Positions 1 through 64,000 of a stretch of DNA of 64,000 bases are shown piece after piece (the first letter of the stretch is position 1; every line of letters begins with the position of its first letter). Both the position numbers and the translations under genes were made by a program. The notes below the pieces were generated by a model. That model worked only from the letters and a program-made list of their open reading frames with translations. It searched no databases and had not been told where the DNA came from. This DNA comes from a virus (taxonomy: Duplodnaviria > Caudoviricetes), in the IMG/VR virus record IMGVR_UViG_3300032135_000003, positions 1 to 64,000 of that record; one strand, written 5' to 3'.

Positions 1-98
1 CCCACTTCCAACCTATATTGTGTCTTATAACATCCCTGTCTTTTGTTCCAAACATGGTTTTATAAGTTACTCTAATTATAGAATAGTCGTCACCAAGT

Positions 99-542
99 TT
101 AATTTTTTCTAATGTAAGTATTTTCATTTCCCCATCGTTTTTTATTTCCTAAACCTGATTTACCTAATTTACTACCACTTATCTTCATGACCTCAATCAT
201 CTTAGGCTTTTTTAGATTATCTTTTAATCTAATTTTTGTCTGTTCTGAAACCTTATCTTTAGTCCTACCTTTATCTCCGTGTTGAAACCTTGATCCCACA
301 CCTTTTTTAAGTAAGTTCTTTTTAATAACAGTTTCATAGTTCTCTAAAGTCTTTTCTCTCGTCAACTCAGAACTCTCAGCACTACAGATGCCTTTTCCTA
401 AGTCAAAGCCAAACTTCTGTTTATACTCTACAGCCGTTAGTTCATGCTTCATCCTTACATGCGCCATAACTCTTTTGAAAGATTTGCCGCATATCTCACA
501 AATGGGTTTTCCCTCTTCATCAAATTCTATTTTTCCTAACAT
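99..542 (-). CDS. Ros/MucR-like zinc-finger DNA-binding protein
   Basis: ICEICGKSFKRVMAHVRMKHELTAVEYKQKFG matches the MucR C-x2-C...H-x4-H...EYK-x2-FG pattern; basic C-terminus. Confidence 0.7.
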   Translation of the reverse strand: MLGKIEFDEEGKPICEICGKSFKRVMAHVRMKHELTAVEYKQKFGFDLGKGICSAESSELTREKTLENYETVIKKNLLKKGVGSRFQHGDKGRTKDKVSEQTKIRLKDNLKKPKMIEVMKISGSKLGKSGLGNKKRWGNENTYIRKN

Positions 543-2057
543 GTTAACTAGCCATTTGTCTTAAAATAATACTTTTGTTGGTAACGGTTTCTGATGCCAA
601 CTTATGTTTAAGTTCTCCAAGAGTATTATAGATCCTAAACCCTATAAAATCCCCTGTCTTTCTACATTTTCTAATTACCTTAAGTTTATCTCTTAATGCC
701 TCAGTGATACTATCATATACCTCAGCATAGTCTGGAGTATCCCTTAAGAAATCCCCCTTCTCCTCATAACAATTCACAATAACTTTCATTTTCTTTCTTC
801 ATTTATTACATGCAAATATACTTATTTTATTTTTAATACCCGCAATTTTAACTTTTTATTAAATGTTTAATTCTACTATACATATTCTCTTCATTGCTGC
901 AATACATAGTAAACTCCTTACCTTCCCCTTCTTTTATGAACAAAAAATACAATACGTCTGTTGGGTCTATCTTAACTTTAAAATCTCCTACATCATAATC
1001 ATAATCTTTGTGATCTGACTTTACCGCCCCTCTATTTATTAATATCTTTGTCATAGTCTTAATAAATATATTCTTATCCTTTGCTGATAACATAATTTTT
1101 AATTAATCCAAATGAATTTCTCTGAAACATTCTGTTTTGTAACTACCCTGGTATCTCCCACATCATACAACTGGTTAAAATAATTGTTAAACTCAGTTTC
1201 ATAATCCCCATCATACCCATAATCATCCCACTCATCTTCTGGGATTGTTCCATCTACAAGGTTTCTTAAGTGCTCAAAGTTATCCCTTTCAACCTCCAGT
1301 TCCTGCCACACCCTGTCTATATCTTCTTCTAACAGGTCTTTTTCAATATTAGCTAAGACTACATCTAATTGTAAAACGAGCCTATTACAAAGCTCTATTA
1401 TAAGCTCAGGACTACTCTCATCTTCAAACCTGTCCTTAATCTGTATCTGGTACTTCCAGTTATTACTTCTAGTTGTTCTCAAAATTGTATTGTTTTAAAG
1501 GTTATTATTTCTTATTGCTATTTCAAAGTCCACATTTTTCATTAACAACTGATATTAATTCATCAATTGAACTTACCTCATTATTGCAAATCTCATAACG
1601 GTTGCTATTATAAACACCTTCTCTATTGATGTTCAATAAATTCCCGTTTTTAAGAGTTACATTAAAATTTACTTTTCCTTTTTTAGAATCCCTAACCTCT
1701 CCAGTACCTTCTACAGATTGGGCAAAATAAGATTGAGATCCATTAAATACTTTTTCAAATTCTTTTTTGTTGGTTTCTTGAGTTTTCATAACTATAGCTC
1801 TTTATTTAAAAATTCTTCTATTGTTTCAAAAAATTCTAAATCTTCTCCCCAAAGTGTGTCTTTATACTGGTTTTCAAATTTAGTAGTTAACTCTTGTGCA
1901 AGCTCGTACATACCCCCTGTTCCTTGCTCCTCATATCTTCTTTTAGGTAAGCCTGTTAAACCTTCTTTAGAAAGTGCAGCACCTATAGCACAAGAAACCT
2001 CAAAATGTGTTTCTAAAAAACATTCTACTCCGTTAGGAAATCTATCTTGTTTCATCT

Positions 2058-2084
2058 GTTAAGAATTTATTAATATTCTGTTAA
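2058..2084 (-). promoter_or_regulatory. Triple 11-bp-period GTTAA/ATTAA/GTTAA repeat abutting the start of ORF 1792..2055
   Basis: GTTAA 2058, ATTAA 2069, GTTAA 2080. Confidence 0.5.
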
Positions 2085-2494
2085 ATTATTTTTTAAAAGG
2101 GAAAATCAATTCCCCTGTTCTAAAGTCCTTTTACAATTGATCTGATAAAACTTACTCTATCCTTCTTTGGCATTTTATTTACCACCTCTTCTGCAAGTTC
2201 ATTTAGATAATTTGTATCTGAAATTTTAATTCTGCTACCATTACTACTCGATACAAATTTTTCAGTCTGGTTTCTGCTCTTTACATTTAGTTTGGCATAG
2301 TACCTCGCTGATAGTTTCTCTTTAGTTACATTTTGGTCAGTCTCTGCACTAATTCTCTCTGCCGCTTTTCTAAACGCTTCTGAAAGATTGTCTTTGCTTC
2401 TGCTAACCTCCTCTTTAATTATGTTATCTATATTGTCGTCATAGATAACGTACCCTTGTTTTGCTCTCATTATATAGTATTTAAATTGTTTACA

Positions 2495-2540
2495 CAAATA
2501 TAATACATATATAAACACCTAAGTCTTAAATACTTGTTAA
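2495..2540 (-). promoter_or_regulatory. Class I promoter (-7 element plus direct-repeat box, one variant unit)
   Basis: CAAATATA 2495; CTTAA 2525, GTTAA 2536. Confidence 0.6.
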
Positions 2541-2714
2541 AGTTTTGATAGGTAGAAATCCTCTTCTTTTCCATTCAAAGACTCTCCGTCCACCCACGTT
2601 AGCCCTATCCTATGGTTGTTTGATAGGCAAAATATATCATAGTCATTGTTATTCTTAACTACTGTATAGCCTTCACTACTCCAATGTACTAACTTCCCTT
2701 CGTCAACTGCTTTC

Positions 2715-3155
2715 TTAATTTCCTGTACTTTCATTGTGCCATTTTATAAATTCAATTCCTGCCTTGTAAGTAGCCTCTAATTTACTATTTCCATCTTTAT
2801 CAATAGATTCAAAACCTACATCTTCCATTGATTCTATCTCACAGTATTTGTATCCTATAATAGTGTAAAATGAGGTTTCTTCATACGTTGTTTCTTCAAT
2901 CTTCTCAATAACTGGCATGAGCCAATCCCATGAGGAATTATACTTTAGTTTCTCCTGATCTAATACATAGCACTTCTGATTATGTCCATGTGAAACTCCA
3001 TTATGACACCATTCGCAAAGCCCGTCTTTTTTATATTCTGAAACCCTAAAATATTTTAAATTAGGCTCTTTAAATATAGATACAGACTGTGTGTTTAGAT
3101 TTGTTAACCCCATAAATTCAGCTATTAATCTGTTATCTTCTACTATATTTTTCAT
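2715..3155 (-). CDS. Phage hypothetical protein, 'NRLIAEFMG...WDWLMPV' family; paralog of 10623..11012
   Basis: Shared motifs and 37 identical nt with the second copy. Confidence 0.75.
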   Translation of the reverse strand: MKNIVEDNRLIAEFMGLTNLNTQSVSIFKEPNLKYFRVSEYKKDGLCEWCHNGVSHGHNQKCYVLDQEKLKYNSSWDWLMPVIEKIEETTYEETSFYTIIGYKYCEIESMEDVGFESIDKDGNSKLEATYKAGIEFIKWHNESTGN

Positions 3156-5907
3156 TATTTCTTAGTATAAGTTGTCCTTTCACCTTCAAAATTCTCATAA
3201 CCTAAAGCCATTGCAATACATAGAAACCTACTTCTGCCGTTATATTGCTGCATTATATCAATAGCTTCATACAAAATATTAATTTTTTGGTCTTTTGTAA
3301 GCTTGCCAAATTCTTGACTAACATGCTCGCTTGTATAGTACTTTACCTTTGTTTCCATTGCTATATGTATTTTTTATCCAAATTTTTTGCAACTTCTAAA
3401 GCTTCCTCCCAGTATATTTTTTCTACTTCAATAGTAGTTACAACTTTTAAAATCTCTTCAATACATATCACTGCACTATCCTTAGCCCTAACCATGTGTA
3501 TTTTGTGGTCATAAGGTTGTTGTATGTCTGTTTCTGAATTGAATCTATAAAATATCTTTTTTGCTGATTCTTCTGGTGTCATTTTCATAATTTTAATTAT
3601 TAAAAGTGGAATAACCTTTATCCCACATTTCACCCTGTCTATAACTCCAAAACTCTATAGCTGAATGAGAGTATCCTTCTTCTGTAATAATTTTATTACC
3701 CCTCATACTCATCCACCCATTATCTGAGAACGCATCATGAGTTATTTTAACTCCTTTTTTCATTGCTGTAATAGCCTCTTGTCTTTCCATTTTCATAATT
3801 TTATTATTTCGTCTAAATGTTTCTGTATAAAATCTCTTTTTAACCCTGTTTGGTAAGATAAGCTGTCTATTGATCCTTTTATTAAAAGACTGTCTTCTTT
3901 ATCAACTCCTTTTTTAAGTGCATCTTGTAAGCCGTAACAACGGTTAAACGCATCTATTACTAAATTAGTGTAAAACTCCCCCATTATAAAATTAGTTTAG
4001 GATTGTTATACATACTCCTCATATTAATTTTGTCATGAATGTTTAATATCTGCCCTGAAAAGAATTTTTGCATAACTTTTGAAGTCCGATAATAATCGTA
4101 TTGCGTTTTATAATTGTGAAAAATCTTCATAATTTTAGTTTAAAAAAAGGTTAATATTGCGGGTGTAGCTATACAAACTACTTGATAAGCTCCCCATAAA
4201 TAAACATGGCTGTCTTGTAGTCCTTCAAATAACACTACTTTTGGTTCTGTGATTAAAATTAATAATAGTAAAAATCCTATAATTGGGGTGTAAATTACAT
4301 ACTTTAACATTGCGGGGGTTTTTAAATTTAAAATTTGTGTTATTCAGCTTCCTATAAGCTAATATCATAATAATTTTCTGGACTTTCTAAAATGTTATTT
4401 GCAATATCATCTAAATCTACATGATCAGCAACTGTATCAAAGCTTTCTAAGTTTGCATAACCGTTAAACTTAACATACTTATCATTAAAATTATATTCTC
4501 CGTATGAAGCTGCCCTAACTGCGCCTATCACATCGTTTTCAAAGTACATTTCAAAGAAATCCTCATCATTGTCATGAATAAGGTTATCTCCATCATTAAT
4601 AGACTGACAAAAATCATTGTGTACACCCATTAACTCACTGTCTGAAAGTCCTTCCAAATACTCTAATACTGCTTCAAAATTGTTCTTAATTTCTGTTTTC
4701 ATAACTTTAATTTACTATAAAAATCTTGGGTTAATATTGTTGTTACTGCATAATTTAAAATGTCAACATCCTTACTATTTTCTTTTAGTATTGTGCCAGT
4801 GAGTAATGTTTTACCTTCAAAAACTTTAACTGTTATATTGTAATTTGAATTAGTTTCAATTTTTCTAGCTGTTACCTTATAACCATCTATTTTAAATGTT
4901 TTCATTCATTTAGGTTTTCAAATTTAAAACTGTCAAGGTCTTTCCTTAACTCTTTAGTACTGTCATAGCCTAAAAAGGTTGTTAAGTGACTTGTATTAGT
5001 ATCGCTATAATTTAAGGCTTTTGTATCTAAGATAATCTGTTTACCCTCCTTAGATTCAACTATCTTTGCTACTATTGTATTGTAACTTTGAAAGACTGTC
5101 TCTCCTTGTGAACTGTGAACAAATTGATTTGCTATTGCTTTGCCGTTCTTTCCTATTAGTTGTGTTGTCATATCTTAAAATTAAAGTCTATATTTTGATT
5201 AATATAATTTAGTATTTCTTTATCTCCTTTTTCAAATATTTCTTGAGGTACGGCATAATCATAACTTTCGTCAAACTCATATATTTCACCTTCTGCAATA
5301 TCATTATTAAAATAAGAGGTAATTAAATCGTTCACCATATCTGTTGTTACTCCTATATGATTTTCAACTTCATCTATTGTTATAACCGTTATAGTTTTTA
5401 ACGGTAGTCCTTTATATAATTCCATATCTATTTATTTTTAATAAACCAATCGTTTGCAATCATACTCCATGTTATACCGTTCATTCCTTTTGTTTCATAT
5501 CTTACATAAGGTGCAAAACTGGCTAACATAAGTCTTACCTGTTCTGCTGAATAAGTTTTTTCACTTTCTATAAACTCATTTAAATCATCTATTACTCCGT
5601 TAAGCCCAGCTTCTGTTTCTTCGGGTATTTCTGCCCACTCTTTAACAGTAGCTAATCTGTTAGTAATATCAACTAAAATATCTGTTTCTTCTATTGTCAT
5701 TTTATTTCCTGTTTTTTAATGCTTCGTTATAATGCTTTATAGTACTGTCCTGTTCTTCTCTTAAATCCTCAATAGACTTTGATAAGTAGTGTTCTACTGA
5801 AATTTCAGTTACTCCTATCATTCTCCGCATAGCCTGAATGTTTGTTATTACAGTCATAGCTTCAATTTTTTCATCTATTGTCATAATATTTTTGTTTTTC
5901 TTCCTTA

Positions 5908-5952
5908 CAAAGATAACTAAACTTATCTAAGTTTCTGTTAATAAAAAGTTAA
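5908..5952 (-). promoter_or_regulatory. Class I promoter: TTAAC-N6-TTAAC-N21-TATCTTTG
   Basis: CAAAGATA 5908; GTTAA 5937, 5948. Confidence 0.75.
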
Positions 5953-6301
5953 ATTAATATTTCAATATCTAATTCTTCTGTAACTACCATAAGAGAGGAT
6001 AAGGCATTGTTTATTGCGTGGTTTACCTCATGTATATTATCACCATTTAAATCCATAGCCCTTTCTAACTAGTCATAAATACCTTGTAAAGCTTCTTGTA
6101 CCTTTTCTTCTCGAAATATTACTGTTTTCATATTACTTGAATTTAATTATTTTTAAAGGTCTGTATTCTATACCAAAACCATTATTGATAAATATCTCTT
6201 CTATTTGATACCTATTGTTTAAATACTTTACAAACTTGTCTTTTGCTTCTTCGGTCTTAAACTCTTTTGTCTTCCACATAATTTTTAGTTTTTGTTCTAT
6301 A

Positions 6302-6347
6302 CAAAGATAATCAATTTAAGTATAACATTATGTTAATACGGTGTTAA
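6302..6347 (-). promoter_or_regulatory. Class I promoter
   Basis: CAAAGATA 6302; GTTAA 6332, 6343. Confidence 0.75.
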
Positions 6348-6661
6348 AGTCTAAAATATCTATAGGTTTAATATTCCTTAAATTCATGTAGCTTTTTAAC
6401 CTTGTTTTTCTTCCTGCACAAATAATTTCTTTTGTATTAAGATAAATTAGAAAATAATTGTTAGGTTCTGTATCTTTTACAACGTGGTACTTTTTTGTTA
6501 AACTTTCTTCAGATCGTTTATACTCTTTAACCAACTCAACTAATTTTAACGCTTTACTTTCGATTTTTTCTATCATAATTTTAAATAAAATAAGGGTTAA
6601 AGTCTTATTATTTGCCCCCACACATTTGAAATTCTTTAACCCTTTAGCTAAATTAACTAAT

Positions 6662-6712
6662 CAAATATAAGGCTAATTGTCTTTCTAAACAACTAATTAA
6701 CAATTAATTAAC
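6662..6712 (-). promoter_or_regulatory. Class II promoter (inverted box, -33 TTG retained)
   Basis: CAAATATA 6662; CAA 6690; TTAAC 6697, 6708. Confidence 0.7.
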
Positions 6713-7136
6713 TCTATAAATAAAATATTCTCCTTCTTGGCTTTCTTCGCCATCATAACTGTTTATAAAATGCCCTCTACTATCTGCGGTAATAGCTTCC
6801 TCAATAAAACCATCTATTCCACATGTACTATTAACAATACTTTCTATTGCCTCATTGTTACTCTCACATCTTCCATTATCTTGTATAGCTTTAAATACCT
6901 CTTCATCTATCCCTGTCTCGCTTGATAGAAAACTAGGATTAAAAGCCCACAAAGTTTCTTTTATATCTTCTTCTGCCCTTGCATCTGCTTCTTTATCAGT
7001 TAAAACCATGTATTCTCCATTTTCTTCAGTTTCAAAAGTAAATTCATCATAACCTTCTGTAATAGTGGATTTTTTAACCCCTAAGAAATTCGCTAAAGCT
7101 GTAATTCGTTTCATCTTATTTGTTTTTTAGTATATG

Positions 7137-7182
7137 TAAAGATAATAAATATTAGTGTTACTTTTTGTTAAAGGGCTGTTAA
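7137..7182 (-). promoter_or_regulatory. Class I promoter (TATCTTTA variant)
   Basis: TAAAGATA 7137; GTTAA 7167, 7178. Confidence 0.7.
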
Positions 7183-7974
7183 AAATAAAATTATCTATTT
7201 CTAACTATTTAAGATTTTTACTAATTGGTTTGCTCTTTCCCTTGCTTCTCTTTCTTTTGCTTTCCTTGTATCGTGTTTAAGAGGTTTTAAAATAAATTCT
7301 ACCCCTGATACTGTTACTGTTCCATACCCTGCTAATAATGCTGTCTCAATTTCTTGCATAATAATTAGTTTTAAAGTTTAGCAATATAGTAATTTTATTA
7401 ATACCTTTCACCATCTTGTAAAAATTCATATTCATTCGCTTCAATAGTTTCAATTATTGCTTCATCACTTTGTAAATACTCAGCCTCATCTTTTAGTATT
7501 GATAAGCATTCTTCCCCTAAATCTTTTAAAAATTCATCTGAAAGACTTCCCATTTTATCATCATGAAACTTTAAATTTTCTGCATACCTTTCTTGTTCAT
7601 ATCCAAGTTCTGTTTCTTCAAGCAATTCTGTATATACTTCTATTGTATTTTGTAAAAAATTATTAGTTTTTATAAATTCTTTTGCCAGTTTATAAGTTTC
7701 TGTATCGTCCCCATGTTCTCTTAATATACTTTCGGCTGTGTCTTTAGCTAACCCATAAAACTCTATATTAATTCTGTTTCCTCTACCTGTATCAAATCCA
7801 GTTATTTTTAAATCTACATTTCTAGCATCTTCATAAATAAAATCCCACCAATCACTATCTAAATTAGTACCTCTAAATTCCTCAATAGCTTTTTCTTTAG
7901 CTTCATCTGATAACTCTTCAAACTTGTAAATCTTAACCTGCTCTGTTCTCATAATATTGGTTTTATTTCCTATA

Positions 7975-8019
7975 CAAATATACAATTTTTATACTATAAA
8001 TATGTTAAGGCTATGTTAA
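7975..8019 (-). promoter_or_regulatory. Class I promoter; implies ORF 7398 starts at 7952 (MRTEQ)
   Basis: CAAATATA 7975; GTTAA 8004, 8015. Confidence 0.7.
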
Positions 8020-9261
8020 ACTTATTAATTTCTTCTTGCTTTCTATCAAAGTTTTCATTTGCTATTCTGCTATGTCCTCTGTCAAAGGAACAAACAGGGT
8101 TTATACTTTGCTCTATAATCTCATTTAAAGACCGTCTATTGTCTTCATTATAACCTATTATTTTAACTGTTTTATAAGGCTTCATAATGTGCTTAAAAAG
8201 ATTAATACTATTAATGTTAAGAATAGATAAGGTAAATAAGCAAAGAAACTGTTTTTGTCATTCATTGTGTTTGTTGTTTTTAAGTAAATTTATATTTAAT
8301 GCGGCAAATAAAGTAAATATTGATAAGCCTAAAAATATTATAGCTGTATATGGATTCTCATATATATTTAAAAACCTTAACGCTAAGATTAAAAATATTA
8401 AAGCTACTATTAATAAAAATGCTTTCATAACTTACAAATTAATTCGCTATCGTCTATAAAATAGCGGTTTTTCTTTTGCCTATCACTTGTAAATAATAGC
8501 ACGTTATCTTCTATTTTATTTATAGAGAATATTTCCCGCTTTTTATAATCCCTATTTACATTTGAATAAATCTGAACAAATTTATCCCCTACTTTGAAGT
8601 TTTGCACCTCTGAAGCTTCACAAACACTTTTTAACTGATCTTGAGTTAGTATCATAATTATTCTTTTATTTCATAATCAATATAACTGGTTTCCTCTTGG
8701 ATATCACAATATAAACTGTATTCATTATAAGCTTCATTTTTTAGATAGAATTCTAATATACCTGCAAAAGCTCTGATAAATTTCTCATCGTCTTCTTTTA
8801 AGTACTCATTAAACCAAATTTCAGGCTCTGTACTAAAGAAACTTATAAAACCTGACCTACTACTATACTTTTCAATTAGGAACGCTGTAAACTCTTGTAA
8901 TTCTCTTTTACAATATTCTATTAAAGTTTTAAAAGTTTCATCCGATAAATTATAAGTACAGTTTATATAGTCATTTGTAAAATTATATTCTCTTGGACTA
9001 ATAACCTCCTCAAAAGTAATTGTAATATCTAAATAATCATGCTTTAAATAGTTTTCAATCTCATCACAACATCTTTTTGCTACTCTGTCATGATATTCTT
9101 TATAATCAAAATCTATATTTTCATAGGATATTTCGACTTCGCTCTCTTCGTTTAAATCTTCCAAAATTCTCTCTTCATCTTCAAACTCAAATTGGCTGCC
9201 GTAAAAACCTGGGAAAATTGGTAAATAACTTTTAATTTCCATAATTGTATATTTTATATTA

Positions 9262-9307
9262 CAAAGATAAGTATATTATTTAAATAAATATGTTAATGAA
9301 AGGTTAA
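9262..9307 (-). promoter_or_regulatory. Class I promoter
   Basis: CAAAGATA 9262; GTTAA 9292, 9303. Confidence 0.75.
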
Positions 9308-10207
9308 TTTAATAAATCTAAATAACTAAGTTGTTTTTCTTTATTCTTTTTTAGTTTGGTTTGGTAGTATTCGCAATCATCTACTAAAATTCTAGTTTTA
9401 ACCTCTTCTATGCCGTCAATATTCCACAACATATCATTATACCTTTTTAGAATTATTGCGTTTTCTTTATATAGCCAACCTCCATTATCCTCTTTTATCT
9501 CATCTAAGACGGCTTTAATAAGTTCTAAAGCTTTTATAAATCTCTCTTCTTCAGTCATAATTTAAATGTTTTCATAAAGTGTAAAAAACGCATTAGCTGT
9601 ATTTTGCCAGTACTCATCTAAGAATTTATCTTCCTTTGCTTCTGTGTTTATGTCAAAACCTGCTTTTATCCCTTGTTCCAATATATCAAAGTTCATATAA
9701 GGGATAGGTAAAACAGTTGGTAAACCTTGAAGCCAATCTTTAAATAACACTTTTTGATCTGAATTTCTATTATTATGGTGCAAATATTCAGCTGTAAAGA
9801 TAGTATAAATTTCGGCTATTTTATCAAAATCACTCATTTTATCTGTGTTAATATCATAATCTCCCAAAGTTATGCTATTTAAGACAATACCCTCATAAAA
9901 GGTTTTGTATTTATTATATTTTGGTGCAACTCTTTTTAACCCTGTTAAGTGTTTAGACAACGTTTCAGCATCTAAAAGTGGGTATTTAACCCCTCTTACT
10001 AAATCAGTTATTTCCATCTCTAAAGGTTCTATAATTTCAATTTTACCCAAATCTGCATCTGTTTGAGTATCGTAAAAGCTTATAACTTCTCTTCCATCTT
10101 CAAATATTGTAATAGCTTGCACCCATCTAAGATTGTAACCTGATTCAGCTAATTTCAATAAAAATTCTCTTACTTGATTTTTCATAATATTGGTTTTATT
10201 TCTTAGT

Positions 10208-10258
10208 CAAAGATAAGGCTTTTATACAATGCTTACAACTAATTAACATTAGTTTAAC
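10208..10258 (-). promoter_or_regulatory. Class II promoter
   Basis: CAAAGATA 10208; CAA 10236; TTAAC 10243, 10254. Confidence 0.7.
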
Positions 10259-10379
10259 ATTTTTCTATTTAGATAACTGTATTAAATCAAAATAGATATA
10301 TAGATTTGTTAAGAAATACGCTGCAATAATAATGACTATAATAAATTGTGCTTTTTTCATAATACTAATTTTATATATG

Positions 10380-10430
10380 TAAAGGTATGCAATTAAGACC
10401 GTATAAACAATTTTTTAACATTAGTTTAAC
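10380..10430 (-). promoter_or_regulatory. Class II promoter
   Basis: TAAAGGTA 10380; CAA 10408; TTAAC 10415, 10426. Confidence 0.65.
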
Positions 10431-10622
10431 TTTCAAATATTTTGTCAATATATTTACTAATCCAGTTATAAAATGTAAATATATAAACAAATATACTAAA
10501 TACATAAAACGCAGTAAAAAATATGCCTAAACTCTCTTCAGGTACTACCATGATGAGGTAAAAGAAAGGAAGAGTCATGGCATAAGTAACAATTATTTTA
10601 ATAGTATATAGAATAATGTTTT

Positions 10623-11012
10623 TCATAATTTATTTTGATTATACCATTTTATAAAATCTACTGTTGCTCTATAAATAGCCTTAAGCGTATTTGTGTCTGT
10701 ATAGTAAGCTGTAGGGTCATCTTCATTTTCATAAAATCTAACCCTTAAAGTAGCCCCTCCATTAAAAGATGTTTCTATTGTATATAATTTTTGATTATCT
10801 TCATTCCTAAATGAATTTATTTTTTCCACCACAGGCATAAGCCAATCCCATGAATAATTATATTTTGCATAATTAATAATGCCCCTCATAACTTTTTCAG
10901 GGTTATCTTCTCTTATTGAAATCCATGGAAAATCTGAATAAGTGTAAACGTCTGGCGATTCCATTTTAGGCTTTAACCCCATAAATTCAGCTATTAATCT
11001 GTTATCTTCCAT
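10623..11012 (-). CDS. Phage hypothetical protein; paralog of 2715..3155
   Basis: MEDNRLIAEFMGL...YNYSWDWLMPVVEKI. Confidence 0.75.
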   Translation of the reverse strand: MEDNRLIAEFMGLKPKMESPDVYTYSDFPWISIREDNPEKVMRGIINYAKYNYSWDWLMPVVEKINSFRNEDNQKLYTIETSFNGGATLRVRFYENEDDPTAYYTDTNTLKAIYRATVDFIKWYNQNKL

Positions 11013-11275
11013 AATTTATATTTTTTAATAAATGCTTTGTAAATTGGAATTATTAAATCTTTTACGTTTAGAAAAACCCACCATAATAAAATATAAAATA
11101 CCAATGCTATTTTCATTTTATTAGTTTATGTAGTATTTAGTAGTAACTATAAAATCGGAAGGTAGTAAATTATCTTCACAATATTGAAAAGCATCATTAT
11201 AATCTATAAATAGATTTTTAAAAACATAGTAATGATTAAATTCTGATTTTTTCATAGCTCTTTATATTTATACGG

Positions 11276-11321
11276 TAAATATACGGTTTATATTCCTTAC
11301 TTTGTGTTAATAGTCTGTTAA
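11276..11321 (-). promoter_or_regulatory. Class I promoter
   Basis: TAAATATA 11276; GTTAA 11306, 11317. Confidence 0.65.
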
Positions 11322-11575
11322 TTCTTTTTCTAATCCTTTTAAAAAATATATCCCTATCATACTGGGTTTATATGTCCTTTCATCACTTGGAAAGCCTTTA
11401 AATTTAACATCAACTAGTGGTGTCCAATTACTTGACCAAACGTGATTATCATACATTTTACTTAATTTGTTATATATCTTAATACAATCTTCAGCATCTT
11501 TTTTATAGTCTGTTTTTAGCTGCTTCTTTAATCTTATTATTAGTTTACCCATTTGTTTAAATTTTGTTTCTTTTA

Positions 11576-11621
11576 CAAATATACAACTTATTTATAGTTA
11601 ATTCTGTTAATGAAAAGTTAA
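11576..11621 (-). promoter_or_regulatory. Class I promoter
   Basis: CAAATATA 11576; GTTAA 11606, 11617. Confidence 0.75.
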
Positions 11622-12253
11622 ATTATTTATGTTCCGTTATTTCGCGCCAAATAAACTATTAAGATTCTTTCCAAACATTAGTACAACGGTTTGACTTATA
11701 TACATTAATACCTGCTATATGATATTCTCTAACCATTTCCCTAACATATATATTAAACTCTCTTAAAGTCTGTTTAGGCTCTCTCTCAAACTGATCTATT
11801 GTTTCAACTCCAGTATTATATCGGGTATTTAAATAAACTATCTGCATAATTTAGTCTTTATAAGTTACTGTTAATGGTTCTGAAAAATAAGTATTGCCTT
11901 GAGTTTGTACATCATAGTAAAATACATTTTTATTACTAACTGTTAACATAGGGTAATGTTCGCCAAATAAGATATTATTTATTTGCCTAATATCTTTCCT
12001 TTGAATTTTCTTTAATTGCTGCGGTGTTAATACTTTTGTTTTCATTGCTATATATTTTAGTTGCTTTGTTTTTCACGTTCATAAAATATTCTTATAAACA
12101 TCCCTTCACTGTCTTCCCATTTAATAGGGTCTAGTATTCTTATTATTTTCCAGCCTTTAGAAGCCATCATGTTAATTTCTCTTATCATATTTCCGTCGAA
12201 CATTTCGTGGTCTAGCATTCTGTATTCTAAATTTTTCATCTTATTTCTTTTTG

Positions 12254-12299
12254 TAAAGATAATACTTTTAATTCAATAAAATTGTTAAGACTATGTTAA
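12254..12299 (-). promoter_or_regulatory. Class I promoter
   Basis: TAAAGATA 12254; GTTAA 12284, 12295. Confidence 0.7.
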
Positions 12300-13600
12300 A
12301 GATTATTTTTGTTTGGTTTCTTGCCGCATAAAAGTATTAGACAATACAACCGTTAAAATATATGTTACTTATTAGAATACAAACTACTTACTTTAAATAA
12401 ACCATTAACAAACTTACCTACAGTAATAATACTATCTTCAATTTTAAATACTCTATAAGCTTCTTTAATTTCTTTAAGAGTACCAATACCATTATTAACC
12501 AATCTAGGCTCTACATAATAGTTAGTTTGCTTTAATCTCTTAACAGTATATATATTAAAGGGACTATCTTTAAGGTCTTTATATGTTGCTATACGTTGCG
12601 TAATGTAAGATATAAATAAATTCATTGGGTTTATTTTTAGGTTTGTCTTAACTATATATTGTTAAAGTTGAAAACTATTTTTAGACAAGCCTAAATTAAA
12701 GCTAAAATAGGGGTTTTTGGGTGTCCAATCCCTTGTTAACCCTTGCTACCACTGACTTTGTCTAAAATTCTGCATCAGAAATAACCTCAACAATTTTCGC
12801 CTTAATTTGCTCACTTGTATAGAGTTTTTCGCCTTGTAAGTAGCTATTTATTACGCTCTCAAGCCCCAATACAACCGCTTTATACTTGTTTGGGTATCTG
12901 TCTTGTCTTATACTATCCCTATTTCCTGCTAATAACCTGCTTAAGTTGCTATAATTGATAATATCTTTACTGTCTATTTCCATAATTGTGTAAATTCCCC
13001 ATGGGATTAATACCGCTTTTTATACAAAAATATGGAAATATAGCCAATTAACCTAATTATTTAGTCAAAAGTTTCATTATAATCATTTTTTAACCTTCCC
13101 AAACTTCGCCCTGTTCTACTTCTCTATTGTATTTACTTAGTTCTATTAATGAACCGTCATACTTATTATAATATCCTATTCCTTTATACATAACTTTATT
13201 TATTTAGCACTAATTTAACCGCTTTTTTACCTGCTGTCTCAATATGATTGTCTTTGCAGCCATCAGGATATAATTTAAAATCAAAATCCGATTGTATTAA
13301 TTTATTCCAGTTTGTTAAGTCATATATTTTATGCGATTTTTATTACTTACAGTTGGTTACTAACTAAAACAGAAAAATATCCCTTTGTCCGTTTCTACTC
13401 TTTCGTCTGCTAACTCTTCAATGCCATCATCATTTACATAATACCATTCCTCATTAGTATAATGTAGTATTTGCCAGTACTCCCAACTCTTAAAAGTGTT
13501 TTGGTCATTAGTGTTTTCTAACTCTTCATCATTAAATATACCTGAAGACTGTAGGTCTAAAATTCGCTCTTGTATTGTCATATAGTTTTGTTTTATAGGG

Positions 13601-13646
13601 CAAAGATATGTTATTTAACCTTTGCCCTGTGTTAATATTCTGTTAA
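13601..13646 (-). promoter_or_regulatory. Class I promoter with overlapping inverted repeat
   Basis: CAAAGATA 13601; GTTAA 13631, 13642; AGGGCAAAG/CTTTGCCCT. Confidence 0.75.
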
Positions 13647-13920
13647 TATATGATATCAAAACATTCATTTTCAGCATCTTTGTACAAGGCTGCAACCTGA
13701 CTAAAATACTCTTTATAGGTTATTAACCCCATGTTATAATTTTCAAATAAGGTAGCCCTTACATCTTCAACCTCTTCAAATAATTCTGTATTAAATAGAT
13801 GCTGCTTATCTTTAATTGCATGCGCCTGTTCCTCTTTCAACTCGTTAATATTATTTAAAATACTGTTTAACCTTGTTACTTTACTTGCTATTGCCATGAC
13901 CGTTTATGTTTTAAGTTAAG

Positions 13921-13965
13921 CAAAGATACACAAAATACCTTTGCTTTGTGTTAATGAAATGTTAA
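13921..13965 (-). promoter_or_regulatory. Class I promoter with overlapping inverted repeat
   Basis: CAAAGATA 13921; GTTAA 13950, 13961; AAGCAAAG/CTTTGCTT. Confidence 0.75.
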
Positions 13966-13975
13966 ATATTAAATA

Positions 13976-14452
13976 TTAATTTAATTGTAAATTTGACTTG
14001 CTATCAAATGATTTGCAACCCCATGTACTTTTTACTTGCTCTAAAGTCTTTTTAGATCTAAATTTTTGTGTATAATCTACAGGGCTAAAATACCATGCTT
14101 TTTTCTTGCCTGCAAACCTAGCATGGTTATATTTGTCAATCACTATACTTTTTATTGCTTCCCTTTGGTTATACGTCGCGCCCTTATCTATATCTTCAAG
14201 CCAAATAAAGATGCCAACGAATGATATTTTAATGCCTTGTAAACCGTCAAATAGACTGACTAAGTTATAAAAAGTCTCATAATTAAAGTCTTTGTCGCTA
14301 TCATAACTAACTGAAGGCTTAAACGCTTTAAATTCGGCTTGCATCTTTATAAACTCACTTGCTTTACCACCTTTATCAGGGTGCAACTTATGACAAAGTG
14401 TGCGAAATAATGTTTTGGCTTGGTCTAATGTTTTACAGTCTTGAAAGTACAT
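13976..14452 (-). CDS. J-domain (DnaJ-like) protein
   Basis: AKTLFRTLCHKLHPDKGG-KASEFIKMQAEF contains the HPD motif in an N-terminal J-domain. Confidence 0.8.
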   Translation of the reverse strand: MYFQDCKTLDQAKTLFRTLCHKLHPDKGGKASEFIKMQAEFKAFKPSVSYDSDKDFNYETFYNLVSLFDGLQGIKISFVGIFIWLEDIDKGATYNQREAIKSIVIDKYNHARFAGKKKAWYFSPVDYTQKFRSKKTLEQVKSTWGCKSFDSKSNLQLN

Positions 14453-14770
14453 ATCTTAATTGTTAAGTGTTCATTCTATTGGTGTGTTCAGTGACAATGA
14501 ACAGTTATTTAATTGAACGGTTTATATTTCTTTAATAAATTTGGGTTGCACTCCAGTTAATATAACGCCTAAATTAGTAGTAATATCATAATAAAAATAA
14601 TCCCCTTGCATAGTTTTACCTGTTTTTAATTCAACCGTTACAATGGTTTTATTAGTCTCTAGGTTTTTTAATACTCCATAATGTTTACGTACAAATGGAG
14701 GTAGATTATTATAATCAACTGTACTGGTATTCACTATTGTAGCTTGCATAATCTTAATTATTAAGTTAGT

Positions 14771-14815
14771 CAAAAATAACACTTTTAACCTACTAAAGTG
14801 TTAAAGGAATGTTAA
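14771..14815 (-). promoter_or_regulatory. Class I promoter
   Basis: CAAAAATA 14771; GTTAA 14800, 14811. Confidence 0.75.
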
Positions 14816-15030
14816 AGTTTAATATTCCTTATAAAGTATTTTCTGTTCTAATATATTTATGTTTCTTGCAATTGCCTCATAGGTTAAAGGTCTTTTAAGA
14901 TAATCTATATTACATGCCCTATCTTGTAACCTGTTCAATTCTGTTAACCTTTGTGCCTTTGTCATTTGGTTAACTTGTGATTGTGTTAAAATAATACATT
15001 CCATATCTTGATATTTAAATTAATAATATT

Positions 15031-15076
15031 CAAAGATACAACTAACAATCGGTTAATTTTGTTAAAGAAATGTTAA
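15031..15076 (-). promoter_or_regulatory. Class I promoter (first of the early cluster)
   Basis: CAAAGATA 15031; GTTAA 15061, 15072. Confidence 0.75.
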
Positions 15077-15485
15077 ACTATTATTTAATGCAATCCGATT
15101 AAATTACTCAACTTACTATTGGATTATAGGTCTATAAACTTAATATAAGTGGATATAAGCTTACTTTATACATTAAGAGTACTAGTATACCAACTTATAA
15201 AGATAGTTCTGTAAATAAGCTTAAAATAACTCTGAAAACATTTCTTGCAAAGCTGTGATCTAATGAGGTTTTTTGACTTTGTGTGGAAAGGGCGGCGGCG
15301 GGGTATAACTCTAAACATTTTGCCGGGTCGTTGGTCTGGGTAGGAAGAAAGTCGACCCCACTTACACATTTTCATATTTTCCAAAATAAAATTTTAATAA
15401 TTCCCCAGCACCCCACAAACACATTTTTCAAAAACTTACTTTCCCACCCCACTTTCATAAAATCTAAAAAAGATATGGGGGTAAC

Positions 15486-15521
15486 AAAAAAATAAGCATT
15501 ACTCCTTAGAATAACGCTTAT
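15486..15521 (-). terminator. Intrinsic terminator ending middle-gene transcription
   Basis: Minus strand ATAAGCGTTATTC-TAAG-GAGTAATGCTTAT-TTTTT. Confidence 0.75.
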
Positions 15522-16741
15522 CCCAAAATAAATTTATAAAAATTTTTTAGTTAAAATACTCTTCTGGTATTCCCACTAGTTTGTACATAGCTTCTATTTG
15601 TTTATTTACTATTAGTTGTTGTTCTATATAGTATTTTAAATTTGGATGTAGTTATAATGATATCATAGTTTATTATTGATACATAGTTTTATTTGTTTTC
15701 TTTGCGGCTTATAATAGAACTATTCCTTTATAATTTATTACCTTCAAGCATTTTAACAATCTCTTTTCCTCTCCCAAGACAATGCTCTATTTCCTCCCAA
15801 CCATGTCTATCATAATTTTTTTCATGTAATAAAATATCAGTCACCTCAATTAATTTTTTCATTACATCAATCAACGCCCATGGTTGGTCAAGCCCAAGTA
15901 TTTTATTAATTGGCAACAAAACTCTAACACCATTTATAATCAAGTGTTCGTTTTCTTTCTCCATAATTTAAAGTTTATTAAAATTTCCTTCTACATCAAT
16001 ATCCCAACCTCCTTTTGTTATGACATTTACTATATCCTCAGGTTTGCATTTTAATGCTAATTGATTTGGATTTGGGTCGTGAACTACTTTTAAATTAGAA
16101 TTAATTATGACCGCATGATATACATCTTTAAATGTTGACGAAAGAACTGTTGCAGGAAAACAATCATTCCAGCCTCCATCAAATTTTAATCTCTCAATAA
16201 GAGTTGTTTTTTGTTCTCTTTCTCCATTTGGATGATCCCATTCCATATTGGGATACCCATTTTCTTCCATAAAATCCCACAATATACGCCAAAAGTTTTC
16301 CTGATCTAAATTAAAATTAGGTACGTCTTCAAGTTCTATTTCTAAAAGAGATGCTATCGCTGCTTGTTGACAGTTCCCTTTACCTGAATCTACAATTGTT
16401 TGATACACTTTTTTCATTTTAACTAATTTTATATATTCTCTTAAACCTCATCAATTTCTTTAAGTCAGTTAAGTTATCTAAAAAATATTGGTTCTCTCTA
16501 GTACCCATAGACCAACTTCCATAATAATGCTCTTCTATAACAACACTTAACTGCTCAGTAATCTTACTTAAATATAGGTTAAGATAATAATCTGTTCCTG
16601 TATTAAAACCGTCCTCTATATTCTTATGAAAAATAGAAAATCCCGTTGCTGTATCTTTTTCATCAGTTATTTCCCAACCTAATGACTCTATGTACTCTTT
16701 TATACTATCATTCATAATTTAATAGTTGCTTATATGAGTGA

Positions 16742-16791
16742 TATATCACCAATAGGGGATATATCTTATTGGTGATATACTTATGTTAGGT
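16742..16791. mobile_element. attC-like site (partial)
   Basis: TATATCACCAATAG/TTATTGGTGATATA hairpin then GTTAGGT at 16785. Confidence 0.45.
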
Positions 16792-17111
16792 GCAATTAAA
16801 ACCTCGGCTCTTGATGAATAGGTGGTTTATCAAAAAATAGCCTAATAGTCTTTTGTGGTTTAACTTGGTCAGGCAAAAATTCACCAAATTCACGAACCAT
16901 ATTCGTTTTAGCAAGTATGTGATGATTTACACTTACATCAAAGTCCTTTGCAAGTATATTCCAACTCACACCTTTTGTCATTCCTTTGTTTACACTACTA
17001 ACTTTTGTCCAGTCAGTAATTTTTGCCTTTGCGGTTTCAAACATTTGTTGTAGTTGTTCGTTAGTAATCGTTTCGGCAATTTTTCTTGCATCATTTCTAT
17101 TCATAATCCGT

Positions 17112-17146
17112 ACTGTGCCTAACAGTGTATAAATGTTAGCAGTAAT
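17112..17146. mobile_element. Collapsed attC-like site
   Basis: GCCTAAC-N11-GTTAGCA between two ORFs. Confidence 0.5.
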
Positions 17147-18568
17147 TATTCCACCACTATTAATTCTTCTGCTCTAAAAAACTGAACCCAATCTTTACCA
17201 AATTCCTCTGCATTTAAAACAATTTGAAATTCTACATCTTCTTGTAAAATATCTTTAATTGTATATTCAACACCATCAGGCAATCCAAGTCCTACTTTTG
17301 CATTTTCAGCGATGTAACATTTATCACCAACTTTGAAATTTTTCATAATTTAAATATAAAGATTATCAAAAGCTTCTTCTAAGCACTCATCAAAACTAGC
17401 GCCACCATTGTAGAACCTTAGCTCAAAGCTTATAGATTCATCTTCGTTTTTACTAGCTCTAATTATATCTCCATCGTCTTCGTAACCATCAGTATCTAAC
17501 TTATACAGTTTCTGCGTTTTTTCGTGGAAGAAGTACTCATTATAATACTCATCACATAAGCACTCAATAGCATTACTATAATAACTAGGTATTTCTTTAT
17601 TCTGATTTTTTAAAATGTTTTCTGCTACATCATTTAGAGTTTTTCCTTTAGGTTTTATCTCTATTGCTGTTCCTTTGTAATATACTGTTTCACTCATTAT
17701 TTAATTTTGAAGTTATTTTCTAACGGTTTATTGCCGCCAGATATTGAATTATTATACTTTAGCAAACTTTGGATAAATATAGTAATTTTTACCCTATTTC
17801 TATTTTCTTTAGCCCCAACTGTAACATTCTTATTTGACTATCTTTCTCTTTTAATACTAGTCTTACTAGTTCAGCAGGTGCTGTCCCTCTCTGTCCATGC
17901 TTCTCTATCATTTCTCCTGATAAATCTAATGTATTCACTACATCATATAGCATACTATCTAATTCTTCTTTACTCCAACAACTCATACTACTATTTATTT
18001 TCAGTTATTACCCTTGCTCTTTCTAACCTATCAATTGCTAAGTATGAAAGTATTAACCAAGTTACAGGGTTATCATCATAATATGCAGCTACGCCTATAA
18101 TAATTAATAATATTAAAGGCATCCACTCAGTTATTTTTTCTAATTTCATTTTATTTATTTCCTGTTATATGTACTACTACTTTTATCTGTATATTTGTTG
18201 CTGATACTCCAACCACCTTTATATGCCAGTCTTTTTCAAGTTTATTTAACTCTTCTTCAACCGCTTCTGAGGAACCTGTTAATATTTTATAACTCATACT
18301 AATATATTTTTATTATAGTCATCTACACTCTTAAATTTTTTAACCGTTGTTGTTGTACCTTCGTAATCGCCAGAATCAACATCAACATTATAAGGAATTT
18401 TCCATTCTTGATGCACTTCTTCATTTTCTTTCAATATACAAGAGTAAGAACAAAAGTCGTCATCCCAATACTCGTCTTTCCAGTTTTCTTTGGTAAATTC
18501 TTTCATAATTAAAATTATTTAGATTATTCAATATACTTTAAGTTGATTGATATATTAATATCAGCGGG

Positions 18569-18614
18569 ATATCAACAATAGAATTGGTGATATACACATG
18601 TTAGCGGTAATTTA
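18569..18614. mobile_element. attC-like site (partial); similar to the 16742 site
   Basis: ATTGGTGATATAC-nn-ATGTTAG shared; GTTAGCG at 18600. Confidence 0.45.
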
Positions 18615-18914
18615 ATAAGAAAGGTATTTATCAAATCCAATTTCAACGTAAAGCCTTTCATCAGTTATATCACTTTTAAAAAATTTTTTTCCTAATTTTG
18701 ATAGTTTGTCATAATCACCTCCTAACAGTTCTGCGGCTTTTCTACAATAGTGTGTACTTATAATCAGTTTACCTGTTCCAGAGTGAGTTACATTTTCATA
18801 AACTTTTTTAAATAGGTAGGTATATTTTTCAGATGTAGTTAAATCAAATAAACTACTGCTAACACTTGGTATAGTGTATTGCTAGGTTTCTGCATTTTTA
18901 TTATCTGTATTCAC
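18612..18914 (-). pseudogene. 100-codon ORF interrupted by an in-frame TAG at codon 11
   Basis: GTG AAT ACA GAT AAT AAA AAT GCA GAA ACC TAG CAA TAC..., then open to TAA at 18612; missed by the ORF track. Confidence 0.5.
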
Positions 18915-18988
18915 AATTCAAAGTTTTGTAATTGTTGATTAAGTTCGTACTGTAAGGTCGCAACGTCACCATACCATAAACGTTAGCT
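18857..18988. mobile_element. Full-length attC-like site (132 bp)
   Basis: TGCTAAC-actTGGTATaGTGtaTTGC ... GCAAcgtCACcATACCAtaaac-GTTAGCT imperfect inverted repeat. Confidence 0.6.
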
Positions 18989-19468
18989 GCAACTAAAGTT
19001 AGTTACCAAGCACTTCATTTATAACATCATTACTAAACTTGATTTTCTGTAAAGCGGTTTCTAACTTGTGCAGTTTTGTAAGGGCTTGTGTATTGCTTTC
19101 ATTTACCGAATTTATGGCGCAAAATAGGCATTGTCTTGCATATTTATCCCCTATAAATTCTTCTTCACAGTTTACACACGTACCTGAGTAGTTTCCTGGA
19201 GCAAAACCGCCTATTGGATATTTTATCTTCATAATTTATATTTTTACTAGTTGTAAATATCCACAAGAAAATGAACCACTAAAGCCTTCCAAGAATACAA
19301 CTTCTGATGTATTTTTCTCTCGTTGAAAAGAGTCTGATTCTATTGTCCACAACTTACCGTAATTTTTAGGATGTCTTGCCTCCATACAATCAAACATCAC
19401 AACTTTTTGTCCTTTTTTAAAATTCTTTAACTTCATAATTTTATATTGTATTTTAGTTGTGTATAATG

Positions 19469-19639
19469 CTAAGACATCTCCCACACTTCACAAACTAAGT
19501 CATTTAAAGTTATTACAGCAGTATGTCTTTCAGATTTTGGGTTAGTGCAAGTGTGTTTTTTCCTTTTACCTTTGTAAAAACTTTTGCAGAATTTACAATC
19601 TTTACACTTAGCTTCTCTTGTATAGGTTATTACTCCCAT
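19469..19639 (-). CDS. Small Cys-rich protein (56 aa), cassette-like
   Basis: MGVITYTREAKCKDCKFCK...HTCTNP...LVCEVWEMS; absent from the ORF track. Confidence 0.6.
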   Translation of the reverse strand: MGVITYTREAKCKDCKFCKSFYKGKRKKHTCTNPKSERHTAVITLNDLVCEVWEMS

Positions 19640-19666
19640 TGTTTAAATTTTTAGTTTCTTAAACTC

Positions 19667-19792
19667 ACATAACAATGTATAAAAATAGGCGCACAAGCTA
19701 CAATTATGATCTTTGCTTTATGATTTTTAGCTACACAATCAAGGGTTAGCCCCCTCTGCTACGTTGCGCCTTATCTTTATATAGTGTTAGTG
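19667..19792. mobile_element. Full-length attC-like site (126 bp)
   Basis: ACATAAC-aatgTATAAAaATAGGCGCA ... TGCGCCtTATcTTTATAtagt-GTTAGTG; the upstream gene's stop lies in the TAAC end. Confidence 0.6.
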
Positions 19793-20107
19793 TTCATTTT
19801 CCAAAGCCTCAAAAGAATTGTCGCCTAGTCTTTTTAATAACCTATTAATCTTAAATGTTTTTTGCGAATCAACCATTTCCCTAAATTTAAAATATTTGTG
19901 CATCATTACAATTTGTTCAATCATAATTTCCACATCTGCAATTTCTTCTACTAAGTTGCTAAAACTTGAGTCATCATTTTTTCTAATATGTTTTCTAACA
20001 GCAAGCGCAAGTTCTGTGGCTTCCTCCTGTGCCATTTCTAATTGAGCCTTTTCACCCCATTTTTTAAGAGCCATTTTGTAAACTTTTTCTCTTTGTTCTA
20101 AATTCAT
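19787..20107 (-). CDS. MazG-like all-alpha NTP pyrophosphohydrolase
   Basis: EEATEL...EEIADVEIM (ExxE...ExxD) motif. Confidence 0.8.
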   Translation of the reverse strand: MNLEQREKVYKMALKKWGEKAQLEMAQEEATELALAVRKHIRKNDDSSFSNLVEEIADVEIMIEQIVMMHKYFKFREMVDSQKTFKINRLLKRLGDNSFEALENEH

Positions 20108-20591
20108 AGTTATTGATTTGATAAATAATGTGTAACTTCATGATCTTCATTAACGCATAGCCAAGTAAGACTACCCGATAAATTTCGTGCTAAAAAAGCT
20201 ATGGAATTACCGTGATTTGTTTTTACTTTATATTCCCCGGGGATTTTTGGAGGATTATCTTTTACACTTATCCAATTTTCCATAGTCTATATGTTTTAAT
20301 TTACTCACAATATTCTAAAAATACTTTGTTATTTGTGTCTAAACTAACACTGCTTAAATCATCTTGATATACAAAACCATAACTATCATATCCCCCAGAA
20401 TAACCTTGCTCATAAACACTAGTATATCCTTGGTATATTAACTTACCCTTTCTACCCCCCAACTTGTAAAAATTATCTGCAATATTTTTATAAAGAAGTA
20501 ACTCTCCTTTATCATCTTTAAAAAAAGAACCTCCGTAAGCTATAAATTCATAGTAAACATTCATATTCTATTTGTTTTATTATTTCTTTTA

Positions 20592-20622
20592 CAAATATAC
20601 AACATTAAAATGACTATACAAA
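20592..20622 (-). promoter_or_regulatory. Canonical Bacteroidota promoter TTTG-N19-TATATTTG
   Basis: CAAATATA 20592 and CAAA 20619; no repeat box. Confidence 0.7.
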
Positions 20623-20623
20623 C

Positions 20624-20654
20624 AAAAACCTTTAGTATCTCTACTAAGGGTTTT
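20624..20654. terminator. Intrinsic terminator (possibly bidirectional)
   Basis: AAAAACCTTTAGTA-TCTC-TACTAAGGGTTTT. Confidence 0.65.
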
Positions 20655-22798
20655 ATAATTTATTTCTGTTCTGACTTCTATTTACTATAATCTCTTAGTG
20701 TCTCCCCTTTGCCCGATAATAACTTCTCTAAGTATTTAAAGGAATCACTGTCAAAAGTCATTTCATCTTCATAGATTTCATCATCTGTTTTAATATGTCT
20801 TACTATACTAATTACCTCGTGTTTGGTGTTACTACAAAGATATAATTCTGTTGATGTTCCATATCCTGAACAATCTCTATATTCTACTCTCTCTATAACC
20901 CCATCTCTACAGTTAGAATAGTGGTTTATTACAGATTCCTTTGTTTGTTCTTTATCTAAGTATATTTTTAATTCTCCTCTTTTATACATTATTTATTTTT
21001 TAACTGTTTTTAGCGGGAAATTAACTCTTCTCCTAAACCAAAGAATAAATTTTGAAGACTGTGAATGTATTTAATTCTTAAATCTCTATATAAATTTTCT
21101 CCTTCATAGTGACTCTTTACTACTAACTCACCGTCTACAAAATCAATATCTAACTTACAATTAGCGTTTTTAGTAATTATTCCACTTGTCCTACCATTAA
21201 GGTATTCCCAGCCAAGCTTTAACAACCCTTTCTCTGTTATTAGAATTGGCTCAAACTGAAATAAATCTATGTATAGTAGTTCTTCTCCTGTCTCTGGTAT
21301 ATCTACTTTTACCCCATTAGTTCGGACTTCCTTTACAATACATAAAACGCCATCAATACTAATATGATTTCCAATTCTTAATTCTTCTGCTTTCATGATT
21401 TTTCTAGTTCTTCTTCTAATTGGATTATTAAATTTGCTACAGCAGCATCTACATAAAGAATTAGTTTCTTAGGTACAGGTACTTCTTTTACATGACTGCC
21501 ACACCCGAAGAAACGTGATCCTAATATAGAAAAACTAACATCATGCTTCTCCTTAACAATCATCTGAGTGTTTTTCCAGCGGGAATTTATATTATCTGAA
21601 AAATATTCTAACTCGTGGAGTTCCTGCCTAATTTGATTTGCTCTGTTAATGTCTTTTATATCCATCTATACATTTATAATACTGTTTAAATATTCTTTTA
21701 ACTGTTCTTCTTCCCCCGCCACGAAATTAATTGTAAAGCATTTATTCTCAAAAGAATAACTAATATCAGAAGCATATTTTTTATTTAAATAATCAGTTAT
21801 TTGCTCCATCACATTAACCCTTCTTTCCCTTAACGTTGATTTATTCAAATGCTCAAAGACTTCTTTTGCATCTTCTATTTTAAAATTCATATAAGATTTA
21901 TTTGAGTTCCGCAGAGAGTATAACTACTTATTTCACAAGTATCAACATATCCAAATTCCTTAATCTGCTTTAAGAAACTGTCTTTAATTTCTGTATTTAA
22001 AAAGCTTACGTTTACAATTCTATCTTCTCCAGGACTTAAGCTACTCACTATATGTCCTATGAATGCCTCTATGTAAAAATCTTCATCTCCAAGTTCTACT
22101 ATCTTTACATTGTTGCTAATATTGTCTCTACCATTTTCATAAACTAGTGTAAACTCTGCTTTACCAGCTCTGTAAGGTCTTACTGTAAATGTTGTATCCC
22201 CTGTTGCTTTATCCATCTCAAACTCAATTATATCTTCCTCCTTTATTTCACACTTATGAAGCTCACCAAAATTTCCTACTAACCTTTGATCTCCCATATT
22301 TATTGATTTTATTTTAATACTATCTATCATAATTTTACCCTCTTAAATATTTCAATTACTGTGTCAATACTCATCATTTCTGGGTCTAAAATAAAACGTC
22401 CTGATTCCTGATCCCACTGCATGGTTAATTGACCAAAGCCTTTCTCACTTTCCCACACAATTAATAAATAGTCATCTGTTTTTACTTTTATTCTTGCTTC
22501 CATATTTATAGCTTATTATAAAATTCGTTTACTTTTTCTATTGCTTTAGTTCTTGCTTTTTGGCGTGTTTCAGATACAAAAGTATTATCTCCGATATAAC
22601 ATTTCCATTCTCCTGATTTTAATGGTTTTATATAAATTATAATTCCTACACTATCAAAGAAATCCACGTAAACGCCATATTGCATTGATTGTGGTATTTG
22701 CCAAAATTTTTGTATATCCATAACTGACCAGTAATTATCTAATATCCACTTCTCAAAATCTATTTTTAATTTTTCTGATAGTATCATTACTTCTATAT

Positions 22799-23281
22799 TT
22801 ACAACTTAAATTTTTGCATTCTATTTGTTAAGCCTCCACTACTTGTAAGCTTTTCTAAAGTGAAACTATAATCATGACAGACTAGTTGTTTACCTACCCA
22901 ACCAAAATTATCTGCTTTTATATCAGTGAAATAATTGGGTATTTTATCTGGAGCCTTTTTCCACTTCTTGTCATCCTTATAGAAAGGTTCTGTTTTCTTT
23001 TGTAGCATTACAAGACCATTATTACTTATCCAGCTACATTCTGCAAACCATTTTTTATGCTCTGTCTCCATTACTGCTCCCCAAATCCTATACTCACTCC
23101 AATTTTCTCCACACCCGTCTTCCCTCTCTATTTTAATTACCCAATTAGGATCTAAAGGGTATTCATATACATCCCTGAAACAACCTTGTCCTAGTAAATC
23201 CCCGCATAAAAAGTCTATTATCTCTAAACTTAATATTGGATTATCTAAATAAGAAAGTTTTTGTTTGTATGCTTCTGTCAT
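22799..23281 (-). CDS. Minimal protein-kinase-like fold protein
   Basis: LLGQGCFRDVY (Gly loop), VIKIE, DIKADNFG (catalytic loop), VCHDY (DFG equivalent). Confidence 0.7.
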   Translation of the reverse strand: MTEAYKQKLSYLDNPILSLEIIDFLCGDLLGQGCFRDVYEYPLDPNWVIKIEREDGCGENWSEYRIWGAVMETEHKKWFAECSWISNNGLVMLQKKTEPFYKDDKKWKKAPDKIPNYFTDIKADNFGWVGKQLVCHDYSFTLEKLTSSGGLTNRMQKFKL

Positions 23282-23506
23282 TTAATTTTATTTCTCTAAT
23301 CGTTTTTCAATTTCTTCTAAATTCAAATAACAAACTAACTTCGTTATTGAACATGTAATCTATTTTATCTAAAATACCTTCTTTATCACACTCCCTAATA
23401 AAATCCCTGAATCTATCTTTTTCAGCTTCATCTAGTTCTCCACTCCAAGTCATTATTCCTTCTATCCTGTGAATAAATCTATCATATTTATATTTTTCTT
23501 CTCCTT

Positions 23507-23986
23507 TCATTTTTCTGCAAATTTAAACATTACTCCTATACTTCCTTCTACAATACCCTTTGATTCTAAGTCGGGTCTTCTCTGATACTGTATTCTTCCT
23601 GATATACCAAATTTAGGAAATACATAATACACCGCTTTTACTCTTGACGCCCAGCCAATAGTAGTACCCCACCCAGACCTATCGTAATTTAATCCAAATA
23701 ACTGTTTTCTCATTACATTGGAGAATGATGCGCCAACTGCTATATCCAATACATCACCTTTAGTTAAATAATAATCTACTCCCATACCATAGTTCTGATA
23801 GTCTTCTTTATCAAATCTACCGTAGTACAGATACACACCTATTTTATTTGCCCTGGCTCCTAACTCAAGGTCAACATCTAATACTTTAGTTGCATTATTG
23901 CTTAAATCTATATAAGCATCTGTATCTCTCTGGGCATATAGAGAAAAGCTTAATAAGATTAATAGATAAATTAGTGGGTTTTTCAT
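23507..23986 (-). CDS. Putative small outer-membrane beta-barrel protein
   Basis: Sec signal (…SFSLYA/Q), amphipathic strands, GVMFKF near the C-terminus. Confidence 0.6.
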   Translation of the reverse strand: MKNPLIYLLILLSFSLYAQRDTDAYIDLSNNATKVLDVDLELGARANKIGVYLYYGRFDKEDYQNYGMGVDYYLTKGDVLDIAVGASFSNVMRKQLFGLNYDRSGWGTTIGWASRVKAVYYVFPKFGISGRIQYQRRPDLESKGIVEGSIGVMFKFAEK

Positions 23987-24388
23987 CTATGAGTTTTTAA
24001 TATAATTAGTTAAATAAGCATTTATGTTATCACGTCCAACTGGGTTAGCACTGTGAGTGTACCACTTTGGAAGGCTTTTCTTATTATCTATGCAATAGTT
24101 TACAAGCCACTTAGTACAGTCAAAGCCACTTAATGTTTCACGTTTTAGTTTTCTGGCAGCACGTTTTGACATTCCTTTAGAAACTCTTTCTTTAGCAATA
24201 TCTTCACCCAAATCGTGGTCAAAGTTAATTGCATCAGGTAAACCATTTTCTTCTATCCAAGCGGTAAATTCATCGTAACTTTTTACCCAGTGTATTTCTA
24301 CATCTCTTCCAATAGCACTGAACATCATCCAGTCTACTTCTTTGTCAAATGGATTACGATAATCGTCGAGCCAAAGCAGCTTTTTCAT
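23987..24388 (-). CDS. Receiver-like domain (cyclic-phosphate-processing Rec family)
   Basis: LWLDDYR...FDHDLG...GFDC...HSANPVG. Confidence 0.75.
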   Translation of the reverse strand: MKKLLWLDDYRNPFDKEVDWMMFSAIGRDVEIHWVKSYDEFTAWIEENGLPDAINFDHDLGEDIAKERVSKGMSKRAARKLKRETLSGFDCTKWLVNYCIDNKKSLPKWYTHSANPVGRDNINAYLTNYIKNS

Positions 24389-24919
24389 AGTTTTATATTA
24401 ATGTATCATTTATAGTGAAAGTTCTTGGAGTTAATTCTTTAAGTAAACTAAAAAACTGTTTGTACTTTTTTAAACTTTCATCTTTTTCCTTCTCTCTTGC
24501 CTTACTATGTTCTATATAGTAATTAATTAGAGACTCTCTTTCATTAGTCTCATCTAAATTTTTAATCGTTTCTATTGCCTTTACTAATCTGTTATCTCTT
24601 TGGTAATATGCCATTTTTGGTATTTGTTAATTATATATTATCTTGATTTTCCATTATCTTGTCTTTCTATTGGTTCTCCTTTTTTAAACATAACTAAAAG
24701 CGCATGCGCCTGATACACTGTTGCTACAACAACTAAAATTAAAAGAATAGTTAAAATTATATCAGTTACCATCTTTTTTAGTTTCATTTGACAACCTTTT
24801 TATCGTATACGCTTACAATACGATTCTTATCAACATCTTCCCAGTCCCAGTAATCATCAGACTCTTTCAATCTTTCAATAAACCAGTTTAAGCCTTTTGT
24901 ATCATCTGCTTTTATCATA

Positions 24920-25435
24920 CTATTTTATCTTTAACTCTTCCATTATAATTTGCTTTGGTAAGAAATTCCAACAATAGTATGCTGTACTAAATGTTATTTT
25001 ATTTTGTATCTCACCATTATTCATAAACTTCATACGTTTATCAAACATCAAAAGCTGTAAGTCTTTGTCTTTAAACAGTTTCTTGGGTGCTGCGTCATTT
25101 AGCCACAAAATTGGAGATAGCATCGCAAACGGTTTTTCAAATGATAGAGTTTTTTCAAAGAATTTTCGCTTGTTTGTAAATGGTGCATTACTAATAATTA
25201 TGTCCCAGTGATCTTTAGGTTCCCACTTAAAAAAGTCTTGTCCTGTATCTATATGGCTGTGTACAACAGTATTTTGTTTGCTTATTTGTTTTACAAACTC
25301 ACTATCTGATCTATCAAATGGACACCATACAACAGCTCCTTTAGGTATATACTTTAAGATAGGCTCTACCCCATAGTCTAAAGTGAAGCATTCGTCATTC
25401 TTACCTTTTGAATATAAGATGTCTTTACTTTCCAT
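24920..25435 (-). CDS. Small DNA amino-methyltransferase-like protein
   Basis: DECFT, VWCPFD, GQDFF, IISNAPF (NPPF variant). Confidence 0.7.
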   Translation of the reverse strand: MESKDILYSKGKNDECFTLDYGVEPILKYIPKGAVVWCPFDRSDSEFVKQISKQNTVVHSHIDTGQDFFKWEPKDHWDIIISNAPFTNKRKFFEKTLSFEKPFAMLSPILWLNDAAPKKLFKDKDLQLLMFDKRMKFMNNGEIQNKITFSTAYYCWNFLPKQIIMEELKIK

Positions 25436-26551
25436 TATATCTCTGTATTTGTAATTTTACCATAGCTTCCAAATGCCCATACTAAGAATATAAATATTCC
25501 TAAAAATATACCTACTGCTATTACTAATAGAAATATTATAAATCCCATCTGTCCTGCTTATGAAACATTCTTTCTATAGCTCTCCATATTAAAAACAGTC
25601 CAAATACTACAATTACAAATTCAGAAATTGTTTTTACATGGATAATCAACCACAGTCCTATAAAGATGTGTATTAAAGGGTATATCCAAGTATAAAGTAT
25701 TTTCATGATTTTAAAGTTATATTTGTTCCCTGTACTTTATTAAATTCACCTAACTGTCTTATAATCAAGGCACACATATTATAATACTCCTTTTTTTGAA
25801 AAAACTGTAAAGCTATCTCTGTATATTCTTTTCCCAGCTGAAATAACATTTGTTCATAGTTTTCTGTCTCAACTAAAAGTATCAATAGTTTAATTGTTTC
25901 CTCATCAGGGAATATATGTAAATCTTTTTCCTTAGTCTTCGTAAAATTGGTTATCTCCGTCTTCCAACTCATAGTTAACGTCTAAATTTAGTATTTCTTC
26001 GTTCATTTCGTAATACCGTGAGAACTCTTTCTTATCTGATTTCCAATCACCTTTCATTTCAGGAAACATCTCTAATAATTCTTCTGTCTGAATTAGTACC
26101 TCATACTCTGCCTTTATATTACTTCTGTCCCGCATATACATTGTCTTTAAGCTTGTTGTACAGACTAATATAATCTGATTCAGTTAGGGTCTTTGGTATT
26201 CCATCAATTTCATAAACAACAGTGTCTTTACCTTTAGTCTCATTTATCATAATGGCTTTAATAAAGTGCTTTGTAGACTTAACTCTCTTTCCAGTTTCTG
26301 CATCATCTGAATAAGAAGGTCTACTCTCGTGGGATAGATACGTACATTGTTTTCCTAAGTCTCTCTTTATCTTATTAATGTGGAAGTGATGAAAGTTCAT
26401 TTCTATCATCGTATCCATCTTAGAGTTTTGCATACCATCAATCTGATGCAGCATGCTTTTGTTATTTGAAGTTGTGTTCATAGTGTTTTTTATTTCTTTT
26501 ACAAATATAAGGCAAATTATAATACTATGCAAATATTCTGTTAATTATATC

Positions 26552-27127
26552 TTAATTAGTTTCAAGTAACATCTTTTCTTTGCCCTCCTCTAAAACTTTA
26601 TCTTTAAATAAAAGGTATCTTTCTTTTGCTATTTTAAATACGGGCATTAAAACTCTGGTAGAATAATCCTTATCGTAGTTAGCATGACATTGGTTCTCCG
26701 AGAAAATTCCGCAGAGGTATAAAATGTTTAAATCCTCCGTAGCAACAGATTTATATTTACCTTTAGAAAGTGAATGGGCAATTTCATCAACCCCTGTTCC
26801 CCTGAGCTTATCTCCACAGTTCTCACATACTTTCTTTTCATTGATAACTATTTGTATATGTTTTATAAAAAAGTCTCCATAACCCTCTCTATCAGCTTTA
26901 CGTTTCTCCATACCTTTCTTTGTAAACTTCTTTATAGGCTTGTTAGAAGATTTTATGGGAGATTTCTTTAGAACAGTTTTATTCTCTGTGTACTTATTAA
27001 GTTGTTTTGCATGTAGAGGGCAGCAACTTTTTCCAAAGTGCTCACTATCCTTGTTCTTAATCTTTGATCTAATAGAGCCTGTCCACTGACAGTCTTCTAT
27101 ATCACATTTGTATGTCTTATTTTTCAT
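26552..27127 (-). CDS. Zinc-binding HNH/NinG-like nuclease
   Basis: CENCG...EIAH...LC...CHANYD. Confidence 0.5.
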   Translation of the reverse strand: MKNKTYKCDIEDCQWTGSIRSKIKNKDSEHFGKSCCPLHAKQLNKYTENKTVLKKSPIKSSNKPIKKFTKKGMEKRKADREGYGDFFIKHIQIVINEKKVCENCGDKLRGTGVDEIAHSLSKGKYKSVATEDLNILYLCGIFSENQCHANYDKDYSTRVLMPVFKIAKERYLLFKDKVLEEGKEKMLLETN

Positions 27128-27141
27128 AACTCTTGGGTATA

Positions 27142-27170
27142 AAAAAACCAGGTAGTCCAGTACCTGGTTT
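27142..27170 (-). terminator. Intrinsic terminator after the tRNA-like RNA
   Basis: ACCAGGTA-CTGGAC-TACCTGGT-TTTTTT. Confidence 0.75.
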
Positions 27171-27207
27171 CAATTCTAAAAAACAAACCTGCTATGGAAG
27201 GCAGCAG

Positions 27208-27342
27208 TGGAGAGGGCAAGACTCGAACTTGCATTTGTCAAGCTATTATTATACTTTATTACGTAATTAAGTACTTTTATTCACCTATCATTCAATCGTG
27301 GTTGCAAACTCCACAGCGGCTAACCAGTTTCGCCACCTCCCC
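27208..27342 (-). ncRNA. tRNA-like RNA (135 nt) with G3-U70 acceptor stem and expanded central region
   Basis: GGGGAGG/CCTCTCC-A acceptor, TGGCGAAACTGGTTAGCCGC D-arm, GCAAG-TTCGAGT-CTTGC T-arm. Confidence 0.65.
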
Positions 27343-27500
27343 ATTTGCCGTCTTTCCGAGCTGTAAGAATTGTTTAGGTACTGTTGGAGAATTTCTTTCT
27401 CCGCATAGCTGACTTACCCTTCAGCGAGACCCTTGTTGCAGCCCCGTCTCGACTTCTATAACTGCATCGGGATAATCATAATACGTTGATAACCAACAGA

Positions 27501-28199
27501 TTAGAACGGCAATTTATCATCCTCTTCTTTTTCCTCTTTTGCTTTCTCAGCTACTGCTGTAGCTTTTGTAAGTGGTTGAGTAGCTTTTACTGGCTCAGGC
27601 TTTGTAGTCTCAGCAGGGCTGTCAAACTTGTGTTCTACCTCTTTTTGAACAGCATAATAGAACTCTGTCTGTGGTGTAAAGTCCCAAACAGTTTCCCCTG
27701 CCACTTCTTTTTGAGTAGGTTTAGGCACATCATTAAAATGTATATACCCTGTAGTAGGTGATTTGTTATCATCTGTCTTTTCCCTGTCTAAATAGTTGAT
27801 ATAAATATTAAGGTTTTCATACGTCTTACCGTTCTTTCCTACGGACTCTGACCTTACTGCGGCTAAAGAAACCCTCTCTCCTGTATCTAATCCTCTCATA
27901 GCACTAAGAAGAGCTTTAGACTCATCTGTATACCCACCTTTGTTTCTAACGTTCATAGAAACTTTGTTCACTGTGTCCCCATCTTCTAAAGATAGTTCGA
28001 GAAACTTAAGAGTTCTTCCTTCATAGGTAATTTCTCTTACACCAAACTCTTTTGGAATCCCCTCCACTTTATCATGGTACTGGTGATAAGTTTTTTTACC
28101 CTCACCATAAGTTACTTCCTCATATCCGTCTGTTGGTACTTTTTCCTTAAGATAGAGCTTCCCTTTTCCTTTACTAATACTAAAATTTCTGTACGTCAT
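27501..28199 (-). CDS. Putative single-stranded DNA-binding protein
   Basis: Beta-rich core, flexible linker, acidic tail ending EEDDKLPF. Confidence 0.65.
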   Translation of the reverse strand: MTYRNFSISKGKGKLYLKEKVPTDGYEEVTYGEGKKTYHQYHDKVEGIPKEFGVREITYEGRTLKFLELSLEDGDTVNKVSMNVRNKGGYTDESKALLSAMRGLDTGERVSLAAVRSESVGKNGKTYENLNIYINYLDREKTDDNKSPTTGYIHFNDVPKPTQKEVAGETVWDFTPQTEFYYAVQKEVEHKFDSPAETTKPEPVKATQPLTKATAVAEKAKEEKEEDDKLPF

Positions 28200-28637
28200 T
28201 TTACTTTTGTTTTACTTTTGTTGTTAATTTACTTTTTATTTTTACCCATAATTCTAAGGCGGGGTAATACCATTTATTCTTTAATATAATTTCTTCTATC
28301 TCATTTAAAGATTGTTTTACAATAAAGTTTTTGCCTGAGTCCAAGAACACTGTGCAGCCATCCTTCGGTTTATCATGCTCGATAATAAGGTCTATACTAT
28401 CTTCTCTTACACTTGCAAAACCCTCTACCTTTTTGTAATCCTCATCTTTAAAATCTAGCGTATCAGTACCGCCTTTTTCAGGATTAGGCAAACCTAACTT
28501 TTCCCAGAAGTCCTCTTTGTCATCAAAAGACTCGTACTCTACTAATCTCTTTTCGGCTTCCTCTGTTAAAACTTCTGATACAACTGTTAATCTTACCATA
28601 CAAATATACGATTTTTATTTTAATATACAATACTATT

Positions 28638-29525
28638 TTACTTTTTATTTTTCAACTGCCAGTATAGCATCATTGAATTACAAGCATAGGCGGTTAAATG
28701 TCCTAGTATCTCTTTACCGTCATCAAAATTACCTTTCATAACTTCTACGTGATGCCTATTTTGTGCTTGAATTAGTTTTTCTATATCCATAGGTTTCTTC
28801 CAGTTATAGGGGGGATATTTGTCTTTCTTATTGTCTTGCATCCTCTGTGCCATAGCCTCTATAAATTCCCAGTCTAACTCGTAGTTTAGTTTTCCATCTT
28901 CCTCTTTGATACCTTCTTGCTGAGCTTTCTTATTAGGTGTTTTTTGCTTTGAAGTATCTATAATGTATACTCCACAATTTAAATCCTTCTCTGTACTATA
29001 TGTTTTCTTTAACTCTCCTGTAAGTGTTTTTATCCACTTATCTAACATCTTCTTCATATCCTCATCAGAAAGTCTCACATAATCAGGTAAAGGTATATCT
29101 ACCGTAGATTTCTTCTCTATAAGACCAGGAAATTTTATACCTTCATAATTAAATGTAGTTGAGGTTTCATAGCGAAGCATATCATCTAATTTCTTTTGTA
29201 TATTTTTTTGAGTCTCTGATACTACCTCATCACTAAGAAGTTTTTTACATAAAGACAAACAATGTACAATTTCTAAACAAGTTTTAGATCTACATTCATC
29301 TTTAGCTTTAGGTGTTTTATAAGTATACCAAAAACTTTTGGGTTCAATACCTCCCCAATCTTCTTCACCTGCATTTACATAAATAGAATCCTCATAAGAA
29401 TGTAGTGAAGCTCTGCCTGTATTTTTATAGCCAAAAGCCTCTAAATCTTTTTCAATGTATTTTAAATCTTTGTTTTTTGACACAAAGGAAAAATGTTTAT
29501 ATACCATATTCATATTTTTTATCAA
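28638..29525 (-). CDS. Protein with C-terminal dATP/dGTP diphosphohydrolase-like (DUF5664) domain
   Basis: GIKEEDGKLNYEL...KYPPYNWKK...HLTAYACN. Confidence 0.6.
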   Translation of the reverse strand: MIKNMNMVYKHFSFVSKNKDLKYIEKDLEAFGYKNTGRASLHSYEDSIYVNAGEEDWGGIEPKSFWYTYKTPKAKDECRSKTCLEIVHCLSLCKKLLSDEVVSETQKNIQKKLDDMLRYETSTTFNYEGIKFPGLIEKKSTVDIPLPDYVRLSDEDMKKMLDKWIKTLTGELKKTYSTEKDLNCGVYIIDTSKQKTPNKKAQQEGIKEEDGKLNYELDWEFIEAMAQRMQDNKKDKYPPYNWKKPMDIEKLIQAQNRHHVEVMKGNFDDGKEILGHLTAYACNSMMLYWQLKNKK

Positions 29526-29711
29526 ACCGTTCTTTAATTTGTTTTATTACCGAATTCATATCCCATGTATTCATCATACACCATTGTTGGAATTTCATGA
29601 CAAACTGTATTGAGTTAACTCTACTTCCACCCGACTCTAAAAAGTACTTGTGTAAAAAGTCGTAGTCGCTTGTTTTTTGACTCCTTAAAGCCTTGTAGGT
29701 ATCTTTATTCA

Positions 29712-30365
29712 TTATTTCAAATAATCAATGATCTTATTAATATCTTCATTTCTGTGATTTTCAGTAAGTTCTATCCAGCCTACCAACCCTGAGTCTCTTA
29801 ATTTCTGAATAGTATAATAACAAGAGTCTTTGTTAATACTTTTATGAATCTGTTCTTTACTAATAGTAAAAATCATTTTACTGTCTTTTCCAAGTCTAGT
29901 TAAAATCTCTACAAATTCCCTATAAGTTAAATCCTCCCCTTCATCAATGACCATAACAGCACTACAGATAGTTCTGCCTTTGATCTTCCCATTGTATTGA
30001 ACTTTTATGTCCCCCTCCTTCAACATCTTATCTGTTGTAACTTTAGACTGACAAGCATTCATATTATCTAACATTGGCTGAGTCTCAAGCATTAGCTTCT
30101 CTTCTAAAGTGCCCGGAAGTGCTCCGAGAGCTTTGTCTGGAATAAAAGGTCTTGATAATACAATCTCATTAAATTCCTTTTTTCTAAAAGCTTTAATAGC
30201 AGCAGCAACAGCTCCTAAAGTTTTCCCTGTGCCCCAAATTCCCTCTACAAAGACTACATCATACTCATAGAGTAAAGTAGATATTTCTTTTTGCTCAGGG
30301 TGTAAAGTAATAGATAGGCGAGGTTCATTTTTTAACAGTCTTTTATCTTTATTCTCTTTAGCCAT
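29712..30365 (-). CDS. phoH: PhoH-family ATPase
   Basis: GIWGTGKT, LSRP, LGALPGTLEEK, KGRT, IDEGED, LTRLGKDSK. Confidence 0.9.
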   Translation of the reverse strand: MAKENKDKRLLKNEPRLSITLHPEQKEISTLLYEYDVVFVEGIWGTGKTLGAVAAAIKAFRKKEFNEIVLSRPFIPDKALGALPGTLEEKLMLETQPMLDNMNACQSKVTTDKMLKEGDIKVQYNGKIKGRTICSAVMVIDEGEDLTYREFVEILTRLGKDSKMIFTISKEQIHKSINKDSCYYTIQKLRDSGLVGWIELTENHRNEDINKIIDYLK

Positions 30366-30436
30366 ATTTAACTTTTTGTTTTTATAAAGTTACAATTTTA
30401 TTAACACTTAACCAAACATATTTAGACTTTTTTATT

Positions 30437-31456
30437 TTACACTTTTATAAAATCCATTGTAATGTTAAGTTCTCCTCTAAAATACCTTTTTAGTTTACTA
30501 TATTCTATCCCATAAATGTCTGAAATTTGTTTAACCTCCTCATAATAAATACCGTCTTTTACAGATAAATAATAGCTAAAATCACCCTGTCTTCTTTGTA
30601 TGCGTCTTATTTGATACTTAGCGTATAAATCAACACCACTCTCATAATCTTCTAAAAACATATAATCTGTGTTATTAGGATTATCCCCTTTTAATTTAGC
30701 ATATAAAGCTTTATAATTTAAATTATGCTCCTTACATATATCTCTTATTATTGAAGGCTCTTTTGTTTTTATATTAATACACTTTTTTGAATTACTCTGA
30801 GCTATTTTTTCTACAATATATTCCTCTCTCTTTTTACCTCTGTGGGGGTGTTTATCACTCAACATAACATCCCTGATTTTTTGTTTTTGATCTTCACTAA
30901 GTTTTCTACCATAGCTAGGATGAGCTTCACCTGTTCTGCCATACATAGGATGATCTTTGCCTTTGACTTTTCTGAGACCCCTCATAAATTCTGCTTGACC
31001 TTCTTTGTTTTTAAAAGTCTCAGACATATTTTTTCTCCAAGAATCTACATCTTCTTTTGATCTACCCTCTCTCCAATCCTTTCCATACATCGGGTTATTC
31101 TTACCTGACATTTGTTTTGATAACTTCTCTCTCCTCTCTTCTGATATAACTCTCGGTAATACGTCTGTCTCGGTTAAAACACAATTCAAGCCGTTCTTTC
31201 CTAAAACCTCGTAATAATCTTGCCAGTACCTTTCACGAATATTCATTTCTTCAAACTCACACTTCTCTATAATCTCAAAGGTGTGCTCATCCCATCCATA
31301 TTTTTCTACAGAGTGTTTAACTCTAGGTTGATATTTATAGCCCCTTCCATTTCTGTAAGAGTTTCTTCTACTTGATAAATTTCTACTTTGTCCAATATAA
31401 ATTTTTCCTGTGGGGCTGGTTATTTTGTAAATACCACAGACCTTCTTGTATGCCAT
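30437..31456 (-). CDS. GIY-YIG homing endonuclease with NUMOD3-like repeats
   Basis: GIYKITSPTGKIYIGQS; NPMYGK/HPMYGR/HPSYGR repeats; free-standing with its own promoter. Confidence 0.9.
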   Translation of the reverse strand: MAYKKVCGIYKITSPTGKIYIGQSRNLSSRRNSYRNGRGYKYQPRVKHSVEKYGWDEHTFEIIEKCEFEEMNIRERYWQDYYEVLGKNGLNCVLTETDVLPRVISEERREKLSKQMSGKNNPMYGKDWREGRSKEDVDSWRKNMSETFKNKEGQAEFMRGLRKVKGKDHPMYGRTGEAHPSYGRKLSEDQKQKIRDVMLSDKHPHRGKKREEYIVEKIAQSNSKKCINIKTKEPSIIRDICKEHNLNYKALYAKLKGDNPNNTDYMFLEDYESGVDLYAKYQIRRIQRRQGDFSYYLSVKDGIYYEEVKQISDIYGIEYSKLKRYFRGELNITMDFIKV

Positions 31457-31466
31457 TTTACTATAA

Positions 31467-31566
31467 ATGCAGAAACCCTTTCTCTGAAGTTACCGCCAAG
31501 TAAAACTAAAGAAAAAGGGTTCTATATAAATATTTCCTGAATCTTGGCGGATTTACTACAAAGATA
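31467..31566 (-). promoter_or_regulatory. Promoter and structured 5' leader of the GIY-YIG gene
   Basis: CAAAGATA 31559; 5' CCGCCAAG complementary to CTTGGCGG in the loop of a long hairpin. Confidence 0.55.
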
Positions 31567-31614
31567 GTAATAAAGCCTAAGTGTTAAAAATTTGTTAACT
31601 CTGCCTTGATAAAT

Positions 31615-32115
31615 TTAATCTGTAAAGTCTGTATTTGATCTATACCATTTTCCTGCTATGTGACTATTATAATACTTACCCTCCTGTTCTAGTACACTTT
31701 CACAAAAGAGATGTTTATTTTCCCAATAATTTAACATAGAGGCTTTTTTAACAAACCTTAATATATATCTAGTAACAACTGCTCCATTTTTTATATCTTC
31801 TTTAAGCATGTCATTTGAACCATAATAGCCCATAAATCCATTATCCTCTACACTTTCTTCATAGTAAATCCACTCCCCCTTTTTTCCACCTTTTTTAGAT
31901 TTATATTTTCTAAGCTTTCTTTTATCGGGGTAAGTTTTTAGTTCCCTGGAACCTATAATACGTTTCTTATTTCTCCAAATTAACTTTTGACCTATATACT
32001 CCTGATACCTTCCTCCAGCCACACAAAGGCAGTATATTATGCCGTCATATTCTTTGTACTGTTCAGGTACGTCTTCTATACTTTGTATTGTCTCACCATT
32101 ATATTGCCAACTCAT
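31615..32115 (-). CDS. Short GIY-YIG-like nuclease
   Basis: GIIYCL...YIGQK...YYGS...YYN. Confidence 0.6.
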   Translation of the reverse strand: MSWQYNGETIQSIEDVPEQYKEYDGIIYCLCVAGGRYQEYIGQKLIWRNKKRIIGSRELKTYPDKRKLRKYKSKKGGKKGEWIYYEESVEDNGFMGYYGSNDMLKEDIKNGAVVTRYILRFVKKASMLNYWENKHLFCESVLEQEGKYYNSHIAGKWYRSNTDFTD

Positions 32116-32135
32116 TATTGGGGGATGTTTTTGGG

Positions 32136-32489
32136 TTACTTGTTGTATGTTCCTTCTACTTCTCTTTTTAAGCGGTCTATTTGCCTGTGTCTAAGCCAGT
32201 GTAAGGCTTCTTCTAACTTGGTTATAACAATAGCGGTTTCTCTGCTTGGAACTAATTTGTTTTTAAGCTTCAAATCATAGATCATAACACTCATCAAATG
32301 CTCGTGCAAAGTGCCCACCCTTTTTTCAACATCTACATCATTAATCTTAGAGCCCCTAACAAAGTGTAAAACCTGTGATTCCTCCTCTAACTCAACAATA
32401 CCTTTACCGTCTACAACTTCATATACTGGAAGTTCATAAGTTGTACCTTCTTCTACTATGTAGAAATGCTCTTTTAAATCTATATTCAT
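32136..32489 (-). CDS. Tad1/Acb2-like anti-defence sponge protein (start likely MNIDLK)
   Basis: GTLHEHLM...SRETAIVITKLEEALHWLRHRQIDRLKREVEGT resembles the Tad1 C-terminal hairpin signature. Confidence 0.7.
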   Translation of the reverse strand: MNIDLKEHFYIVEEGTTYELPVYEVVDGKGIVELEEESQVLHFVRGSKINDVDVEKRVGTLHEHLMSVMIYDLKLKNKLVPSRETAIVITKLEEALHWLRHRQIDRLKREVEGTYNK

Positions 32490-33014
32490 AATTTTTGTTT
32501 TATTTAATAGCTTCTGTGAAATCCATATAGTATTCCTTTCCAATTTTAAAGAAGCTGGCGGCAGGTACTTCCCCGTGAATTGCTACTTCTAAATTTCCAG
32601 ATGGTGTAGCGGTATTGAAGTCTTTATTTTCATCACTTCCATCCATAACTGGCGTCATCCTTACTTTTTTATCCCACTCATTTTCTTCAATGGAATTACA
32701 TCTAAACTTTGCTCTTACTGTTTTCATAATTTTTGTTTTAATTGTTTATTATTCTTTTACACAAGACTTTGCTTGCTCGTTATTATTTTCACCATTAATT
32801 TTTCTTAAAGCGTCCCATATTTGGAATTGCATATATGCTAACTGACTACAAAGTTTTTCGTGTCCAAAACTTTTTATATAGTCTTTAAGTTCTTCCTCTT
32901 GAAAAGACCCCTCTGCTTCTCCAATTTCATAATAAGATACATCGGTATCTGTAACATAACTTACTGTTGCTAATTTTTTTCTTTCTGCTCCCATTGTATT
33001 TATGACTTAATTAG

Positions 33015-33193
33015 TAAAAAAGTTCTTTACCTACTTTCAGTTATAGGATATTATTACCGTCTATCAACTCACACCAAAATTGACGGCAGGATTGGTCACT
33101 TAATAACACATCTTAAATAAACAATAGCTTGTGGTGTACACTCATTTACTCCCCACACAGGGTACTACTATTTATATTAAATCAAAGAACTTT
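33015..33193 (-). ncRNA. Candidate structured non-coding RNA
   Basis: ORF-free; ends AAAGTTCTTT/AAAGAACTTT pair; internal pseudoknot and hairpins. Confidence 0.4.
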
Positions 33194-33570
33194 AGTCTAC
33201 TCTTCTATTACTTCTATTATAACTTTAATTTTCTTAAGCCCTATAATATAGGAATAATCTGTTCTCCCATTAACAACATCGTCTGATAACAGAAAGTCTA
33301 AATTATTTTTAAATATTTCTTCTATACTTCTCATATTATTTTTTTATTAGTAAGTCTAAAAAGTTCTTTGCCCCGTCATTACATATCTCATGAGTATCAA
33401 GATTGCCAAAATCTATATAAGACCGTGCTTCGGCTTTTCTCATAAATTCGTCATAAATAGACATAGCTATATTTGCTTGCCAAACATAGTAATAACTACC
33501 CTCAGACTTATCTTTTTCAAACTCCTTAGTTAATCTCTCAACCGCTTGTTTAACTGTTATTTCTTCCATG

Positions 33571-34257
33571 TTATTCTTTCTTTAATTCAACCGCAAGTGC
33601 CGCTTCCCCTTGCATGTCTAATAGCTTCTCCATGTCATCAAAACTTATGTAGGCGTATCCATTTCGACCCCAAGATTTGCTCCATGAATTCTTAATTCTA
33701 AACAGCTTCTTTTTAGTATTTATACCACAAAGCAAATATGCGTGTCCTCCCATAGGTTGTCCTGTAGCAGTTATAAGACCATCTTCATTTGGAAAGAACA
33801 TGTCATAAAACCAGTACGTTCCTACTACAACTGGGGCAACAGTCAAAACAGCTAATATAAGTTCATCTATATTTTGAGTCCACCTGTATTCTGATATATA
33901 CCCTTCTCTCTGTAGTATCTTAGCTCCTGCTCTAACTGAGGTTCCATCGTATTGCTCTCCAGGCCAAGAGTCATTCTTTTGACACTCATTATATAACCAA
34001 GTAGGGTTTAAAACAGGCGGTTCTTTGTGGTTCTGGGTAACTGACCCCCCTTCTAACCAGTGCAACCATGCATAAGATACGCATTGGCTTGTGGCTTTTT
34101 GATCTCCCCACCAATCTTGCCCCCAGTAGTATTTAAAATGTCTTTTGGGGGCTTTTACTGGAAGCATTGCTTTCATAGGAAAATTAGCATCCCTTTCATC
34201 TGGGATATAAATTCTTCCTAACTTCTCTTTTAATTTGTCTAAATCTTTTTCTGGCAT
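33571..34257 (-). CDS. Papain-like (C1) cysteine peptidase
   Basis: DQKATSQCVSYA, GGHAYLLCG, IKNSWSKSWGRNGY. Confidence 0.9.
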   Translation of the reverse strand: MPEKDLDKLKEKLGRIYIPDERDANFPMKAMLPVKAPKRHFKYYWGQDWWGDQKATSQCVSYAWLHWLEGGSVTQNHKEPPVLNPTWLYNECQKNDSWPGEQYDGTSVRAGAKILQREGYISEYRWTQNIDELILAVLTVAPVVVGTYWFYDMFFPNEDGLITATGQPMGGHAYLLCGINTKKKLFRIKNSWSKSWGRNGYAYISFDDMEKLLDMQGEAALAVELKKE

Positions 34258-34258
34258 G

Positions 34259-35248
34259 TTATTCTATCATTTTTAAAACTAAACCTTTGATCTCTTCAAA
34301 TAGTTCTGGGTTATCTTTTAGCACTATTACTAGACTTTGTTTTCCTTGGGCAAGGTTAGAACCGTCATAAGCAAACCAAGAACCTTTCTTTTCTATAACA
34401 CCTGTTTCTACCGCTATATCTATAAGCTCTCCAATTTTATCTATACCTTCACCGAAGATTAAATCATAAGTCGCTGTCTTAAAGGGTGTTGCTGTTTTAT
34501 TTTTAATAATTTTTCCTTTTATTGCGGCTCCGATAATTTCTCCTGCTGCATTTTTGATGTTAGGGCTAGCATATAATCTTACTCTTGTAGAACAGGCAAA
34601 TGGAATTGCCTTACCTCCCAAAGTAATGTTTGGGTCCCCCATGAACTTGCCAATATCAATCCTCAACTGGTTAATTAAAATTATAGTGGTCTTGCTTTTA
34701 TTAGCAATAGGTACAATTTTTCTCATTGCTTTCGCACACATGCGAGCAACAAGTCCAATATTATTATCTCCCATTTCTCCTTCAACTTCTTTAGTGGCAA
34801 TTAACCCACCTACAGAATCAAGTATAATAAGATCAACTGCTCCAGTTTTTGATAAAGCCTCTACAATATCCCAAGCTTCCTCCCCGCCATTTGGTTGTGA
34901 AAAAATTAACTTAGAATTATTCACTCCTAAGCTTTCTGCGTACTCCCTGTTATAAGCCGCCTCTACATCTATAAAAGCACAAACTTTATTATCCTTCTGA
35001 GCCTCTGCAATGGTTTCTAATACAAGCGTAGTTTTACCTGTTCCATTTTCTCCCGCAATTTCGTTGATTCTTCCAACAGGCCATCCACCCCCTAGTTTTC
35101 TATCTAGGTCAAATGAGCCTGATTTTAATCTATCTATATCTATTTTGTGGTTTTCATCCATTAAAAATATAGACCCTTTACCAAATCTTTTGTCTATAAA
35201 AGCCAATGCTTCTTTTAATACGTCTTTTTCTTCTTCTTTCTTTGCCAT
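34259..35248 (-). CDS. recA: RecA recombinase
   Basis: GENGTGKTT Walker A, FIDVE, ILDSV, INQLR, GGKAIPF. Confidence 0.95.
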   Translation of the reverse strand: MAKKEEEKDVLKEALAFIDKRFGKGSIFLMDENHKIDIDRLKSGSFDLDRKLGGGWPVGRINEIAGENGTGKTTLVLETIAEAQKDNKVCAFIDVEAAYNREYAESLGVNNSKLIFSQPNGGEEAWDIVEALSKTGAVDLIILDSVGGLIATKEVEGEMGDNNIGLVARMCAKAMRKIVPIANKSKTTIILINQLRIDIGKFMGDPNITLGGKAIPFACSTRVRLYASPNIKNAAGEIIGAAIKGKIIKNKTATPFKTATYDLIFGEGIDKIGELIDIAVETGVIEKKGSWFAYDGSNLAQGKQSLVIVLKDNPELFEEIKGLVLKMIE

Positions 35249-35293
35249 AATTTTTTATAATGTAAAGTTAACTTATTAACAACCAAATGTTAA

Positions 35294-35593
35294 TTACTCT
35301 ATTGTAAATAAGGCGTCAGATTGTTTAATTAATCTATAAGTTACTTTATCCATAATATATTCTACACCTGTATGTATTCCTATAACAATAGACTGTCCTT
35401 TTGTTAAGAACATTTTTACATTTGTGCCATCATCTTTAACACCGTCTCCTACAGCAGCTACTTTTACTTCCATAAGTTTATTTCCTGTGTCAACTTCTTT
35501 AGTTAAAATAATACCACTATCGGTGATATCTTCTTTTTTAGCCTCAATGATGACTACTACTCTGTCCTCTAACGGTTTATAACTTTCTTTCAT
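35294..35593 (-). CDS. groES: GroES-like co-chaperonin
   Basis: KPLEDRVVV...TDSGIIL...VAAVGDG. Confidence 0.9.
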   Translation of the reverse strand: MKESYKPLEDRVVVIIEAKKEDITDSGIILTKEVDTGNKLMEVKVAAVGDGVKDDGTNVKMFLTKGQSIVIGIHTGVEYIMDKVTYRLIKQSDALFTIE

Positions 35594-35670
35594 ATTTTAT
35601 GGTAATTTTAACATTGCATAGTTAAGACTTATTAGCCTTAATTCCTAATTTTTTCTTAATTATTTACTTC

Positions 35671-35880
35671 TTATTTAGTACTTTGAATTAGGCTATCCAT
35701 TACCCTCATTTTTTCATCATATTTGATATGCCCTTTTAGTTTATAAAGCCTTTCCAAATAATCTAATTCAGCTGTTTTCTTTTTTAATTCCCAAGACCTT
35801 GTGTTATAATCCTTTTCTGCATCCATAACATCACAAGAAGAAAGCAATATAACTGTTACAATCAATAATAATAATTTCAT
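35671..35880 (-). CDS. Small lipoprotein
   Basis: MKLLLLIVTVILLSSC lipobox. Confidence 0.6.
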   Translation of the reverse strand: MKLLLLIVTVILLSSCDVMDAEKDYNTRSWELKKKTAELDYLERLYKLKGHIKYDEKMRVMDSLIQSTK

Positions 35881-36330
35881 ATTTTTTATTTTAATCTTTC
35901 ATAGAGGTTTTTACTAACTTAATTATCCCATTCACACCAAAAAACAGTGTTATGTATAAGATTGTTGTAAATCCTATAAACCTCCAAAAGCTTCCTAAAA
36001 CGTACTCTAATATTTCTAACATACTTTTTCTTAGTTGCTTATAAATACATCTAATGCAATCTCTGTCATAACTAGCTCATAAGCCTGTTTAGTGTCGTCT
36101 AACTCCTGATTTTTTAATACTGTGGATTTTAATACTTCTCCCCGAAAAAGCTCATCATCTTTACCAAAAACAGTATCTCCAACTTCTTTAAACTGGTGTA
36201 GTTTTGCAACTCTATCAGCAATTAATTTATAATAATACTCTTCACTATTCTCAGCGATAATTATCTTTTTTAAATCTTGTTTTGCTTCTTCTAACATAAT
36301 TAAATTATTTATTTAATAAAGTATAAGTAA

Positions 36331-36426
36331 TGTGAGTGGCTAAGAATCGAACTCAGCTTCCATTTAGCACAATGTGTTTTTCATCATCTCGCTATGCTAA
36401 TGCTATCACCAATCAGCCACACTCAC
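36331..36426 (-). ncRNA. tRNA-like RNA (96 nt) with elongated anticodon arm
   Basis: GTGAGTG/CACTCAC-A acceptor, GCT-GATTGGTGAT-AGC D-arm, GCTGAG-TTCGATT-CTTAGC T-arm, 27 nt enclosed by TTAGC/GCTAA. Confidence 0.65.
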
Positions 36427-37416
36427 ATTTCTTACAGCCCTACTGCTTTTAGTATTAATTTAAATTCTTCTAAACTTTCTGCCCAGCCTTGAAAGACTGT
36501 TTCTTGTGATTGATATCCCCACATATACATATCTATTTTAAATTCTATACCTAATTTATCATTTTCAGGGTAAAGGCTGTTTTCATACACCCTTATCTCA
36601 GCACTAATATTATCTTTATATCCGTGTGGTTTTAAAGCGGTAATCTGAAATTTTTCCTTTTCTTTAGTCCATGTTTTAAAAAAATGTGTACTCGTGCGCC
36701 CATGAGAATAAAATATTGGGTCTCGGTGTAAATATTCTACTATCTCTTTCTGTAATTTATTATAGTATTTCATTATTTATTTTTCTAAGGTGTGTGGCGA
36801 TTGCGATAGGCCATTCATCTAAATATTTACATATACTTCCGTCATCAAACTTAACTTCTATATTATTATAATTATAAGGGGGCTCTCCGAAAACAAAGCT
36901 TGTACTATCAATCCATCCCCCACTATCTATATACTCTATTTTATAGTCTTCTGCTAATACTGTGTTAATTGATTCTTCCACTATTTTATTTAGCTCTTCT
37001 GCTAATTTAGAATTACTGCAATCTGGAAACTTTCTATATATCTCTGCTATGTGTGCTGTTTTAATCACTTTCATTTCTTTAAGATTTGTATTGTTGGTTC
37101 ACTTTCTGTGTCTGATATTGGGTATAACAGTCTATATGTATCGCCATTAATTTTATATTGCTCTTCAAAGATGTGGAGCGAGCTGCTTGTACTACTTGGC
37201 TCTTCTTTAGTAAAATCAATATTGGTTTCTGCATCAATCCACAAAGTCTTAAAATTCTTTTCTATCCAACCTTTCATAATTTGTTCTTGTTAATAACAAT
37301 AAATGCTTCTTTTTGCTCTTTGTAATGCACAATTTTCTAAATTAATGCTTAGTGCGTTGTGCAATTAATCTTATTATATAAACTATTAGTTTATTTATTT
37401 GAATTTATTTAAACTT

Positions 37417-38886
37417 TTAACTTACAGTCCTTGGCAGTTGTAGTTCTATTTCAATATGTTTTTTTAAATTGAGGGTTTTTTGGCTATCAAATCCAAAATT
37501 TTCCAGCATCCAAATAATGTAGTTTTTATCTTCTTTTATAACTTGTTTAACAGACTTTCCATTGTGTTTTCCAAACCAAAAGGTAGGGGTTTTATCAGTT
37601 GCATCATTATTAGGGTTTGCTGCAAGTTCTTCCATTTCCCTAAAAGAGTTCATTAGAGAGTCTTTAGTGGGCTTTATATCGGTCATAATAGGATAGTCAG
37701 AAAGTAACTGCCCAGAGCCATTAAACATACCCCAACCATAGTAAGGTATATCTTCAAAAGTAAGTTCCTCTATTCTACCAAATCTTTGCACATTACCACT
37801 GAAGTCTACTATTATGCAATCCTGACCCTCTGGATGGATTCTTACACCTCTTCCTAACTGTTGGTAAGCTAAGGCTACAGAAGATGTAGGACGACCCGTT
37901 ATAATAGCATCTATCTCTGGGTTATCATATCCAACTCCGAGTACATTTACATTTATTGCAACAGGGATATCTCCATTTGAAAAAGAGTCTACCATAAAGT
38001 CCCTTTCAGATACGGTTAGTTTACTATGGACAATTGCACTGTTAGGAATAGAGCCATATAGAAGTTCTGCCTCAGCAATAGAAGGAACAAAAATCAGTAT
38101 TCTTTTTCTACCTTCTGATTTAAGTCTTTTTACTTCTTCGACAATCTGATCGTTTAGACCATTAGATTTGTAATACTCTTTTTGAGAGTGTTCTGTATAA
38201 TCAGAACCTGCGGTATTTAATTTTAGTTCAGAAGTATCATTGGCAATAACTTTATATCTTAAAGGAGCCCAGTACTTATTATCTACCAGTTCTTTAATCT
38301 GAGTTACATGTGCTATTTCTCTAAATAAAGTTCCAAAAGTCCTGTTAATCATAACAAGTCTTGAACCACTCATTCCTCCTGTTAAAAAAATTGGAGTAGC
38401 AGTTAATCCTAAAACATTAGTTACTTTTAAACTCTTGATAAACTTTCTTATCTGGGAACCTATCTTAGTCTGTAAATGTACCTCATCTATAATAATATGC
38501 TTAAGCCCCATCTTACGAAGAGCTTCAATTTCTTTCTTTATAGAACCGATAGTTGCAAAGGTAACTTTAGAAACCTCATCACACCTTTTGAACTCACCAT
38601 CAATTTTAGTATAGTTATTACCATTTAGAGTTTTGGTTTTTAAAGAGGCGCAATAAATAGATGCTTCTCCCCCACAAGAAATGTATTTATGGTAATTTTG
38701 TTTAAGAAGCTCTTTAGAGGGTTGTAGTACAAGAACAGGTACAGTTAGTTGTTCTACTATCTTGGCTATGTATATACTCTTGCCTCCGCCTGTTGGAGCC
38801 ACTACAATAGCCTTTTTCTTAGGGGCTAGTAGCACCTTTAATCCAGCATCTACTCCTAACTTCTGATAATCTCTAAGTACAAACAT
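37417..38886 (-). CDS. SF2 DExH helicase (RadD/UvsW-like)
   Basis: APTGGGKS, DEVH, TAT, QQLGRGVR; C-terminal FGKHNGK module. Confidence 0.9.
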   Translation of the reverse strand: MFVLRDYQKLGVDAGLKVLLAPKKKAIVVAPTGGGKSIYIAKIVEQLTVPVLVLQPSKELLKQNYHKYISCGGEASIYCASLKTKTLNGNNYTKIDGEFKRCDEVSKVTFATIGSIKKEIEALRKMGLKHIIIDEVHLQTKIGSQIRKFIKSLKVTNVLGLTATPIFLTGGMSGSRLVMINRTFGTLFREIAHVTQIKELVDNKYWAPLRYKVIANDTSELKLNTAGSDYTEHSQKEYYKSNGLNDQIVEEVKRLKSEGRKRILIFVPSIAEAELLYGSIPNSAIVHSKLTVSERDFMVDSFSNGDIPVAINVNVLGVGYDNPEIDAIITGRPTSSVALAYQQLGRGVRIHPEGQDCIIVDFSGNVQRFGRIEELTFEDIPYYGWGMFNGSGQLLSDYPIMTDIKPTKDSLMNSFREMEELAANPNNDATDKTPTFWFGKHNGKSVKQVIKEDKNYIIWMLENFGFDSQKTLNLKKHIEIELQLPRTVS

Positions 38887-39000
38887 ATATTCTAGTTAGC
38901 TGTAAAGATACAACTTTAATCTCTAACTACCAACTAAATATAGAATTATCTTCTATAAAAACAGGCTTTTAAATACTGAAATAGTCCTCAGTGTATAAAG

Positions 39001-39975
39001 TTAAGACCTACTAGTACAAGGTGTAGCGTTTCTTGTGCCTTTTACATCTTCATTAATACACCAAGCTATGAAATCAAAGTCTAAATAAGGCAATGGCTTT
39101 ACTTTATCCTCGGTAGAAGCTGGGATAGGAGTAATAGTTTTCTCCATGGTATAGATTTTATTAATAGGAATCATTAGGGCGGCAGTTTCTTTTACAAGAT
39201 AACCTCGAATATAGGTGTACTTTCCTTGTACAAGTTCATCATTATGTAACTTGAACTGTTTGTATTCAACATAAGACATTTTCTTGATACGATCAAACTG
39301 TCTTTTTGTTTTTAACAACCCTTTTTCTTTAAGCTTGCGCTTCCAATAATCCCCTTTAGATTTGGCATTGGTGGTTGCCCCCCCTTTAAGAATTGCATAA
39401 CCACTATTAGATAAGATAACTTTATCGGTAATTTCAATCTTTTCACCAAATCTCTTAATATAAGACTTACTTGCCTTAAGTTGTTTTAGAGTTTTTGGGT
39501 CTTTTCCTTGTACTAATACTTCTCTCCGATGCCTCTTTTTTCTAATCATGGCTTCTTGCTTTCTTTTAGAAGAATGCAGCCTAACAGATAAACTATTATA
39601 TTGAGTATCTATTATGTTTTTCCCTATTTGTATAGGCACTAATTTATTATGATTATATTTTTCTTTTAATTTATTATTACCTAGTAATACAACATCACCG
39701 TTATTAAACGTGACAAGCCCCTCTTCTATTAAGAAGGGGACATATTTATGTATTGAATTTAAAGAAAGGTTGGTTTTAGCCCGTAACAAAGAGAATCCAC
39801 TAACAGTTTTGTTGTTTTTGGCTTTGTAGGCGTAGTATTTTACATCCTTATTACTGCGGGAAGATTTAATTATGGAGTAGGCGGCAATAAGTTTATCACT
39901 AGAAATACCCTCAGTATTTTCACCTATCTCATAGAGACGGTAATAAAGTTTAGATGGTATCTTTGCTACGTTCAT
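39001..39975 (-). CDS. Basic DNA-binding protein, possibly replication-related (start likely MNVAK)
   Basis: Very Lys/Arg-rich; HTH-like LRAKTNLSLNSIHKYVPFLIEEGLV; the longer start lies inside the leader hairpin. Confidence 0.5.
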   Translation of the reverse strand: MNVAKIPSKLYYRLYEIGENTEGISSDKLIAAYSIIKSSRSNKDVKYYAYKAKNNKTVSGFSLLRAKTNLSLNSIHKYVPFLIEEGLVTFNNGDVVLLGNNKLKEKYNHNKLVPIQIGKNIIDTQYNSLSVRLHSSKRKQEAMIRKKRHRREVLVQGKDPKTLKQLKASKSYIKRFGEKIEITDKVILSNSGYAILKGGATTNAKSKGDYWKRKLKEKGLLKTKRQFDRIKKMSYVEYKQFKLHNDELVQGKYTYIRGYLVKETAALMIPINKIYTMEKTITPIPASTEDKVKPLPYLDFDFIAWCINEDVKGTRNATPCTSRS

Positions 39976-39979
39976 AATT

Positions 39980-40106
39980 AAAAATAAAAAACCCTTAGAC
40001 ATTAACGGTAGGATCTAAACTCTACGCTCCGTTGTCTAAGGGTTTACCGTTTTTACACGGTTAGTTTCTTAATTTGATTTAAGAGTTTAGATCAAGTGCA
40101 AATATA
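39980..40106 (-). promoter_or_regulatory. Promoter plus terminator/antiterminator leader
   Basis: CAAATATA 40099; AAACCCTTAGACA...TGTCTAAGGGTTT-TTT hairpin; 5' GATCTAAACTCT complementary to its loop. Confidence 0.6.
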
Positions 40107-40167
40107 CAACACTTTGTTAAACTGACAAAACAAATAAGTTAAAAATTTATATTTTTATTAACGTTAG

Positions 40168-40238
40168 AGAGCAGAGAGAGAATTGAACTCTCACATTTGG
40201 TTTTGCAGACCGCACCCCTCACCGTCAGGTTTCTGCTC
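40168..40238 (-). tRNA. tRNA-Cys(GCA)
   Basis: Cloverleaf, loop CT-GCA-AA, U73; only 3 of 5 anticodon-stem pairs form. Confidence 0.75.
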
Positions 40239-40243
40239 ATAAG

Positions 40244-40315
40244 TGGAATGAGTTAGATTTGAACTAACGACCATCTACGCTTCAAGCAGACACTCTACCC
40301 CTGAGTTACCATTCC
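40244..40315 (-). tRNA. tRNA-Phe(GAA)
   Basis: TCTGC-TTGAAGC-GTAGA; atypical G37/C38. Confidence 0.85.
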
Positions 40316-40348
40316 ATTAAAAGTAAACAAATCTGTTTACTAAATTAG

Positions 40349-40419
40349 CACTCCCCTAGAGACATGAACTCTAACTATACAGTTTTGGAGACCGATAGGC
40401 ACAACCTACGCTGAGGAGC
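40349..40419 (-). tRNA. tRNA-Trp(CCA)
   Basis: TCGGT-CTCCAAA-ACTGT; G73. Confidence 0.8.
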
Positions 40420-40425
40420 AATTTG

Positions 40426-40497
40426 AGGGCAAGGAGGGAGTCGAACCCTCATAAACCAAATTAACAGTTTGGAGCTTTACCATTAAGCTACCTGCCC
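40426..40497 (-). tRNA. tRNA-Asn(GTT)
   Basis: CCAAA-CTGTTAA-TTTGG; GGTTCGACT T-loop. Confidence 0.9.
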
Positions 40498-40511
40498 ATA
40501 TATAAAAATTG

Positions 40512-40597
40512 TAGAAGAAAAGGGATTCGAACCCTTGGAGGCTACTAACCCCACACCCTTAGCAGGGGTGCACAATAAACCACTCTGTCACTCTTCT
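40512..40597 (-). tRNA. tRNA-Ser(GCT)
   Basis: CACCC-CTGCTAA-GGGTG; long variable arm. Confidence 0.9.
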
Positions 40598-40602
40598 AGT
40601 TG

Positions 40603-40692
40603 CGGAAGAAGTGAGACTCGAACTCACACGAGACACAATGCTCCTACAGTTTTCAAGACTGCTGCCCTTAGACCAACTTGGCTTATCCTTCC
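40603..40692 (-). tRNA. tRNA-Ser(TGA)
   Basis: GCAGT-CTTGAAA-ACTGT; long variable arm. Confidence 0.9.
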
Positions 40693-40703
40693 ATTAATAT
40701 TTG

Positions 40704-40788
40704 TGGGATAAGGAGGACTCGAACCTCCATTCCATAGCGGATTACCAGATTTACAGTCTAGCGCCTCTTCCAGCCGAGCAACCACCCC
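40704..40788 (-). tRNA. tRNA-Tyr(GTA)
   Basis: CTAGA-CTGTAAA-TCTGG; long variable arm. Confidence 0.9.
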
Positions 40789-40792
40789 AAAT

Positions 40793-40820
40793 AAAAAAGC
40801 CCCACATTTCTGTGAGGCTT
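40793..40820 (-). terminator. Attenuator terminator directly upstream of the tRNA operon
   Basis: AAGCCTCAC-AGAAAT-GTGGGGCTT-TTTT. Confidence 0.8.
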
Positions 40821-40843
40821 ATTGCTTTTATATATTCAGGGTT

Positions 40844-40927
40844 TTACCCCATCGTCATATCGCATACAGCCTCACCCGATCTATTAGACCAGAAACTAAA
40901 ACAGCTATTATACGAATTATTTTTCAT
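40844..40927 (-). CDS. Leader peptide MKNNSYNSCFSFWSNRSGEAVCDMTMG (27 aa) of the tRNA operon
   Basis: A-rich leader (AAAATAAATAAA-ATG); codons 3-15 only N/S/Y/C/F/W; contains antiterminator GTGAGGCT (40868-40875). Confidence 0.8.
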   Translation of the reverse strand: MKNNSYNSCFSFWSNRSGEAVCDMTMG

Positions 40928-40991
40928 TTTATTTATTTTAAAGTCCACCACCAATGCTAATGAATAGCAGGAGACTGTTGTATTAAAGGTG

Positions 40992-40999
40992 CAATGATA
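40992..40999 (-). promoter_or_regulatory. Probable -7 element of the tRNA operon promoter
   Basis: TATCATTG (one mismatch to TAnnTTTG) about 65 nt upstream of the leader ATG. Confidence 0.5.
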
Positions 41000-41090
41000 C
41001 AACAAGTATTTCAATTACACAAGTTAATGAGCTAAAAATTTATAATTTCAAAAGTTTACCACTTTTTATATTTAGTGGCAATTATTGGAT

Positions 41091-41118
41091 AAAAATAACC
41101 CCCTAACTAAAGGGGGTC
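41091..41118 (-). terminator. Intrinsic terminator insulating the tRNA operon
   Basis: GACCCCCT-TTAGTT-AGGGGGTT-ATTTTT. Confidence 0.7.
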
Positions 41119-41157
41119 TAATAATCAATTTAACAATCAAACTAACAGGCAATATTT

Positions 41158-41421
41158 TTAATAGTTCTCTGAAACTATATCTTCTTGGTCTGGCTTATAA
41201 CGAAAAGAGTTTAATAAAAAGGATTCTAACGTTCTAGCTGCTACTTGAATGGAAAGAGCTCCATTGGTTTTTTGGTGCATGCGAAAAAGGTCGAAGGTTA
41301 CTTCGGATATAAATTCACTGTTTTTTTCTATATAAGAATTTGAAATTAAGTTCTCACTAATATAGTCATCCCATATTAGCTCTTTAAATTCTTCTAATCT
41401 GTGGTAAATTTCATTTTGCAT
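41158..41421 (-). CDS. Hypothetical protein with its own canonical promoter (41443-41473)
   Basis: ORF; CAAATATA 41443 and CAAA 41470. Confidence 0.6.
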   Translation of the reverse strand: MQNEIYHRLEEFKELIWDDYISENLISNSYIEKNSEFISEVTFDLFRMHQKTNGALSIQVAARTLESFLLNSFRYKPDQEDIVSENY

Positions 41422-41540
41422 CTTAACTTGGTTTTAACACTGCAAATATACCACCTTAGTCTTGAATTTCAAAAAGTCTGAATTAGAAATTTATATTGAA
41501 AATAAGTGCCTAAAAATTAGGATTATAATAAAAGAAGTTG

Positions 41541-41599
41541 TATCTATGCAAAATAATCCTAATTAACAAACTTTTAACACACTTTAACAAGACTTTAAC
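41541..41599 (+). promoter_or_regulatory. Late-block promoter followed by four TTAAC repeats
   Basis: TATCTATG 41541; TTAAC 41563, 41574, 41584, 41595. Confidence 0.6.
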
Positions 41600-41602
41600 A
41601 TT

Positions 41603-41968
41603 ATGGCGAACGAAATATATTTTAATCCGTTGAAGTATAAGAATGAAATGCAGTTGTTAGAATACATTATTAGGATATACTCTGTAGTAATGTTAAATGA
41701 CAATTTGGAAAATCACGAAGAAAAGGTACTGATGTTTTATTTCAAGTATGGATATTCCCCAGATACCAAAGAGAAGATTAAAAAAGCTTTAGATATCTCA
41801 GCCCACTATTTAAATACTATTAATTACCACTTAGATAAGAAAGGATATTTGAGAAAAGATGACAGAAACAAACAGAAGAAACATTTGTCTGATGGGCTAT
41901 TAAAACTGAAAGAAGCTTTTGTAGACAAAGGTATCAAAACGTATGTTATTAAAGCGGTTAGAGATTGA
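41603..41968 (+). CDS. Winged-helix-like DNA-binding protein
   Basis: IKKALDISAHYLNTINYHLDKKGYLRKDDRNKQKKHL resembles an HTH plus wing. Confidence 0.55.
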   Translation: MANEIYFNPLKYKNEMQLLEYIIRIYSVVMLNDNLENHEEKVLMFYFKYGYSPDTKEKIKKALDISAHYLNTINYHLDKKGYLRKDDRNKQKKHLSDGLLKLKEAFVDKGIKTYVIKAVRD

Positions 41969-42414
41969 GAACAGAAACAAATATAAGCTTCATAGAAGAT
42001 GTTGCAAAAGAGGTTGCCAAAGAGTTTGAGGGGATCACAGAAGAAGATGTAATGCAAGTCTATATAAACACTGTAAGGTGGATAAAACATTTAATGGTAC
42101 AAGACAATGTATTTTCAATAATAATCCCTTACATAGGAATTATGCACATAAATAAAGGGTTTTTAAAGCGTGTAATACAACAACAGGAAGCAGCCTTATC
42201 AAGAGGACAGGACGTAGACAGGGATAAATATGATAGGAGCAAAAAGAAGTTAGCTACTATTGTGGACTTTCAAAAGAAAAGAAAAGAGTCTACAGCAAAA
42301 GGAGGCACAACACATAATAAGAAAAGTATACTGGGAATGCTTTATACAAAGACTAAGATAAATTTAGAGGGTATAGAAAAAATTCAAAAAGATTATACAA
42401 ATGGCAAGCATTAA
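41965..42414 (+). CDS. HU/IHF-like protein
   Basis: Helix-helix N-terminus then SIIIPYIGIMHI strand-turn pattern; TTG start. Confidence 0.45.
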   Translation: MRTETNISFIEDVAKEVAKEFEGITEEDVMQVYINTVRWIKHLMVQDNVFSIIIPYIGIMHINKGFLKRVIQQQEAALSRGQDVDRDKYDRSKKKLATIVDFQKKRKESTAKGGTTHNKKSILGMLYTKTKINLEGIEKIQKDYTNGKH

Positions 42415-43045
42415 AAAAATAATAGAAGCAAACTTATCAGACAAATCTAAATTAGGTAAGTGGTACACAGATAGATTAGAAATTTGTAAAAAATGTAATT
42501 TACATTCATCTAACTTCAAACCTGAGACTATCCCAGAAAAAATAAATTTTGCTAAGGGACTCAGCCTTAATTTAGGGAGAGAATTCTGTACAGTCTGCCT
42601 CTGTAATACCGAAGCAAAAGCCTCTATGCCAGAGCTATCTTGCCCAACACAACCTCCAAAATGGGACGCAATAGAAACCGTTAAAACTTCTGAAATACTA
42701 GATTATGAGATAGAGAATTTATCTACAAATAAAATAATGGTAAGCCATGAAAAAGGAGAATTTATATTACAGTATGGAACAATAGGATATAAAGCAGACA
42801 CAGTAATAAATATACTTATAAAACCTAAAGACAATCAAGAGTTTGTAAACCTAAAGGTGAGCTCTGAATGTGGCTGTACCACTCCTATTATTTCCCGCAT
42901 AAAAAACAATATCAATGTAAGGATATCTTATGATTCAAAACGGGTAGGAGAATTTAACAAACTTGTAACATTAGATTATAGTTTGAATAACAAAACAAAT
43001 AAAGTAAGATTAAGAATTAAAGGAAAAGTTAAACCAACAAGATAA
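42401..43045 (+). CDS. Cys-rich protein with DUF1573-like Ig domain
   Basis: CKKC/CTVCLC N-terminus; SSECGCTTP...YDSKRVGEFNK...LRIKGKV. Confidence 0.6.
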   Translation: MASIKKIIEANLSDKSKLGKWYTDRLEICKKCNLHSSNFKPETIPEKINFAKGLSLNLGREFCTVCLCNTEAKASMPELSCPTQPPKWDAIETVKTSEILDYEIENLSTNKIMVSHEKGEFILQYGTIGYKADTVINILIKPKDNQEFVNLKVSSECGCTTPIISRIKNNINVRISYDSKRVGEFNKLVTLDYSLNNKTNKVRLRIKGKVKPTR

Positions 43046-43049
43046 CCAA

Positions 43050-43256
43050 ATGAATTATAAATCAATTGCTCTACAAGAGCTTGTAAATTACGCCAATTCC
43101 TACCCTGAATACACACTCTCAGAAATTTTATACAGTTTTCTAAGAGAAAAAGTATCTGGAATAAAAGAAACCAAAGATATCCATAAACTTACTGATGAGG
43201 ATATCTACAGTATTATAGAACAAGTAAGAGATCAAGAAACCGCAGAATTAACATAA
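43050..43256 (+). CDS. Hypothetical protein
   Basis: In-operon ORF. Confidence 0.6.
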   Translation: MNYKSIALQELVNYANSYPEYTLSEILYSFLREKVSGIKETKDIHKLTDEDIYSIIEQVRDQETAELT

Positions 43257-43262
43257 GACACT

Positions 43263-43712
43263 ATGAAAGACAGTTTATTAATTGCAAAGCTTAAATCTCT
43301 TTTTAAAGAACACACTGCATACACAGAGTACTTTGAAGAGTTTATGATAGAATTAGAGGAAAAGAAAAAAGACCTTGCTTCAAAAGTGGGGGATAAAAAC
43401 TTTGGGCAGATTGTAGAAGACATGGCCTTGGAGTTTTATGTATTAAAATTCAATTATCAAACAGATATAGATATCCTTGTTGATAAGATGATAACCTATG
43501 TAAATGCCGCCAAATTAGAATCCTTAGAAGACTTTATTCCAGAGGATGTAATTAACCTTTTAAAGAAAAATACAGACAAAGCTATACAGCCAAGATTCTT
43601 TATGCTAAAAGGAAAGCCTACAGAGGTTCAAGAAGGGTATGTAGAAGCTCTTAGAGAGAGTTTAAAGGAACAGGGTAACTTACCTAAACTAATAGAGAAT
43701 TTAAAGAAGTAG
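43263..43712 (+). CDS. Hypothetical helical protein
   Basis: In-operon ORF immediately before terminase. Confidence 0.6.
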   Translation: MKDSLLIAKLKSLFKEHTAYTEYFEEFMIELEEKKKDLASKVGDKNFGQIVEDMALEFYVLKFNYQTDIDILVDKMITYVNAAKLESLEDFIPEDVINLLKKNTDKAIQPRFFMLKGKPTEVQEGYVEALRESLKEQGNLPKLIENLKK

Positions 43713-43713
43713 A

Positions 43714-46440
43714 ATGTCTGTATACGTAGATAGGTTTATCAAGCAACACAAAGAGTATTTTAGGAGAAATCAGTCATTCATAGAAAATAATTCTTGGGAT
43801 GATTCAACTGAGTATTCAGATAGGTTGGAAGACTTAACTAATCAACTTGTACAAATTTCCGAAATAAAAACTAAAAAAGCAAGAGATAAAAAACAGGGGG
43901 AGTTAAAGAAAGAAATCACAAGTTTAGGAGACTCCCACCAAAAGAATAAAAAAGAACTGTTCACTCAAGAAAGTACATTGACATCTTCTATTTTAGGGAG
44001 ACTTTCGGCTTTTATAAAAGAGACGGAGAAAACTAATGATAGACAATTAAATAAAGTACAAAAATTTGTAGACTTCACTGTAGATATAATCAATCTGCAT
44101 ATTGAAAAATGTAATACTTATTTAAACTATAACTTAGATTTAGTTGAAGGAGATAATGATGAAGATTATGAAATAGAATATAGAGGTAAGGAAATAACTT
44201 TTCAAGATGATATATTTAAAAAGAAAATAGGAATAGAGGACACCCTAAACTCTTTAAATATAACAAACAGTATTGAAAACTTACAGATAGAATTCTTTAG
44301 GGATCAAAAGGCATCTATACCAATGATGGAAGTTTTGATAGAAAGGTTTCCAGATATAAAAGAGCTTACAGATAAATTAGAGATACCTACTGAGATAATC
44401 GACAAAGAATTTTTCATTTATAAAAACCCTAAAAAAATTCCTAGGTGGAATGAAGGAAAACATTACTGGGAACAAGACAAGGAAGTTTTTAAATTTTGGT
44501 ACAATGAATGGCTTAAGATAAGGTATGGATTTGAGGTAGATGGGTATTTCTTTCATCCATGGCTGTACTTCCACTTAAATTTTTTCAAAACCCCCATGCC
44601 TAGTAAGGGGGGAGGAGATAAAATAGGGAACCCGTTATTAAGAGACAATGAGTGGTATATAGCAGAAGCATTAAAATCAGTTACAAAAGAGGACGGGTAT
44701 TATACTAAAGCAGGGGTCATGCTTTATGGATCGAGAAGAATTGCAAAATCTACCTCGATGGCTTCAATATGTGAATGGAAAGCTACCATAGTAGCAAACG
44801 TCTCTACTGCAATCACTTCGGGATCAGAAGGTGACTTAGGAGAACTGACGCATAAGATCAGAACTTCTATGAATTATCAGCAACCCGCTTTCAAATTAAA
44901 TACACAAAAACAAGAGTGGTCAGGAGGTATTGTGGAACTAGGGTTAAAAGCTGATTCCCAAACACCAATAGAGCACTCTAGGCATACCATAAAAAATCTT
45001 GTTTCGGGGGCTAAAAAAGCTACACAGAAGACAGCAGGGGGAGCCCCAAGTGTTTACTTAATTGAAGAGATAGGAAAGTTCAATTGGGAGAAATCTTACT
45101 TAGCTGCACTACCCTCTTTTCAATCAGATTTTGGTCTTAAAACCACCATCATTGCTGTTGGAACTGGCGGGGAGTCTAGTTTATCAAACGATGCTATGAA
45201 GGCTTTATCCAACCCCTCTACCTTAAAATTTCAAGAAATGGATTGGGACATGTTAGAAAGCAAAATCCCAAAAGCTGCTATAACTTGGAAAAGAAGAAAA
45301 TTTGCACATTTTGTTCCTGGTCAGATGGGAATGAAAGATGGTTTTAAAAGAATAGAAAAAGGTTTTGGAGATTTTTTAGGCATTGATTCTAAAGAGTTAA
45401 ATAAAATTAGAATATTTCAAACAGATTGGATAAATAATACTGGGGTACTTTTAGCAGATAGAAAACTGGTTAGAAATGATAACTTAAAGTTACAACAAGA
45501 GAAAGTACAATATCCAATTGACCCTGAGGAGTGTTTCTTATCCGCTGAAGAAAACCCATTCCCTTCAATGGTTGCAAAAAAACATAGCGACCATTTAATT
45601 TCTATAGGAGAAGTGGGTAAGCCAGTAGACCTCTATAGAGATAACGATGGTAAGGTATGTTTTGAAAATAGTCACAAAGAGTATCCAATATTTCCTTTTC
45701 CAGGGGGACACCATGATTCGCCTGTGACTTTATATGAGTTACCCCCTGAATTTCCTGATGTTAACAATAATTTATATATCGCAGGTTATGACGGGTATAA
45801 GCATGAGCAGTCTGACGGGGACTCTTTAGGCTCTATTGTTATTTATAAAAGGATATTTACAATGGGTGAGTGGGACGATAGAATAGTTGCTTCGTTACAC
45901 ACTCGTCCAGACCCCCATAGTGATTTTCATAAAACTTGTTTAATGCTTTTAGAGTTATATGGTGCTAAATGCTTTCCTGAAAATGAAGACATGGATTTCA
46001 AAGTATATTTAGATAAGAAGTTTTTAACTGATAAATACTTAGTAAAAGGTTTCAATTTATTAGCAGATTTTGATTTAAATACAAATGGTAATAGGGAGTT
46101 TGGATGGCAACCAACTGCTAAGAATAAAAGAGCTTTATTAGGGCAAGCTATCAGGTACACTAAAGAAGAAACAGATACAAGAAATGAAGAGGGGGAAATA
46201 ATAAAAACAACTCTAGGTATACAAAGAATACCAGATTTGAAGATATTAGAGGAGATGATAAATTATAAAGAAGGTGGAAATTTTGATGGGATAACATCTT
46301 TTATGTCTGCACTAGCTTATGCTCACTGGTTAGATCAAAACTATATTTCTCCCGATGTGAGGAAAAAACAAGAAGAGTATATAAAGCCAAGAACTACAGC
46401 GTCAAGACCTTTTGGAGGCAAGAGATATAAACCCTTCTAA
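43714..46440 (+). CDS. terL: Terminase large subunit with long N-terminal extension
   Basis: GSRRIAKST Walker A, YLIEEIGK Walker B, GTGG, YIAGYDGY RNase H motif, GNFD; upstream of portal. Confidence 0.9.
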   Translation: MSVYVDRFIKQHKEYFRRNQSFIENNSWDDSTEYSDRLEDLTNQLVQISEIKTKKARDKKQGELKKEITSLGDSHQKNKKELFTQESTLTSSILGRLSAFIKETEKTNDRQLNKVQKFVDFTVDIINLHIEKCNTYLNYNLDLVEGDNDEDYEIEYRGKEITFQDDIFKKKIGIEDTLNSLNITNSIENLQIEFFRDQKASIPMMEVLIERFPDIKELTDKLEIPTEIIDKEFFIYKNPKKIPRWNEGKHYWEQDKEVFKFWYNEWLKIRYGFEVDGYFFHPWLYFHLNFFKTPMPSKGGGDKIGNPLLRDNEWYIAEALKSVTKEDGYYTKAGVMLYGSRRIAKSTSMASICEWKATIVANVSTAITSGSEGDLGELTHKIRTSMNYQQPAFKLNTQKQEWSGGIVELGLKADSQTPIEHSRHTIKNLVSGAKKATQKTAGGAPSVYLIEEIGKFNWEKSYLAALPSFQSDFGLKTTIIAVGTGGESSLSNDAMKALSNPSTLKFQEMDWDMLESKIPKAAITWKRRKFAHFVPGQMGMKDGFKRIEKGFGDFLGIDSKELNKIRIFQTDWINNTGVLLADRKLVRNDNLKLQQEKVQYPIDPEECFLSAEENPFPSMVAKKHSDHLISIGEVGKPVDLYRDNDGKVCFENSHKEYPIFPFPGGHHDSPVTLYELPPEFPDVNNNLYIAGYDGYKHEQSDGDSLGSIVIYKRIFTMGEWDDRIVASLHTRPDPHSDFHKTCLMLLELYGAKCFPENEDMDFKVYLDKKFLTDKYLVKGFNLLADFDLNTNGNREFGWQPTAKNKRALLGQAIRYTKEETDTRNEEGEIIKTTLGIQRIPDLKILEEMINYKEGGNFDGITSFMSALAYAHWLDQNYISPDVRKKQEEYIKPRTTASRPFGGKRYKPF

Positions 46441-46468
46441 ATCAACAGTAAATTAATGTATTTTCTAT

Positions 46469-46492
46469 TTAACATTCTTTTAACTATTTTTG
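46469..46492 (+). promoter_or_regulatory. Portal promoter with repeat box abutting the -7 element
   Basis: TTAAC 46469, 46480; TATTTTTG 46485. Confidence 0.65.
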
Positions 46493-46525
46493 CAAGATAT
46501 TTTATTTTTAATATAAACTACCTTC

Positions 46526-49324
46526 ATGGGGCTCGATAATACTTTTTCACAATTTAAAGGACTAGCAGGAACACAAGGCATGTCCCAAAGTCTACTTCCA
46601 CAGGCCATACCTAATAGTAAGAAGTCAAAAGCCTGGAAAGAAGGTAATATGGACAGACTTGAAATGATAGGTCTGGAGCAATTTAAAGAGAACCTTGTCT
46701 TTAAAGACTTCTACGATATGATAGAAGGAAGATTAGTCTACTCTGATTATGAGTCAAACCCAGAACTTTTAAGGGACATAACAAAACTAAGAGAAGAAAT
46801 TGATCTCCCCACTTTTGTAAAGCATTACGACATATTAGGAATAATAGTCAACACGCTTGTAGGAGATTATATGGATCAGAAAGATAGATTCAGAGTACAC
46901 TCCACAGATGCTATTTCAGAGAATGAGTTTATACAGAATAAAACAGAAAGGGTTAAGAAGTTTGTATCAGAGAGCTTCAATATAAAATTACAGAAAAAAC
47001 TAATTGAAAGGGGTATAAACCCTAATGAGCAGGATTTCAAATCAGAAGAAGAAAAGCAAGCCTACCTACAACAAATTGAAGCTACAAGAGAAGAGATGAC
47101 ACCTCCTGACATTGAGCTTGATATGCAAAAGAACTGGAAGACCAAAGCTGCTGAATGGGCTGAGAATACTATTGAAGCCGATACAGAGAAATTCAGAATG
47201 GATGACCTCGATAGGCAGGAGATGACAGACTACCTCTTAACAGGTAGATTTTTTAGACATTTCAAAGTAGGCTATGACAGTTATAAGCCTGAGCGTTGGA
47301 GTCCTATAAATACATTCTTTTCCCAAGACTTAGAAATTAAGAACCCACAAGACGGGGAATACGTTGGTAGAGTGCATTATATCTCTGCATCCGATGTAAT
47401 AAATAGATACGGGCATTTAATAACCGCAATAGAACAACAACAGTTAACAGGTTATTATGATGAAGAATTAAGTGAAGGAACTACATCAGGTGGAAGAGAA
47501 CCTTCTTTTGATAAAGTATTAGACAACCATTTTGTAGAGAATCACATTGTACCAGATGCCAATTACTATGAAAGGGAAATGGCGTATGAGCTGGAAGATG
47601 TTTTAGGAGAACCAATGGGAGAGAGGTTTACCCTTGATGAAAATGGAAATGAACAAAGGTCAAAAACTTTCCTACCAAGAAAAAACAATTTAAATTATAT
47701 AGGGACTGGTTATGCTGCCCATATTAGAAGTGATATAAAAGTAAGAACAGATTTAATTCAAGTAACCGAAACGTATTGGAGAGGATTTGAAAGAATTGGG
47801 CTGCTTACTTATGAAACTGAGGAAGGTATTATTGACCAAGAAATAGTTACAGATGATATACTGTCTGATTTCCTAAAAGAGAATAATATTAAAAGGGTCA
47901 ATACAAAAACCCTTGAAGAGGTAGATAATGCCGCACGTAAAGGAGACTTAAAAGACTTTGTAAACACAATTGTATTTACTTATGTTCCACAGATATATGG
48001 AGGAGTAAAAGTAAACAAAGGAAATTCCTATTTAAAGAAGGATTTATATTTAAAAGTAGAACCGTTGCCTTATCAAATAAAAGGGGATAGTGATATTTAT
48101 GATATCAAATTACCTGTATCAGGACTTATTGGAAACTCCATGGCAATGAAAATTAGACCATACCAGATAGGTTATAATTATTGTATGAACCAGATATATA
48201 ATTTGCTGGAAAAAGAAATAGGAATGTTCTTTCTATTTGATGTAAATTATTTACCCTCTGAGTTTAAAGACCAAGGAACTTCTGAGGACTGGATGCTACA
48301 GTTAAGAGAAATGGCAAGAGATGTAGGGATTGTACCATTAGACACCTCAAAACAAAACACCAAGTCAGCACAACAGTTCAATACTTTTATGTCACAAAGT
48401 ATAACCTACGATGTACAGATTAAGAGTAGGATGGAATTGGCTGCAAGTTATAAAGCACAGGCATTAGAACAAATAGGTATAACCCCACAAAGATTAGGTA
48501 CACCTTCACAGTATTCTACAGCAGAAGGGATTAAAAAAGCAGACAGCGCAACTTTCTCACAAACAGAAGCTTATTTTGCAGATATGAGATCATCTAAGGT
48601 ACGAACTTTAGAGATGCATTTAGCAATAGCACAGTACGCTCAAAAGGAAGGGAAAGACATTTCTGTATTCTATACAAAAAGTACTGGAGATACAATCTTT
48701 CTAAACTTCACTGATCCAGATTTCCCACTGAGAAGACTGGGAGTTTTACCCACTACAAATTCTAAGACAAGAAAAGAACTTGAAAATATCAAAGCCTACC
48801 TTCTAAATGACAATACAATGGGTCATGATATCCTAGACTTTGCACAACTAATGACCAGTGATACAATGACTGAGATACTTTCAGTTGGTAGAAAAGCTAG
48901 GAAAGAAGCCCAAGAGAGAGAGCAGGAAGGCTTCCAGAGAGAGCAAGATCTTCTTAATCAAGAACTACAAGCAAACGCTGAAAAAGCCCAAGGGGATAGA
49001 GATATGGTTATTTCTGAGAACCAATTAGACAGGGAAAACAAGATTGAAACAGAGTACATACAAGCCTTAGGTAGAGCCGCAGATAAGAATTCTAACACAG
49101 ATGATATGGAATTTGTGAGGAAAGCAAAGGATGAATCTCTAAAGAATTCGCAAAGAGATAGGGAAATTGATATCAAAGAAGATCAAGTCACCAGTCAAAA
49201 GTCTAAAGATGTAGCTGACTTAGAAATCAAAAGAGATAAGAATATGCTAGAACTTTTGAAGCTTAGACAAAAAAGAGAAGAGGTCAAAGCCCAAGAGCGC
49301 ATTAGCATCAGGAACAAAAATTAA
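46526..49324 (+). CDS. Portal protein (crAss-like)
   Basis: Position after terL; KHYDILGIIVNTLVG, IGITPQRLG motifs; coiled-coil C-terminus. Confidence 0.85.
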   Translation: MGLDNTFSQFKGLAGTQGMSQSLLPQAIPNSKKSKAWKEGNMDRLEMIGLEQFKENLVFKDFYDMIEGRLVYSDYESNPELLRDITKLREEIDLPTFVKHYDILGIIVNTLVGDYMDQKDRFRVHSTDAISENEFIQNKTERVKKFVSESFNIKLQKKLIERGINPNEQDFKSEEEKQAYLQQIEATREEMTPPDIELDMQKNWKTKAAEWAENTIEADTEKFRMDDLDRQEMTDYLLTGRFFRHFKVGYDSYKPERWSPINTFFSQDLEIKNPQDGEYVGRVHYISASDVINRYGHLITAIEQQQLTGYYDEELSEGTTSGGREPSFDKVLDNHFVENHIVPDANYYEREMAYELEDVLGEPMGERFTLDENGNEQRSKTFLPRKNNLNYIGTGYAAHIRSDIKVRTDLIQVTETYWRGFERIGLLTYETEEGIIDQEIVTDDILSDFLKENNIKRVNTKTLEEVDNAARKGDLKDFVNTIVFTYVPQIYGGVKVNKGNSYLKKDLYLKVEPLPYQIKGDSDIYDIKLPVSGLIGNSMAMKIRPYQIGYNYCMNQIYNLLEKEIGMFFLFDVNYLPSEFKDQGTSEDWMLQLREMARDVGIVPLDTSKQNTKSAQQFNTFMSQSITYDVQIKSRMELAASYKAQALEQIGITPQRLGTPSQYSTAEGIKKADSATFSQTEAYFADMRSSKVRTLEMHLAIAQYAQKEGKDISVFYTKSTGDTIFLNFTDPDFPLRRLGVLPTTNSKTRKELENIKAYLLNDNTMGHDILDFAQLMTSDTMTEILSVGRKARKEAQEREQEGFQREQDLLNQELQANAEKAQGDRDMVISENQLDRENKIETEYIQALGRAADKNSNTDDMEFVRKAKDESLKNSQRDREIDIKEDQVTSQKSKDVADLEIKRDKNMLELLKLRQKREEVKAQERISIRNKN

Positions 49325-49446
49325 TTAATTATTTATATAATATAAATTTAGGATTCATAAAAAGTCCTTTATTTGGAAATTCTTAAAAATACAAGAGAAA
49401 ACTAAGAATTTTTGATAACCTAAACATTTAACATAAATTTGCATCA

Positions 49447-50553
49447 ATGATTGGAAAACCAAATTCTGAAGAAGGTATAATGTCTTGGGACGATCTAATG
49501 GATGAGAGTCCACTAGAAGTAACTAAGCCAAACGTAGAGGAAGAAATTACTACGCAGGAGATACCTTCAACTGAGGAAGAAGAAGAGGAAGTAGAAACTA
49601 CAGTAGAGACTGTAGAAGAACAAGAAGAGGAAGAAAAACCTGAACCAAAAAAAGCCAAGGAAAATACAAATTCTGGAAATAGTTCTTTTACAAACATCAC
49701 CAAAAAGTACATTGAAAATGGAAAATGGGACGATGTAGTACTTGAGATAGATGGGGAAGAAGTCCAACTTTCCGAATTAGAAGATTTAGACGAAGATACG
49801 TTCTTTCAAATACAGGATGCTCAGGAGAAACTAAAAGAAGAAGAGAGGTCAGAAAAGTTCATCAATAAAGAAGGACTTAACGAAACCTCACTTAAACTTA
49901 TAGAACTTCAAAAAAACGGGGGAGATATCTCTGAGGCTTTTAGAGTATATAATGAATACGTAAATCCGCTTGAAGGACTTGACCTCAACAACGAGAGAAT
50001 ACAAGAACACCTTGTAAGAAAAAGTTTAGAGAGAAAGGTAGATGACCCAGATGTAATCAACTACACTATTGAAAAGTATAAAAAAGATTTGGTTCTCGAT
50101 AAAAAGGCTAAAGAGGTAGTAGACTTCACCAACCAAGCCTTTGACACCTACATACAACAAAAGAATACAGAGGCTAAAGATAAGAAGACTGAAGAAGTAG
50201 AAGCTCACAAGACGTATTTAAACACTCTAAAGGAGCAGTATAAAGATGTAGACTTGAAGCCAGCCCTCAAAAATAAGTTTTTACAACTTGCCAACAGGGA
50301 TGATAAAGGAGAGATAGAAGCAATTAATTTAGTTAGAGAGCAACTAAAAGACCCAGCACAAGCAAAAGAACTTTTGTACTTCATAGCCGAGAGGGAAGCA
50401 TACAAAAAGAGTATTGGAATAGAATCTAAGAAAACAACAAACTTAGACACTTTCAAAAAAATAAATATAATTAAAGACAGACAGAAAAAACAATCTGGTA
50501 CAACTAAAAAAGTTGAAAAAGATGTTGCTGATTTTAACTTTTTTGAAATTTAA
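49447..50553 (+). CDS. Acidic scaffold-like protein
   Basis: Highly acidic and helical, between portal and MCP; TAAATTTG promoter at 49434. Confidence 0.6.
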   Translation: MIGKPNSEEGIMSWDDLMDESPLEVTKPNVEEEITTQEIPSTEEEEEEVETTVETVEEQEEEEKPEPKKAKENTNSGNSSFTNITKKYIENGKWDDVVLEIDGEEVQLSELEDLDEDTFFQIQDAQEKLKEEERSEKFINKEGLNETSLKLIELQKNGGDISEAFRVYNEYVNPLEGLDLNNERIQEHLVRKSLERKVDDPDVINYTIEKYKKDLVLDKKAKEVVDFTNQAFDTYIQQKNTEAKDKKTEEVEAHKTYLNTLKEQYKDVDLKPALKNKFLQLANRDDKGEIEAINLVREQLKDPAQAKELLYFIAEREAYKKSIGIESKKTTNLDTFKKINIIKDRQKKQSGTTKKVEKDVADFNFFEI

Positions 50554-50590
50554 GTATAATCAATTAACAACTAAATAAAAACTATTAACA

Positions 50591-52291
50591 ATGGCAGTAA
50601 CACAAAAAGGTGTACCAATGCAGAGACAAGGAGACCAAGTAATTGGATTTCTTAACTCTACACAGGTAAAATCTATTCAAGGATACCAAGACATGGCATC
50701 CCTAAACTCTTGGTATCACCAAGACCCTTTAAACAACCACTTAGGTTTAATGCAGTTCTGGGGAAACCAAGATAGAACTACTGTGCCTATTTACGGAGAA
50801 CTAATGAAAAACAAATCTATTATTGAAGTAGATGGTTTTGAAGGTTCTTTCTCGTATGATATTCCAATTGAAGAAGCTAAAGGCTGTATAACTGAGGTAG
50901 ATTTATCTGCGCAACAGTTTCCAGGTGTGGATGGTTCTCCTTTTGAAATAGGACTTGACCGTGAATACACTAAAGGAGATATCCTTACTTATGACCCTGA
51001 ATTTGGAGAACAAGTAATAGTAACTGATGACGCAAATGTAAGAATGGAAGGTACTGCCTTTATTCACACTGTTGCCCTTATTACTAATGATAAACTTCGT
51101 TATTTCCCATCTCACCAATTAGCTAAAGGTATTTCTTACTACAAGCTTTCTCATGCAGGTGGAGAATATACAACTGAGTTCTCTCACGTTGAATTCCCTG
51201 ACACTGTAGGACACATGACTTGTGAATTTAAGTTAGGTGGAATCAGAGGGGCACAAGCTTATGTAACTGGTTTTGCAGATAAGAAAACTAAAAACTTCTC
51301 TGGAGCAGCCGCATCAAGCCAACAATTCTTAGATAAAATTTCTCAGGAAGCAGACGCTAAAGGTGAATTTGTATTTGTAACAAATATAGACAAGTCAACT
51401 GGGAAACCTAATATGAAAAATGCTTCTATTGGAACTACTATGGAGTATCTAGTAATGAAAGAGCTTGAGAAAATGACAGCTCAATCCTTACTTTTCCAAA
51501 AGGCAGGTACAGTAAATGATGGTAATGGTTCTTTCCGTATCAACGAAGGTCTATGGCATCAACTACGTAGAGGTAAGCGTATTCTTTATGGTCGTCCAGG
51601 TGGTATCACCCGTTCTAAAATTAAAGAAGCCGCAGAATATGTATTCCGTTCTAACCCTACTTTAGACTACCGTGAAAGGAGAATCAAATTCAAATGTGGA
51701 ACTAGAGCGTATGACAACGTATTAGAGATTTTCTCTGAAGAAGTAAACGCACAACTAGATAGACTATCTGCATTCTTAGGAACAGACAGACAACTTCCAA
51801 AATCTCCTATTTCAGGAACAAGCTTAACCGAGCTTAAATTAGAGGAAGTAAGATTTACTGAAGTGTTCCTTCCAGGAATCGGAACAGTAGAACTTGAAAA
51901 AGATGAGTCTCTTGACTACTCTGTAATGTCTGATAGGTTCTCTACAGGATCACACGGAGATGGTATGGCACACACAACTTACTCTATGGTAATTTGGGAT
52001 GCTTCAAACCAAGGATACTCTAACAACAAAAATCTTCCAAAAGGAACTAAACTTGTTGAAGGTGGAAATTCTAACTCTAACATCTTTATCGTTAAACCAA
52101 AAGGTGAAATGACTTACTGGGGTAGAGAAAATGGACGTTATGATATAGACAAAGCTGGTGGAATTGTTTCATCTAGTAAGTATATAGGGACTGAATTCTG
52201 GGCATTTAATAGCTCTAGTATTTGGGTAAAAGACCTAACCAAATTTGTTATGATTGAGTTAAACCCTGCCGCTAGGTTAGGTTTCAACTAG
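50591..52291 (+). CDS. Major capsid protein (crAss-like)
   Basis: Synteny, 566 aa, biased codon usage (CGT, TTC, AAC), EGLWHQLRRG motif, terminator downstream. Confidence 0.85.
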   Translation: MAVTQKGVPMQRQGDQVIGFLNSTQVKSIQGYQDMASLNSWYHQDPLNNHLGLMQFWGNQDRTTVPIYGELMKNKSIIEVDGFEGSFSYDIPIEEAKGCITEVDLSAQQFPGVDGSPFEIGLDREYTKGDILTYDPEFGEQVIVTDDANVRMEGTAFIHTVALITNDKLRYFPSHQLAKGISYYKLSHAGGEYTTEFSHVEFPDTVGHMTCEFKLGGIRGAQAYVTGFADKKTKNFSGAAASSQQFLDKISQEADAKGEFVFVTNIDKSTGKPNMKNASIGTTMEYLVMKELEKMTAQSLLFQKAGTVNDGNGSFRINEGLWHQLRRGKRILYGRPGGITRSKIKEAAEYVFRSNPTLDYRERRIKFKCGTRAYDNVLEIFSEEVNAQLDRLSAFLGTDRQLPKSPISGTSLTELKLEEVRFTEVFLPGIGTVELEKDESLDYSVMSDRFSTGSHGDGMAHTTYSMVIWDASNQGYSNNKNLPKGTKLVEGGNSNSNIFIVKPKGEMTYWGRENGRYDIDKAGGIVSSSKYIGTEFWAFNSSSIWVKDLTKFVMIELNPAARLGFN

Positions 52292-52309
52292 AGAATAAAT
52301 ATTTAAGAA

Positions 52310-52350
52310 GTTTTCCTCTGTACTATTAGGTGCGGAGGAAAATCTTTCTT
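52310..52350 (+). terminator. Terminator after the MCP gene
   Basis: TTTTCCTCTGTAC-TATTAG-GTGCGGAGGAAAA-TCTTTCTT. Confidence 0.65.
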
Positions 52351-52376
52351 ATCTTTGTTAAAATTTTAACAATTAG

Positions 52377-54059
52377 ATGAGAGGAAAAACAACCCCGCAG
52401 TTCATTGAAGAAGGGAATTTAACACATAATAATTTTTATTCTTATCCCAATGCAATATATGTTGCTGCTAAGAATAGGTTAAAAATTCAATGTCCTATAC
52501 ATGGGGAGTTTCAACAATCTCCAGACAATCATATAAATAGTAAAAGAGGTTGTAAAAAATGTGGATATATTAAAGGACACAATAAATTAAAATATGGAGT
52601 AGAGAAGTTTATTAAGCAAGCTAAGAAAGCTCATAATAACAACCCTTTACTTAATTATGACAAGGTAGAACTTGATGTCCTTAGTGACACAGTGACTATA
52701 ACTTGTAAGATACACGGAGACTTTCCGCAAAAAGCATCTGACCACTTAAAACCTTCAGGTTGTCCTAAGTGTTCAAGAGAAAAAGCTGTTGATAAAATTA
52801 GAATACCATTAGAAGAGGCGATCAGAAGATCAAAAGAAGCACACGGAGATAAATATGATTATTCTTTACTTAAGTACGATAAAGTAACTGATATAGTACA
52901 AATAGGTTGTCCAAAGCATGGATTTTTTCCCGTAGCTTTAAATTCACACTATTCTGGAGTAGAATGCAAGGATTGTAGTATAGAAAGACAAACTACAAAT
53001 AAATTTGATGATGTAGAAGATTTTGTTAGAAAGGCTAACTTAGCACATAACAACTTCTTTGATTATTCAAAAGTGGTGTATACAGATTCTACAACTAATG
53101 TAGTTATCACTTGTCCAGATCACGGGGACTTTCCTCAAATGCCATACAACCATATACAAGAACAGGGTTGTAGTAAATGTTACTCAAACGTATCTAAAAA
53201 AGAAACTGCTGTATTAGACTTCATATCTTCTCACATAGAAGCGGAAGGAACAAACAGACAGTTTATAAATAATAAGGAAATAGACATAGTTGTCCCCTCT
53301 AAAAAATTAGCTATAGAGTTTGACGGACTCTACTACCATAGCGAAAAGTTCATTGATAAAAAATACCATTTAGAAAAAACCCAAGAGTGCAATAAAATTG
53401 GGTATTCTTTAGTCCACATATTTGAGGATGAATGGGATAAAAAACCAGAGATTGTAAAATCCAGATTGCTGAACCTAATAGGAAAAACCCCTAATAGAAT
53501 CTTCGCAAGAAAGACAGTTATAAAAGAGGTTAGCAGCAAAGACTCAAGGGAGTTTTTACAAAGATGTCACATACAAGGTAATGTGAATGGAACAATAAGA
53601 CTGGGACTTTACTATGAAGATAAATTAGTATCCCTAATGACATTTGGAGCCCTTAGAGCAACTTTAAGACAGGAGAAGAAAGAAGGATCGTTTGAACTAC
53701 TAAGGTTCTGTAACGAACTTAATACAACTGTTGTTGGAGGGGCAAGTAAATTGTTTAAACACTTCCTTAACAATTATAAGACCAAAGAGATTATTTCTTA
53801 TGCTGATAGAAGATGGAGTGAAGGAAACCTTTACGAACAACTAGGTTTTGATTTTATAGCAGATACAGACCCCAACTTTTTCTACACAAAAGGAACTGTC
53901 AGAGAAAGTAGATATAAGTTTCAAAAACATAAACTGGAAGATCAGGGAGAAGATAAATCTAAAACTGCTACTGAAATAATGAAAGATAAAGGGTATAGTA
54001 GGATATTTGATTGCGGTTCTAAGAAGTATAAATTTACAGTTCAGAGTTCAGAACTATAA
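52377..54059 (+). CDS. Free-standing homing endonuclease (DUF723-like Zn repeats, PD-(D/E)XK-like and Hef-like domains)
   Basis: Four C-x2-HG-x-F...C-x2-C repeats; EIDI...AIEFDGLYYH...HIFEDEW; ELLRFC...GGASKL...SYADRR. Confidence 0.85.
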   Translation: MRGKTTPQFIEEGNLTHNNFYSYPNAIYVAAKNRLKIQCPIHGEFQQSPDNHINSKRGCKKCGYIKGHNKLKYGVEKFIKQAKKAHNNNPLLNYDKVELDVLSDTVTITCKIHGDFPQKASDHLKPSGCPKCSREKAVDKIRIPLEEAIRRSKEAHGDKYDYSLLKYDKVTDIVQIGCPKHGFFPVALNSHYSGVECKDCSIERQTTNKFDDVEDFVRKANLAHNNFFDYSKVVYTDSTTNVVITCPDHGDFPQMPYNHIQEQGCSKCYSNVSKKETAVLDFISSHIEAEGTNRQFINNKEIDIVVPSKKLAIEFDGLYYHSEKFIDKKYHLEKTQECNKIGYSLVHIFEDEWDKKPEIVKSRLLNLIGKTPNRIFARKTVIKEVSSKDSREFLQRCHIQGNVNGTIRLGLYYEDKLVSLMTFGALRATLRQEKKEGSFELLRFCNELNTTVVGGASKLFKHFLNNYKTKEIISYADRRWSEGNLYEQLGFDFIADTDPNFFYTKGTVRESRYKFQKHKLEDQGEDKSKTATEIMKDKGYSRIFDCGSKKYKFTVQSSEL

Positions 54060-54099
54060 AGAATTTACTTATAAATTTTTCAATTAGCGTTATATTGCT

Positions 54100-54127
54100 T
54101 ATTTTTGCATTGTTAAAGTAATGTTAA
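54100..54127 (+). promoter_or_regulatory. Late promoter with repeat box over the start site
   Basis: TATTTTTG 54100; GTTAA 54112, 54123. Confidence 0.65.
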
Positions 54128-54140
54128 TAAAACCAATATA

Positions 54141-55097
54141 ATGATTACATCAATTAAACCCGCAGAAAATTTTAAAGTTGTAGTAAACGGCTTTGAGATA
54201 GAATCTGGAAAAATATATCAAGTTACCCCTAAGCCAGATGAGGATGCACCCGATGGTTTTAGAAAAGAAAGAACAACCAAAGTACTTTCACCAAGAATTA
54301 CTGAAAGTATAGGTTGTGTTAAAAATGCCCAAACAAATACTTGGGATACTGGGTTCTATGAGTACTCTCCTTGCTATAAGCACTTGCCTATGGATCAACG
54401 AGAAGAAATAGTAAAGAACATAGTAAAAAATATTAAAGAGCCTATTGAAAACCTCTACGGTGGAACTAATAAGCTAGACCAAAACAACGATGCGTTTTGG
54501 GACGAATACTCTTTTGAACTTAGAAACGGTGAGATTTTCAACACTGCCGAACCTAAGGAACTATTAAACCTTTATATGGCAATTCTACACAGAAGTTTAG
54601 CTCCTGTAAAAGATGCAAGCCACACTTCATATAGAGAAGCAAAGTATTGTGTTATTAACAAAGACGAAGTTATTAATAGAAAACTTTCCAAAGACCTTAA
54701 TTACAACAAAGCTATTGGGAACTTCTGGACACTATATGAAAATGATAAACCAAAACTTATTGATGTACTAGGTTACTTAGGATTGCATGCTACAGAAAGT
54801 ACAAATGAAGCTACTCTAAACAATATTGTAAGTAATTACCTAAAGAATAAACAATCTGGAGACCAAAATGTTGAAATCTTCTTAGACACTTTCAAAAAAG
54901 CAAAAACAGAAGAAGGAAAGGCAGAAATTAAACTCTACGGAAACTTAAAAGATTTGGCTAAAAAAGGAGTCATTATTAAAGAAGGAACAGATTATATGTT
55001 AGCTGGTAAACCTATTGGTTCCACTTTCAAAATCGCTGCTTCGGTTGTAGCAAAAGACCAAGAACTTCAAGAGGCAGTAATCACTGCACTAGACTAA
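54141..55097 (+). CDS. Conserved protein of the capsid block, function unknown
   Basis: 318-aa ORF in the structural module. Confidence 0.6.
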   Translation: MITSIKPAENFKVVVNGFEIESGKIYQVTPKPDEDAPDGFRKERTTKVLSPRITESIGCVKNAQTNTWDTGFYEYSPCYKHLPMDQREEIVKNIVKNIKEPIENLYGGTNKLDQNNDAFWDEYSFELRNGEIFNTAEPKELLNLYMAILHRSLAPVKDASHTSYREAKYCVINKDEVINRKLSKDLNYNKAIGNFWTLYENDKPKLIDVLGYLGLHATESTNEATLNNIVSNYLKNKQSGDQNVEIFLDTFKKAKTEEGKAEIKLYGNLKDLAKKGVIIKEGTDYMLAGKPIGSTFKIAASVVAKDQELQEAVITALD

Positions 55098-55103
55098 AAA
55101 AGA

Positions 55104-55769
55104 ATGACAGCAAGCAGAGCTTACGAGAAGTATTTACTGAAAACACAGGAGAACGGTACGAATGATAACCTACCTGTATCAAAAGACTACTTTAAGGCTT
55201 TGTTCAACGAAGCACAAAACAAGTATGTTGAGTGGCATTTGGAGAAAAGAAATACTGATGACAGGCGAAATATTCAAGTGTTATTGGTTGCTGACAAACT
55301 GATAGAGGATTCAGTCGTAGTATTAAATCACTCAGACTTTACCCTACCAGCTGATTACTTTGACTTTTCAAATGCCTATTGCTTTGGCTCAAAAGGAACC
55401 TGTTTAAATAAAAGAATAGATTTATTTGAGATAAAAGATGAAAATCTAAATGAGTTAATTACAGACGAGTTTAATAAACCGTCTTTTGAATATAGAGAGA
55501 GTTTATACCAATTAATAGGAGATAAGCTTTTAGTTTACACAGACAACTTCACAGTGGATAAGCTCGCAATATCTTACTATAGATATCCACAACAACTTCA
55601 ATTAATAGATCCGTTAAATCCCGAAAGCAAATTAGATGATACAAAAAATCCTGAATTTGAGGATAGAGTAGTAGACAGAATAATATCTATAGCAGCAGGA
55701 GACTTCGATTTAAACGGAAATAATCCACGTACACAACTTCAAAAACAAAGAGTAATATCTAAAATTTAA
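55104..55769 (+). CDS. Head-tail adaptor/ring-like protein
   Basis: LFNEAQ...LPADY...YYRYP pattern and size typical of crAss-like ring proteins. Confidence 0.6.
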   Translation: MTASRAYEKYLLKTQENGTNDNLPVSKDYFKALFNEAQNKYVEWHLEKRNTDDRRNIQVLLVADKLIEDSVVVLNHSDFTLPADYFDFSNAYCFGSKGTCLNKRIDLFEIKDENLNELITDEFNKPSFEYRESLYQLIGDKLLVYTDNFTVDKLAISYYRYPQQLQLIDPLNPESKLDDTKNPEFEDRVVDRIISIAAGDFDLNGNNPRTQLQKQRVISKI

Positions 55770-55813
55770 TCAATTCAATTTTTAATAATCAACAACAATT
55801 AAATTAAACACTT

Positions 55814-57619
55814 ATGGCATCAAACAAACCGTGGGATAGACATTTAGTTACCAATGAGGGTTTAGTAATGACTGATAGTCATTCTACCCGTCTTGCAAAA
55901 GGACAAATTGGTATCTTTGACATGTCCCAAGAGAATCAAACAAGACTGGGAAACCCAGCAGTATCTACTTTTGCGGGAGCCCCTGCAAACAGGAAATTCG
56001 AGATTAAGTTAGGTATCCATGATATCTCTCCAAGTAGGTCTCAATCTAACAAGTCAATGGCTACTATTCCTTTCACTCTTGGTGGAGTAAAGAGAGTGGC
56101 TGTATCTGCACCTACTCAAATGACAAACATTACTGACGAGTGGTTGGTAGGTTTCGATGGTAGAGCTGGTACTGAATTAGTATTCAATGCAGGAGAAACT
56201 ACTGAGTTAAGTGTTCTTCTTAAAGGAGAAGCAATGGGTATCTTAGGGTACACTAATGCAGAAGCTCTTTTTCACTTGCAATTCACTGCACCGCAAGCTA
56301 TAGCTGATGTAAACAATGAAAAAATTGTTACCGAGGCTGTTAAGGCTTTCAAACGTGAAGAGTTTATAGGACAATATCCTGTAACTGAACTTCTTGATAT
56401 CACCACTATCAACAGTGAGAATGTAGCCCTTGTAGGAACAAATCATGATTTACAAGAACTTTCTATTCAAGATGAAGGTGGAAGTTCCGACTTAGCTTTA
56501 GTTCAAGCTCAATATCCTGCTTATGATGTTAAGAAAACTAATAGAGAAGGTAATATCTCAACTTACACCGCACTTGCAAAATCAGGTTTAGTAGGTGTAG
56601 TAGGTGGTAGCTTTGTAATAGGTCAAGAGTATGAGATTGTTACTATTGGAACTACAGATTTTACTGCTATTGGTGCATCTGAAAATACAATAGGAGTTAA
56701 ATTTGTTGCAACTGGCATTGGAGCAGGGACAGGAACTGCCGATGAAGTGGAACTAGGAGATTTTTCTCAGGATGTTAATGGAACAATTATCTTAACTGAC
56801 TGGACTGTTATAGCAACTGGTAAAGCCTCAACTGAAGCTTATACTATTAGACTAGCAGATGACGCTGGAAACACTTCAAGACTTGCTGAATTGCAAGCTG
56901 CGTATCCTGATCTTACTATTGCTGAGGTAGCTGACACTTGGTCTCCTGCACTTTGCCAAAGAGATTATTCAACTACTGTTGTTACTAATGTAGTATTTGA
57001 AGAATGTTCTCCAGAGTTCAATGACTTGTTTGAGTCAGAAGCACCAGCACCTTATGATTTCATAGAGTGGGAAACTGCTGAACCAGTTTATAGTGCAACA
57101 GCTAAAATGGGTATTAGGTTTAAAGTAAAAGAAACAGTTCTTGCTGCAAACAGTGAAGCTTTAAGACACCAATTTCCTTTCTACAATACTTCTGCTAGAT
57201 TAGAAGTATCAGGTGGATATCCAATTGATGTAAATGAGAGTTTCGCACGTTACACTGGTGGAATCTTTAATATCAAACTTATTTCCAGAGCCCAAGAGCG
57301 TTCTAACTTAGGTGGGAACCTTCAAGACTGGGAAACAAGGGGAGATTACTACTTTACTAGGGAAAATGCACATAAAGACAACCTTTATGCTCGTCACATC
57401 TACGGTAGAGAAAGCGACTTGGATGAACTTGTTCAATATGTAGATTACATAATTGAAGTAAGCAGAACCAAATTTGCTCAAGGTTTCAATGACACTCAGT
57501 CAGAAACTATCATCTATCACATCCTTGCACCAGTAGGGAAGAACGATGCAGTGGAATCTATTGTAAATGTTCTTGCTGTTGCAGCAGGTTTGGATGCAGT
57601 AGAGGCATACCCAGCATAA
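55814..57619 (+). CDS. Abundant virion structural protein (auxiliary capsid or tail; unresolved)
   Basis: 601 aa, Ala/Thr/Gly-rich, followed by a terminator. Confidence 0.6.
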   Translation: MASNKPWDRHLVTNEGLVMTDSHSTRLAKGQIGIFDMSQENQTRLGNPAVSTFAGAPANRKFEIKLGIHDISPSRSQSNKSMATIPFTLGGVKRVAVSAPTQMTNITDEWLVGFDGRAGTELVFNAGETTELSVLLKGEAMGILGYTNAEALFHLQFTAPQAIADVNNEKIVTEAVKAFKREEFIGQYPVTELLDITTINSENVALVGTNHDLQELSIQDEGGSSDLALVQAQYPAYDVKKTNREGNISTYTALAKSGLVGVVGGSFVIGQEYEIVTIGTTDFTAIGASENTIGVKFVATGIGAGTGTADEVELGDFSQDVNGTIILTDWTVIATGKASTEAYTIRLADDAGNTSRLAELQAAYPDLTIAEVADTWSPALCQRDYSTTVVTNVVFEECSPEFNDLFESEAPAPYDFIEWETAEPVYSATAKMGIRFKVKETVLAANSEALRHQFPFYNTSARLEVSGGYPIDVNESFARYTGGIFNIKLISRAQERSNLGGNLQDWETRGDYYFTRENAHKDNLYARHIYGRESDLDELVQYVDYIIEVSRTKFAQGFNDTQSETIIYHILAPVGKNDAVESIVNVLAVAAGLDAVEAYPA

Positions 57620-57645
57620 TTTAATCAATCAATTAACTAAAAGAG

Positions 57646-57680
57646 AAGGGGAGTATTTTTAATAACTCCCCTTTATTTTT
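57646..57680 (+). terminator. Intrinsic terminator
   Basis: AAGGGGAGT-N10-ACTCCCCTT-TATTTTT. Confidence 0.7.
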
Positions 57681-57691
57681 AAGGAGGCAAA

Positions 57692-58303
57692 ATGAAAGAA
57701 ATTTTTACTACGTTTCTACACAGTTTTACGTACAAAAAAGGTTCTATAGTTGCTCTCAGTATCCCTACCAGTTTTGGAATAGAAGTATTTGTTAGGGGAG
57801 AAAGTTTTTTTGGTATTAGTTTAGGGTTAGTCTTAGTTCTTTCCGTACTTATTACTATTGATTTTGTTACAGGCTTAGCAGCCGCCAAAATCAAAAATAT
57901 ACCAGTAGAGTCAAAGCTTTTAGCCAAGACTTTTTATAAGTGCCTTGTTATCTTTTTGTTTTTTTGGGTATTATTCGAGGTAAATCTTGAAGTAGCCGAT
58001 AACATAAAAGAAGATAACAAACCAATATCAAATTTTGTTTATCAGAATGCAGGAGCTTTTATAGCTTTTATACGAACATTTATGTTCATCTTAATCACTT
58101 TTAGGGAGTGGATAAGTATAGGAGAAAACTCTGAAAAAATTGTTGGGCAAAAGTATTACATTTTCTCAGTTACTGAAAAACTATTTGGAGTTATAGAAAG
58201 AAAATTTATGACTAAGATAGAGAGAGAACTTGATGACTTTGGAGTAATAAATAGAACTGAAGAAGAAGAGGAAACACCAACACCCAGGAGAAGAAGGAGA
58301 TGA
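57692..58303 (+). CDS. Holin (phage holin 4_1-like)
   Basis: Several TM helices, DFVTGL...REWISIGEN, basic tail, overlaps the endolysin start. Confidence 0.8.
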   Translation: MKEIFTTFLHSFTYKKGSIVALSIPTSFGIEVFVRGESFFGISLGLVLVLSVLITIDFVTGLAAAKIKNIPVESKLLAKTFYKCLVIFLFFWVLFEVNLEVADNIKEDNKPISNFVYQNAGAFIAFIRTFMFILITFREWISIGENSEKIVGQKYYIFSVTEKLFGVIERKFMTKIERELDDFGVINRTEEEEETPTPRRRRR

Positions 58304-58893
58304 AAAAAAGATTAACAGATGAGGATTTTCAATGGGCTGCAAAAGAAATAGGTTGCAGTATAGCAGCTATTAGAGCAGTTGATGAAGTTGAAAGTAGAGG
58401 AGAAGGTTTTAATAAAGACGGCTCCCCTAAGATTTTATTTGAAGGTCATAAATTTCATAAATACACAGAAGGGAAGTTTACAGGAATAGAAGAATATAAA
58501 GATATTAGTTATACAAGGTGGACTAGAAAATGGTATGCAACAGGAGCTAATTCTGAAATAAGACAACAAAAAGAATACTTAAGGTTTGAAAGAGCTGCTA
58601 ATTTAGATGAAGCCGCAGCTATAAAATCTACAAGCTGGGGGAGGTATCAAATCATGGGCTTTAACTACAAGTTAGTTGGGTTTGATGATATATTTACTTT
58701 TTACTATACCATGGGTGATAATGAGTTAGAACACCTGATATCTTTTGTGGAATATATATTCAGCACAAATTTACAAAAAAGTCTTATTAACGAAGACTGG
58801 GAGACCTTCGCTAGACTTTATAACGGAAAAGCAAATGTAAGAATTTACGCTCCTAAAATGGAGAGAGCATTTAAAAAGCACAGCAATGTTTAG
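58300..58893 (+). CDS. Endolysin, N-acetylmuramidase (DUF3380 family)
   Basis: VESRG...PKILFEGH...STSWGRYQIMGFN...FARLYNG. Confidence 0.9.
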   Translation: MKKRLTDEDFQWAAKEIGCSIAAIRAVDEVESRGEGFNKDGSPKILFEGHKFHKYTEGKFTGIEEYKDISYTRWTRKWYATGANSEIRQQKEYLRFERAANLDEAAAIKSTSWGRYQIMGFNYKLVGFDDIFTFYYTMGDNELEHLISFVEYIFSTNLQKSLINEDWETFARLYNGKANVRIYAPKMERAFKKHSNV

Positions 58894-59611
58894 AACAATG
58901 AAACATGTACTGATAGCCGTAGGAACATTATTGATCCTACTGGCTTTTTTTAAATTAACTCAAAATTACTACAGAGAAGAGATAAGAGCTGAAAAACAAA
59001 AAACAAAAGTCCAATTATTAAGAAACAGCAAACTGGTCAAAGTTGCAGAAGGGCAATATGAAAAGTTGGTTGCAGATACACTTACAAAAAATCAACTCAA
59101 AAGGATAGTAGACAGTTTAAAAATAAAAGTAGATAATCCAGTAATAGTAGAAAGGGTTATCATAAAGTATAAAAATACTCAGACAGCTATTGAGGATGTG
59201 ACTGTGGAAGATAGTCTAGTACAAGTAGTAGATTATTATCCAAATAAAAGTAATCCTTATATAACTTACAGGTCTACAATAAACACACTTACAAAAAAAG
59301 GAAAAGGGGATTTTTCTTTTGGAAAACTTCCAATATCAGTAGTAGTAAGTGAAGAAGATGGTATTTATAAAGCAAGCTTAAAAGCCCCAGATTTTGTAGA
59401 GTTAGAGAACTTTGATTTTCAAGCTACGCCATTAGAGCCTGTAGAAAAAGATAATTGGGGTACACTTTTAGGAGCAGGGTATATTCAAAACTTCACTGAG
59501 AAAACACATGGCGTAGGAATAAGTGGTGGAATACGCTTTAAGAGAGTTTACGTTTTGGGAACAGTTCAAACAAATAGCACAGCAGGATTAACCTTATTAA
59601 TAGAATTTTAA
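58886..59611 (+). CDS. Putative spanin-like lysis accessory protein
   Basis: N-terminal TM segment, follows the endolysin, C-terminal amphipathic strands ending in Phe. Confidence 0.45.
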   Translation: MFRTMKHVLIAVGTLLILLAFFKLTQNYYREEIRAEKQKTKVQLLRNSKLVKVAEGQYEKLVADTLTKNQLKRIVDSLKIKVDNPVIVERVIIKYKNTQTAIEDVTVEDSLVQVVDYYPNKSNPYITYRSTINTLTKKGKGDFSFGKLPISVVVSEEDGIYKASLKAPDFVELENFDFQATPLEPVEKDNWGTLLGAGYIQNFTEKTHGVGISGGIRFKRVYVLGTVQTNSTAGLTLLIEF

Positions 59612-59613
59612 CT

Positions 59614-60108
59614 ATGGCTTTAGATTTTGAGATTATAAAAACAGACGACCCCAAAAAACTTATCATAAGTGACTCCTCAGATTGGACAGGTTTAGGCGTA
59701 GCACAAATAGAAATTCTACTCCCTGACTGCTTAACACCAGAGGTTTTAACCTTTAATAAAAACATAATTAATACTTTTTACTTTGCAGACTTAGCTTTAA
59801 CCGTTGAAGAACTGCCTGATGGTATGTACACTATTAATCTAAAAGACTTTGAAACCACTGTAAATTTGAGTAAAGATTACCTAAGGACAGCTAACCTAAG
59901 GTTGGAAATAGATAAACTGTATTTAAAGTGTTTTAATAAATATGATTTTATATCAGAATATTTTGTAGAGAGTATATCAAATATAAACCTTTATCTGGAA
60001 TCGGCTTATGCCAATGTAAGAAATGGAGACACAAAAAGAGCAGTTTCTTTTTACTTAAAAATAAGAGATAAAGTAGACAGTTTTTTAAGATGTAACACCT
60101 GTGTATAA
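59614..60108 (+). CDS. Hypothetical virion protein
   Basis: In-operon; LPDGMYTI motif. Confidence 0.55.
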   Translation: MALDFEIIKTDDPKKLIISDSSDWTGLGVAQIEILLPDCLTPEVLTFNKNIINTFYFADLALTVEELPDGMYTINLKDFETTVNLSKDYLRTANLRLEIDKLYLKCFNKYDFISEYFVESISNINLYLESAYANVRNGDTKRAVSFYLKIRDKVDSFLRCNTCV

Positions 60109-60356
60109 TGAGTGCACAAACTATAAACCCATTAGAAACAGAAAAACTACTTACAAAGATAGACACTACTTTAGTATCAATGGCAAATAGCCTTTATGTA
60201 AAAGAAAGATTTGACATAGGAGAAACTTATTGTCAATTTGATTTTGCAAAACTACTGCAATTAAGAAGATTAATTGAAAGTGAGGATACAATTATTCAGG
60301 AAGATGTCAAAGCTATTCAAGCCCTTTTAACCCGACTTCAAAACAACTACTTATAA
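60108..60356 (+). CDS. Hypothetical protein
   Basis: Translationally coupled ORF. Confidence 0.55.
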   Translation: MSAQTINPLETEKLLTKIDTTLVSMANSLYVKERFDIGETYCQFDFAKLLQLRRLIESEDTIIQEDVKAIQALLTRLQNNYL

Positions 60357-60357
60357 G

Positions 60358-61470
60358 ATGGCCTATAATGCAATAATAAACGATGAGGGAGCTTGTATCA
60401 CCCCTTCCTTAACAAAGGTAGAAGTTATAGGGAACACTATAAGAATAACTTTTACAGATGGTACTATAAAAGAAGATATTTTACCTATTGTAGACTACTC
60501 AGTAGCTATCTCTGGAAAAGCTCCTTTAGTGCATACACATTTATTAGCAAACATTACTGATTTTAATGGGGCTTTATATGCAACAGCAGCACAAGGAGCT
60601 AAAGCTGATTCTGCAATTCAAACTGGGGCTAATATTTCTGCATTTGTAAATGATGCTGGATATCTTATAAGTACAGACATAGCAAGTTTTTCTTCACACC
60701 TTATAGACTATGTTAACCCACATCGAGTAACAGCTACACAAGTAGGTTTAGGAAGCGTAAATAATACTGCGGATACAGCTAAGCCCGTATCTACATTACA
60801 ACAAACTGCCATAACAGGTGCTATCAATACAGCGAAGTCTTATACAAATTTAGTTGGTGCTACAAAAGTAGATAAAGTAACTGGGAGTAGGCTTATTACC
60901 ATTTTAGAGGGGGATAAACTGGCAAAATTTGATGAAGAGCACTATAGAGTACCAGTAGCAACTTTAGTAGCACTAACAGCTTTATTAGAGGTCAATCTTT
61001 TTGATAAAGAAAGAAGATATGTGGCTGCTGAGGGCAAGGATTATTTTTACGATGCACTAGCAACATCAGGAGATGCAGCACCAAACGATCAAACAGTAGG
61101 AATAGGATTTTGGAAAACTTCGGTAGCTACTGGAACCAGCAGTTATGAGTGGATACTCAGAACTGGGGGAGTTTTTAGAAAGACTGTTATTACTGGAACT
61201 ATAATAGATTTTAAAGCATCGGGACTTTTAAGTGTAACTTACACAGCAGAGGGAATAATTACCTATTCAACCACAGCTACTCAAAACTCTACAGATGCTA
61301 ATTTAAGAGATCGTACAACACACACTGGTACACAATCAATAAGTACAATCACAAATTTACAACAAACATTAGACACTCTTATTATACCTGTAGCAAACCA
61401 AACAGCGTATGATAATTTAGCATCAGCAGGAACTAACGTAGCAGGAGCTCTTTATTTAATCCCTTGTTAA
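60358..61470 (+). CDS. Tail fibre protein
   Basis: NPHRVTATQVGLGSVNNTAD-x-AKPVS, HTH and LRDRTTHTGTQ fibre motifs. Confidence 0.75.
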   Translation: MAYNAIINDEGACITPSLTKVEVIGNTIRITFTDGTIKEDILPIVDYSVAISGKAPLVHTHLLANITDFNGALYATAAQGAKADSAIQTGANISAFVNDAGYLISTDIASFSSHLIDYVNPHRVTATQVGLGSVNNTADTAKPVSTLQQTAITGAINTAKSYTNLVGATKVDKVTGSRLITILEGDKLAKFDEEHYRVPVATLVALTALLEVNLFDKERRYVAAEGKDYFYDALATSGDAAPNDQTVGIGFWKTSVATGTSSYEWILRTGGVFRKTVITGTIIDFKASGLLSVTYTAEGIITYSTTATQNSTDANLRDRTTHTGTQSISTITNLQQTLDTLIIPVANQTAYDNLASAGTNVAGALYLIPC

Positions 61471-61471
61471 T

Positions 61472-62428
61472 ATGGCCTTTATAATAGACAATACTGAATA
61501 TTGCAAAGCTTATATAGATGGAATAGAATATTGTGCTGGCTATATAGATGGAGTAAAAGTTTTTGGATGTGTAGTTGATACACCACCTACGGTTGTCGAC
61601 TCAGTAGCAAATTTAACAAGTAATATTTTCACGTTTTCAACTGCATCCTTTACCAATGGATTCGCAGATGCGGGTGGGGATAGTTTTGAGAGAGTATATA
61701 TTGAGGCTTTGCCTATTGTAGGAACTTTAAAATTATTTGGAAATCCTGTAACTGTAGGAACTAATTTCTTAGCAATAAACGCATCAGGACTAAAATTTCA
61801 TTTGGACGATAAATACTCAGTCTATAATTTTATAATATATGAGTATGAGAAAAGTGTAACCTTAATTGTAGCAGAAAAAAAAGACCTTGGGTATAATTTA
61901 ACTACTAATATTGATGGGCTTCTTACTTTCACTAATTCAACTAATTCATCAGATATTATATCTATCCAAGGAGTAACAAAGAACAGTTCTTTTATGACCA
62001 CCTCTTTTAGAATCACAGATGACAGTGTATTTAAAAGCCAAAGTAATTTAGCAGATCACAATTTAAATACTACAGCTACCAATATAAATATAAAAACGCA
62101 AAATCAATTACCTACTACTGGAGATAACACTATAGAACTATATTCAGTTAGTGATGCCAGAATATTAGAGACAGAGTTTTTTACCAATACTAATCCTGCA
62201 TACAATGACCCAGAAGGAGATCTACCTTATATATTAATAGTAAAAACAATACCTGATCCTATAACGGAAGGGACTCTATTTTTGAGAGGATATATAATTA
62301 AGCCAGAGGACAGGATTTATTTTGTAGAAGATATAGATACTCAAGAATTTAAATTTATTCCATCAGAAACATTAAATCAAGTCAATATTAGTTTTGATTT
62401 TGAAATAATAGACATAGCACACAAATGA
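61472..62428 (+). CDS. Ig/cadherin-like domain virion protein
   Basis: Two related beta modules (FADAGGDSFERVYIEALPIVGTL / YNDPEGDLPYILIVKTIP...GTL). Confidence 0.55.
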   Translation: MAFIIDNTEYCKAYIDGIEYCAGYIDGVKVFGCVVDTPPTVVDSVANLTSNIFTFSTASFTNGFADAGGDSFERVYIEALPIVGTLKLFGNPVTVGTNFLAINASGLKFHLDDKYSVYNFIIYEYEKSVTLIVAEKKDLGYNLTTNIDGLLTFTNSTNSSDIISIQGVTKNSSFMTTSFRITDDSVFKSQSNLADHNLNTTATNINIKTQNQLPTTGDNTIELYSVSDARILETEFFTNTNPAYNDPEGDLPYILIVKTIPDPITEGTLFLRGYIIKPEDRIYFVEDIDTQEFKFIPSETLNQVNISFDFEIIDIAHK

Positions 62429-62429
62429 T

Positions 62430-64000
62430 ATGGGAACATTAACAATGCAATTAGTGTCTCTTGCAGACAAAGTTGATAAAGGAGGAAATCTGATAGACAC
62501 TGGACAAACCTTACGTGATAGTATTGATTTAAAAGCAAACGATGCAGAGGTGGTAAAGATAGACGGAAGTGCAGCTATGACAGCTCCTTTGCGTTTTACT
62601 CCATTAACAGACCCTACAGCTCCTGTAATCACCAATATTGGAACGGCAGGAACTGGAGCAGTTGCGGAAGTAGATAGTTTAAATATAACAGCAGCCCCAA
62701 CAGCAGATGGAAATGTAGCTGTAGGATTAAACGGAGTTTCTGTTAATGTAGCTGTAACCATAGGTGCTGCGGAAGTTTCTTCATTAGTTATTACAGGAAC
62801 AGTTACTACCGCAGGAAGTGTAGATATTTCTTTAAATGGGGTAATAACTTCGGTAGCTGTAGCTTTAAATGATACCAATGTACAGGTTGCGGACAAAATA
62901 AGAGCAGCAGCTTTCACAGGCTGGACTACAGGAGGAACAGCCGCTACCGATACGGTTACTTTTACTTCAAATACAGTAGGAGTTAAAACAGACACAACGT
63001 ATGCTATAGGTACATCAGCAGGAGCTACGGGAGTAGTAACCACTACCACACAAGGAGTAGATGCTGATACAACTACTACTGTAGCTACTAAAATAAGAGG
63101 AACGGCATTTACTGGATGGACTACTTCGGGAACTGCTACAAATGTAATCTTTACATCGGATACGACAGGAGATAAAACAGATGCAACGTATTCGGCAGGA
63201 ACTACAGGAGCAACTGGAACAATAACTACCACCACACAAGGCAAGGCTGACACTACTGCAACTTATAATTACTATATAGTAGCGGAGGATTCTTTAGGAC
63301 GTAAAACCTTAGTATCTCCCGTAGGAAGTACCGCCACAGGAAATGCAACTTTAAGTGCTACTAATTATAATAAAATAGATTGGACGGCAGTAGTTGGAGC
63401 AGTTAAATATTACGTCTTAAAAGGTACTACAGGCACTTTATTAGGGATATCTACTACGAATACTTTAAATGACATAGGGCAAACCACTTCAATATTTACG
63501 CCACCTACTAGAAATACTACTGTATATGCTATAAATAATAACGAAGCAGTTGTTAAGGGGCAATTAGATTTAAAACAAGACTTAATAACCTACACCCCAG
63601 CCAATGATGCAGAGGTGGTGAAGAGCGTGACAGGTTCAGCAGTTGATAATACCGATTCACAGAATCCTATAGTTAATATTTCTATTGCCCCAGAACCAAC
63701 AGCAGGCCAAACAGTTGTATATAAAGATACTTATGCTGATTTCCCTACTACAGGATCGATAGATACGCTTTATGTAGATAATGAGAAAGGAGTTATATAT
63801 ACTTGGAACGTAGATCTTGCTGATTACCTAAAAGAAGGAGGAACACAAATACAAACTGATTGGAATGAAGGGGATAATACAAGTCCTGCTTATATAAGGA
63901 ATAAACCAAACATAAATGCAAGTTTTAAACCCTTAATAATAAGAGTTACTGTAGCTGCAAATACTACTATAGTACTTCCACTTGAAGAAGGCTTTGTATA
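62430..64000 (+). CDS. Large tail fibre/receptor-binding protein, truncated by the window end (absent from the ORF track)
   Basis: ATG at 62430 (MGTLTMQLVSLADKVDK...); Thr/Ala/Gly-rich with internal repeats; QTDWNEGDNTSPAYIRNKP motif; same frame open at the window end. Confidence 0.8.
   Translation, partial: MGTLTMQLVSLADKVDKGGNLIDTGQTLRDSIDLKANDAEVVKIDGSAAMTAPLRFTPLTDPTAPVITNIGTAGTGAVAEVDSLNITAAPTADGNVAVGLNGVSVNVAVTIGAAEVSSLVITGTVTTAGSVDISLNGVITSVAVALNDTNVQVADKIRAAAFTGWTTGGTAATDTVTFTSNTVGVKTDTTYAIGTSAGATGVVTTTTQGVDADTTTTVATKIRGTAFTGWTTSGTATNVIFTSDTTGDKTDATYSAGTTGATGTITTTTQGKADTTATYNYYIVAEDSLGRKTLVSPVGSTATGNATLSATNYNKIDWTAVVGAVKYYVLKGTTGTLLGISTTNTLNDIGQTTSIFTPPTRNTTVYAINNNEAVVKGQLDLKQDLITYTPANDAEVVKSVTGSAVDNTDSQNPIVNISIAPEPTAGQTVVYKDTYADFPTTGSIDTLYVDNEKGVIYTWNVDLADYLKEGGTQIQTDWNEGDNTSPAYIRNKPNINASFKPLIIRVTVAANTTIVLPLEEGFV

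What the first reader, a model, noticed from the sequence alone, without database searches (positions are those of the whole stretch)
2495..15076. TTAAC-N6-TTAAC boxes at two fixed geometries in 16 early promoters
Seen in sequence: 13 promoters read (minus strand) TTAAC-N6-TTAAC-N21/22-TAnnTTT(G/A), with -7 elements at 2495 (one TTAAG unit), 5908, 6302, 7137, 7975, 9262, 11276, 11576, 12254, 13601, 13921, 14771 and 15031; the box replaces the -33 TTTG. Three others (6662, 10208, 10380) have the box inverted, exactly 27 nt from the -7 element (half a helical turn further), and keep a -33 TTG at a 20-nt spacer. Established: 11-bp-period direct repeats are typical OmpR/PhoB-family sites (Pho, PhoP, ArcA boxes), and PhoP promoters show orientation-dependent positions. 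Inference: the early genes depend on a head-to-tail dimeric activator. It could be a hijacked host response regulator (phoH is present, so phosphate status is one candidate) or a phage protein.
Basis: partly seen in the sequence, partly recalled or inferred. Interest (0 to 1): 0.8.

Follow-up and report, generated by a model that had tools for sequence, protein, structure and literature searches.

The report
Host phosphate-starvation boxes on phage promoters
Sixteen promoters in a block of small unknown genes of this 131-kb marine Bacteroidota phage carry the binding boxes that host bacteria place in front of their phosphate-starvation genes, so the phage most likely uses the host's phosphate sensor (PhoB) to switch this block on.

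Summary
Twelve exact and one near-exact TTAAC-N6-TTAAC-N21/22-TAnnTTT(G/A) promoters, plus three inverted boxes exactly 27 nt from the -7 element, lie on the minus strand between 2.5 and 15.1 kb. Simulations expect 0.002 such composite promoters in this region.

New here: the half-site is TTAACA with an 11-bp period. In bacterial genomes this tandem repeat sits in front of pstS, pstC, a Na/Pi-PhoU transporter, phosphate porin O/P, PitA, TonB receptors and PhoB/PhoR-like two-component genes, so it is a Pho box.

In 301 Bacteroidia genomes the exact phage architecture occurs about 145 times, against 8 for the reversed-pattern control. It is phase-specific: 46 matches at N21/22 against 1 at N26/27 in the same 101 genomes. 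The inverted box also peaks at 26-28 nt in hosts. Both phage geometries are therefore native host geometries.

The phage shows no OmpR/PhoB-type, receiver, sigma-r4 or MotA domain. Cultured Cellulophaga phages phi17:2 and phi4:1 share two of the block's genes and carry 12-14 boxes, and many IMG/VR contigs have such arrays.

Best reading (0.6): host PhoB~P activates this block. This is known in kind from cyanophages but was not found described for Bacteroidota phages. The "early" label is untested.

The parts
2495..2540 (-). Direct-box promoter. The box is TTAAC-N6-TTAAG at 2525-2540, the spacer is 22 nt and the -7 element is TATATTTG. It drives a 116-aa ORF (2120-2470).
5908..5952 (-). Direct-box promoter with a 21-nt spacer and -7 TATCTTTG, driving ORF 5702-5884.
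6302..6347 (-). Direct-box promoter with a 22-nt spacer, driving ORF 6133-6279.
6662..6712 (-). Inverted-box promoter: GTTAA-N6-GTTAA, 27 nt, then TATATTTG. A TTG lies 20 nt upstream of the -7 element.
7137..7182 (-). Direct-box promoter with a 22-nt spacer and -7 TATCTTTA, driving ORF 6704-7114. A third GTAACA unit lies 11 bp downstream.
7975..8019 (-). Direct-box promoter with a 21-nt spacer, driving ORF 7398-7952 (phrog_5162, function unknown).
9262..9307 (-). Direct-box promoter with a 22-nt spacer, driving ORF 8658-9242 (phrog_37559). This ORF is 48% identical to gp145 of Cellulophaga phage phi17:2.
10208..10258 (-). Inverted-box promoter: 27 nt to TATCTTTG, with a TTG at a 20-nt spacer. 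It drives ORF 9562-10185.
10380..10430 (-). Inverted-box promoter: 27 nt to TACCTTTA, with a TTG at a 20-nt spacer. It drives a roughly 31-codon hydrophobic ORF starting at 10359.
11276..11321 (-). Direct-box promoter with a 22-nt spacer and -7 TATATTTA.
11576..11621 (-). Direct-box promoter with a 22-nt spacer. A third TTAAC unit lies 10 bp downstream.
12254..12299 (-). Direct-box promoter with a 22-nt spacer and -7 TATCTTTA.
13601..13646 (-). Direct-box promoter with a 22-nt spacer.
13921..13965 (-). Direct-box promoter with a 21-nt spacer.
14771..14815 (-). Direct-box promoter with a 21-nt spacer. Its operon includes ORF 13976-14452 (phrog_15863), which is 48% identical to the C-terminal half of a DnaJ-domain protein of phi17:2 and phi4:1.
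15031..15076 (-). Direct-box promoter with a 22-nt spacer. A third TTAAC unit lies 10 bp downstream.
31559..31598 (-). Box with an off-register 16-nt spacer to TATCTTTG, upstream of a GIY-YIG homing-endonuclease gene (30437-31456) and phoH (29712-30365).
41563..41599 (+). Four tandem TTAAC units ending 3 nt before the ATG of the first plus-strand gene. This is not an activating position and may be an operator.
46469..46492 (+). Box abutting TATTTTTG with a 0-nt spacer, upstream of the 932-aa gene at 46526. It occupies the promoter spacer.
54100..54127 (.). TATTTTTG on the plus strand, followed 4 nt later by an inverted box (54112-54127) that overlaps the expected start site of the gene at 54141.

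Best explanation
The boxes are Pho boxes, the binding sites of the host's phosphate-starvation response regulator (a PhoB/PhoP-type OmpR-family winged-helix protein).

In 13 promoters, two head-to-tail TTAACA units at about -35 to -51 replace the -33 element of a Bacteroidota sigma-A promoter, while the -7 element TAnnTTTG is kept. A phosphorylated PhoB dimer bound there would recruit host RNA polymerase, as PhoB does at -35-less pho promoters in E. coli. In three promoters the same dimer site is inverted and sits just upstream of an intact -33 TTG.

The result would be a 13-kb block of about 45 small genes of unknown function that host RNA polymerase transcribes strongly only when PhoB is active. 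That could be when the host is phosphate-limited, or possibly when infection itself drains intracellular phosphate.

Shown here: the motif, its geometry, its identity with host Pho-regulon promoter architecture, and its recurrence in other Bacteroidota phages. Inferred: PhoB binding, activation, and the physiological trigger.
For: 1. Motif and geometry in the phage are far above chance and are kept while the flanks have diverged.

2. A scan of one genome per prokaryote species for three tandem TTAACA units gave at least 120 hits. All ten downstream genes that I annotated are phosphate-uptake or outer-membrane uptake genes: PstS x3, PstC x2, Na/Pi cotransporter-PhoU, porin O/P, a second porin and TonB receptors x2.

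3. The exact phage architecture occurs in 109 of 301 Bacteroidia genomes, about 145 matches against 8 for the control. Downstream genes include porin O/P x2, PitA (PHO4), two OmpR-type regulators whose best NCBIfam match is PhoB, and T9SS-secreted proteins. This matches the published F. johnsoniae Pho regulon, which includes OprP, TonB transporters, lipoproteins and the phoBR operon (PMC8115612).

4. The geometry is phase-specific. In the same 101 genomes there are 46 matches at N21/22 and 1 at N26/27. In the triple-box loci, -7 elements fall at 10, 21, 32 or 33 nt in 10 of 14 cases.

5. The inverted box in hosts peaks at 26-28 nt (32 of 84 matches; mode 27) and again at 37-38 nt, against about 1.9 per spacer in the control. 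Downstream genes include three PhoR/PnpS-like kinases and a PhoB-like regulator.

6. The phage record shows no Trans_reg_C, Response_reg, Sigma70_r4_2 or MotA_activ domain. No protein family is shared by all box-rich phage contigs.

7. Cellulophaga phages phi17:2 and phi4:1 share two block genes with this phage at 48% identity. They carry 12-14 boxes against 0 in the control, and 10 of the 12 in phi17:2 are in promoter geometry.

8. Precedents exist. Cyanophage genes with host Pho boxes are bound by PhoB (PMC10976474). PHO boxes are generally 6 conserved plus 5 variable nt on one helix face (PMC2275107).
Against: There is no binding, start-site or expression data, and the host is unknown.

The regulators and kinases next to host boxes best match PhoB/PhoR models but score below NCBI's curated cut-offs. 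Another OmpR-family system is therefore not excluded, especially for the inverted class.

In 12 Flavobacteriaceae phoB-like loci the upstream repeats read TGTTAY rather than strict GTTAA. Some Flavobacteriaceae lack pstS.

None of the phage genes behind the boxes has a recognisable phosphate function.

Tying this many promoters to phosphate starvation looks costly for a lytic phage, particularly in other contigs where dense promoter clusters all carry boxes.

The record is only 86% complete, and a phage factor with an unrecognised fold could exist.

The downstream genes that I annotated are a sample of about 40, not a full regulon reconstruction.
Confidence: 0.6

Rival explanations
1. A phage-encoded or virion-delivered activator recognises the TTAACA repeats. 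It would either mimic PhoB or work like T4 MotA/AsiA sigma appropriation, making these middle promoters that are independent of host phosphate status.
For: Box arrays decorate dense promoter clusters in many phage contigs, as expected for a phage-wide temporal class. The box replaces the -33 element, as the MotA box replaces -35 in T4 (from memory). The record is 86% complete and most of its genes have unknown function.
Against: There is no Trans_reg_C, Response_reg, Sigma70_r4_2 or MotA_activ domain at E<=1. No protein family is shared by all box-rich phage loci. The same sequence, in the same two geometries, is used by uninfected host genomes at phosphate genes. A phage factor would therefore have to copy PhoB's specificity exactly.
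Confidence: 0.15
2. A different host OmpR/PhoB-family response regulator binds some or all of the boxes, especially the inverted TGTTAA-N5-TGTTAA class. This could be an ArcA-, RprY- or envelope-stress-like system with a similar half-site, so the signal would not be phosphate.
For: The two-component genes next to host boxes score below the PhoB/PhoR equivalog cut-offs. Genes behind inverted host boxes include YceI, DsbD and DUF1573, which are not classic Pho genes. OmpR-family half-sites resemble one another; the E. coli ArcA repeat TGTTAA is an example (from memory).
Against: For all three regulators the best of more than 90 family matches is PhoB. For the kinases the top matches are PnpS and PhoR. 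Direct boxes precede pstS, pstC, Na/Pi-PhoU, porin O/P and PitA. One pstS-like gene has an inverted triple box upstream.
Confidence: 0.13
3. No activator is involved. TTAACA would be a -35-like hexamer (5 of 6 matches to TTGACA) or an UP-like element read directly by host RNA polymerase, and the promoters would be constitutive.
For: The sigma-70 consensus scan picks several TTAACA units as -35-like hexamers. The -7 element is the dominant Bacteroidota promoter determinant (from memory).
Against: The proximal TTAACA lies 2-3 bp further upstream than the -33 TTG of this phage's canonical promoters and of phi14:2 middle promoters. A strictly phased second unit 11 bp upstream, arrays of 3-4 units, an inverted class and the host link to phosphate genes are not explained by direct recognition.
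Confidence: 0.05

Closest known systems
Cyanophage genes under host PhoBR control through Pho boxes (P-SSM2 pstS, Zeng & Chisholm 2012, from memory; S-PM2d, Rihtman et al. 2024, PMC10976474)
   Same: A lytic marine phage carries the host's Pho box upstream of its own genes, so that the host's phosphate sensor raises their transcription. The cyanobacterial unit PyTTAAPyPy(T/A) even shares the TTAA core and the 11-bp period.
   Different: The host phylum and promoter type differ (Bacteroidota -33/-7). The boxes here match perfectly and sit at two fixed distances, whereas the S-PM2d boxes are degenerate and their authors call prediction unreliable. Here 16 promoters govern one contiguous block of about 45 ORFan genes, rather than scattered auxiliary metabolic genes. 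No pstS or phoA is present in the block. PhoB binding has not been tested here.
Bacterial PHO boxes and PhoB/PhoP-dependent promoters (E. coli PhoB; B. subtilis PhoP core site TT(A/T/C)ACA with 11-bp period, from memory; Streptomyces PhoP repeat units, PMC2275107)
   Same: The sites are direct repeats of 6 conserved plus 5 variable nt on one helix face. They come in arrays of 2-4 units and replace or abut the -35 region. Sites that overlap the core promoter act negatively.
   Different: The sites are carried by a phage. The downstream core element is the Bacteroidota -7 motif. I found no published Pho box for Bacteroidota in the library searched, so the host consensus is itself inferred here.
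T4 middle promoters (MotA box plus AsiA sigma appropriation)
   Same: An upstream box replaces the -35 element of an otherwise host-type promoter and defines a class of phage promoters.
   Different: This phage has no MotA-like domain. The box is a tandem 11-bp repeat identical to a host regulon's site rather than a single 9-bp box at -30. The factor is most likely a host protein.
Middle promoters of crAss-like Cellulophaga phage phi14:2 (Drobysheva et al., bioRxiv 10.1101/2020.03.07.982082)
   Same: Both are host-RNA-polymerase promoters with a TAnnTTTG -7 element in a large marine Flavobacteriia phage.
   Different: The phi14:2 promoters consist of an A-tract, a TTGAC -33 element and a -7 element. 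That genome has only three TTAAC-N6-TTAAC matches, all outside the eight upstream regions inspected. Box promoters are therefore not a general crAss-like trait.

Membership tests
Pho box / PhoB-dependent promoter | Tandem direct repeats with an 11-bp period (about 6 conserved plus 5 variable nt), at least 2 units | tested here: met
   The site is TTAACA-N5-TTAACA in 13 promoters, and some have a third unit. The general definition is taken from PMC2275107.
Pho box / PhoB-dependent promoter | The same sequence precedes phosphate-acquisition genes in genomes of the host lineage | tested here: met
   The genes found are PstS, PstC, Na/Pi-PhoU, porin O/P, PitA, TonB receptors and PhoB/PhoR-like genes. 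This is a sample of about 40 genes. The phage's actual host is unknown.
Pho box / PhoB-dependent promoter | Fixed, helically phased position next to or replacing the -35/-33 element | tested here: met
   The phage spacers are 21/22 nt (direct) and 27 nt (inverted). Hosts show 10/21/32 nt for direct boxes and 26-28 and 37-38 nt for inverted boxes. An out-of-phase direct spacer gives 1 match against 46.
Pho box / PhoB-dependent promoter | Bound by phosphorylated PhoB and induced by phosphate limitation | not testable with these tools
   This needs EMSA or footprinting and expression data under phosphate-replete and phosphate-depleted conditions.
T4-type MotA/AsiA middle promoter | A phage-encoded MotA-like activator is present | tested here: not met
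   PF09114 (MotA_activ) gives no match at E<=1 in the six-frame search of the record. AsiA was not searched, and the record is 86% complete.
Phage-encoded OmpR/PhoB-type or ECF-sigma-dependent promoter | The phage encodes a winged-helix Trans_reg_C, receiver or sigma region 4 domain | tested here: not met
   PF00486, PF00072 and PF08281 give no match at E<=1.
Early promoter class of the phage | Transcribed first after infection | not testable with these tools
   No expression data exist. In phi14:2, early genes are transcribed by the virion RNA polymerase and show no common motif, so 'early' should not be assumed here.

The most novel reading that the evidence does not exclude
One host regulator, PhoB, serves the phage as a nutrient and infection-state switch. 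PhoB~P would turn on a dedicated block of about 45 accessory genes through 16 activating boxes, and at the same time hold back the structural-gene arm through boxes placed over late promoters or 5' leaders (41563-41599, 46469, 54112). The trigger could be external phosphate limitation or the intracellular phosphate drain caused by phage DNA synthesis. Such Pho-box programmes would be common in Bacteroidota phages, including the cultured Cellulophaga phages phi17:2 and phi4:1.
Probability: 0.3. Interest if true: 0.8.

Novelty: new member of a known kind. Interest (0 to 1): 0.62.

Why it matters
Phosphate often limits marine bacteria. How phages adjust infection to host nutrient status is known mechanistically only for a few cyanophage genes.

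If this reading is right, a Bacteroidota phage has wired a whole block of about 45 unknown genes to the host's phosphate sensor, using perfect, precisely placed sites. The same device is widespread in phages of this phylum.

Three practical gains follow. First, it gives a functional handle on dozens of ORFan genes, as candidate low-phosphate infection functions. Second, it gives a working Pho-box model for Bacteroidota, which I did not find published. Third, it offers a cultured test system, Cellulophaga baltica with phi17:2 or phi4:1, in which the idea can be checked directly.

Tried and rejected
1. Megablast of 2-16 kb against the phage collection found no match.

2. I looked for relatives of two block proteins and of the 932-aa protein at 46526 in IMG/VR with the search for related loci and found none. 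Box conservation in close relatives could therefore not be examined. tblastn against cultured phages did find phi17:2 and phi4:1.

3. I asked whether the phi14:2 'tripartite' middle promoter is the same thing. It is not: that promoter is an A-tract plus TTGAC plus a -7 element, with no boxes.

4. Pfam and PHROGs annotation of 20 phage proteins in and around the block gave unknown functions or no hits. The exceptions were a GIY-YIG homing endonuclease, a protein matching the PHROG family annotated 'NAD synthetase', and phoH. No regulator candidate emerged.

5. The 121-aa gene directly behind the four-unit array at 41563 was considered as a self-regulated DNA-binding protein. It matches only phrog_34285 of unknown function, so the idea was dropped.

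6. The generic sigma-70 and terminator scan of 1-16.5 kb was uninformative.

7. A single-hit scan of IMG/VR is not evidence by itself, because hundreds of chance matches are expected at this pattern strength. Only multi-box loci were used.

8. Loci from the two unpublished genomes (G185/L265 and G099) were left out of all tallies.

Full report
**What is there.** The window is the first 64 kb of a 130,947-bp IMG/VR phage record with 33% G+C, estimated 86% complete. TTAAC-N6-TTAAC occurs 21 times in the window against 0.73 expected.

The composite TTAAC-N6-TTAAC-N21/22-TAnnTTT occurs 12 times, all on the minus strand between 5.9 and 15.1 kb. The reversed-pattern control gives 0, and Markov simulations give a mean of 0.002 for the region. 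A thirteenth promoter at 2495-2540 has TTAAG as its proximal unit.

Three more promoters carry the box inverted. It lies exactly 27 nt from the -7 element and just upstream of a TTG at a 20-nt spacer.

The half-site is really TTAACA. Several promoters have a third, weaker unit one helical turn closer to the -7 element. Outside the motif positions the promoters are only 37-38% identical, against 30% expected from composition. The motif is therefore maintained by selection rather than by recent duplication. Ordinary TTTG-N19/20-TAnnTTTG promoters occur elsewhere in the genome.

**What the box is.** I scanned one genome per prokaryote species for three tandem TTAACA units and got at least 120 hits across many phyla, with many Bacteroidota among them.

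The genes just downstream of ten of these were PstS (three), PstC (two), a Na/Pi cotransporter with PhoU domains, a phosphate-selective porin O/P, another porin and two TonB-dependent receptors. This is the signature of a Pho regulon.

The repeat has the general form of PHO boxes: 6 conserved plus 5 variable nt, bound by a response-regulator dimer on one face of the helix (PMC2275107). It resembles the cyanobacterial unit PyTTAAPyPy(T/A) and, from memory, the B. subtilis PhoP core TT(A/T/C)ACA.

**Geometry in hosts.** The exact phage architecture is present in 109 of 301 genomes sampled from the class Bacteroidia, with roughly 145 matches against 8 for the control.

Genes behind 20 of these matches included:
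- porin O/P (two);
- the PHO4/PitA phosphate transporter;
- two OmpR-type regulators whose best NCBIfam match is PhoB;
- five T9SS-secreted proteins;
- MoxR and DUF5916 proteins.

This agrees with the experimentally defined F. johnsoniae Pho regulon (PMC8115612).

The spacing is phase-specific. The first 101 genomes hold 46 matches at N21/22 but only 1 at N26/27. In the triple-box loci the -7 element lies 10, 21, 32 or 33 nt from the last unit in 10 of 14 cases.

The inverted box shows its own sharp preference. Of 84 matches over spacers of 17-40 nt, 32 fall at 26-28 nt (mode 27) and 15 at 37-38 nt, against about 1.9 per spacer in the control (my tally, with unpublished G099 left out). Genes behind ten of the 27-nt cases include three histidine kinases that best match PnpS/PhoR and one PhoB-like regulator.

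**Who binds.** Six-frame profile searches of the phage record find no Trans_reg_C, receiver, sigma region 4 or MotA activation domain. No protein family is common to the box-rich phage contigs.

The simplest reading is that host PhoB~P binds the boxes. In the direct class it would substitute for the missing -33 contact, as E. coli PhoB does at -35-less pho promoters (established knowledge). In the inverted class it would sit just upstream of an intact -33 element.

This step is inferred, not shown.

**Other phages.** Many IMG/VR contigs carry arrays of 2-4 TTAACA units in front of TAnnTTTG promoters. One 12-kb locus has up to 13 boxes, and one locus has six boxed promoters within 1.7 kb.

Two proteins of the boxed block have 48%-identical homologues in the cultured Cellulophaga baltica phages phi17:2 and phi4:1. 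These phages carry 12-14 boxes against 0 in the control. In phi17:2, ten of the twelve boxes are in promoter geometry: eight inverted at 27-29 nt (mostly 28), one inverted at 37 nt and one direct at 21 nt.

By contrast, the crAss-like phage phi14:2 has no box promoters. Its middle promoters consist of an A-tract, TTGAC and a -7 element, and its early genes are read by a virion RNA polymerase with no common motif.

The temporal label 'early' for the block in this window is therefore unproven.

**What it probably does.** The boxed promoters head short operons of small genes. These have no Pfam function and only unknown-function PHROG matches.

I propose that the block is a phosphate-status-dependent accessory programme. 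It would be weakly expressed, or read through, when PhoB is inactive and strongly expressed when PhoB~P accumulates.

Boxes also lie in non-activating positions on the structural-gene arm: four units in the leader at 41563-41599, a box filling the promoter spacer at 46469, and an inverted box over the start site at 54112. PHO boxes that overlap core promoters are known to repress. A combined activate-and-repress switch is therefore possible but untested.

**Weak points.**
- The host is unknown.
- The two-component genes next to host boxes fall below NCBI's PhoB/PhoR cut-offs.
- Flavobacteriaceae phoB-like loci show TGTTAY rather than strict GTTAA repeats.
- Several genes behind inverted host boxes are not classic Pho genes.
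- It is not obvious why a lytic phage would tie so many promoters to starvation.

I put 0.6 on host PhoB, 0.15 on a phage factor with the same specificity, 0.13 on another host OmpR-family regulator and 0.05 on direct polymerase recognition.

**Novelty.** Host-PhoB control of phage genes is established for cyanophages. I found no description of a Bacteroidota Pho box, or of its use by Bacteroidota phages, in the library searched.

This is a new member of a known kind. It is notable for its scale (16 promoters, one block), its precise dual geometry, and the availability of a cultured system to test it.

Noticed in passing
window 41563-41599, 46469-46484, 54112-54127: The same TTAAC units sit in non-activating positions on the plus-strand (structural) arm. 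There are four tandem units ending 3 nt before the ATG at 41603, a box abutting the -7 element of the gene at 46526, and an inverted box over the expected start site of the gene at 54141. If PhoB binds them, they would repress.
   Followed up: partly
window 2055-2084 (minus strand): Three 11-bp-spaced units (TTAAC, TTAAT, TTAAC) run right up to the ATG of ORF 1792-2055. This resembles the leader array at 41563. No -7 element lies downstream of them.
   Followed up: no
window 29712-31598: phoH (PF02562, E=1e-37) lies directly behind a GIY-YIG homing-endonuclease gene (30437-31456). The promoter of that gene has a box at an off-register 16-nt spacer. The endonuclease may have been inserted between phoH and its former promoter.
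   Followed up: partly
window 10260-10359 (minus strand): The inverted-box promoter at 10380 drives a roughly 31-codon, very hydrophobic ORF (MKKAQFIIVIIIAAYFL...), possibly a small membrane peptide. The + strand here also has a box-to--7 distance of 42 nt (10243 to 10301), which could be an antisense promoter.
   Followed up: no
window 13976-14782: ORF 13976-14452 matches only the C-terminal half (149-306 of 312) of phrog_15863 and of a 'DnaJ domain containing protein' of phi17:2 and phi4:1. The ORF just upstream (14522-14782) may be the N-terminal half, so the gene may be split.
   Followed up: no
L133 and L181 (Mariniflexile and Algibacter genomes): In two Flavobacteriaceae genomes that lack a PstS match, a triple TTAACA box is embedded between the arms of a perfect inverted repeat (GCTATTTTAAC ... 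GTTAAAATAGC). This is a conserved structure of unknown meaning.
   Followed up: no
L036 (IMGVR_UViG_3300021165_000262... contig, 12 kb): A promoter cassette with two box pairs (four units) recurs about every 2.1 kb (2369, 4619, 6695, 8911). This suggests a tandem array of paralogous genes, each with its own Pho-box promoter.
   Followed up: no

Follow-up and report, generated by a model that had tools for sequence, protein, structure and literature searches.

A partly decayed orphan cassette cluster in a marine phage, probably part of an integron-like system of flavobacterial phages

The accessory region of a marine phage contig of 130,947 bp (CheckV completeness, 86%) contains small genes separated by attC-like palindromes between 16.7 and 19.8 kb of the window, the 64,000-nt stretch that was analysed. 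Integrons are held to be bacterial and dependent on one specialised enzyme family, IntI. The question raised by this locus is what kind of cassettes these are and which recombinase, if any, has moved them. The first-pass annotation had read them as circularisable cassettes with attC-like sites, acquired at AAC/GTT through a tyrosine recombinase from outside and eroding since. The evidence presented below indicates that the region is probably (approximately 0.75) an orphan, partly decayed cassette cluster of an integron-like system native to marine flavobacterial phages.

Sites and units between 16.7 and 19.8 kb

Five intergenic sites were found, at 16785, 17135, 18600, 18982 and 19786. On the minus (gene-sense) strand the order is stop codon, ATTRYNNNYAAC, break. 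Imperfect palindromes of approximately 130 nt were present at two of the five sites, hairpins without an outer arm at two others, and a minimal site at one. All sequence features noticed in the first-pass annotation were recovered, at or within 1-2 nt of where it had placed them, and the end-to-end complementarities that it had quoted amounted to 12/14 and 8/10. The features are as follows, in gene order.

19786-19792, minus strand: site S5, an R''-type end CACTAAC closing the MazG-like gene; break inferred between 19786 and 19785
18982-19785, minus strand: unit X1, element E and three small genes (19639-19469, 19484-19236 and 19232-18999), ending at site 18982
19666-19785 (with terminal repeat to 19792), minus strand: element E, attC-like hairpin at the 5' end of X1, from its fold
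18600-18981 (382 nt), minus strand: cassette X2, a 142-nt attC-like element D and a pseudogene homologous to Freya2_67
18851-18990, minus strand: element D in its array context, from its fold and R/L covariation
17135-18599, minus strand: unit X3, hairpin B and six small genes, ending at site 17135; match to site model R1 (see below) at 18578-18616, 11.1 bits
18568-18595 (GTTAGC at 18600), minus strand: element B, a hairpin without the outer R' arm
16785-17134, minus strand: cassette X4, a minimal attC (R'', 11 nt, R' at 17112-17123) and a 102-aa gene (16796-17104), ending at 16785
17112-17146, minus strand: element C, a minimal site, CCTAAC-11 nt-GTTAGC
16742-16784 (hairpin 16742-16779; GTTAGG at 16785), minus strand: element A, from its fold

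Element E is wholly intergenic; its R stem is followed by an internal loop of 3 nt, then by a long L stem and a variable loop (DNA fold of -16.3 kcal/mol, z = -1.97). Element D is composed of R'' contributed by X1 (18982-18990), a 4-nt spacer, L'' (18968-18978), a loop of approximately 90 nt containing the gene start, L' (18866-18875) and R' (18851-18862). Both elements have imperfect terminal inverted repeats with the ends TAAC and GTTA. Hairpin A, directly after the 16785 break, has a perfect 13-bp stem and a 12-nt loop (z = -4.55) and lacks the R' arm. Elements A and B are homologous to each other (blastn E value of 1e-6), and both are without the far arm. At site S5, the stop codon TAA of the MazG-like ORF (19787-20107, minus strand) lies within CAC-TAA-C, as had been noticed before. 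This end pairs with the far arm of element E only if a 1-nt bulge is allowed, and S5 is the weakest of the five sites because R1 fails to find it. The MazG homolog in Cellulophaga phage phi10:1 was an ordinary gene without sites.

The ends of X2 were complementary to each other at 10/12 positions (offset 118). Its gene, which starts with GTG, is interrupted by a TAG in frame at 18884-18882 and is thus a pseudogene; rescue by TAG recoding was rejected because TAG is an ordinary stop in this phage. No relatives of the X2 protein were found in IMG/VR. The own-end match of X4 was 9/12 compared to 8/12 for the end of its upstream neighbour, and R1 matched at both of its sites. Homologs of the X4 gene in five other viral contigs, which do not include the closest homologs (87% identity), had no such flanking sites. 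No GTT box within the 5' part of X1 matched the 3' end of the unit (6/12), so that X1 is probably a fusion of several former cassettes. An own-end complement was also absent from X3 (6/12). The proposal that these are single-gene cassettes held for X2, whose one gene is the pseudogene, and for X4, the only two of the four units with one gene and matching ends; it did not hold for X1 with three genes or X3 with six, neither of which has its own R' match.

Junctions, breakpoints and the linked recombinase

The left-half motif alone showed no genome-wide enrichment, and a 6-site weight matrix alone was neither enriched nor specific in this AT-rich genome. Both were therefore replaced by R1, a 48-position model of the whole junction trained on 27 junctions from outside the window. 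Over both strands of the 64 kb, sites 16785, 18600, 18982 and 17135 were ranked 1, 2, 4 and 7 by R1. Each of the four directly follows a stop codon on the gene strand, and together they span no more than 2.2 kb; we estimate the chance that four of seven random matches fall in that stretch and on that strand at approximately 3e-6. The window sites scored 8.9-11.9 bits, each with an E-value of only 0.02-0.2, and nothing above 9.3 bits was found in the remaining 67 kb of the phage genome. In 222 kb of other loci, every R1 match with an E-value below 0.1 fell within an array. R1 also recovered 14 sites in Polaribacter phage P12002L, whose junctions had not been used for training.

Complementarity between the 3' end and the GTT box in the 5' part of the same unit was then summed over 40 cassettes, and the own GTT box was the best partner of the 3' end. 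The sum was 324 compared to 275.6 +/- 6.0 (maximum, 301) after shuffling, and none of 20,000 shuffles reached the observed value. An own match of at least 10/12 was present in 15 of the 40 cassettes compared to 1.9% of non-own pairs. As judged from sequence, this own-end pairing is the signature expected of circular cassettes. Approximately 20 circularised sites have the same layout, with an R stem and an L stem on either side of a 3-4-nt bulge. In seven cassettes or sites of the 142-nt size class the R and L stems covary, and the consensus fold has five compensatory pairs.

When compared with nine records of Freya, a 45-kb Polaribacter siphovirus otherwise unrelated to this phage, positions 18590-18984 of the window were 84% identical in nucleotide sequence, and the rest of those genomes had no match. 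The alignment begins at GTTAGC (18600) and stops at CGTT (18985), so that AAC/GTT triplets bound both ends of the shared block. The window and Freya copies disagree at two of the first four bases past the break; drift could account for this, but it does not prove the exact break point. In Freya, the counterpart of element D is part of a gene.

Seven otherwise near-identical isolates (Freya_1, 2, 5, 6, 8, 9 and 10) differ only by gene blocks adjoining a 271-aa integrase. Freya_10 and Freya_2 are 99.99% identical over 44.8 kb except for 4,097 nt next to the integrase, and Freya_1 is without the very cassette that has its counterpart in the window. All breakpoints in the seven isolates were found right after YAAC, with no common sequence beyond it. 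Specialised transduction was rejected as the source of the variable DNA: every block has a consensus site at each of its two junctions, and the cassettes are nested. In Danklef, where the integrase is truncated, the array was identical between the only two isolates compared.

The same repeats were linked to a recombinase in Freya, Danklef, Ingeline and five IMG/VR contigs. In these five contigs (loci L025-L030) the integrases are only 36-39% identical to that of Freya, and each is preceded on the same strand by site arrays and an attI-like junction. Bacterial homologs of the integrase (22-36% identity) had no such arrays.

These findings demonstrate a site family with exact breakpoints, its link to a recombinase, covariation of cassette ends, and one cassette shared with Freya. 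The circularisable-cassette reading would have been refuted by breakpoints away from the triplet in relatives or by the lack of related repeats linked to a recombinase elsewhere. It is supported because it survived both tests: gene gain and loss among the Freya isolates, and the window-Freya block, break exactly at the triplet, and the linked repeats exist.

Alternative explanations and known systems

No tyrosine recombinase was found in the window, as had been noted earlier, or in the whole contig: there was no PF00589 match anywhere in the 131-kb genome, and tblastn with six array integrases as queries gave no match. None was found either in a 92%-complete relative (G001). Because the contig is only 86% complete, a recombinase could be encoded in the missing part. 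An attI-like junction directly downstream of the window array was also absent from the genome at this completeness. The window cluster is thus an orphan, like that of P12002L, because both the integrase and the attI-like junction are absent. A search for close relatives of this phage returned only those of approximately 55% protein identity, which share almost none of the early genes. There is no evidence of recombination in this phage itself, where indels of its own lineage are not visible without a close relative.

The absence of a recombinase would also fit a passive relic, in which the whole 3-kb block was captured once from a Freya-like array by illegitimate or homologous recombination and its sites were never used here. 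The four units are contiguous and co-oriented, they contain the only such sites in 131 kb, and the pseudogene, the missing R' arms and the fused units are signs of decay. However, the outer borders of the block are also such sites (19786 at the MazG end, and 16785), and in P12002L, which has no integrase, 14 well-preserved sites form two distinct clusters with core replication genes interspersed, which is better explained by repeated insertion. A single passive capture is considered unlikely, without being dismissed.

P12002L has been described before. CALINs, which are attC clusters without an integrase, were predicted in virulent phages including P12002L, where two sites were predicted and read as classical attC; HattCI had picked one site of the present family as attC, and of six sites it was the sole one not recombined by IntI1 (Qi et al. 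2023, PMC9892861). Neither a cognate recombinase nor natural polymorphism was reported for P12002L (PMC9892861). Like the present phage it has no integrase, and the loop motif and layout of P12002L_attC1 are those of the repeats in L025, L028 and L030. In contrast to the two predicted sites, 14 sites of one family were identified here. Several DNA methyltransferase genes are among the cassettes of the two orphan arrays of P12002L.

A literal integron, in which a host IntI integrase would act on the window sites as genuine attC sites, is suggested by their AAC/GTT triplets, by the R/L box layout and by the HattCI call. It is opposed by the failure with IntI1 and by the partner enzyme. All array-adjacent recombinases are 265-271 aa long, and residues 14-263 cover positions 7-258 of the 263 positions of the XerA model, end to end. 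The integron-integrase model TIGR02249 gave 96.5 bits against a cut-off of 265, and the PDB match to IntI4 ends at residue 169-171, short of the IntI insert. With XerA, XerC and XerD as its closest relatives, the enzyme belongs with compact Xer-like recombinases and not with the IntI integron integrases. An AlphaFold model of one array integrase was poor (pLDDT of 63). The gene orientation is reversed as well, and service by a host IntI is highly improbable.

The attC hallmarks called in the first pass stood for the triplet, the R/L palindromes and the circular ends; the enzyme and the gene orientation differ from those of integrons. Like integrons, especially the sedentary chromosomal kind whose attC repeats are uniform, and CALINs, the phage arrays have a conserved AAC/GTT triplet at the break and imperfect palindromic sites with R and L boxes split by unpaired bases and a variable loop. 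Other shared features are mostly one small gene per cassette, both ends of the linear cassette derived from one site, insertion beside a recombinase gene and, as in CALINs, orphan arrays. In contrast to integrons, the phage recombinase is Xer-like and lacks the IntI-specific insert, the R box is 10-12 bp, the integrase is downstream of the array and co-oriented with it, and the system is housed in phage genomes. The break is on the 5' arm of the coding-strand hairpin, and the hairpin therefore lies upstream of its own gene and overlaps the first codons. In an integron the attC follows its gene, and a shared promoter drives transcription away from the integrase, whereas the phage genes point toward the integrase and the arrays fail this arrangement.

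Measured against what defines an integron, an IntI-domain integrase next to the array is lacking. The attC architecture is met (folds of D, E and C, compensatory pairs, covarying stems), and so is crossover at the triplet, on the basis of the Freya junctions and the window-Freya block, with no comparison within the window lineage. Circularly permuted ends are met overall, by X2 and X4 in the window and not by X1 and X3. The junction of the Freya-type family, ATTRYNNNYAAC, break, spacer, TATA-like box and GTT, was met at four of the five window sites. The cluster is therefore integron-like but not an integron: its genes run in the opposite direction, there is no integrase in the genome, and the recombinase of such arrays is Xer-like without the IntI insert.

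Xer recombination and the elements that exploit it include archaeal XerA/dif, Acinetobacter pdif modules and IMEX phages such as CTX. The recombinase resemblance is shared with these systems, and by analogy with CTX the chemistry would likely be single-strand exchange resolved by replication. The pdif modules have 28-bp XerC-6-XerD sites in alternating orientation as their borders. The phage sites differ from the Xer systems in that they are not dif-like 11-6-11 cores. They form chains in direct orientation, fold as palindromes of 35-142 nt and have arms 11 to approximately 120 nt apart; they do not qualify as pdif. PeSL (promoter-early stem-loop) cassettes of T4-type phages, thought to act via homologous recombination, are similar in their small accessory genes, hyperplastic early region, repeated stem-loop flanks and shuffling between phages. 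In contrast, the phage arrays share only the triplet, are tied to a tyrosine recombinase and show end-to-end covariation.

Little room is left for ordinary regulatory hairpins (terminators, promoter or leader structures), with the likeness to Freya due to mosaicism by homologous recombination. The elements do lie between genes, and the D loop contains the gene start and a conserved upstream stretch. However, T-runs are lacking on the gene strand, for which reason hairpin A was ruled out as an intrinsic terminator, a scan for terminators and promoters gave no terminator-like match on that strand and did not show promoter-like sites to be in excess, and an Rfam scan of 14-23 kb matched no family. 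Regulation would explain neither the pairing of the two far ends of a cassette nor the integrase-adjacent indels that all break after AAC. MITEs or homing-endonuclease footprints are scarcely tenable: terminal inverted repeats are present on D and E, and HNH endonuclease genes adjoin the Freya integrase and occur inside the Danklef and P12002L arrays, but target sites are not duplicated, the flanks are inverted and not direct, neither D nor E has a second copy in the genome, D belongs to a gene in Freya, and homing does not give end-to-end covariation.

Proposed mechanism and its meaning

In the integron-like system proposed here, each cassette ends just past its stop codon with an R'' box of approximately 12 nt, ATTRYNNNYAAC, and the DNA would be broken immediately after AAC. 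The next cassette opens with a 3-5-nt spacer, the L'' arm, a variable loop often carrying the ribosome site and start codon, the L' arm and an R' box initiated by GTT. Once cut out as a circle, a cassette would have its own R'' beside its own L''-loop-L'-R', and the joined ends would form one imperfect attC-like hairpin of 64-142 nt, in which a one-sided bulge of 3-4 nt separates the R stem from the L stem. Where the phage has the enzyme as well (Freya and several IMG/VR contigs), the Xer-like tyrosine recombinase of 265-271 aa is encoded just downstream of the array, 50-65 nt behind the attI-like junction at which cassettes are gained and lost. That one strand pair is exchanged at AAC on the folded strand, in the manner of integrons, is an inference from sequence alone, made because the partners share no overlap sequence. 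Since this phage has no recombinase, its cassettes are inferred to have been inserted in trans by a Freya-type enzyme, in a lysogen or a co-infected cell. The sites would have been eroding since then, with R' gone from two hairpins, one pseudogene and two fused multi-gene units.

No published description of Xer-type integron-like arrays of the Freya type in flavobacterial phages was found, and precedent is limited to predicted CALINs in phages. The IntI insert is thought necessary for integron chemistry. A wider interpretation, which we put at slightly short of even odds, is that marine flavobacterial phages have a common cassette pool in which a phage-encoded Xer-type recombinase without the insert acts on folded single-stranded hairpin sites, and that large virulent phages without such an enzyme, this one and P12002L among them, acquire and shed cassettes through it in trans, by way of lysogens or co-infection. 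This may be a second, independent or ancestral, form of integron.

The proposed system would account for a single 382-nt unit common to an unrelated 131-kb phage and a 45-kb siphovirus, and it would explain in concrete terms how small accessory genes turn over so fast in the early regions of phages. The Freya isolates provide a cultured system in which the reaction could be tested directly. Integron logic in phages, with folded sites, AAC/GTT crossover, circular one-gene cassettes and a docking site by the recombinase, would operate with an ordinary Xer-like enzyme and with the gene orientation mirrored, which bears on how integron chemistry may have evolved out of Xer recombination.

Sites in the window and the cassette shared with Freya

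The window covers the first 64 kb of one viral contig of 130,947 bp (33% G+C; CheckV completeness 86%), in which the minus strand carries all genes, all of them small, from approximately 40 kb down to 1 kb. A common layout was found on this strand at five intergenic places, where a stop codon is followed by the box ATTRYNNNYAAC and then by a hairpin-forming stretch. The GTT triplets of the five sites (plus-strand coordinates) and the units between them are as follows:

16785, GTT triplet; unit X4 extends from here to 17134, minus strand
17135, GTT triplet; unit X3 extends from here to 18599, minus strand
18600, GTT triplet; unit X2 extends from here to 18981, minus strand
18982, GTT triplet; unit X1 extends from here to 19785, minus strand
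19786, GTT triplet, supported solely by the motif, the stop-codon overlap and the fold of element E

The first-pass annotation had claimed two full-length elements (D and E), two partial ones (A and B) and one collapsed site, and these were recovered as two imperfect palindromes of approximately 130 nt, two homologous hairpins without the outer arm (blastn E 1e-6) and the minimal site C, respectively. The stop codon of the MazG-like gene does lie inside its CACTAAC end (CAC-TAA-C), the two end-to-end complementarities that had been quoted amount to 12/14 and 8/10, and the earlier description of the sites was correct in every checkable detail. Elements D and E occur once each in the genome. No match to any of the elements was found in Rfam, and none of them resembled an intrinsic terminator when read on the gene strand. 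The 102-aa protein of unit X4 (16796-17104, minus strand) is a member of a well-conserved, very widespread family whose function is unknown (453 clusters at E <= 1e-10; 54% identity to a Pseudomonas phage Medea1 protein), with no Pfam or PHROG match.

When 15-22 kb of the window was compared by blastn with 50,697 phage records, one strong match was obtained. Nine isolates of Polaribacter phage Freya, a siphovirus of 44-49 kb with nothing else in common with this genome, matched positions 18590-18984 at 84% identity. The alignment starts in the window at GTTAGC (18600) and stops at CGTT (18985), and the homology therefore spans one site to the next. In Freya the block corresponds to Freya2_67, a gene of 100 codons of which the first 20 extend into the counterpart of element D. 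The X2 gene (18612-18915, minus strand) starts with GTG instead of the ATG of Freya and is interrupted in frame by a TAG at codon 12 (18884-18882), with no alternative start downstream. This genome uses TAG as an ordinary stop, and the window copy is therefore a broken gene, a pseudogene.

Cassette polymorphism beside an Xer-like integrase

Two genes downstream of the shared gene, Freya encodes an integrase of 271 aa. Freya_10 and Freya_2 are 99.99% identical over 44.8 kb, and Freya_10 has in addition 4,097 nt with ten small genes, inserted exactly between the shared gene block and the integrase. Among the seven isolates compared (Freya_1, 2, 5, 6, 8, 9 and 10), the differences are presence or absence of blocks, all in one region, and Freya_1 is without the very cassette common to the window and Freya. 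Every junction falls directly after YAAC on the gene strand; 3' of the breaks there is nothing in common, and 5' just the triplet and a loosely similar box. The empty site consists of AAC, approximately 47 nt and the integrase ATG. The Freya paper reported one integrase, genome sizes of 44.0-48.9 kb and no array (PMC8776804). Danklef, a sister phage, has a 5'-truncated integrase remnant, the first 95 codons having been lost by fusion of a 79-nt duplicate from the 5' end of cassette Danklef1_60 to approximately codon 96 (Danklef_1, 40982-41491); the Danklef array was the same in both isolates compared (n=2). Only a 132-nt ORF is labelled 'integrase' in the Danklef_1 annotation. An HNH endonuclease gene lies directly 3' of the integrase in both Freya (locus L003, 873-1496) and Danklef_1 (41498-42121).

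The Freya integrase contains Phage_integrase and SAM_4 domains. Its best NCBIfam match was archaeal XerA (146 bits, model covered end to end), followed by XerD and XerC, and the integron-integrase model gave 96 bits against a cut-off of 265. XerA was also closest in the PDB, where the match to IntI4 ended at residue 169-171. Five IMG/VR homologs (265-268 aa) keep the catalytic set R-K-H-R-H-Y. Judging from length and model coverage only, the array integrases would have no room for the insert of approximately 35-45 aa that marks IntI. The integrases of IMG/VR contigs L025-L030 are 36-39% identical to that of Freya, and upstream of each, on the same strand, are chains of sites of the same type, the final site lying 50-65 nt ahead of the start codon (ATG). 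Upstream of the integrase of Cellulophaga phage Ingeline, an attI-like junction almost identical to that of Freya is located just after a 9-bp GTTAG/CTAAC palindrome (Ingeline_1, approximately 6880-7000). None of the bacterial homologs (22-36% identity; Cytophagales, Chitinophagaceae and others) had such arrays, and no publication found by full-text searches described a Xer-type integron-like system for phages of Bacteroidota.

Family membership and paired cassette ends

When the 64 kb were scanned on both strands with filters off, using a sequence-only model of 48 positions (R1) built from 27 junctions, none from the window, the sites at 16785 (11.9 bits), 18600, 18982 and 17135 ranked first, second, fourth and seventh, respectively. 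The third-best match (27116-27147) is on the plus strand, opposite to the genes, overlaps a start codon and was judged to be chance. Nothing above 9.3 bits was found in the other 67 kb of the genome. Each window score is marginal alone; weight comes from rank, strand, position after stop codons and clustering. In 222 kb of other loci, all matches with E < 0.1 were inside arrays. R1 gave no clear array in Ingeline_1. Polaribacter phage P12002L, outside the training set and without such an integrase, has 14 sites in two clusters:

P12002L, 29.2-32.9 kb and 38.1-40.9 kb, minus strand, bounding three DNA methyltransferase genes, an HNH endonuclease gene and small genes

In contrast, Qi et al. (2023), who predicted CALINs in phages, listed two attC sites in P12002L (PMC9892861). 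Their attC1 shares its loop motif with the repeats described above and below and was the sole site of six not recombined by IntI1 (PMC9892861), which fits a different cognate enzyme. A repeat of approximately 60 nt with loop TCGTTTTAATG, closely reminiscent of the uniform repeats that chromosomal integrons carry, is present in 2-4 copies per array upstream of the L025, L028 and L030 integrases and recurs across contigs; P12002L has this loop too.

If cassettes move as circles opened at AAC, the R'' arm at the 3' end of a linear cassette and an R' GTT box within the 5' part of that cassette are the arms of one stem and should covary. In 40 cassettes from Freya, Danklef, L025-L030, P12002L and the window, own-end complementarity summed to 324, compared to 275.6 +/- 6.0 over 20,000 reassignments (maximum 301), and own ends matched at 10/12 or better in 15 of the 40 compared to 1.9% of non-own pairs. 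The R' box was offset by approximately 40, 51, 80 or 118 nt, giving site sizes of 64, 75, 104 and 142 nt, respectively. Circularised junctions folded to a single design, with an R stem of 10-11 bp, an L stem of 10-20 bp, a variable loop and a 3-4-nt bulge in the 5' arm just after AAC-G. The stems covary among cassettes, with five compensatory pairs in a 60-nt site that is repeated. Sites of the 142-nt class have the start codon in their loop, and their L' and R' are translated in a frame that differs among cassettes, indicating that the constraint is on DNA and not on protein. Own ends matched at 10/12 in X2 (offset 118) and 9/12 in X4 (offset 11); the ends of X1 (three genes) and X3 (six genes) do not match, and these units are probably remnants that have fused. 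These findings show the sites, their break point, the association with an Xer-like recombinase, insertion beside its gene and the pairing of cassette ends.

Proposed mechanism and origin of the window cluster

Because the partners have no common overlap region, and the fold is conserved but the sequence is not, it is inferred, without experiment, that the substrate is probably a folded strand and that probably only one strand pair is exchanged at AAC, as is the case for integrons and for CTX-type Xer reactions. Integrase, attI and hairpins are arranged as in a classical integron, but the genes are read on the opposite strand. Each cassette therefore carries its hairpin in front of its gene, and probably its own expression signals as well.

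No tyrosine recombinase was found in this phage (contig 86% complete) or in its 92%-complete relative, and the cassettes were therefore either inserted in trans by a Freya-type enzyme or captured as one block. Block capture is compatible with the missing recombinase and cannot be excluded; against it are the two separate, well-kept clusters of P12002L, because of which insertion in trans is the favoured inference. The missing R' arms, the pseudogene and the fused units indicate that the window cluster has since been in decay.

Follow-up and report, generated by a model that had tools for sequence, protein, structure and literature searches.

A leader ORF matched in codons to the seven tRNA genes behind it suggests ribosome-mediated attenuation of a phage tRNA operon

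The only tRNA operon of a 131-kb phage with Flavobacteria-like hosts appears to be gated by a ribosome-mediated (leader-peptide) transcription attenuator, a reading to which we assign a probability of about 0.78. On the minus strand of this genome (130,947 bp), a promoter motif is followed by a 27-codon ORF, an intrinsic terminator and seven tRNA genes, and the codons at the beginning of the ORF call for the very tRNAs encoded behind the terminator. Judged from these sequences and from their counterparts in related phages, the phage probably makes the tRNAs only when the matching codons are decoded slowly. Phage tRNA genes are commonly viewed either as a constant supplement to codon usage or as decoys for defences that cleave tRNAs, and to our knowledge little has been described of how their expression is controlled. 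The window analysed here is a stretch of 64,000 nucleotides (positions 1 to 64,000 of IMG/VR record IMGVR_UViG_3300032135_000003), and all coordinates refer to it.

Results

The anatomy of the locus can be read directly from the sequence, and the promoter, ORF, terminator and tRNA genes that an earlier note had described on the minus strand are all present at the positions given there. The preceding gene (41421-41158) ends in a terminator of its own (41097-41118; an 8-pair G+C-rich stem, then a T-run), which insulates the leader/tRNA unit against upstream transcription. It is followed by a recurrent promoter motif (40990-41003) with a Bacteroidota-type -7 box at 40999-40992; the “-7 element” of the earlier note sits within this motif, GTTGTATCATTGCA (41003-40990), of which the window holds 10 copies at up to two mismatches versus 1.05 expected, nine of the ten on the minus strand. 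Calle_1, phi38:1, Gundel_1, Panino and IMG/VR loci carry this motif upstream of their leaders. With the transcription start placed from the promoter position, the 5' untranslated leader would measure approx. 58 nt (40928-40985) and is A-rich right before the ATG; Bacteroidota hosts make little use of Shine-Dalgarno sequences. The leader ORF itself (40844-40927; 27 codons plus stop) has homologues of 20-33 codons in relatives. Behind it, the intrinsic terminator hairpin (40797-40820; regions 3 and 4, 10 pairs) runs into a T-run (40796-40789) that abuts tRNA-Tyr, and since this tRNA starts at 40788 there is no space for a promoter between terminator and tRNA-Tyr.

The seven tRNAs of the array, all on the minus strand, are the sole tRNAs of the genome. 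Five were detected by ARAGORN at default settings and by Rfam, i.e. tRNA-Tyr (GTA; 40703-40788), tRNA-Ser (TGA; 40602-40692), tRNA-Ser (GCT; 40511-40597), tRNA-Asn (GTT; 40425-40497) and tRNA-Phe (GAA; 40243-40315). tRNA-Cys (GCA; 40168-40238) reached 37.5 bits in Rfam at a cut-off of 29 and was found by ARAGORN at a relaxed threshold. The tRNA-Trp (CCA; 40348-40419) is divergent with an unusual T loop, falls below the default ARAGORN threshold (recovered only at 90%) and had no Rfam match at E ≤ 1; it can be aligned to tRNA-Trp of Calle_1, phi4:1 and phi10:1, anticodon loop included. An exact 23-nt segment of tRNA-Tyr matched only phi10:1 and phi4:1 in IMG/VR and none of 185,579 bacterial and archaeal species genomes, thus no sequenced host gene is the recent source of the phage tRNA-Tyr.

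Codons 3-15 of the leader ORF (40883-40921) form the putative regulatory run. As the earlier note had claimed, all 13 encode Asn, Ser, Tyr, Cys, Phe or Trp and every one of the seven downstream tRNAs is represented (Asn 4, Ser-TCN 2, Ser-AGY 2, Phe 2, Tyr 1, Cys 1, Trp 1), with Ser codons from both boxes, so that each amino acid is present with merely 1-4 codons. Under strict wobble rules, 12 of the 13 codons are readable by the anticodons of the array, and TCT requires extended U34 wobble. All 13 lie within the array-decoded set, against a background of 29% of six-frame codons for these six amino acids in the genome. Such a background in an A+T-rich intergenic region leaves some room for a chance resemblance, yet runs of at least 13 codons occur only twice in the 261,890 codons of the whole genome. 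The second one (24761-24717; Asn/Ser/Tyr/Cys/Phe) was rejected, being out of frame within a 49-aa membrane-protein ORF, which leaves the leader run as the sole in-frame run of that length. Moreover, at least six further phage lineages have the promoter, leader and terminator in front of an equivalent Tyr-Ser-Ser-Asn-Trp-Phe-Cys block; these comparative data contradict chance, to which we give next to no credence.

The terminator is opposed by a competing helix. Region 2, the candidate antiterminator strand (40868-40876; ORF nt 52-60), is complementary to the 5' arm of the terminator: GTGAGGCT (40875-40868) complements AGCCTCAC (40819-40812) without a mismatch, as pointed out earlier, and the pairing of the terminator's own 3' arm with this 5' arm includes one G-U. 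In the window, the predicted duplex of region 2 and the 5' arm reaches -14.0 kcal/mol versus -7.3 +/- 1.7 for shuffles (p 0.007), and the helix appears in the predicted fold once the 3' arm is omitted. Among 15 leaders analysed, the terminator was present in all, with compensatory changes in its helix, and the best partner of the 5' arm always lay at ORF nt 44-76, downstream of the codon run and no further than the stop codon. The antiterminator pairing individually beats dinucleotide shuffles in 10 of these 15 leaders (Fisher p 5e-13 across the 15). The sequence of the 5' arm varies between leaders and region 2 varies along with it, hence both sets of compensatory changes that the earlier note had asked for, in the 2:3 and in the 3:4 helix, were observed. 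A region-1 partner of region 2 is less evident: pairing with upstream sequence is barely above shuffles (Fisher p 0.013 over 14 leaders), the pairing predicted for the 5' leader of the window is no better than shuffles (p 0.14), and RNAalifold proposes a helix between the run and region 2 in one subfamily only.

The same module was found in IMG/VR contigs, in Caulobacter phage phiCbK and in cultured marine phages of Flavobacteriia, namely Cellulophaga phages phi4:1, phi38:1, phi10:1, phi40:1, phi17:2 and Calle_1 to Calle_3, Tenacibaculum phage Gundel_1 and Maribacter phage Panino. Leader and terminator stand directly ahead of the Tyr...Cys block in phi4:1, phi10:1, Calle_1, phi38:1, Gundel_1 and Panino and at IMG/VR loci L028, L094 and others. 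In total, the window and 17 further modules combine a promoter, a leader ORF coding for the residues of its block, region 2 in the 3' part of this ORF and a terminator that borders on the first tRNA. Phages with approx. 20 tRNAs (Calle_1/phi38:1, phi4:1, Panino) possess three modules, each separately promoted, with blocks for Ala/Lys/Ile/Gly/Met/Asp/Thr/Val/Arg (block 1), Tyr/Ser/Asn/Trp/Phe/Cys (block 2) and Pro/Glu/Gln/His/Leu/Arg (block 3). The window phage differs from its cultured relatives in having the Tyr...Cys module only, a longer 5' UTR (~58 nt) and another order of residues in the run; many relatives are apparently leaderless or nearly so, with the ATG a few nt past the -7 box.

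Leader codons follow the content of the tRNA block behind them, a relation that the earlier note had proposed as a comparative check. Across the 18 modules, the fraction of residues 3-18 belonging to the leader's own block averages 0.68 versus 0.32 +/- 0.065 for permuted pairings, a value reached by none of 20,000 permutations (p ≤ 5e-5). Asn codons illustrate this best: the complete genome of phi10:1 is devoid of tRNA-Asn and its codon run is devoid of Asn, and in Gundel_1, where tRNA-Asn is located in the second block, the second leader has four Asn codons and the run of the first leader none. Asn-codon counts separate blocks with tRNA-Asn from those without (Mann-Whitney p 7e-4). Even the two Arg codon families seem to be sorted: of six cases assessed by eye, five had AGA in a block-1 leader (tRNA-Arg TCT) or CGN in a block-3 leader (tRNA-Arg ACG). 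Tracking is imperfect, as two IMG/VR loci with decayed arrays (L050 and L046) retain a full six-amino-acid leader before a single surviving tRNA (Asn or Phe).

The relatives' leaders are unannotated or labelled “hypothetical protein”, and some of those in the Tyr...Cys class share a Cys-rich tail. Both annotation and tail might be taken to indicate that the ORF makes a small peptide with a function and a terminator of its own, next to which the tRNAs are found incidentally, their transcription owing to leakage through the terminator or to a promoter that went unrecognised. This is very unlikely given that the order of residues is shuffled among lineages with set membership retained, the tail of the ORF changes frame between relatives, the three compositional classes map one-to-one to three tRNA blocks, the 3' part of the ORF co-varies with the terminator arm as RNA, and the first tRNA begins within 5-10 nt of the T-run. 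What is conserved is the reading frame through the run: indels within it are 3 or 6 nt long and substitutions remain inside the amino-acid set, and the tail of the ORF shows no conservation at the protein level. The earlier note had named homologous leaders without an intact frame as evidence that would speak against its reading, and these in-run indels preserve the frame.

Searches beyond the close relatives delimit the distribution of the module. A degenerate search of IMG/VR for the codon run of the window gave no match. The nearest relative found (L007/G001), recovered via a downstream 333-aa protein (46% identity), has no tRNAs nearby and elsewhere two single tRNAs, His and Leu, without such leaders. 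A scanner for codon-matched leaders yielded p 1e-5 to 1e-9 on phages carrying modules, but the tRNA regions of phage T5 and crAss001 gave no value under 1e-3 and no codon-matched leader was found in them; the device is therefore not universal. The pattern of promoter plus start codon had at least 120 matches in cellular genomes, and those listed gave 50 short ORFs, all of them lacking a tRNA downstream; of 60 short ORFs in IMG/VR, approx. a dozen had tRNAs behind them by our count. One short-ORF family from this search, with no tRNAs downstream, was discarded because it lies out of frame within the gene of a conserved protein.

Discussion

Ribosome-mediated attenuation would work as follows in the window phage. 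Transcription would begin near 40990-41003 and the 27-codon leader would be translated on the nascent RNA. When the 13 codons are decoded fast, the ribosome would pass region 2 (40876-40868) and reach the stop codon, region 2 would thus be barred from the 5' arm, the terminator (40820-40797) would form and transcription would end just before tRNA-Tyr. As the core of region 2 lies approx. 22 nt upstream of the stop codon in the window, a terminating ribosome would block it sterically and not by covering it. If charged tRNA is scarce, a codon becomes slow and the ribosome would stall upstream of region 2, which could then pair with the emerging 5' arm; no terminator would form and the polymerase would enter the seven tRNA genes, whose products would be freed by RNase P and 3' processing. 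Because the output tRNAs read the sensed codons, the circuit would be a negative feedback loop that adjusts the supply of phage tRNAs to the demand in decoding and monitors several amino acids together. The trp/his-type attenuator of the earlier note is supported at the level of sequence by homologous modules in at least six lineages, block-matched leaders and a co-varying helix; we infer from the same data that the leader ORF is translated, in which direction the switch operates and what its natural trigger might be.

A switch with another logic is improbable in our view, although two features of the locus would suit it. In one version, the leader might sense general ribosome availability or translation rate and not particular tRNAs; no significant region-1 partner was found, and a leader that is not translated could therefore permit read-through in its default state. 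In the other, stalling at the last codons of the run might favour termination, with the ribosome covering region 2; the run of the window ends only ~7 nt ahead of region 2, so late stalls could mask it. However, a general translation sensor has no need for three leaders with disjoint amino-acid sets matched to their own blocks, nor for Asn codons that move with tRNA-Asn.

As to the trigger of the proposed attenuator, it was suggested earlier that anticodon nucleases and other tRNA-targeting defences deplete host tRNAs, which would also apply to infection-induced decay; the ribosome would stall and replacement tRNAs would be made, turning the leader into a putative multiplexed sensor and an inducible counter-defence. 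We consider this trigger rather unlikely. Demand-driven feedback on phage tRNA supply accounts for the anatomy as well as a defence nuclease does. Amino-acid starvation, i.e. uncharged tRNA, would presumably also induce the operon with no gain to the phage. If a sensor of host-tRNA loss it is, phages with three modules would possess three independent channels covering all 20 amino acids.

If the leader indeed tests the codons of its own tRNAs, phages would gauge translational demand and supply tRNAs on request, and attenuation of the trp/his type would reach from amino-acid metabolism to the decoding machinery. The design is modular, one sensor per tRNA block, and follows the gain and loss of tRNAs. 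Several “hypothetical proteins” of phages in GenBank should be re-annotated as such leaders. Phages cultured together with their hosts carry the device (Cellulophaga, Tenacibaculum, Maribacter, Caulobacter), which makes it directly testable. The earlier note knew of no such arrangement for a phage tRNA operon, and our literature search, in a coverage with few subscription journals, likewise returned no account of codon-matched leader attenuators on tRNA genes; phage tRNA control is not discussed in the main text of the phi38:1 transcriptome paper.

Among known regulatory RNAs, the Phe_leader family (RF01859) gave a weak full-length match in Rfam (40791-40921; 26 bits versus a gathering score of 55, E 0.14). 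Scoring under the gathering threshold, the locus is not a member, and the resemblance consists of the layout of a Phe-rich ORF plus terminator. T-box riboswitches of Firmicutes bind uncharged tRNA directly, without translation, and are marked by a single specifier codon and by the conserved T-box. The phage locus would resemble them in sensing the state of tRNAs by codon-anticodon recognition, in the competition between terminator and antiterminator and in the control of translation-related genes, and its codons, complementary to downstream anticodons, look like specifiers of an untranslated RNA that binds tRNAs directly. Such an RNA is highly improbable here: neither a T-box element nor any other riboswitch was matched in Rfam (E ≤ 1, 39500-41500), the codons lie in frame between start and stop in every lineage with frame-preserving indels in the run, and 10-16 consecutive codons stand in place of one specifier.

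Closer in principle is pheST (pheM) of E. coli, where a leader-peptide attenuator controls phenylalanyl-tRNA synthetase. Here too, a gene of the translation apparatus is attenuated via decoding of cognate codons, but pheST senses one amino acid, its output is a synthetase and it is cellular rather than viral. The closest likeness in architecture is to the leader-peptide attenuators of enterobacteria (trpL, hisL, pheL, leuL and the multivalent ilvGMEDA leader for Leu/Val/Ile and thr leader for Thr/Ile), which likewise combine a short codon-enriched ORF with a terminator ahead of the genes under control and an antiterminator that competes with it depending on the position of the ribosome and, in the multivalent cases, sense several amino acids with one leader. 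Unlike in trp and his, the 1:2 pause/anti-antiterminator pairing of phage leaders is barely above shuffles (Fisher p 0.013). The phage leaders further differ in their breadth, with six to nine amino acids per leader and up to three leaders sharing out all 20, and in their products, which are tRNAs instead of biosynthetic enzymes, so that the output would act back on decoding.

Transcription unit and codon-matched leader

Positions 41120-40160 on the minus strand read as a single compact transcription unit. The preceding gene (41421-41158, minus) ends in a terminator (41118-41097, minus), followed by a 14-nt promoter motif (41003-40990, minus) that encloses the Bacteroidota-type -7 box placed at 40992 by an earlier note made from the sequence alone. 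This motif occurs ten times in the window at up to two mismatches versus 1.05 expected, with nine copies on the minus strand. An inferred 5' untranslated region of ~58 nt, A-rich ahead of the ATG, leads into a leader ORF of 27 codons (40927-40844, minus); then come a terminator hairpin of 10 pairs (40820-40797, minus) and its T-run, with the hairpin ending 8 nt ahead of tRNA-Tyr. Five genes of the minus-strand seven-tRNA array (Tyr, Ser(TGA), Ser(GCT), Asn, and Phe) were called by default ARAGORN and tRNA-Cys lies above the Rfam cut-off, while tRNA-Trp was called by ARAGORN at a relaxed threshold only and can be aligned with its counterparts in related phages. These seven are the only tRNAs in the IMG/VR record of the phage (130,947 bp, 86% complete). 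ORF, terminator, and all seven tRNAs are present as the earlier note described them.

Two further elements lie in or next to the array. Between tRNA-Trp and tRNA-Phe (40323-40340, minus), an A+T-rich hairpin of 7 bp precedes TTTTAAT; it may terminate transcription weakly inside the array or serve as a processing signal that splits it. Directly after tRNA-Cys, the promoter motif recurs without mismatch (40097-40110, minus) and heads the structured leader (39980-40106, minus) of a 333-aa gene (40002-39001).

Leader codons 3-15 (hereafter the run) encode nothing but Asn, Ser, Tyr, Cys, Phe, and Trp; they draw on both Ser boxes and represent all seven downstream tRNAs, just as had been claimed. 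Counted in six frames, 29% of the codons of this A+T-rich phage genome are for these six amino acids, and runs of at least 13 such codons occur just twice in its 261,890 codons. The second was rejected as another leader because it reads a hydrophobic 49-aa ORF out of frame. The observation of a codon-matched leader ahead of a tRNA array is confirmed.

Modules in related phages

When the region was compared with GenBank phages by BLAST, the tRNAs were the sole matches. The tRNA-Tyr matches in Cellulophaga phages reach upstream into the T-run, and the same module of promoter, leader, terminator, and tRNA block was found on reading those loci. In phi4:1, phi10:1, and Calle_1, a promoter, an ORF of 21-32 codons, and a terminator are followed immediately by tRNA-Tyr, and the leaders carry runs of 10-16 Asn/Ser/Tyr/Cys/Phe/Trp codons. 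Lineages differ in how the residues of the run are ordered and agree in the membership of the set. Calle_1/phi38:1, phi4:1, and Maribacter phage Panino have about 20 tRNAs in three blocks, each with its own promoter, leader, and terminator. Block 1 (Ala-Lys-Ile-Gly-Met-Asp-Thr-Val-Arg) follows a leader rich in Lys/Thr/Ile/Gly/Val/Asp/Ala/Arg/Met, block 3 (Pro-Glu-Gln-His-Leu-Leu-Arg) one rich in Arg/Leu/His/Gln/Glu/Pro, and the Tyr...Cys block one of the window type. The Tyr...Cys module of Panino, encoded on the opposite strand, is 40 kb away from its two other modules, and the modules are therefore independent units. A search of IMG/VR with the promoter-plus-start pattern yielded five more modules (L028/L030, L032, L046, L050, and L094) and also recovered Gundel_1, phi38:1, and phi4:1; a recurrent ORF of 23-28 codons (L024, L031, L054, L067, and other contigs) was discarded as a false positive of the pattern, lying out of frame inside a conserved protein-coding gene. 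Leaders are mostly unannotated, some being labelled hypothetical protein (e.g. the 33-aa CDS ahead of the Panino array).

The three blocks of Calle_1, phi4:1, and Panino jointly cover all 20 amino acids, with near constant content, variable order, and a rough split by the initial letter of the codon (one mainly U-starting with AAY/AGY added, one mainly C-starting with GAR/UUR added, and one A/G-starting). A conserved gene for a 48-49-aa membrane protein lies directly upstream of the block-1 leader (phi38:1 gp065, L011 47-193; Panino CDS0064, L127 1587-1736), and the ATG of the Panino leader follows the stop codon of CDS0064 by a few nt. First after the block-1 terminator, Calle_1 (L010 285-360) and phi38:1 (L011 404-480) have a tRNA-like sequence whose anticodon loop carries TGC (Ala) and which received no ARAGORN call; the leader there has an Ala codon. 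Annotated tRNA features in the Calle_1 record (NC_062744.1) are displaced by 52 nt from the ARAGORN positions, e.g. Lys at 336-408 versus 388-461 and Ser(TGA) at 1953-2042 versus 2005-2095 (locus L010). Unannotated tRNA genes also lie under annotated hypothetical CDSs (phi4:1 L008 1707-1808; phi38:1 L011 2268-2387 and 3148-3279): phi4:1 gp076 overlies tRNA-Ser(TGA), phi38:1 gp068 tRNA-Trp, and phi38:1 gp071 tRNA-Pro and tRNA-Glu. In Gundel_1 (L016 3462-3968), a separately promoted HNH endonuclease gene sits between the second leader/terminator and the tRNAs that these should gate, its 3' end overlapping tRNA-Pro.

A scanner for codon-matched leaders, written for this analysis, gave p values of 1e-5 to 1e-9 for the modules described so far. 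The tRNA regions of coliphage T5 and Bacteroides phage crAss001 yielded no value below 1e-3; the device is therefore not universal. In Caulobacter phage phiCbK (L132 2541-2678, record ~49540), an ORF of 45 codons, almost entirely Pro/Thr/Lys/Leu/His/Ala/Ser, precedes a 13-tRNA block (Pro-Pro-Thr-Lys-Lys-Leu-Leu-Leu-His-Ala-Ser-Ser-Ser). Judged by the codon match of this putative leader, the device does reach beyond phages of Bacteroidota. Among the 120 matches listed for the promoter-plus-start pattern in cellular genomes, there was no tRNA-linked short ORF.

Leader codons track tRNA content

The expectation of the earlier note that leader codons should follow tRNA content in related phages was borne out. 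The fraction of leader residues 3-18 that match the amino acids of the leader's own tRNA block averaged 0.68 across 18 modules. Reassigning blocks to leaders by permutation gave 0.32 +/- 0.065, and the observed mean was not attained in any of 20,000 permutations. Departures from the common arrangement fit this tracking: the complete genome of phi10:1 lacks tRNA-Asn throughout and its run lacks Asn, and in Tenacibaculum phage Gundel_1 tRNA-Asn lies in the second block beside Pro, Gln, a CAT-anticodon tRNA, and Leu, where the leader has four Asn codons and an ATA codon, and the run of the first leader has no Asn codon. Blocks that have tRNA-Asn differ from those lacking it in the Asn-codon count of their leaders (Mann-Whitney p 7e-4). 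Read by eye, the Arg codon is AGA in block-1 leaders (tRNA-Arg anticodon TCT); for block-3 leaders (ACG) it is CGN in five of six cases. Two IMG/VR contigs depart from the tracking: a full six-amino-acid leader stands ahead of just one remaining tRNA, which is Asn in L050 and Phe, together with remnants, in L046, so that tRNA arrays can evidently decay quicker than leaders.

Reading frame and candidate RNA switch

Indels in the run of related leaders are of 3 or 6 nt and substitutions do not leave the set of amino acids. Past the run the frame is lost, and the sequence there behaves as RNA structure. The ATG lies only a few nt beyond the -7 box in several relatives, suggesting leaderless or near-leaderless mRNAs, whereas the longer untranslated region, A-rich ahead of the ATG, is a feature of the window leader.

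The exact 8-nt complementarity claimed between 40875-40868 and the 5' arm of the terminator is present and beats pairing with its own 3' arm, which includes one G-U. Taking the hairpin adjoining the T-run in 15 leaders, we sought the best partner of its 5' arm in the upstream transcript. This partner (region 2) fell within ORF nt 44-76 in all 15, directly past the codon run and no further than the stop codon; ten leaders individually beat 1000 dinucleotide shuffles (Fisher's combined p 5e-13, with L094 and L050 being near-duplicates). Compensatory change, the other comparative check proposed earlier, was likewise found: the 5' arm varies between leaders and region 2 varies along with it, and the terminator helix has compensatory substitutions in a six-leader alignment. 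The predicted fold of the full window leader has the terminator formed, and with the 3' arm omitted region 2 pairs with the 5' arm. RNAalifold proposed a run/region-2 pairing, a trp-like region 1 candidate, in one subfamily, and its signal over 14 leaders was weak. The independent comparative evidence supports the interpretation of the module as a putative attenuator.

Proposed mechanism and known systems

Classical ribosome-mediated attenuation seems the best reading of the module. With quick decoding, the ribosome would pass region 2 and reach the stop codon, the terminator would form, and transcription would stop right ahead of tRNA-Tyr. With slow decoding of any sensed codon, region 2 would remain available to pair with the 5' arm, and the polymerase would continue into the tRNA genes. 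Because the product tRNAs read the sensed codons, this would amount to negative feedback driven by demand. Under the counter-defence purpose proposed earlier, the putative natural trigger is defence nucleases destroying host tRNAs. The anatomy is compatible with this, and equally with codon-usage demand late in infection or with host tRNA decay.

As a candidate attenuator, the module has the structural features of the leader-peptide class, with the 1:2 helix at most a candidate. The Rfam search found no T-box in the module region, and Phe_leader gave 26 bits versus 55, so that the module is not a member. A full-text literature search, with most subscription journals outside its coverage, found no description of such control. 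The proposed control of phage tRNA genes is directly testable in cultured phage-host pairs. The multivalent ilv and thr leader-peptide attenuators of enterobacteria and the pheST leader work alike, and T-boxes likewise gauge tRNA status; what is new here are the tRNA genes as target, the six to nine amino acids per sensor, and the presence of up to three sensors that divide the whole code between them.
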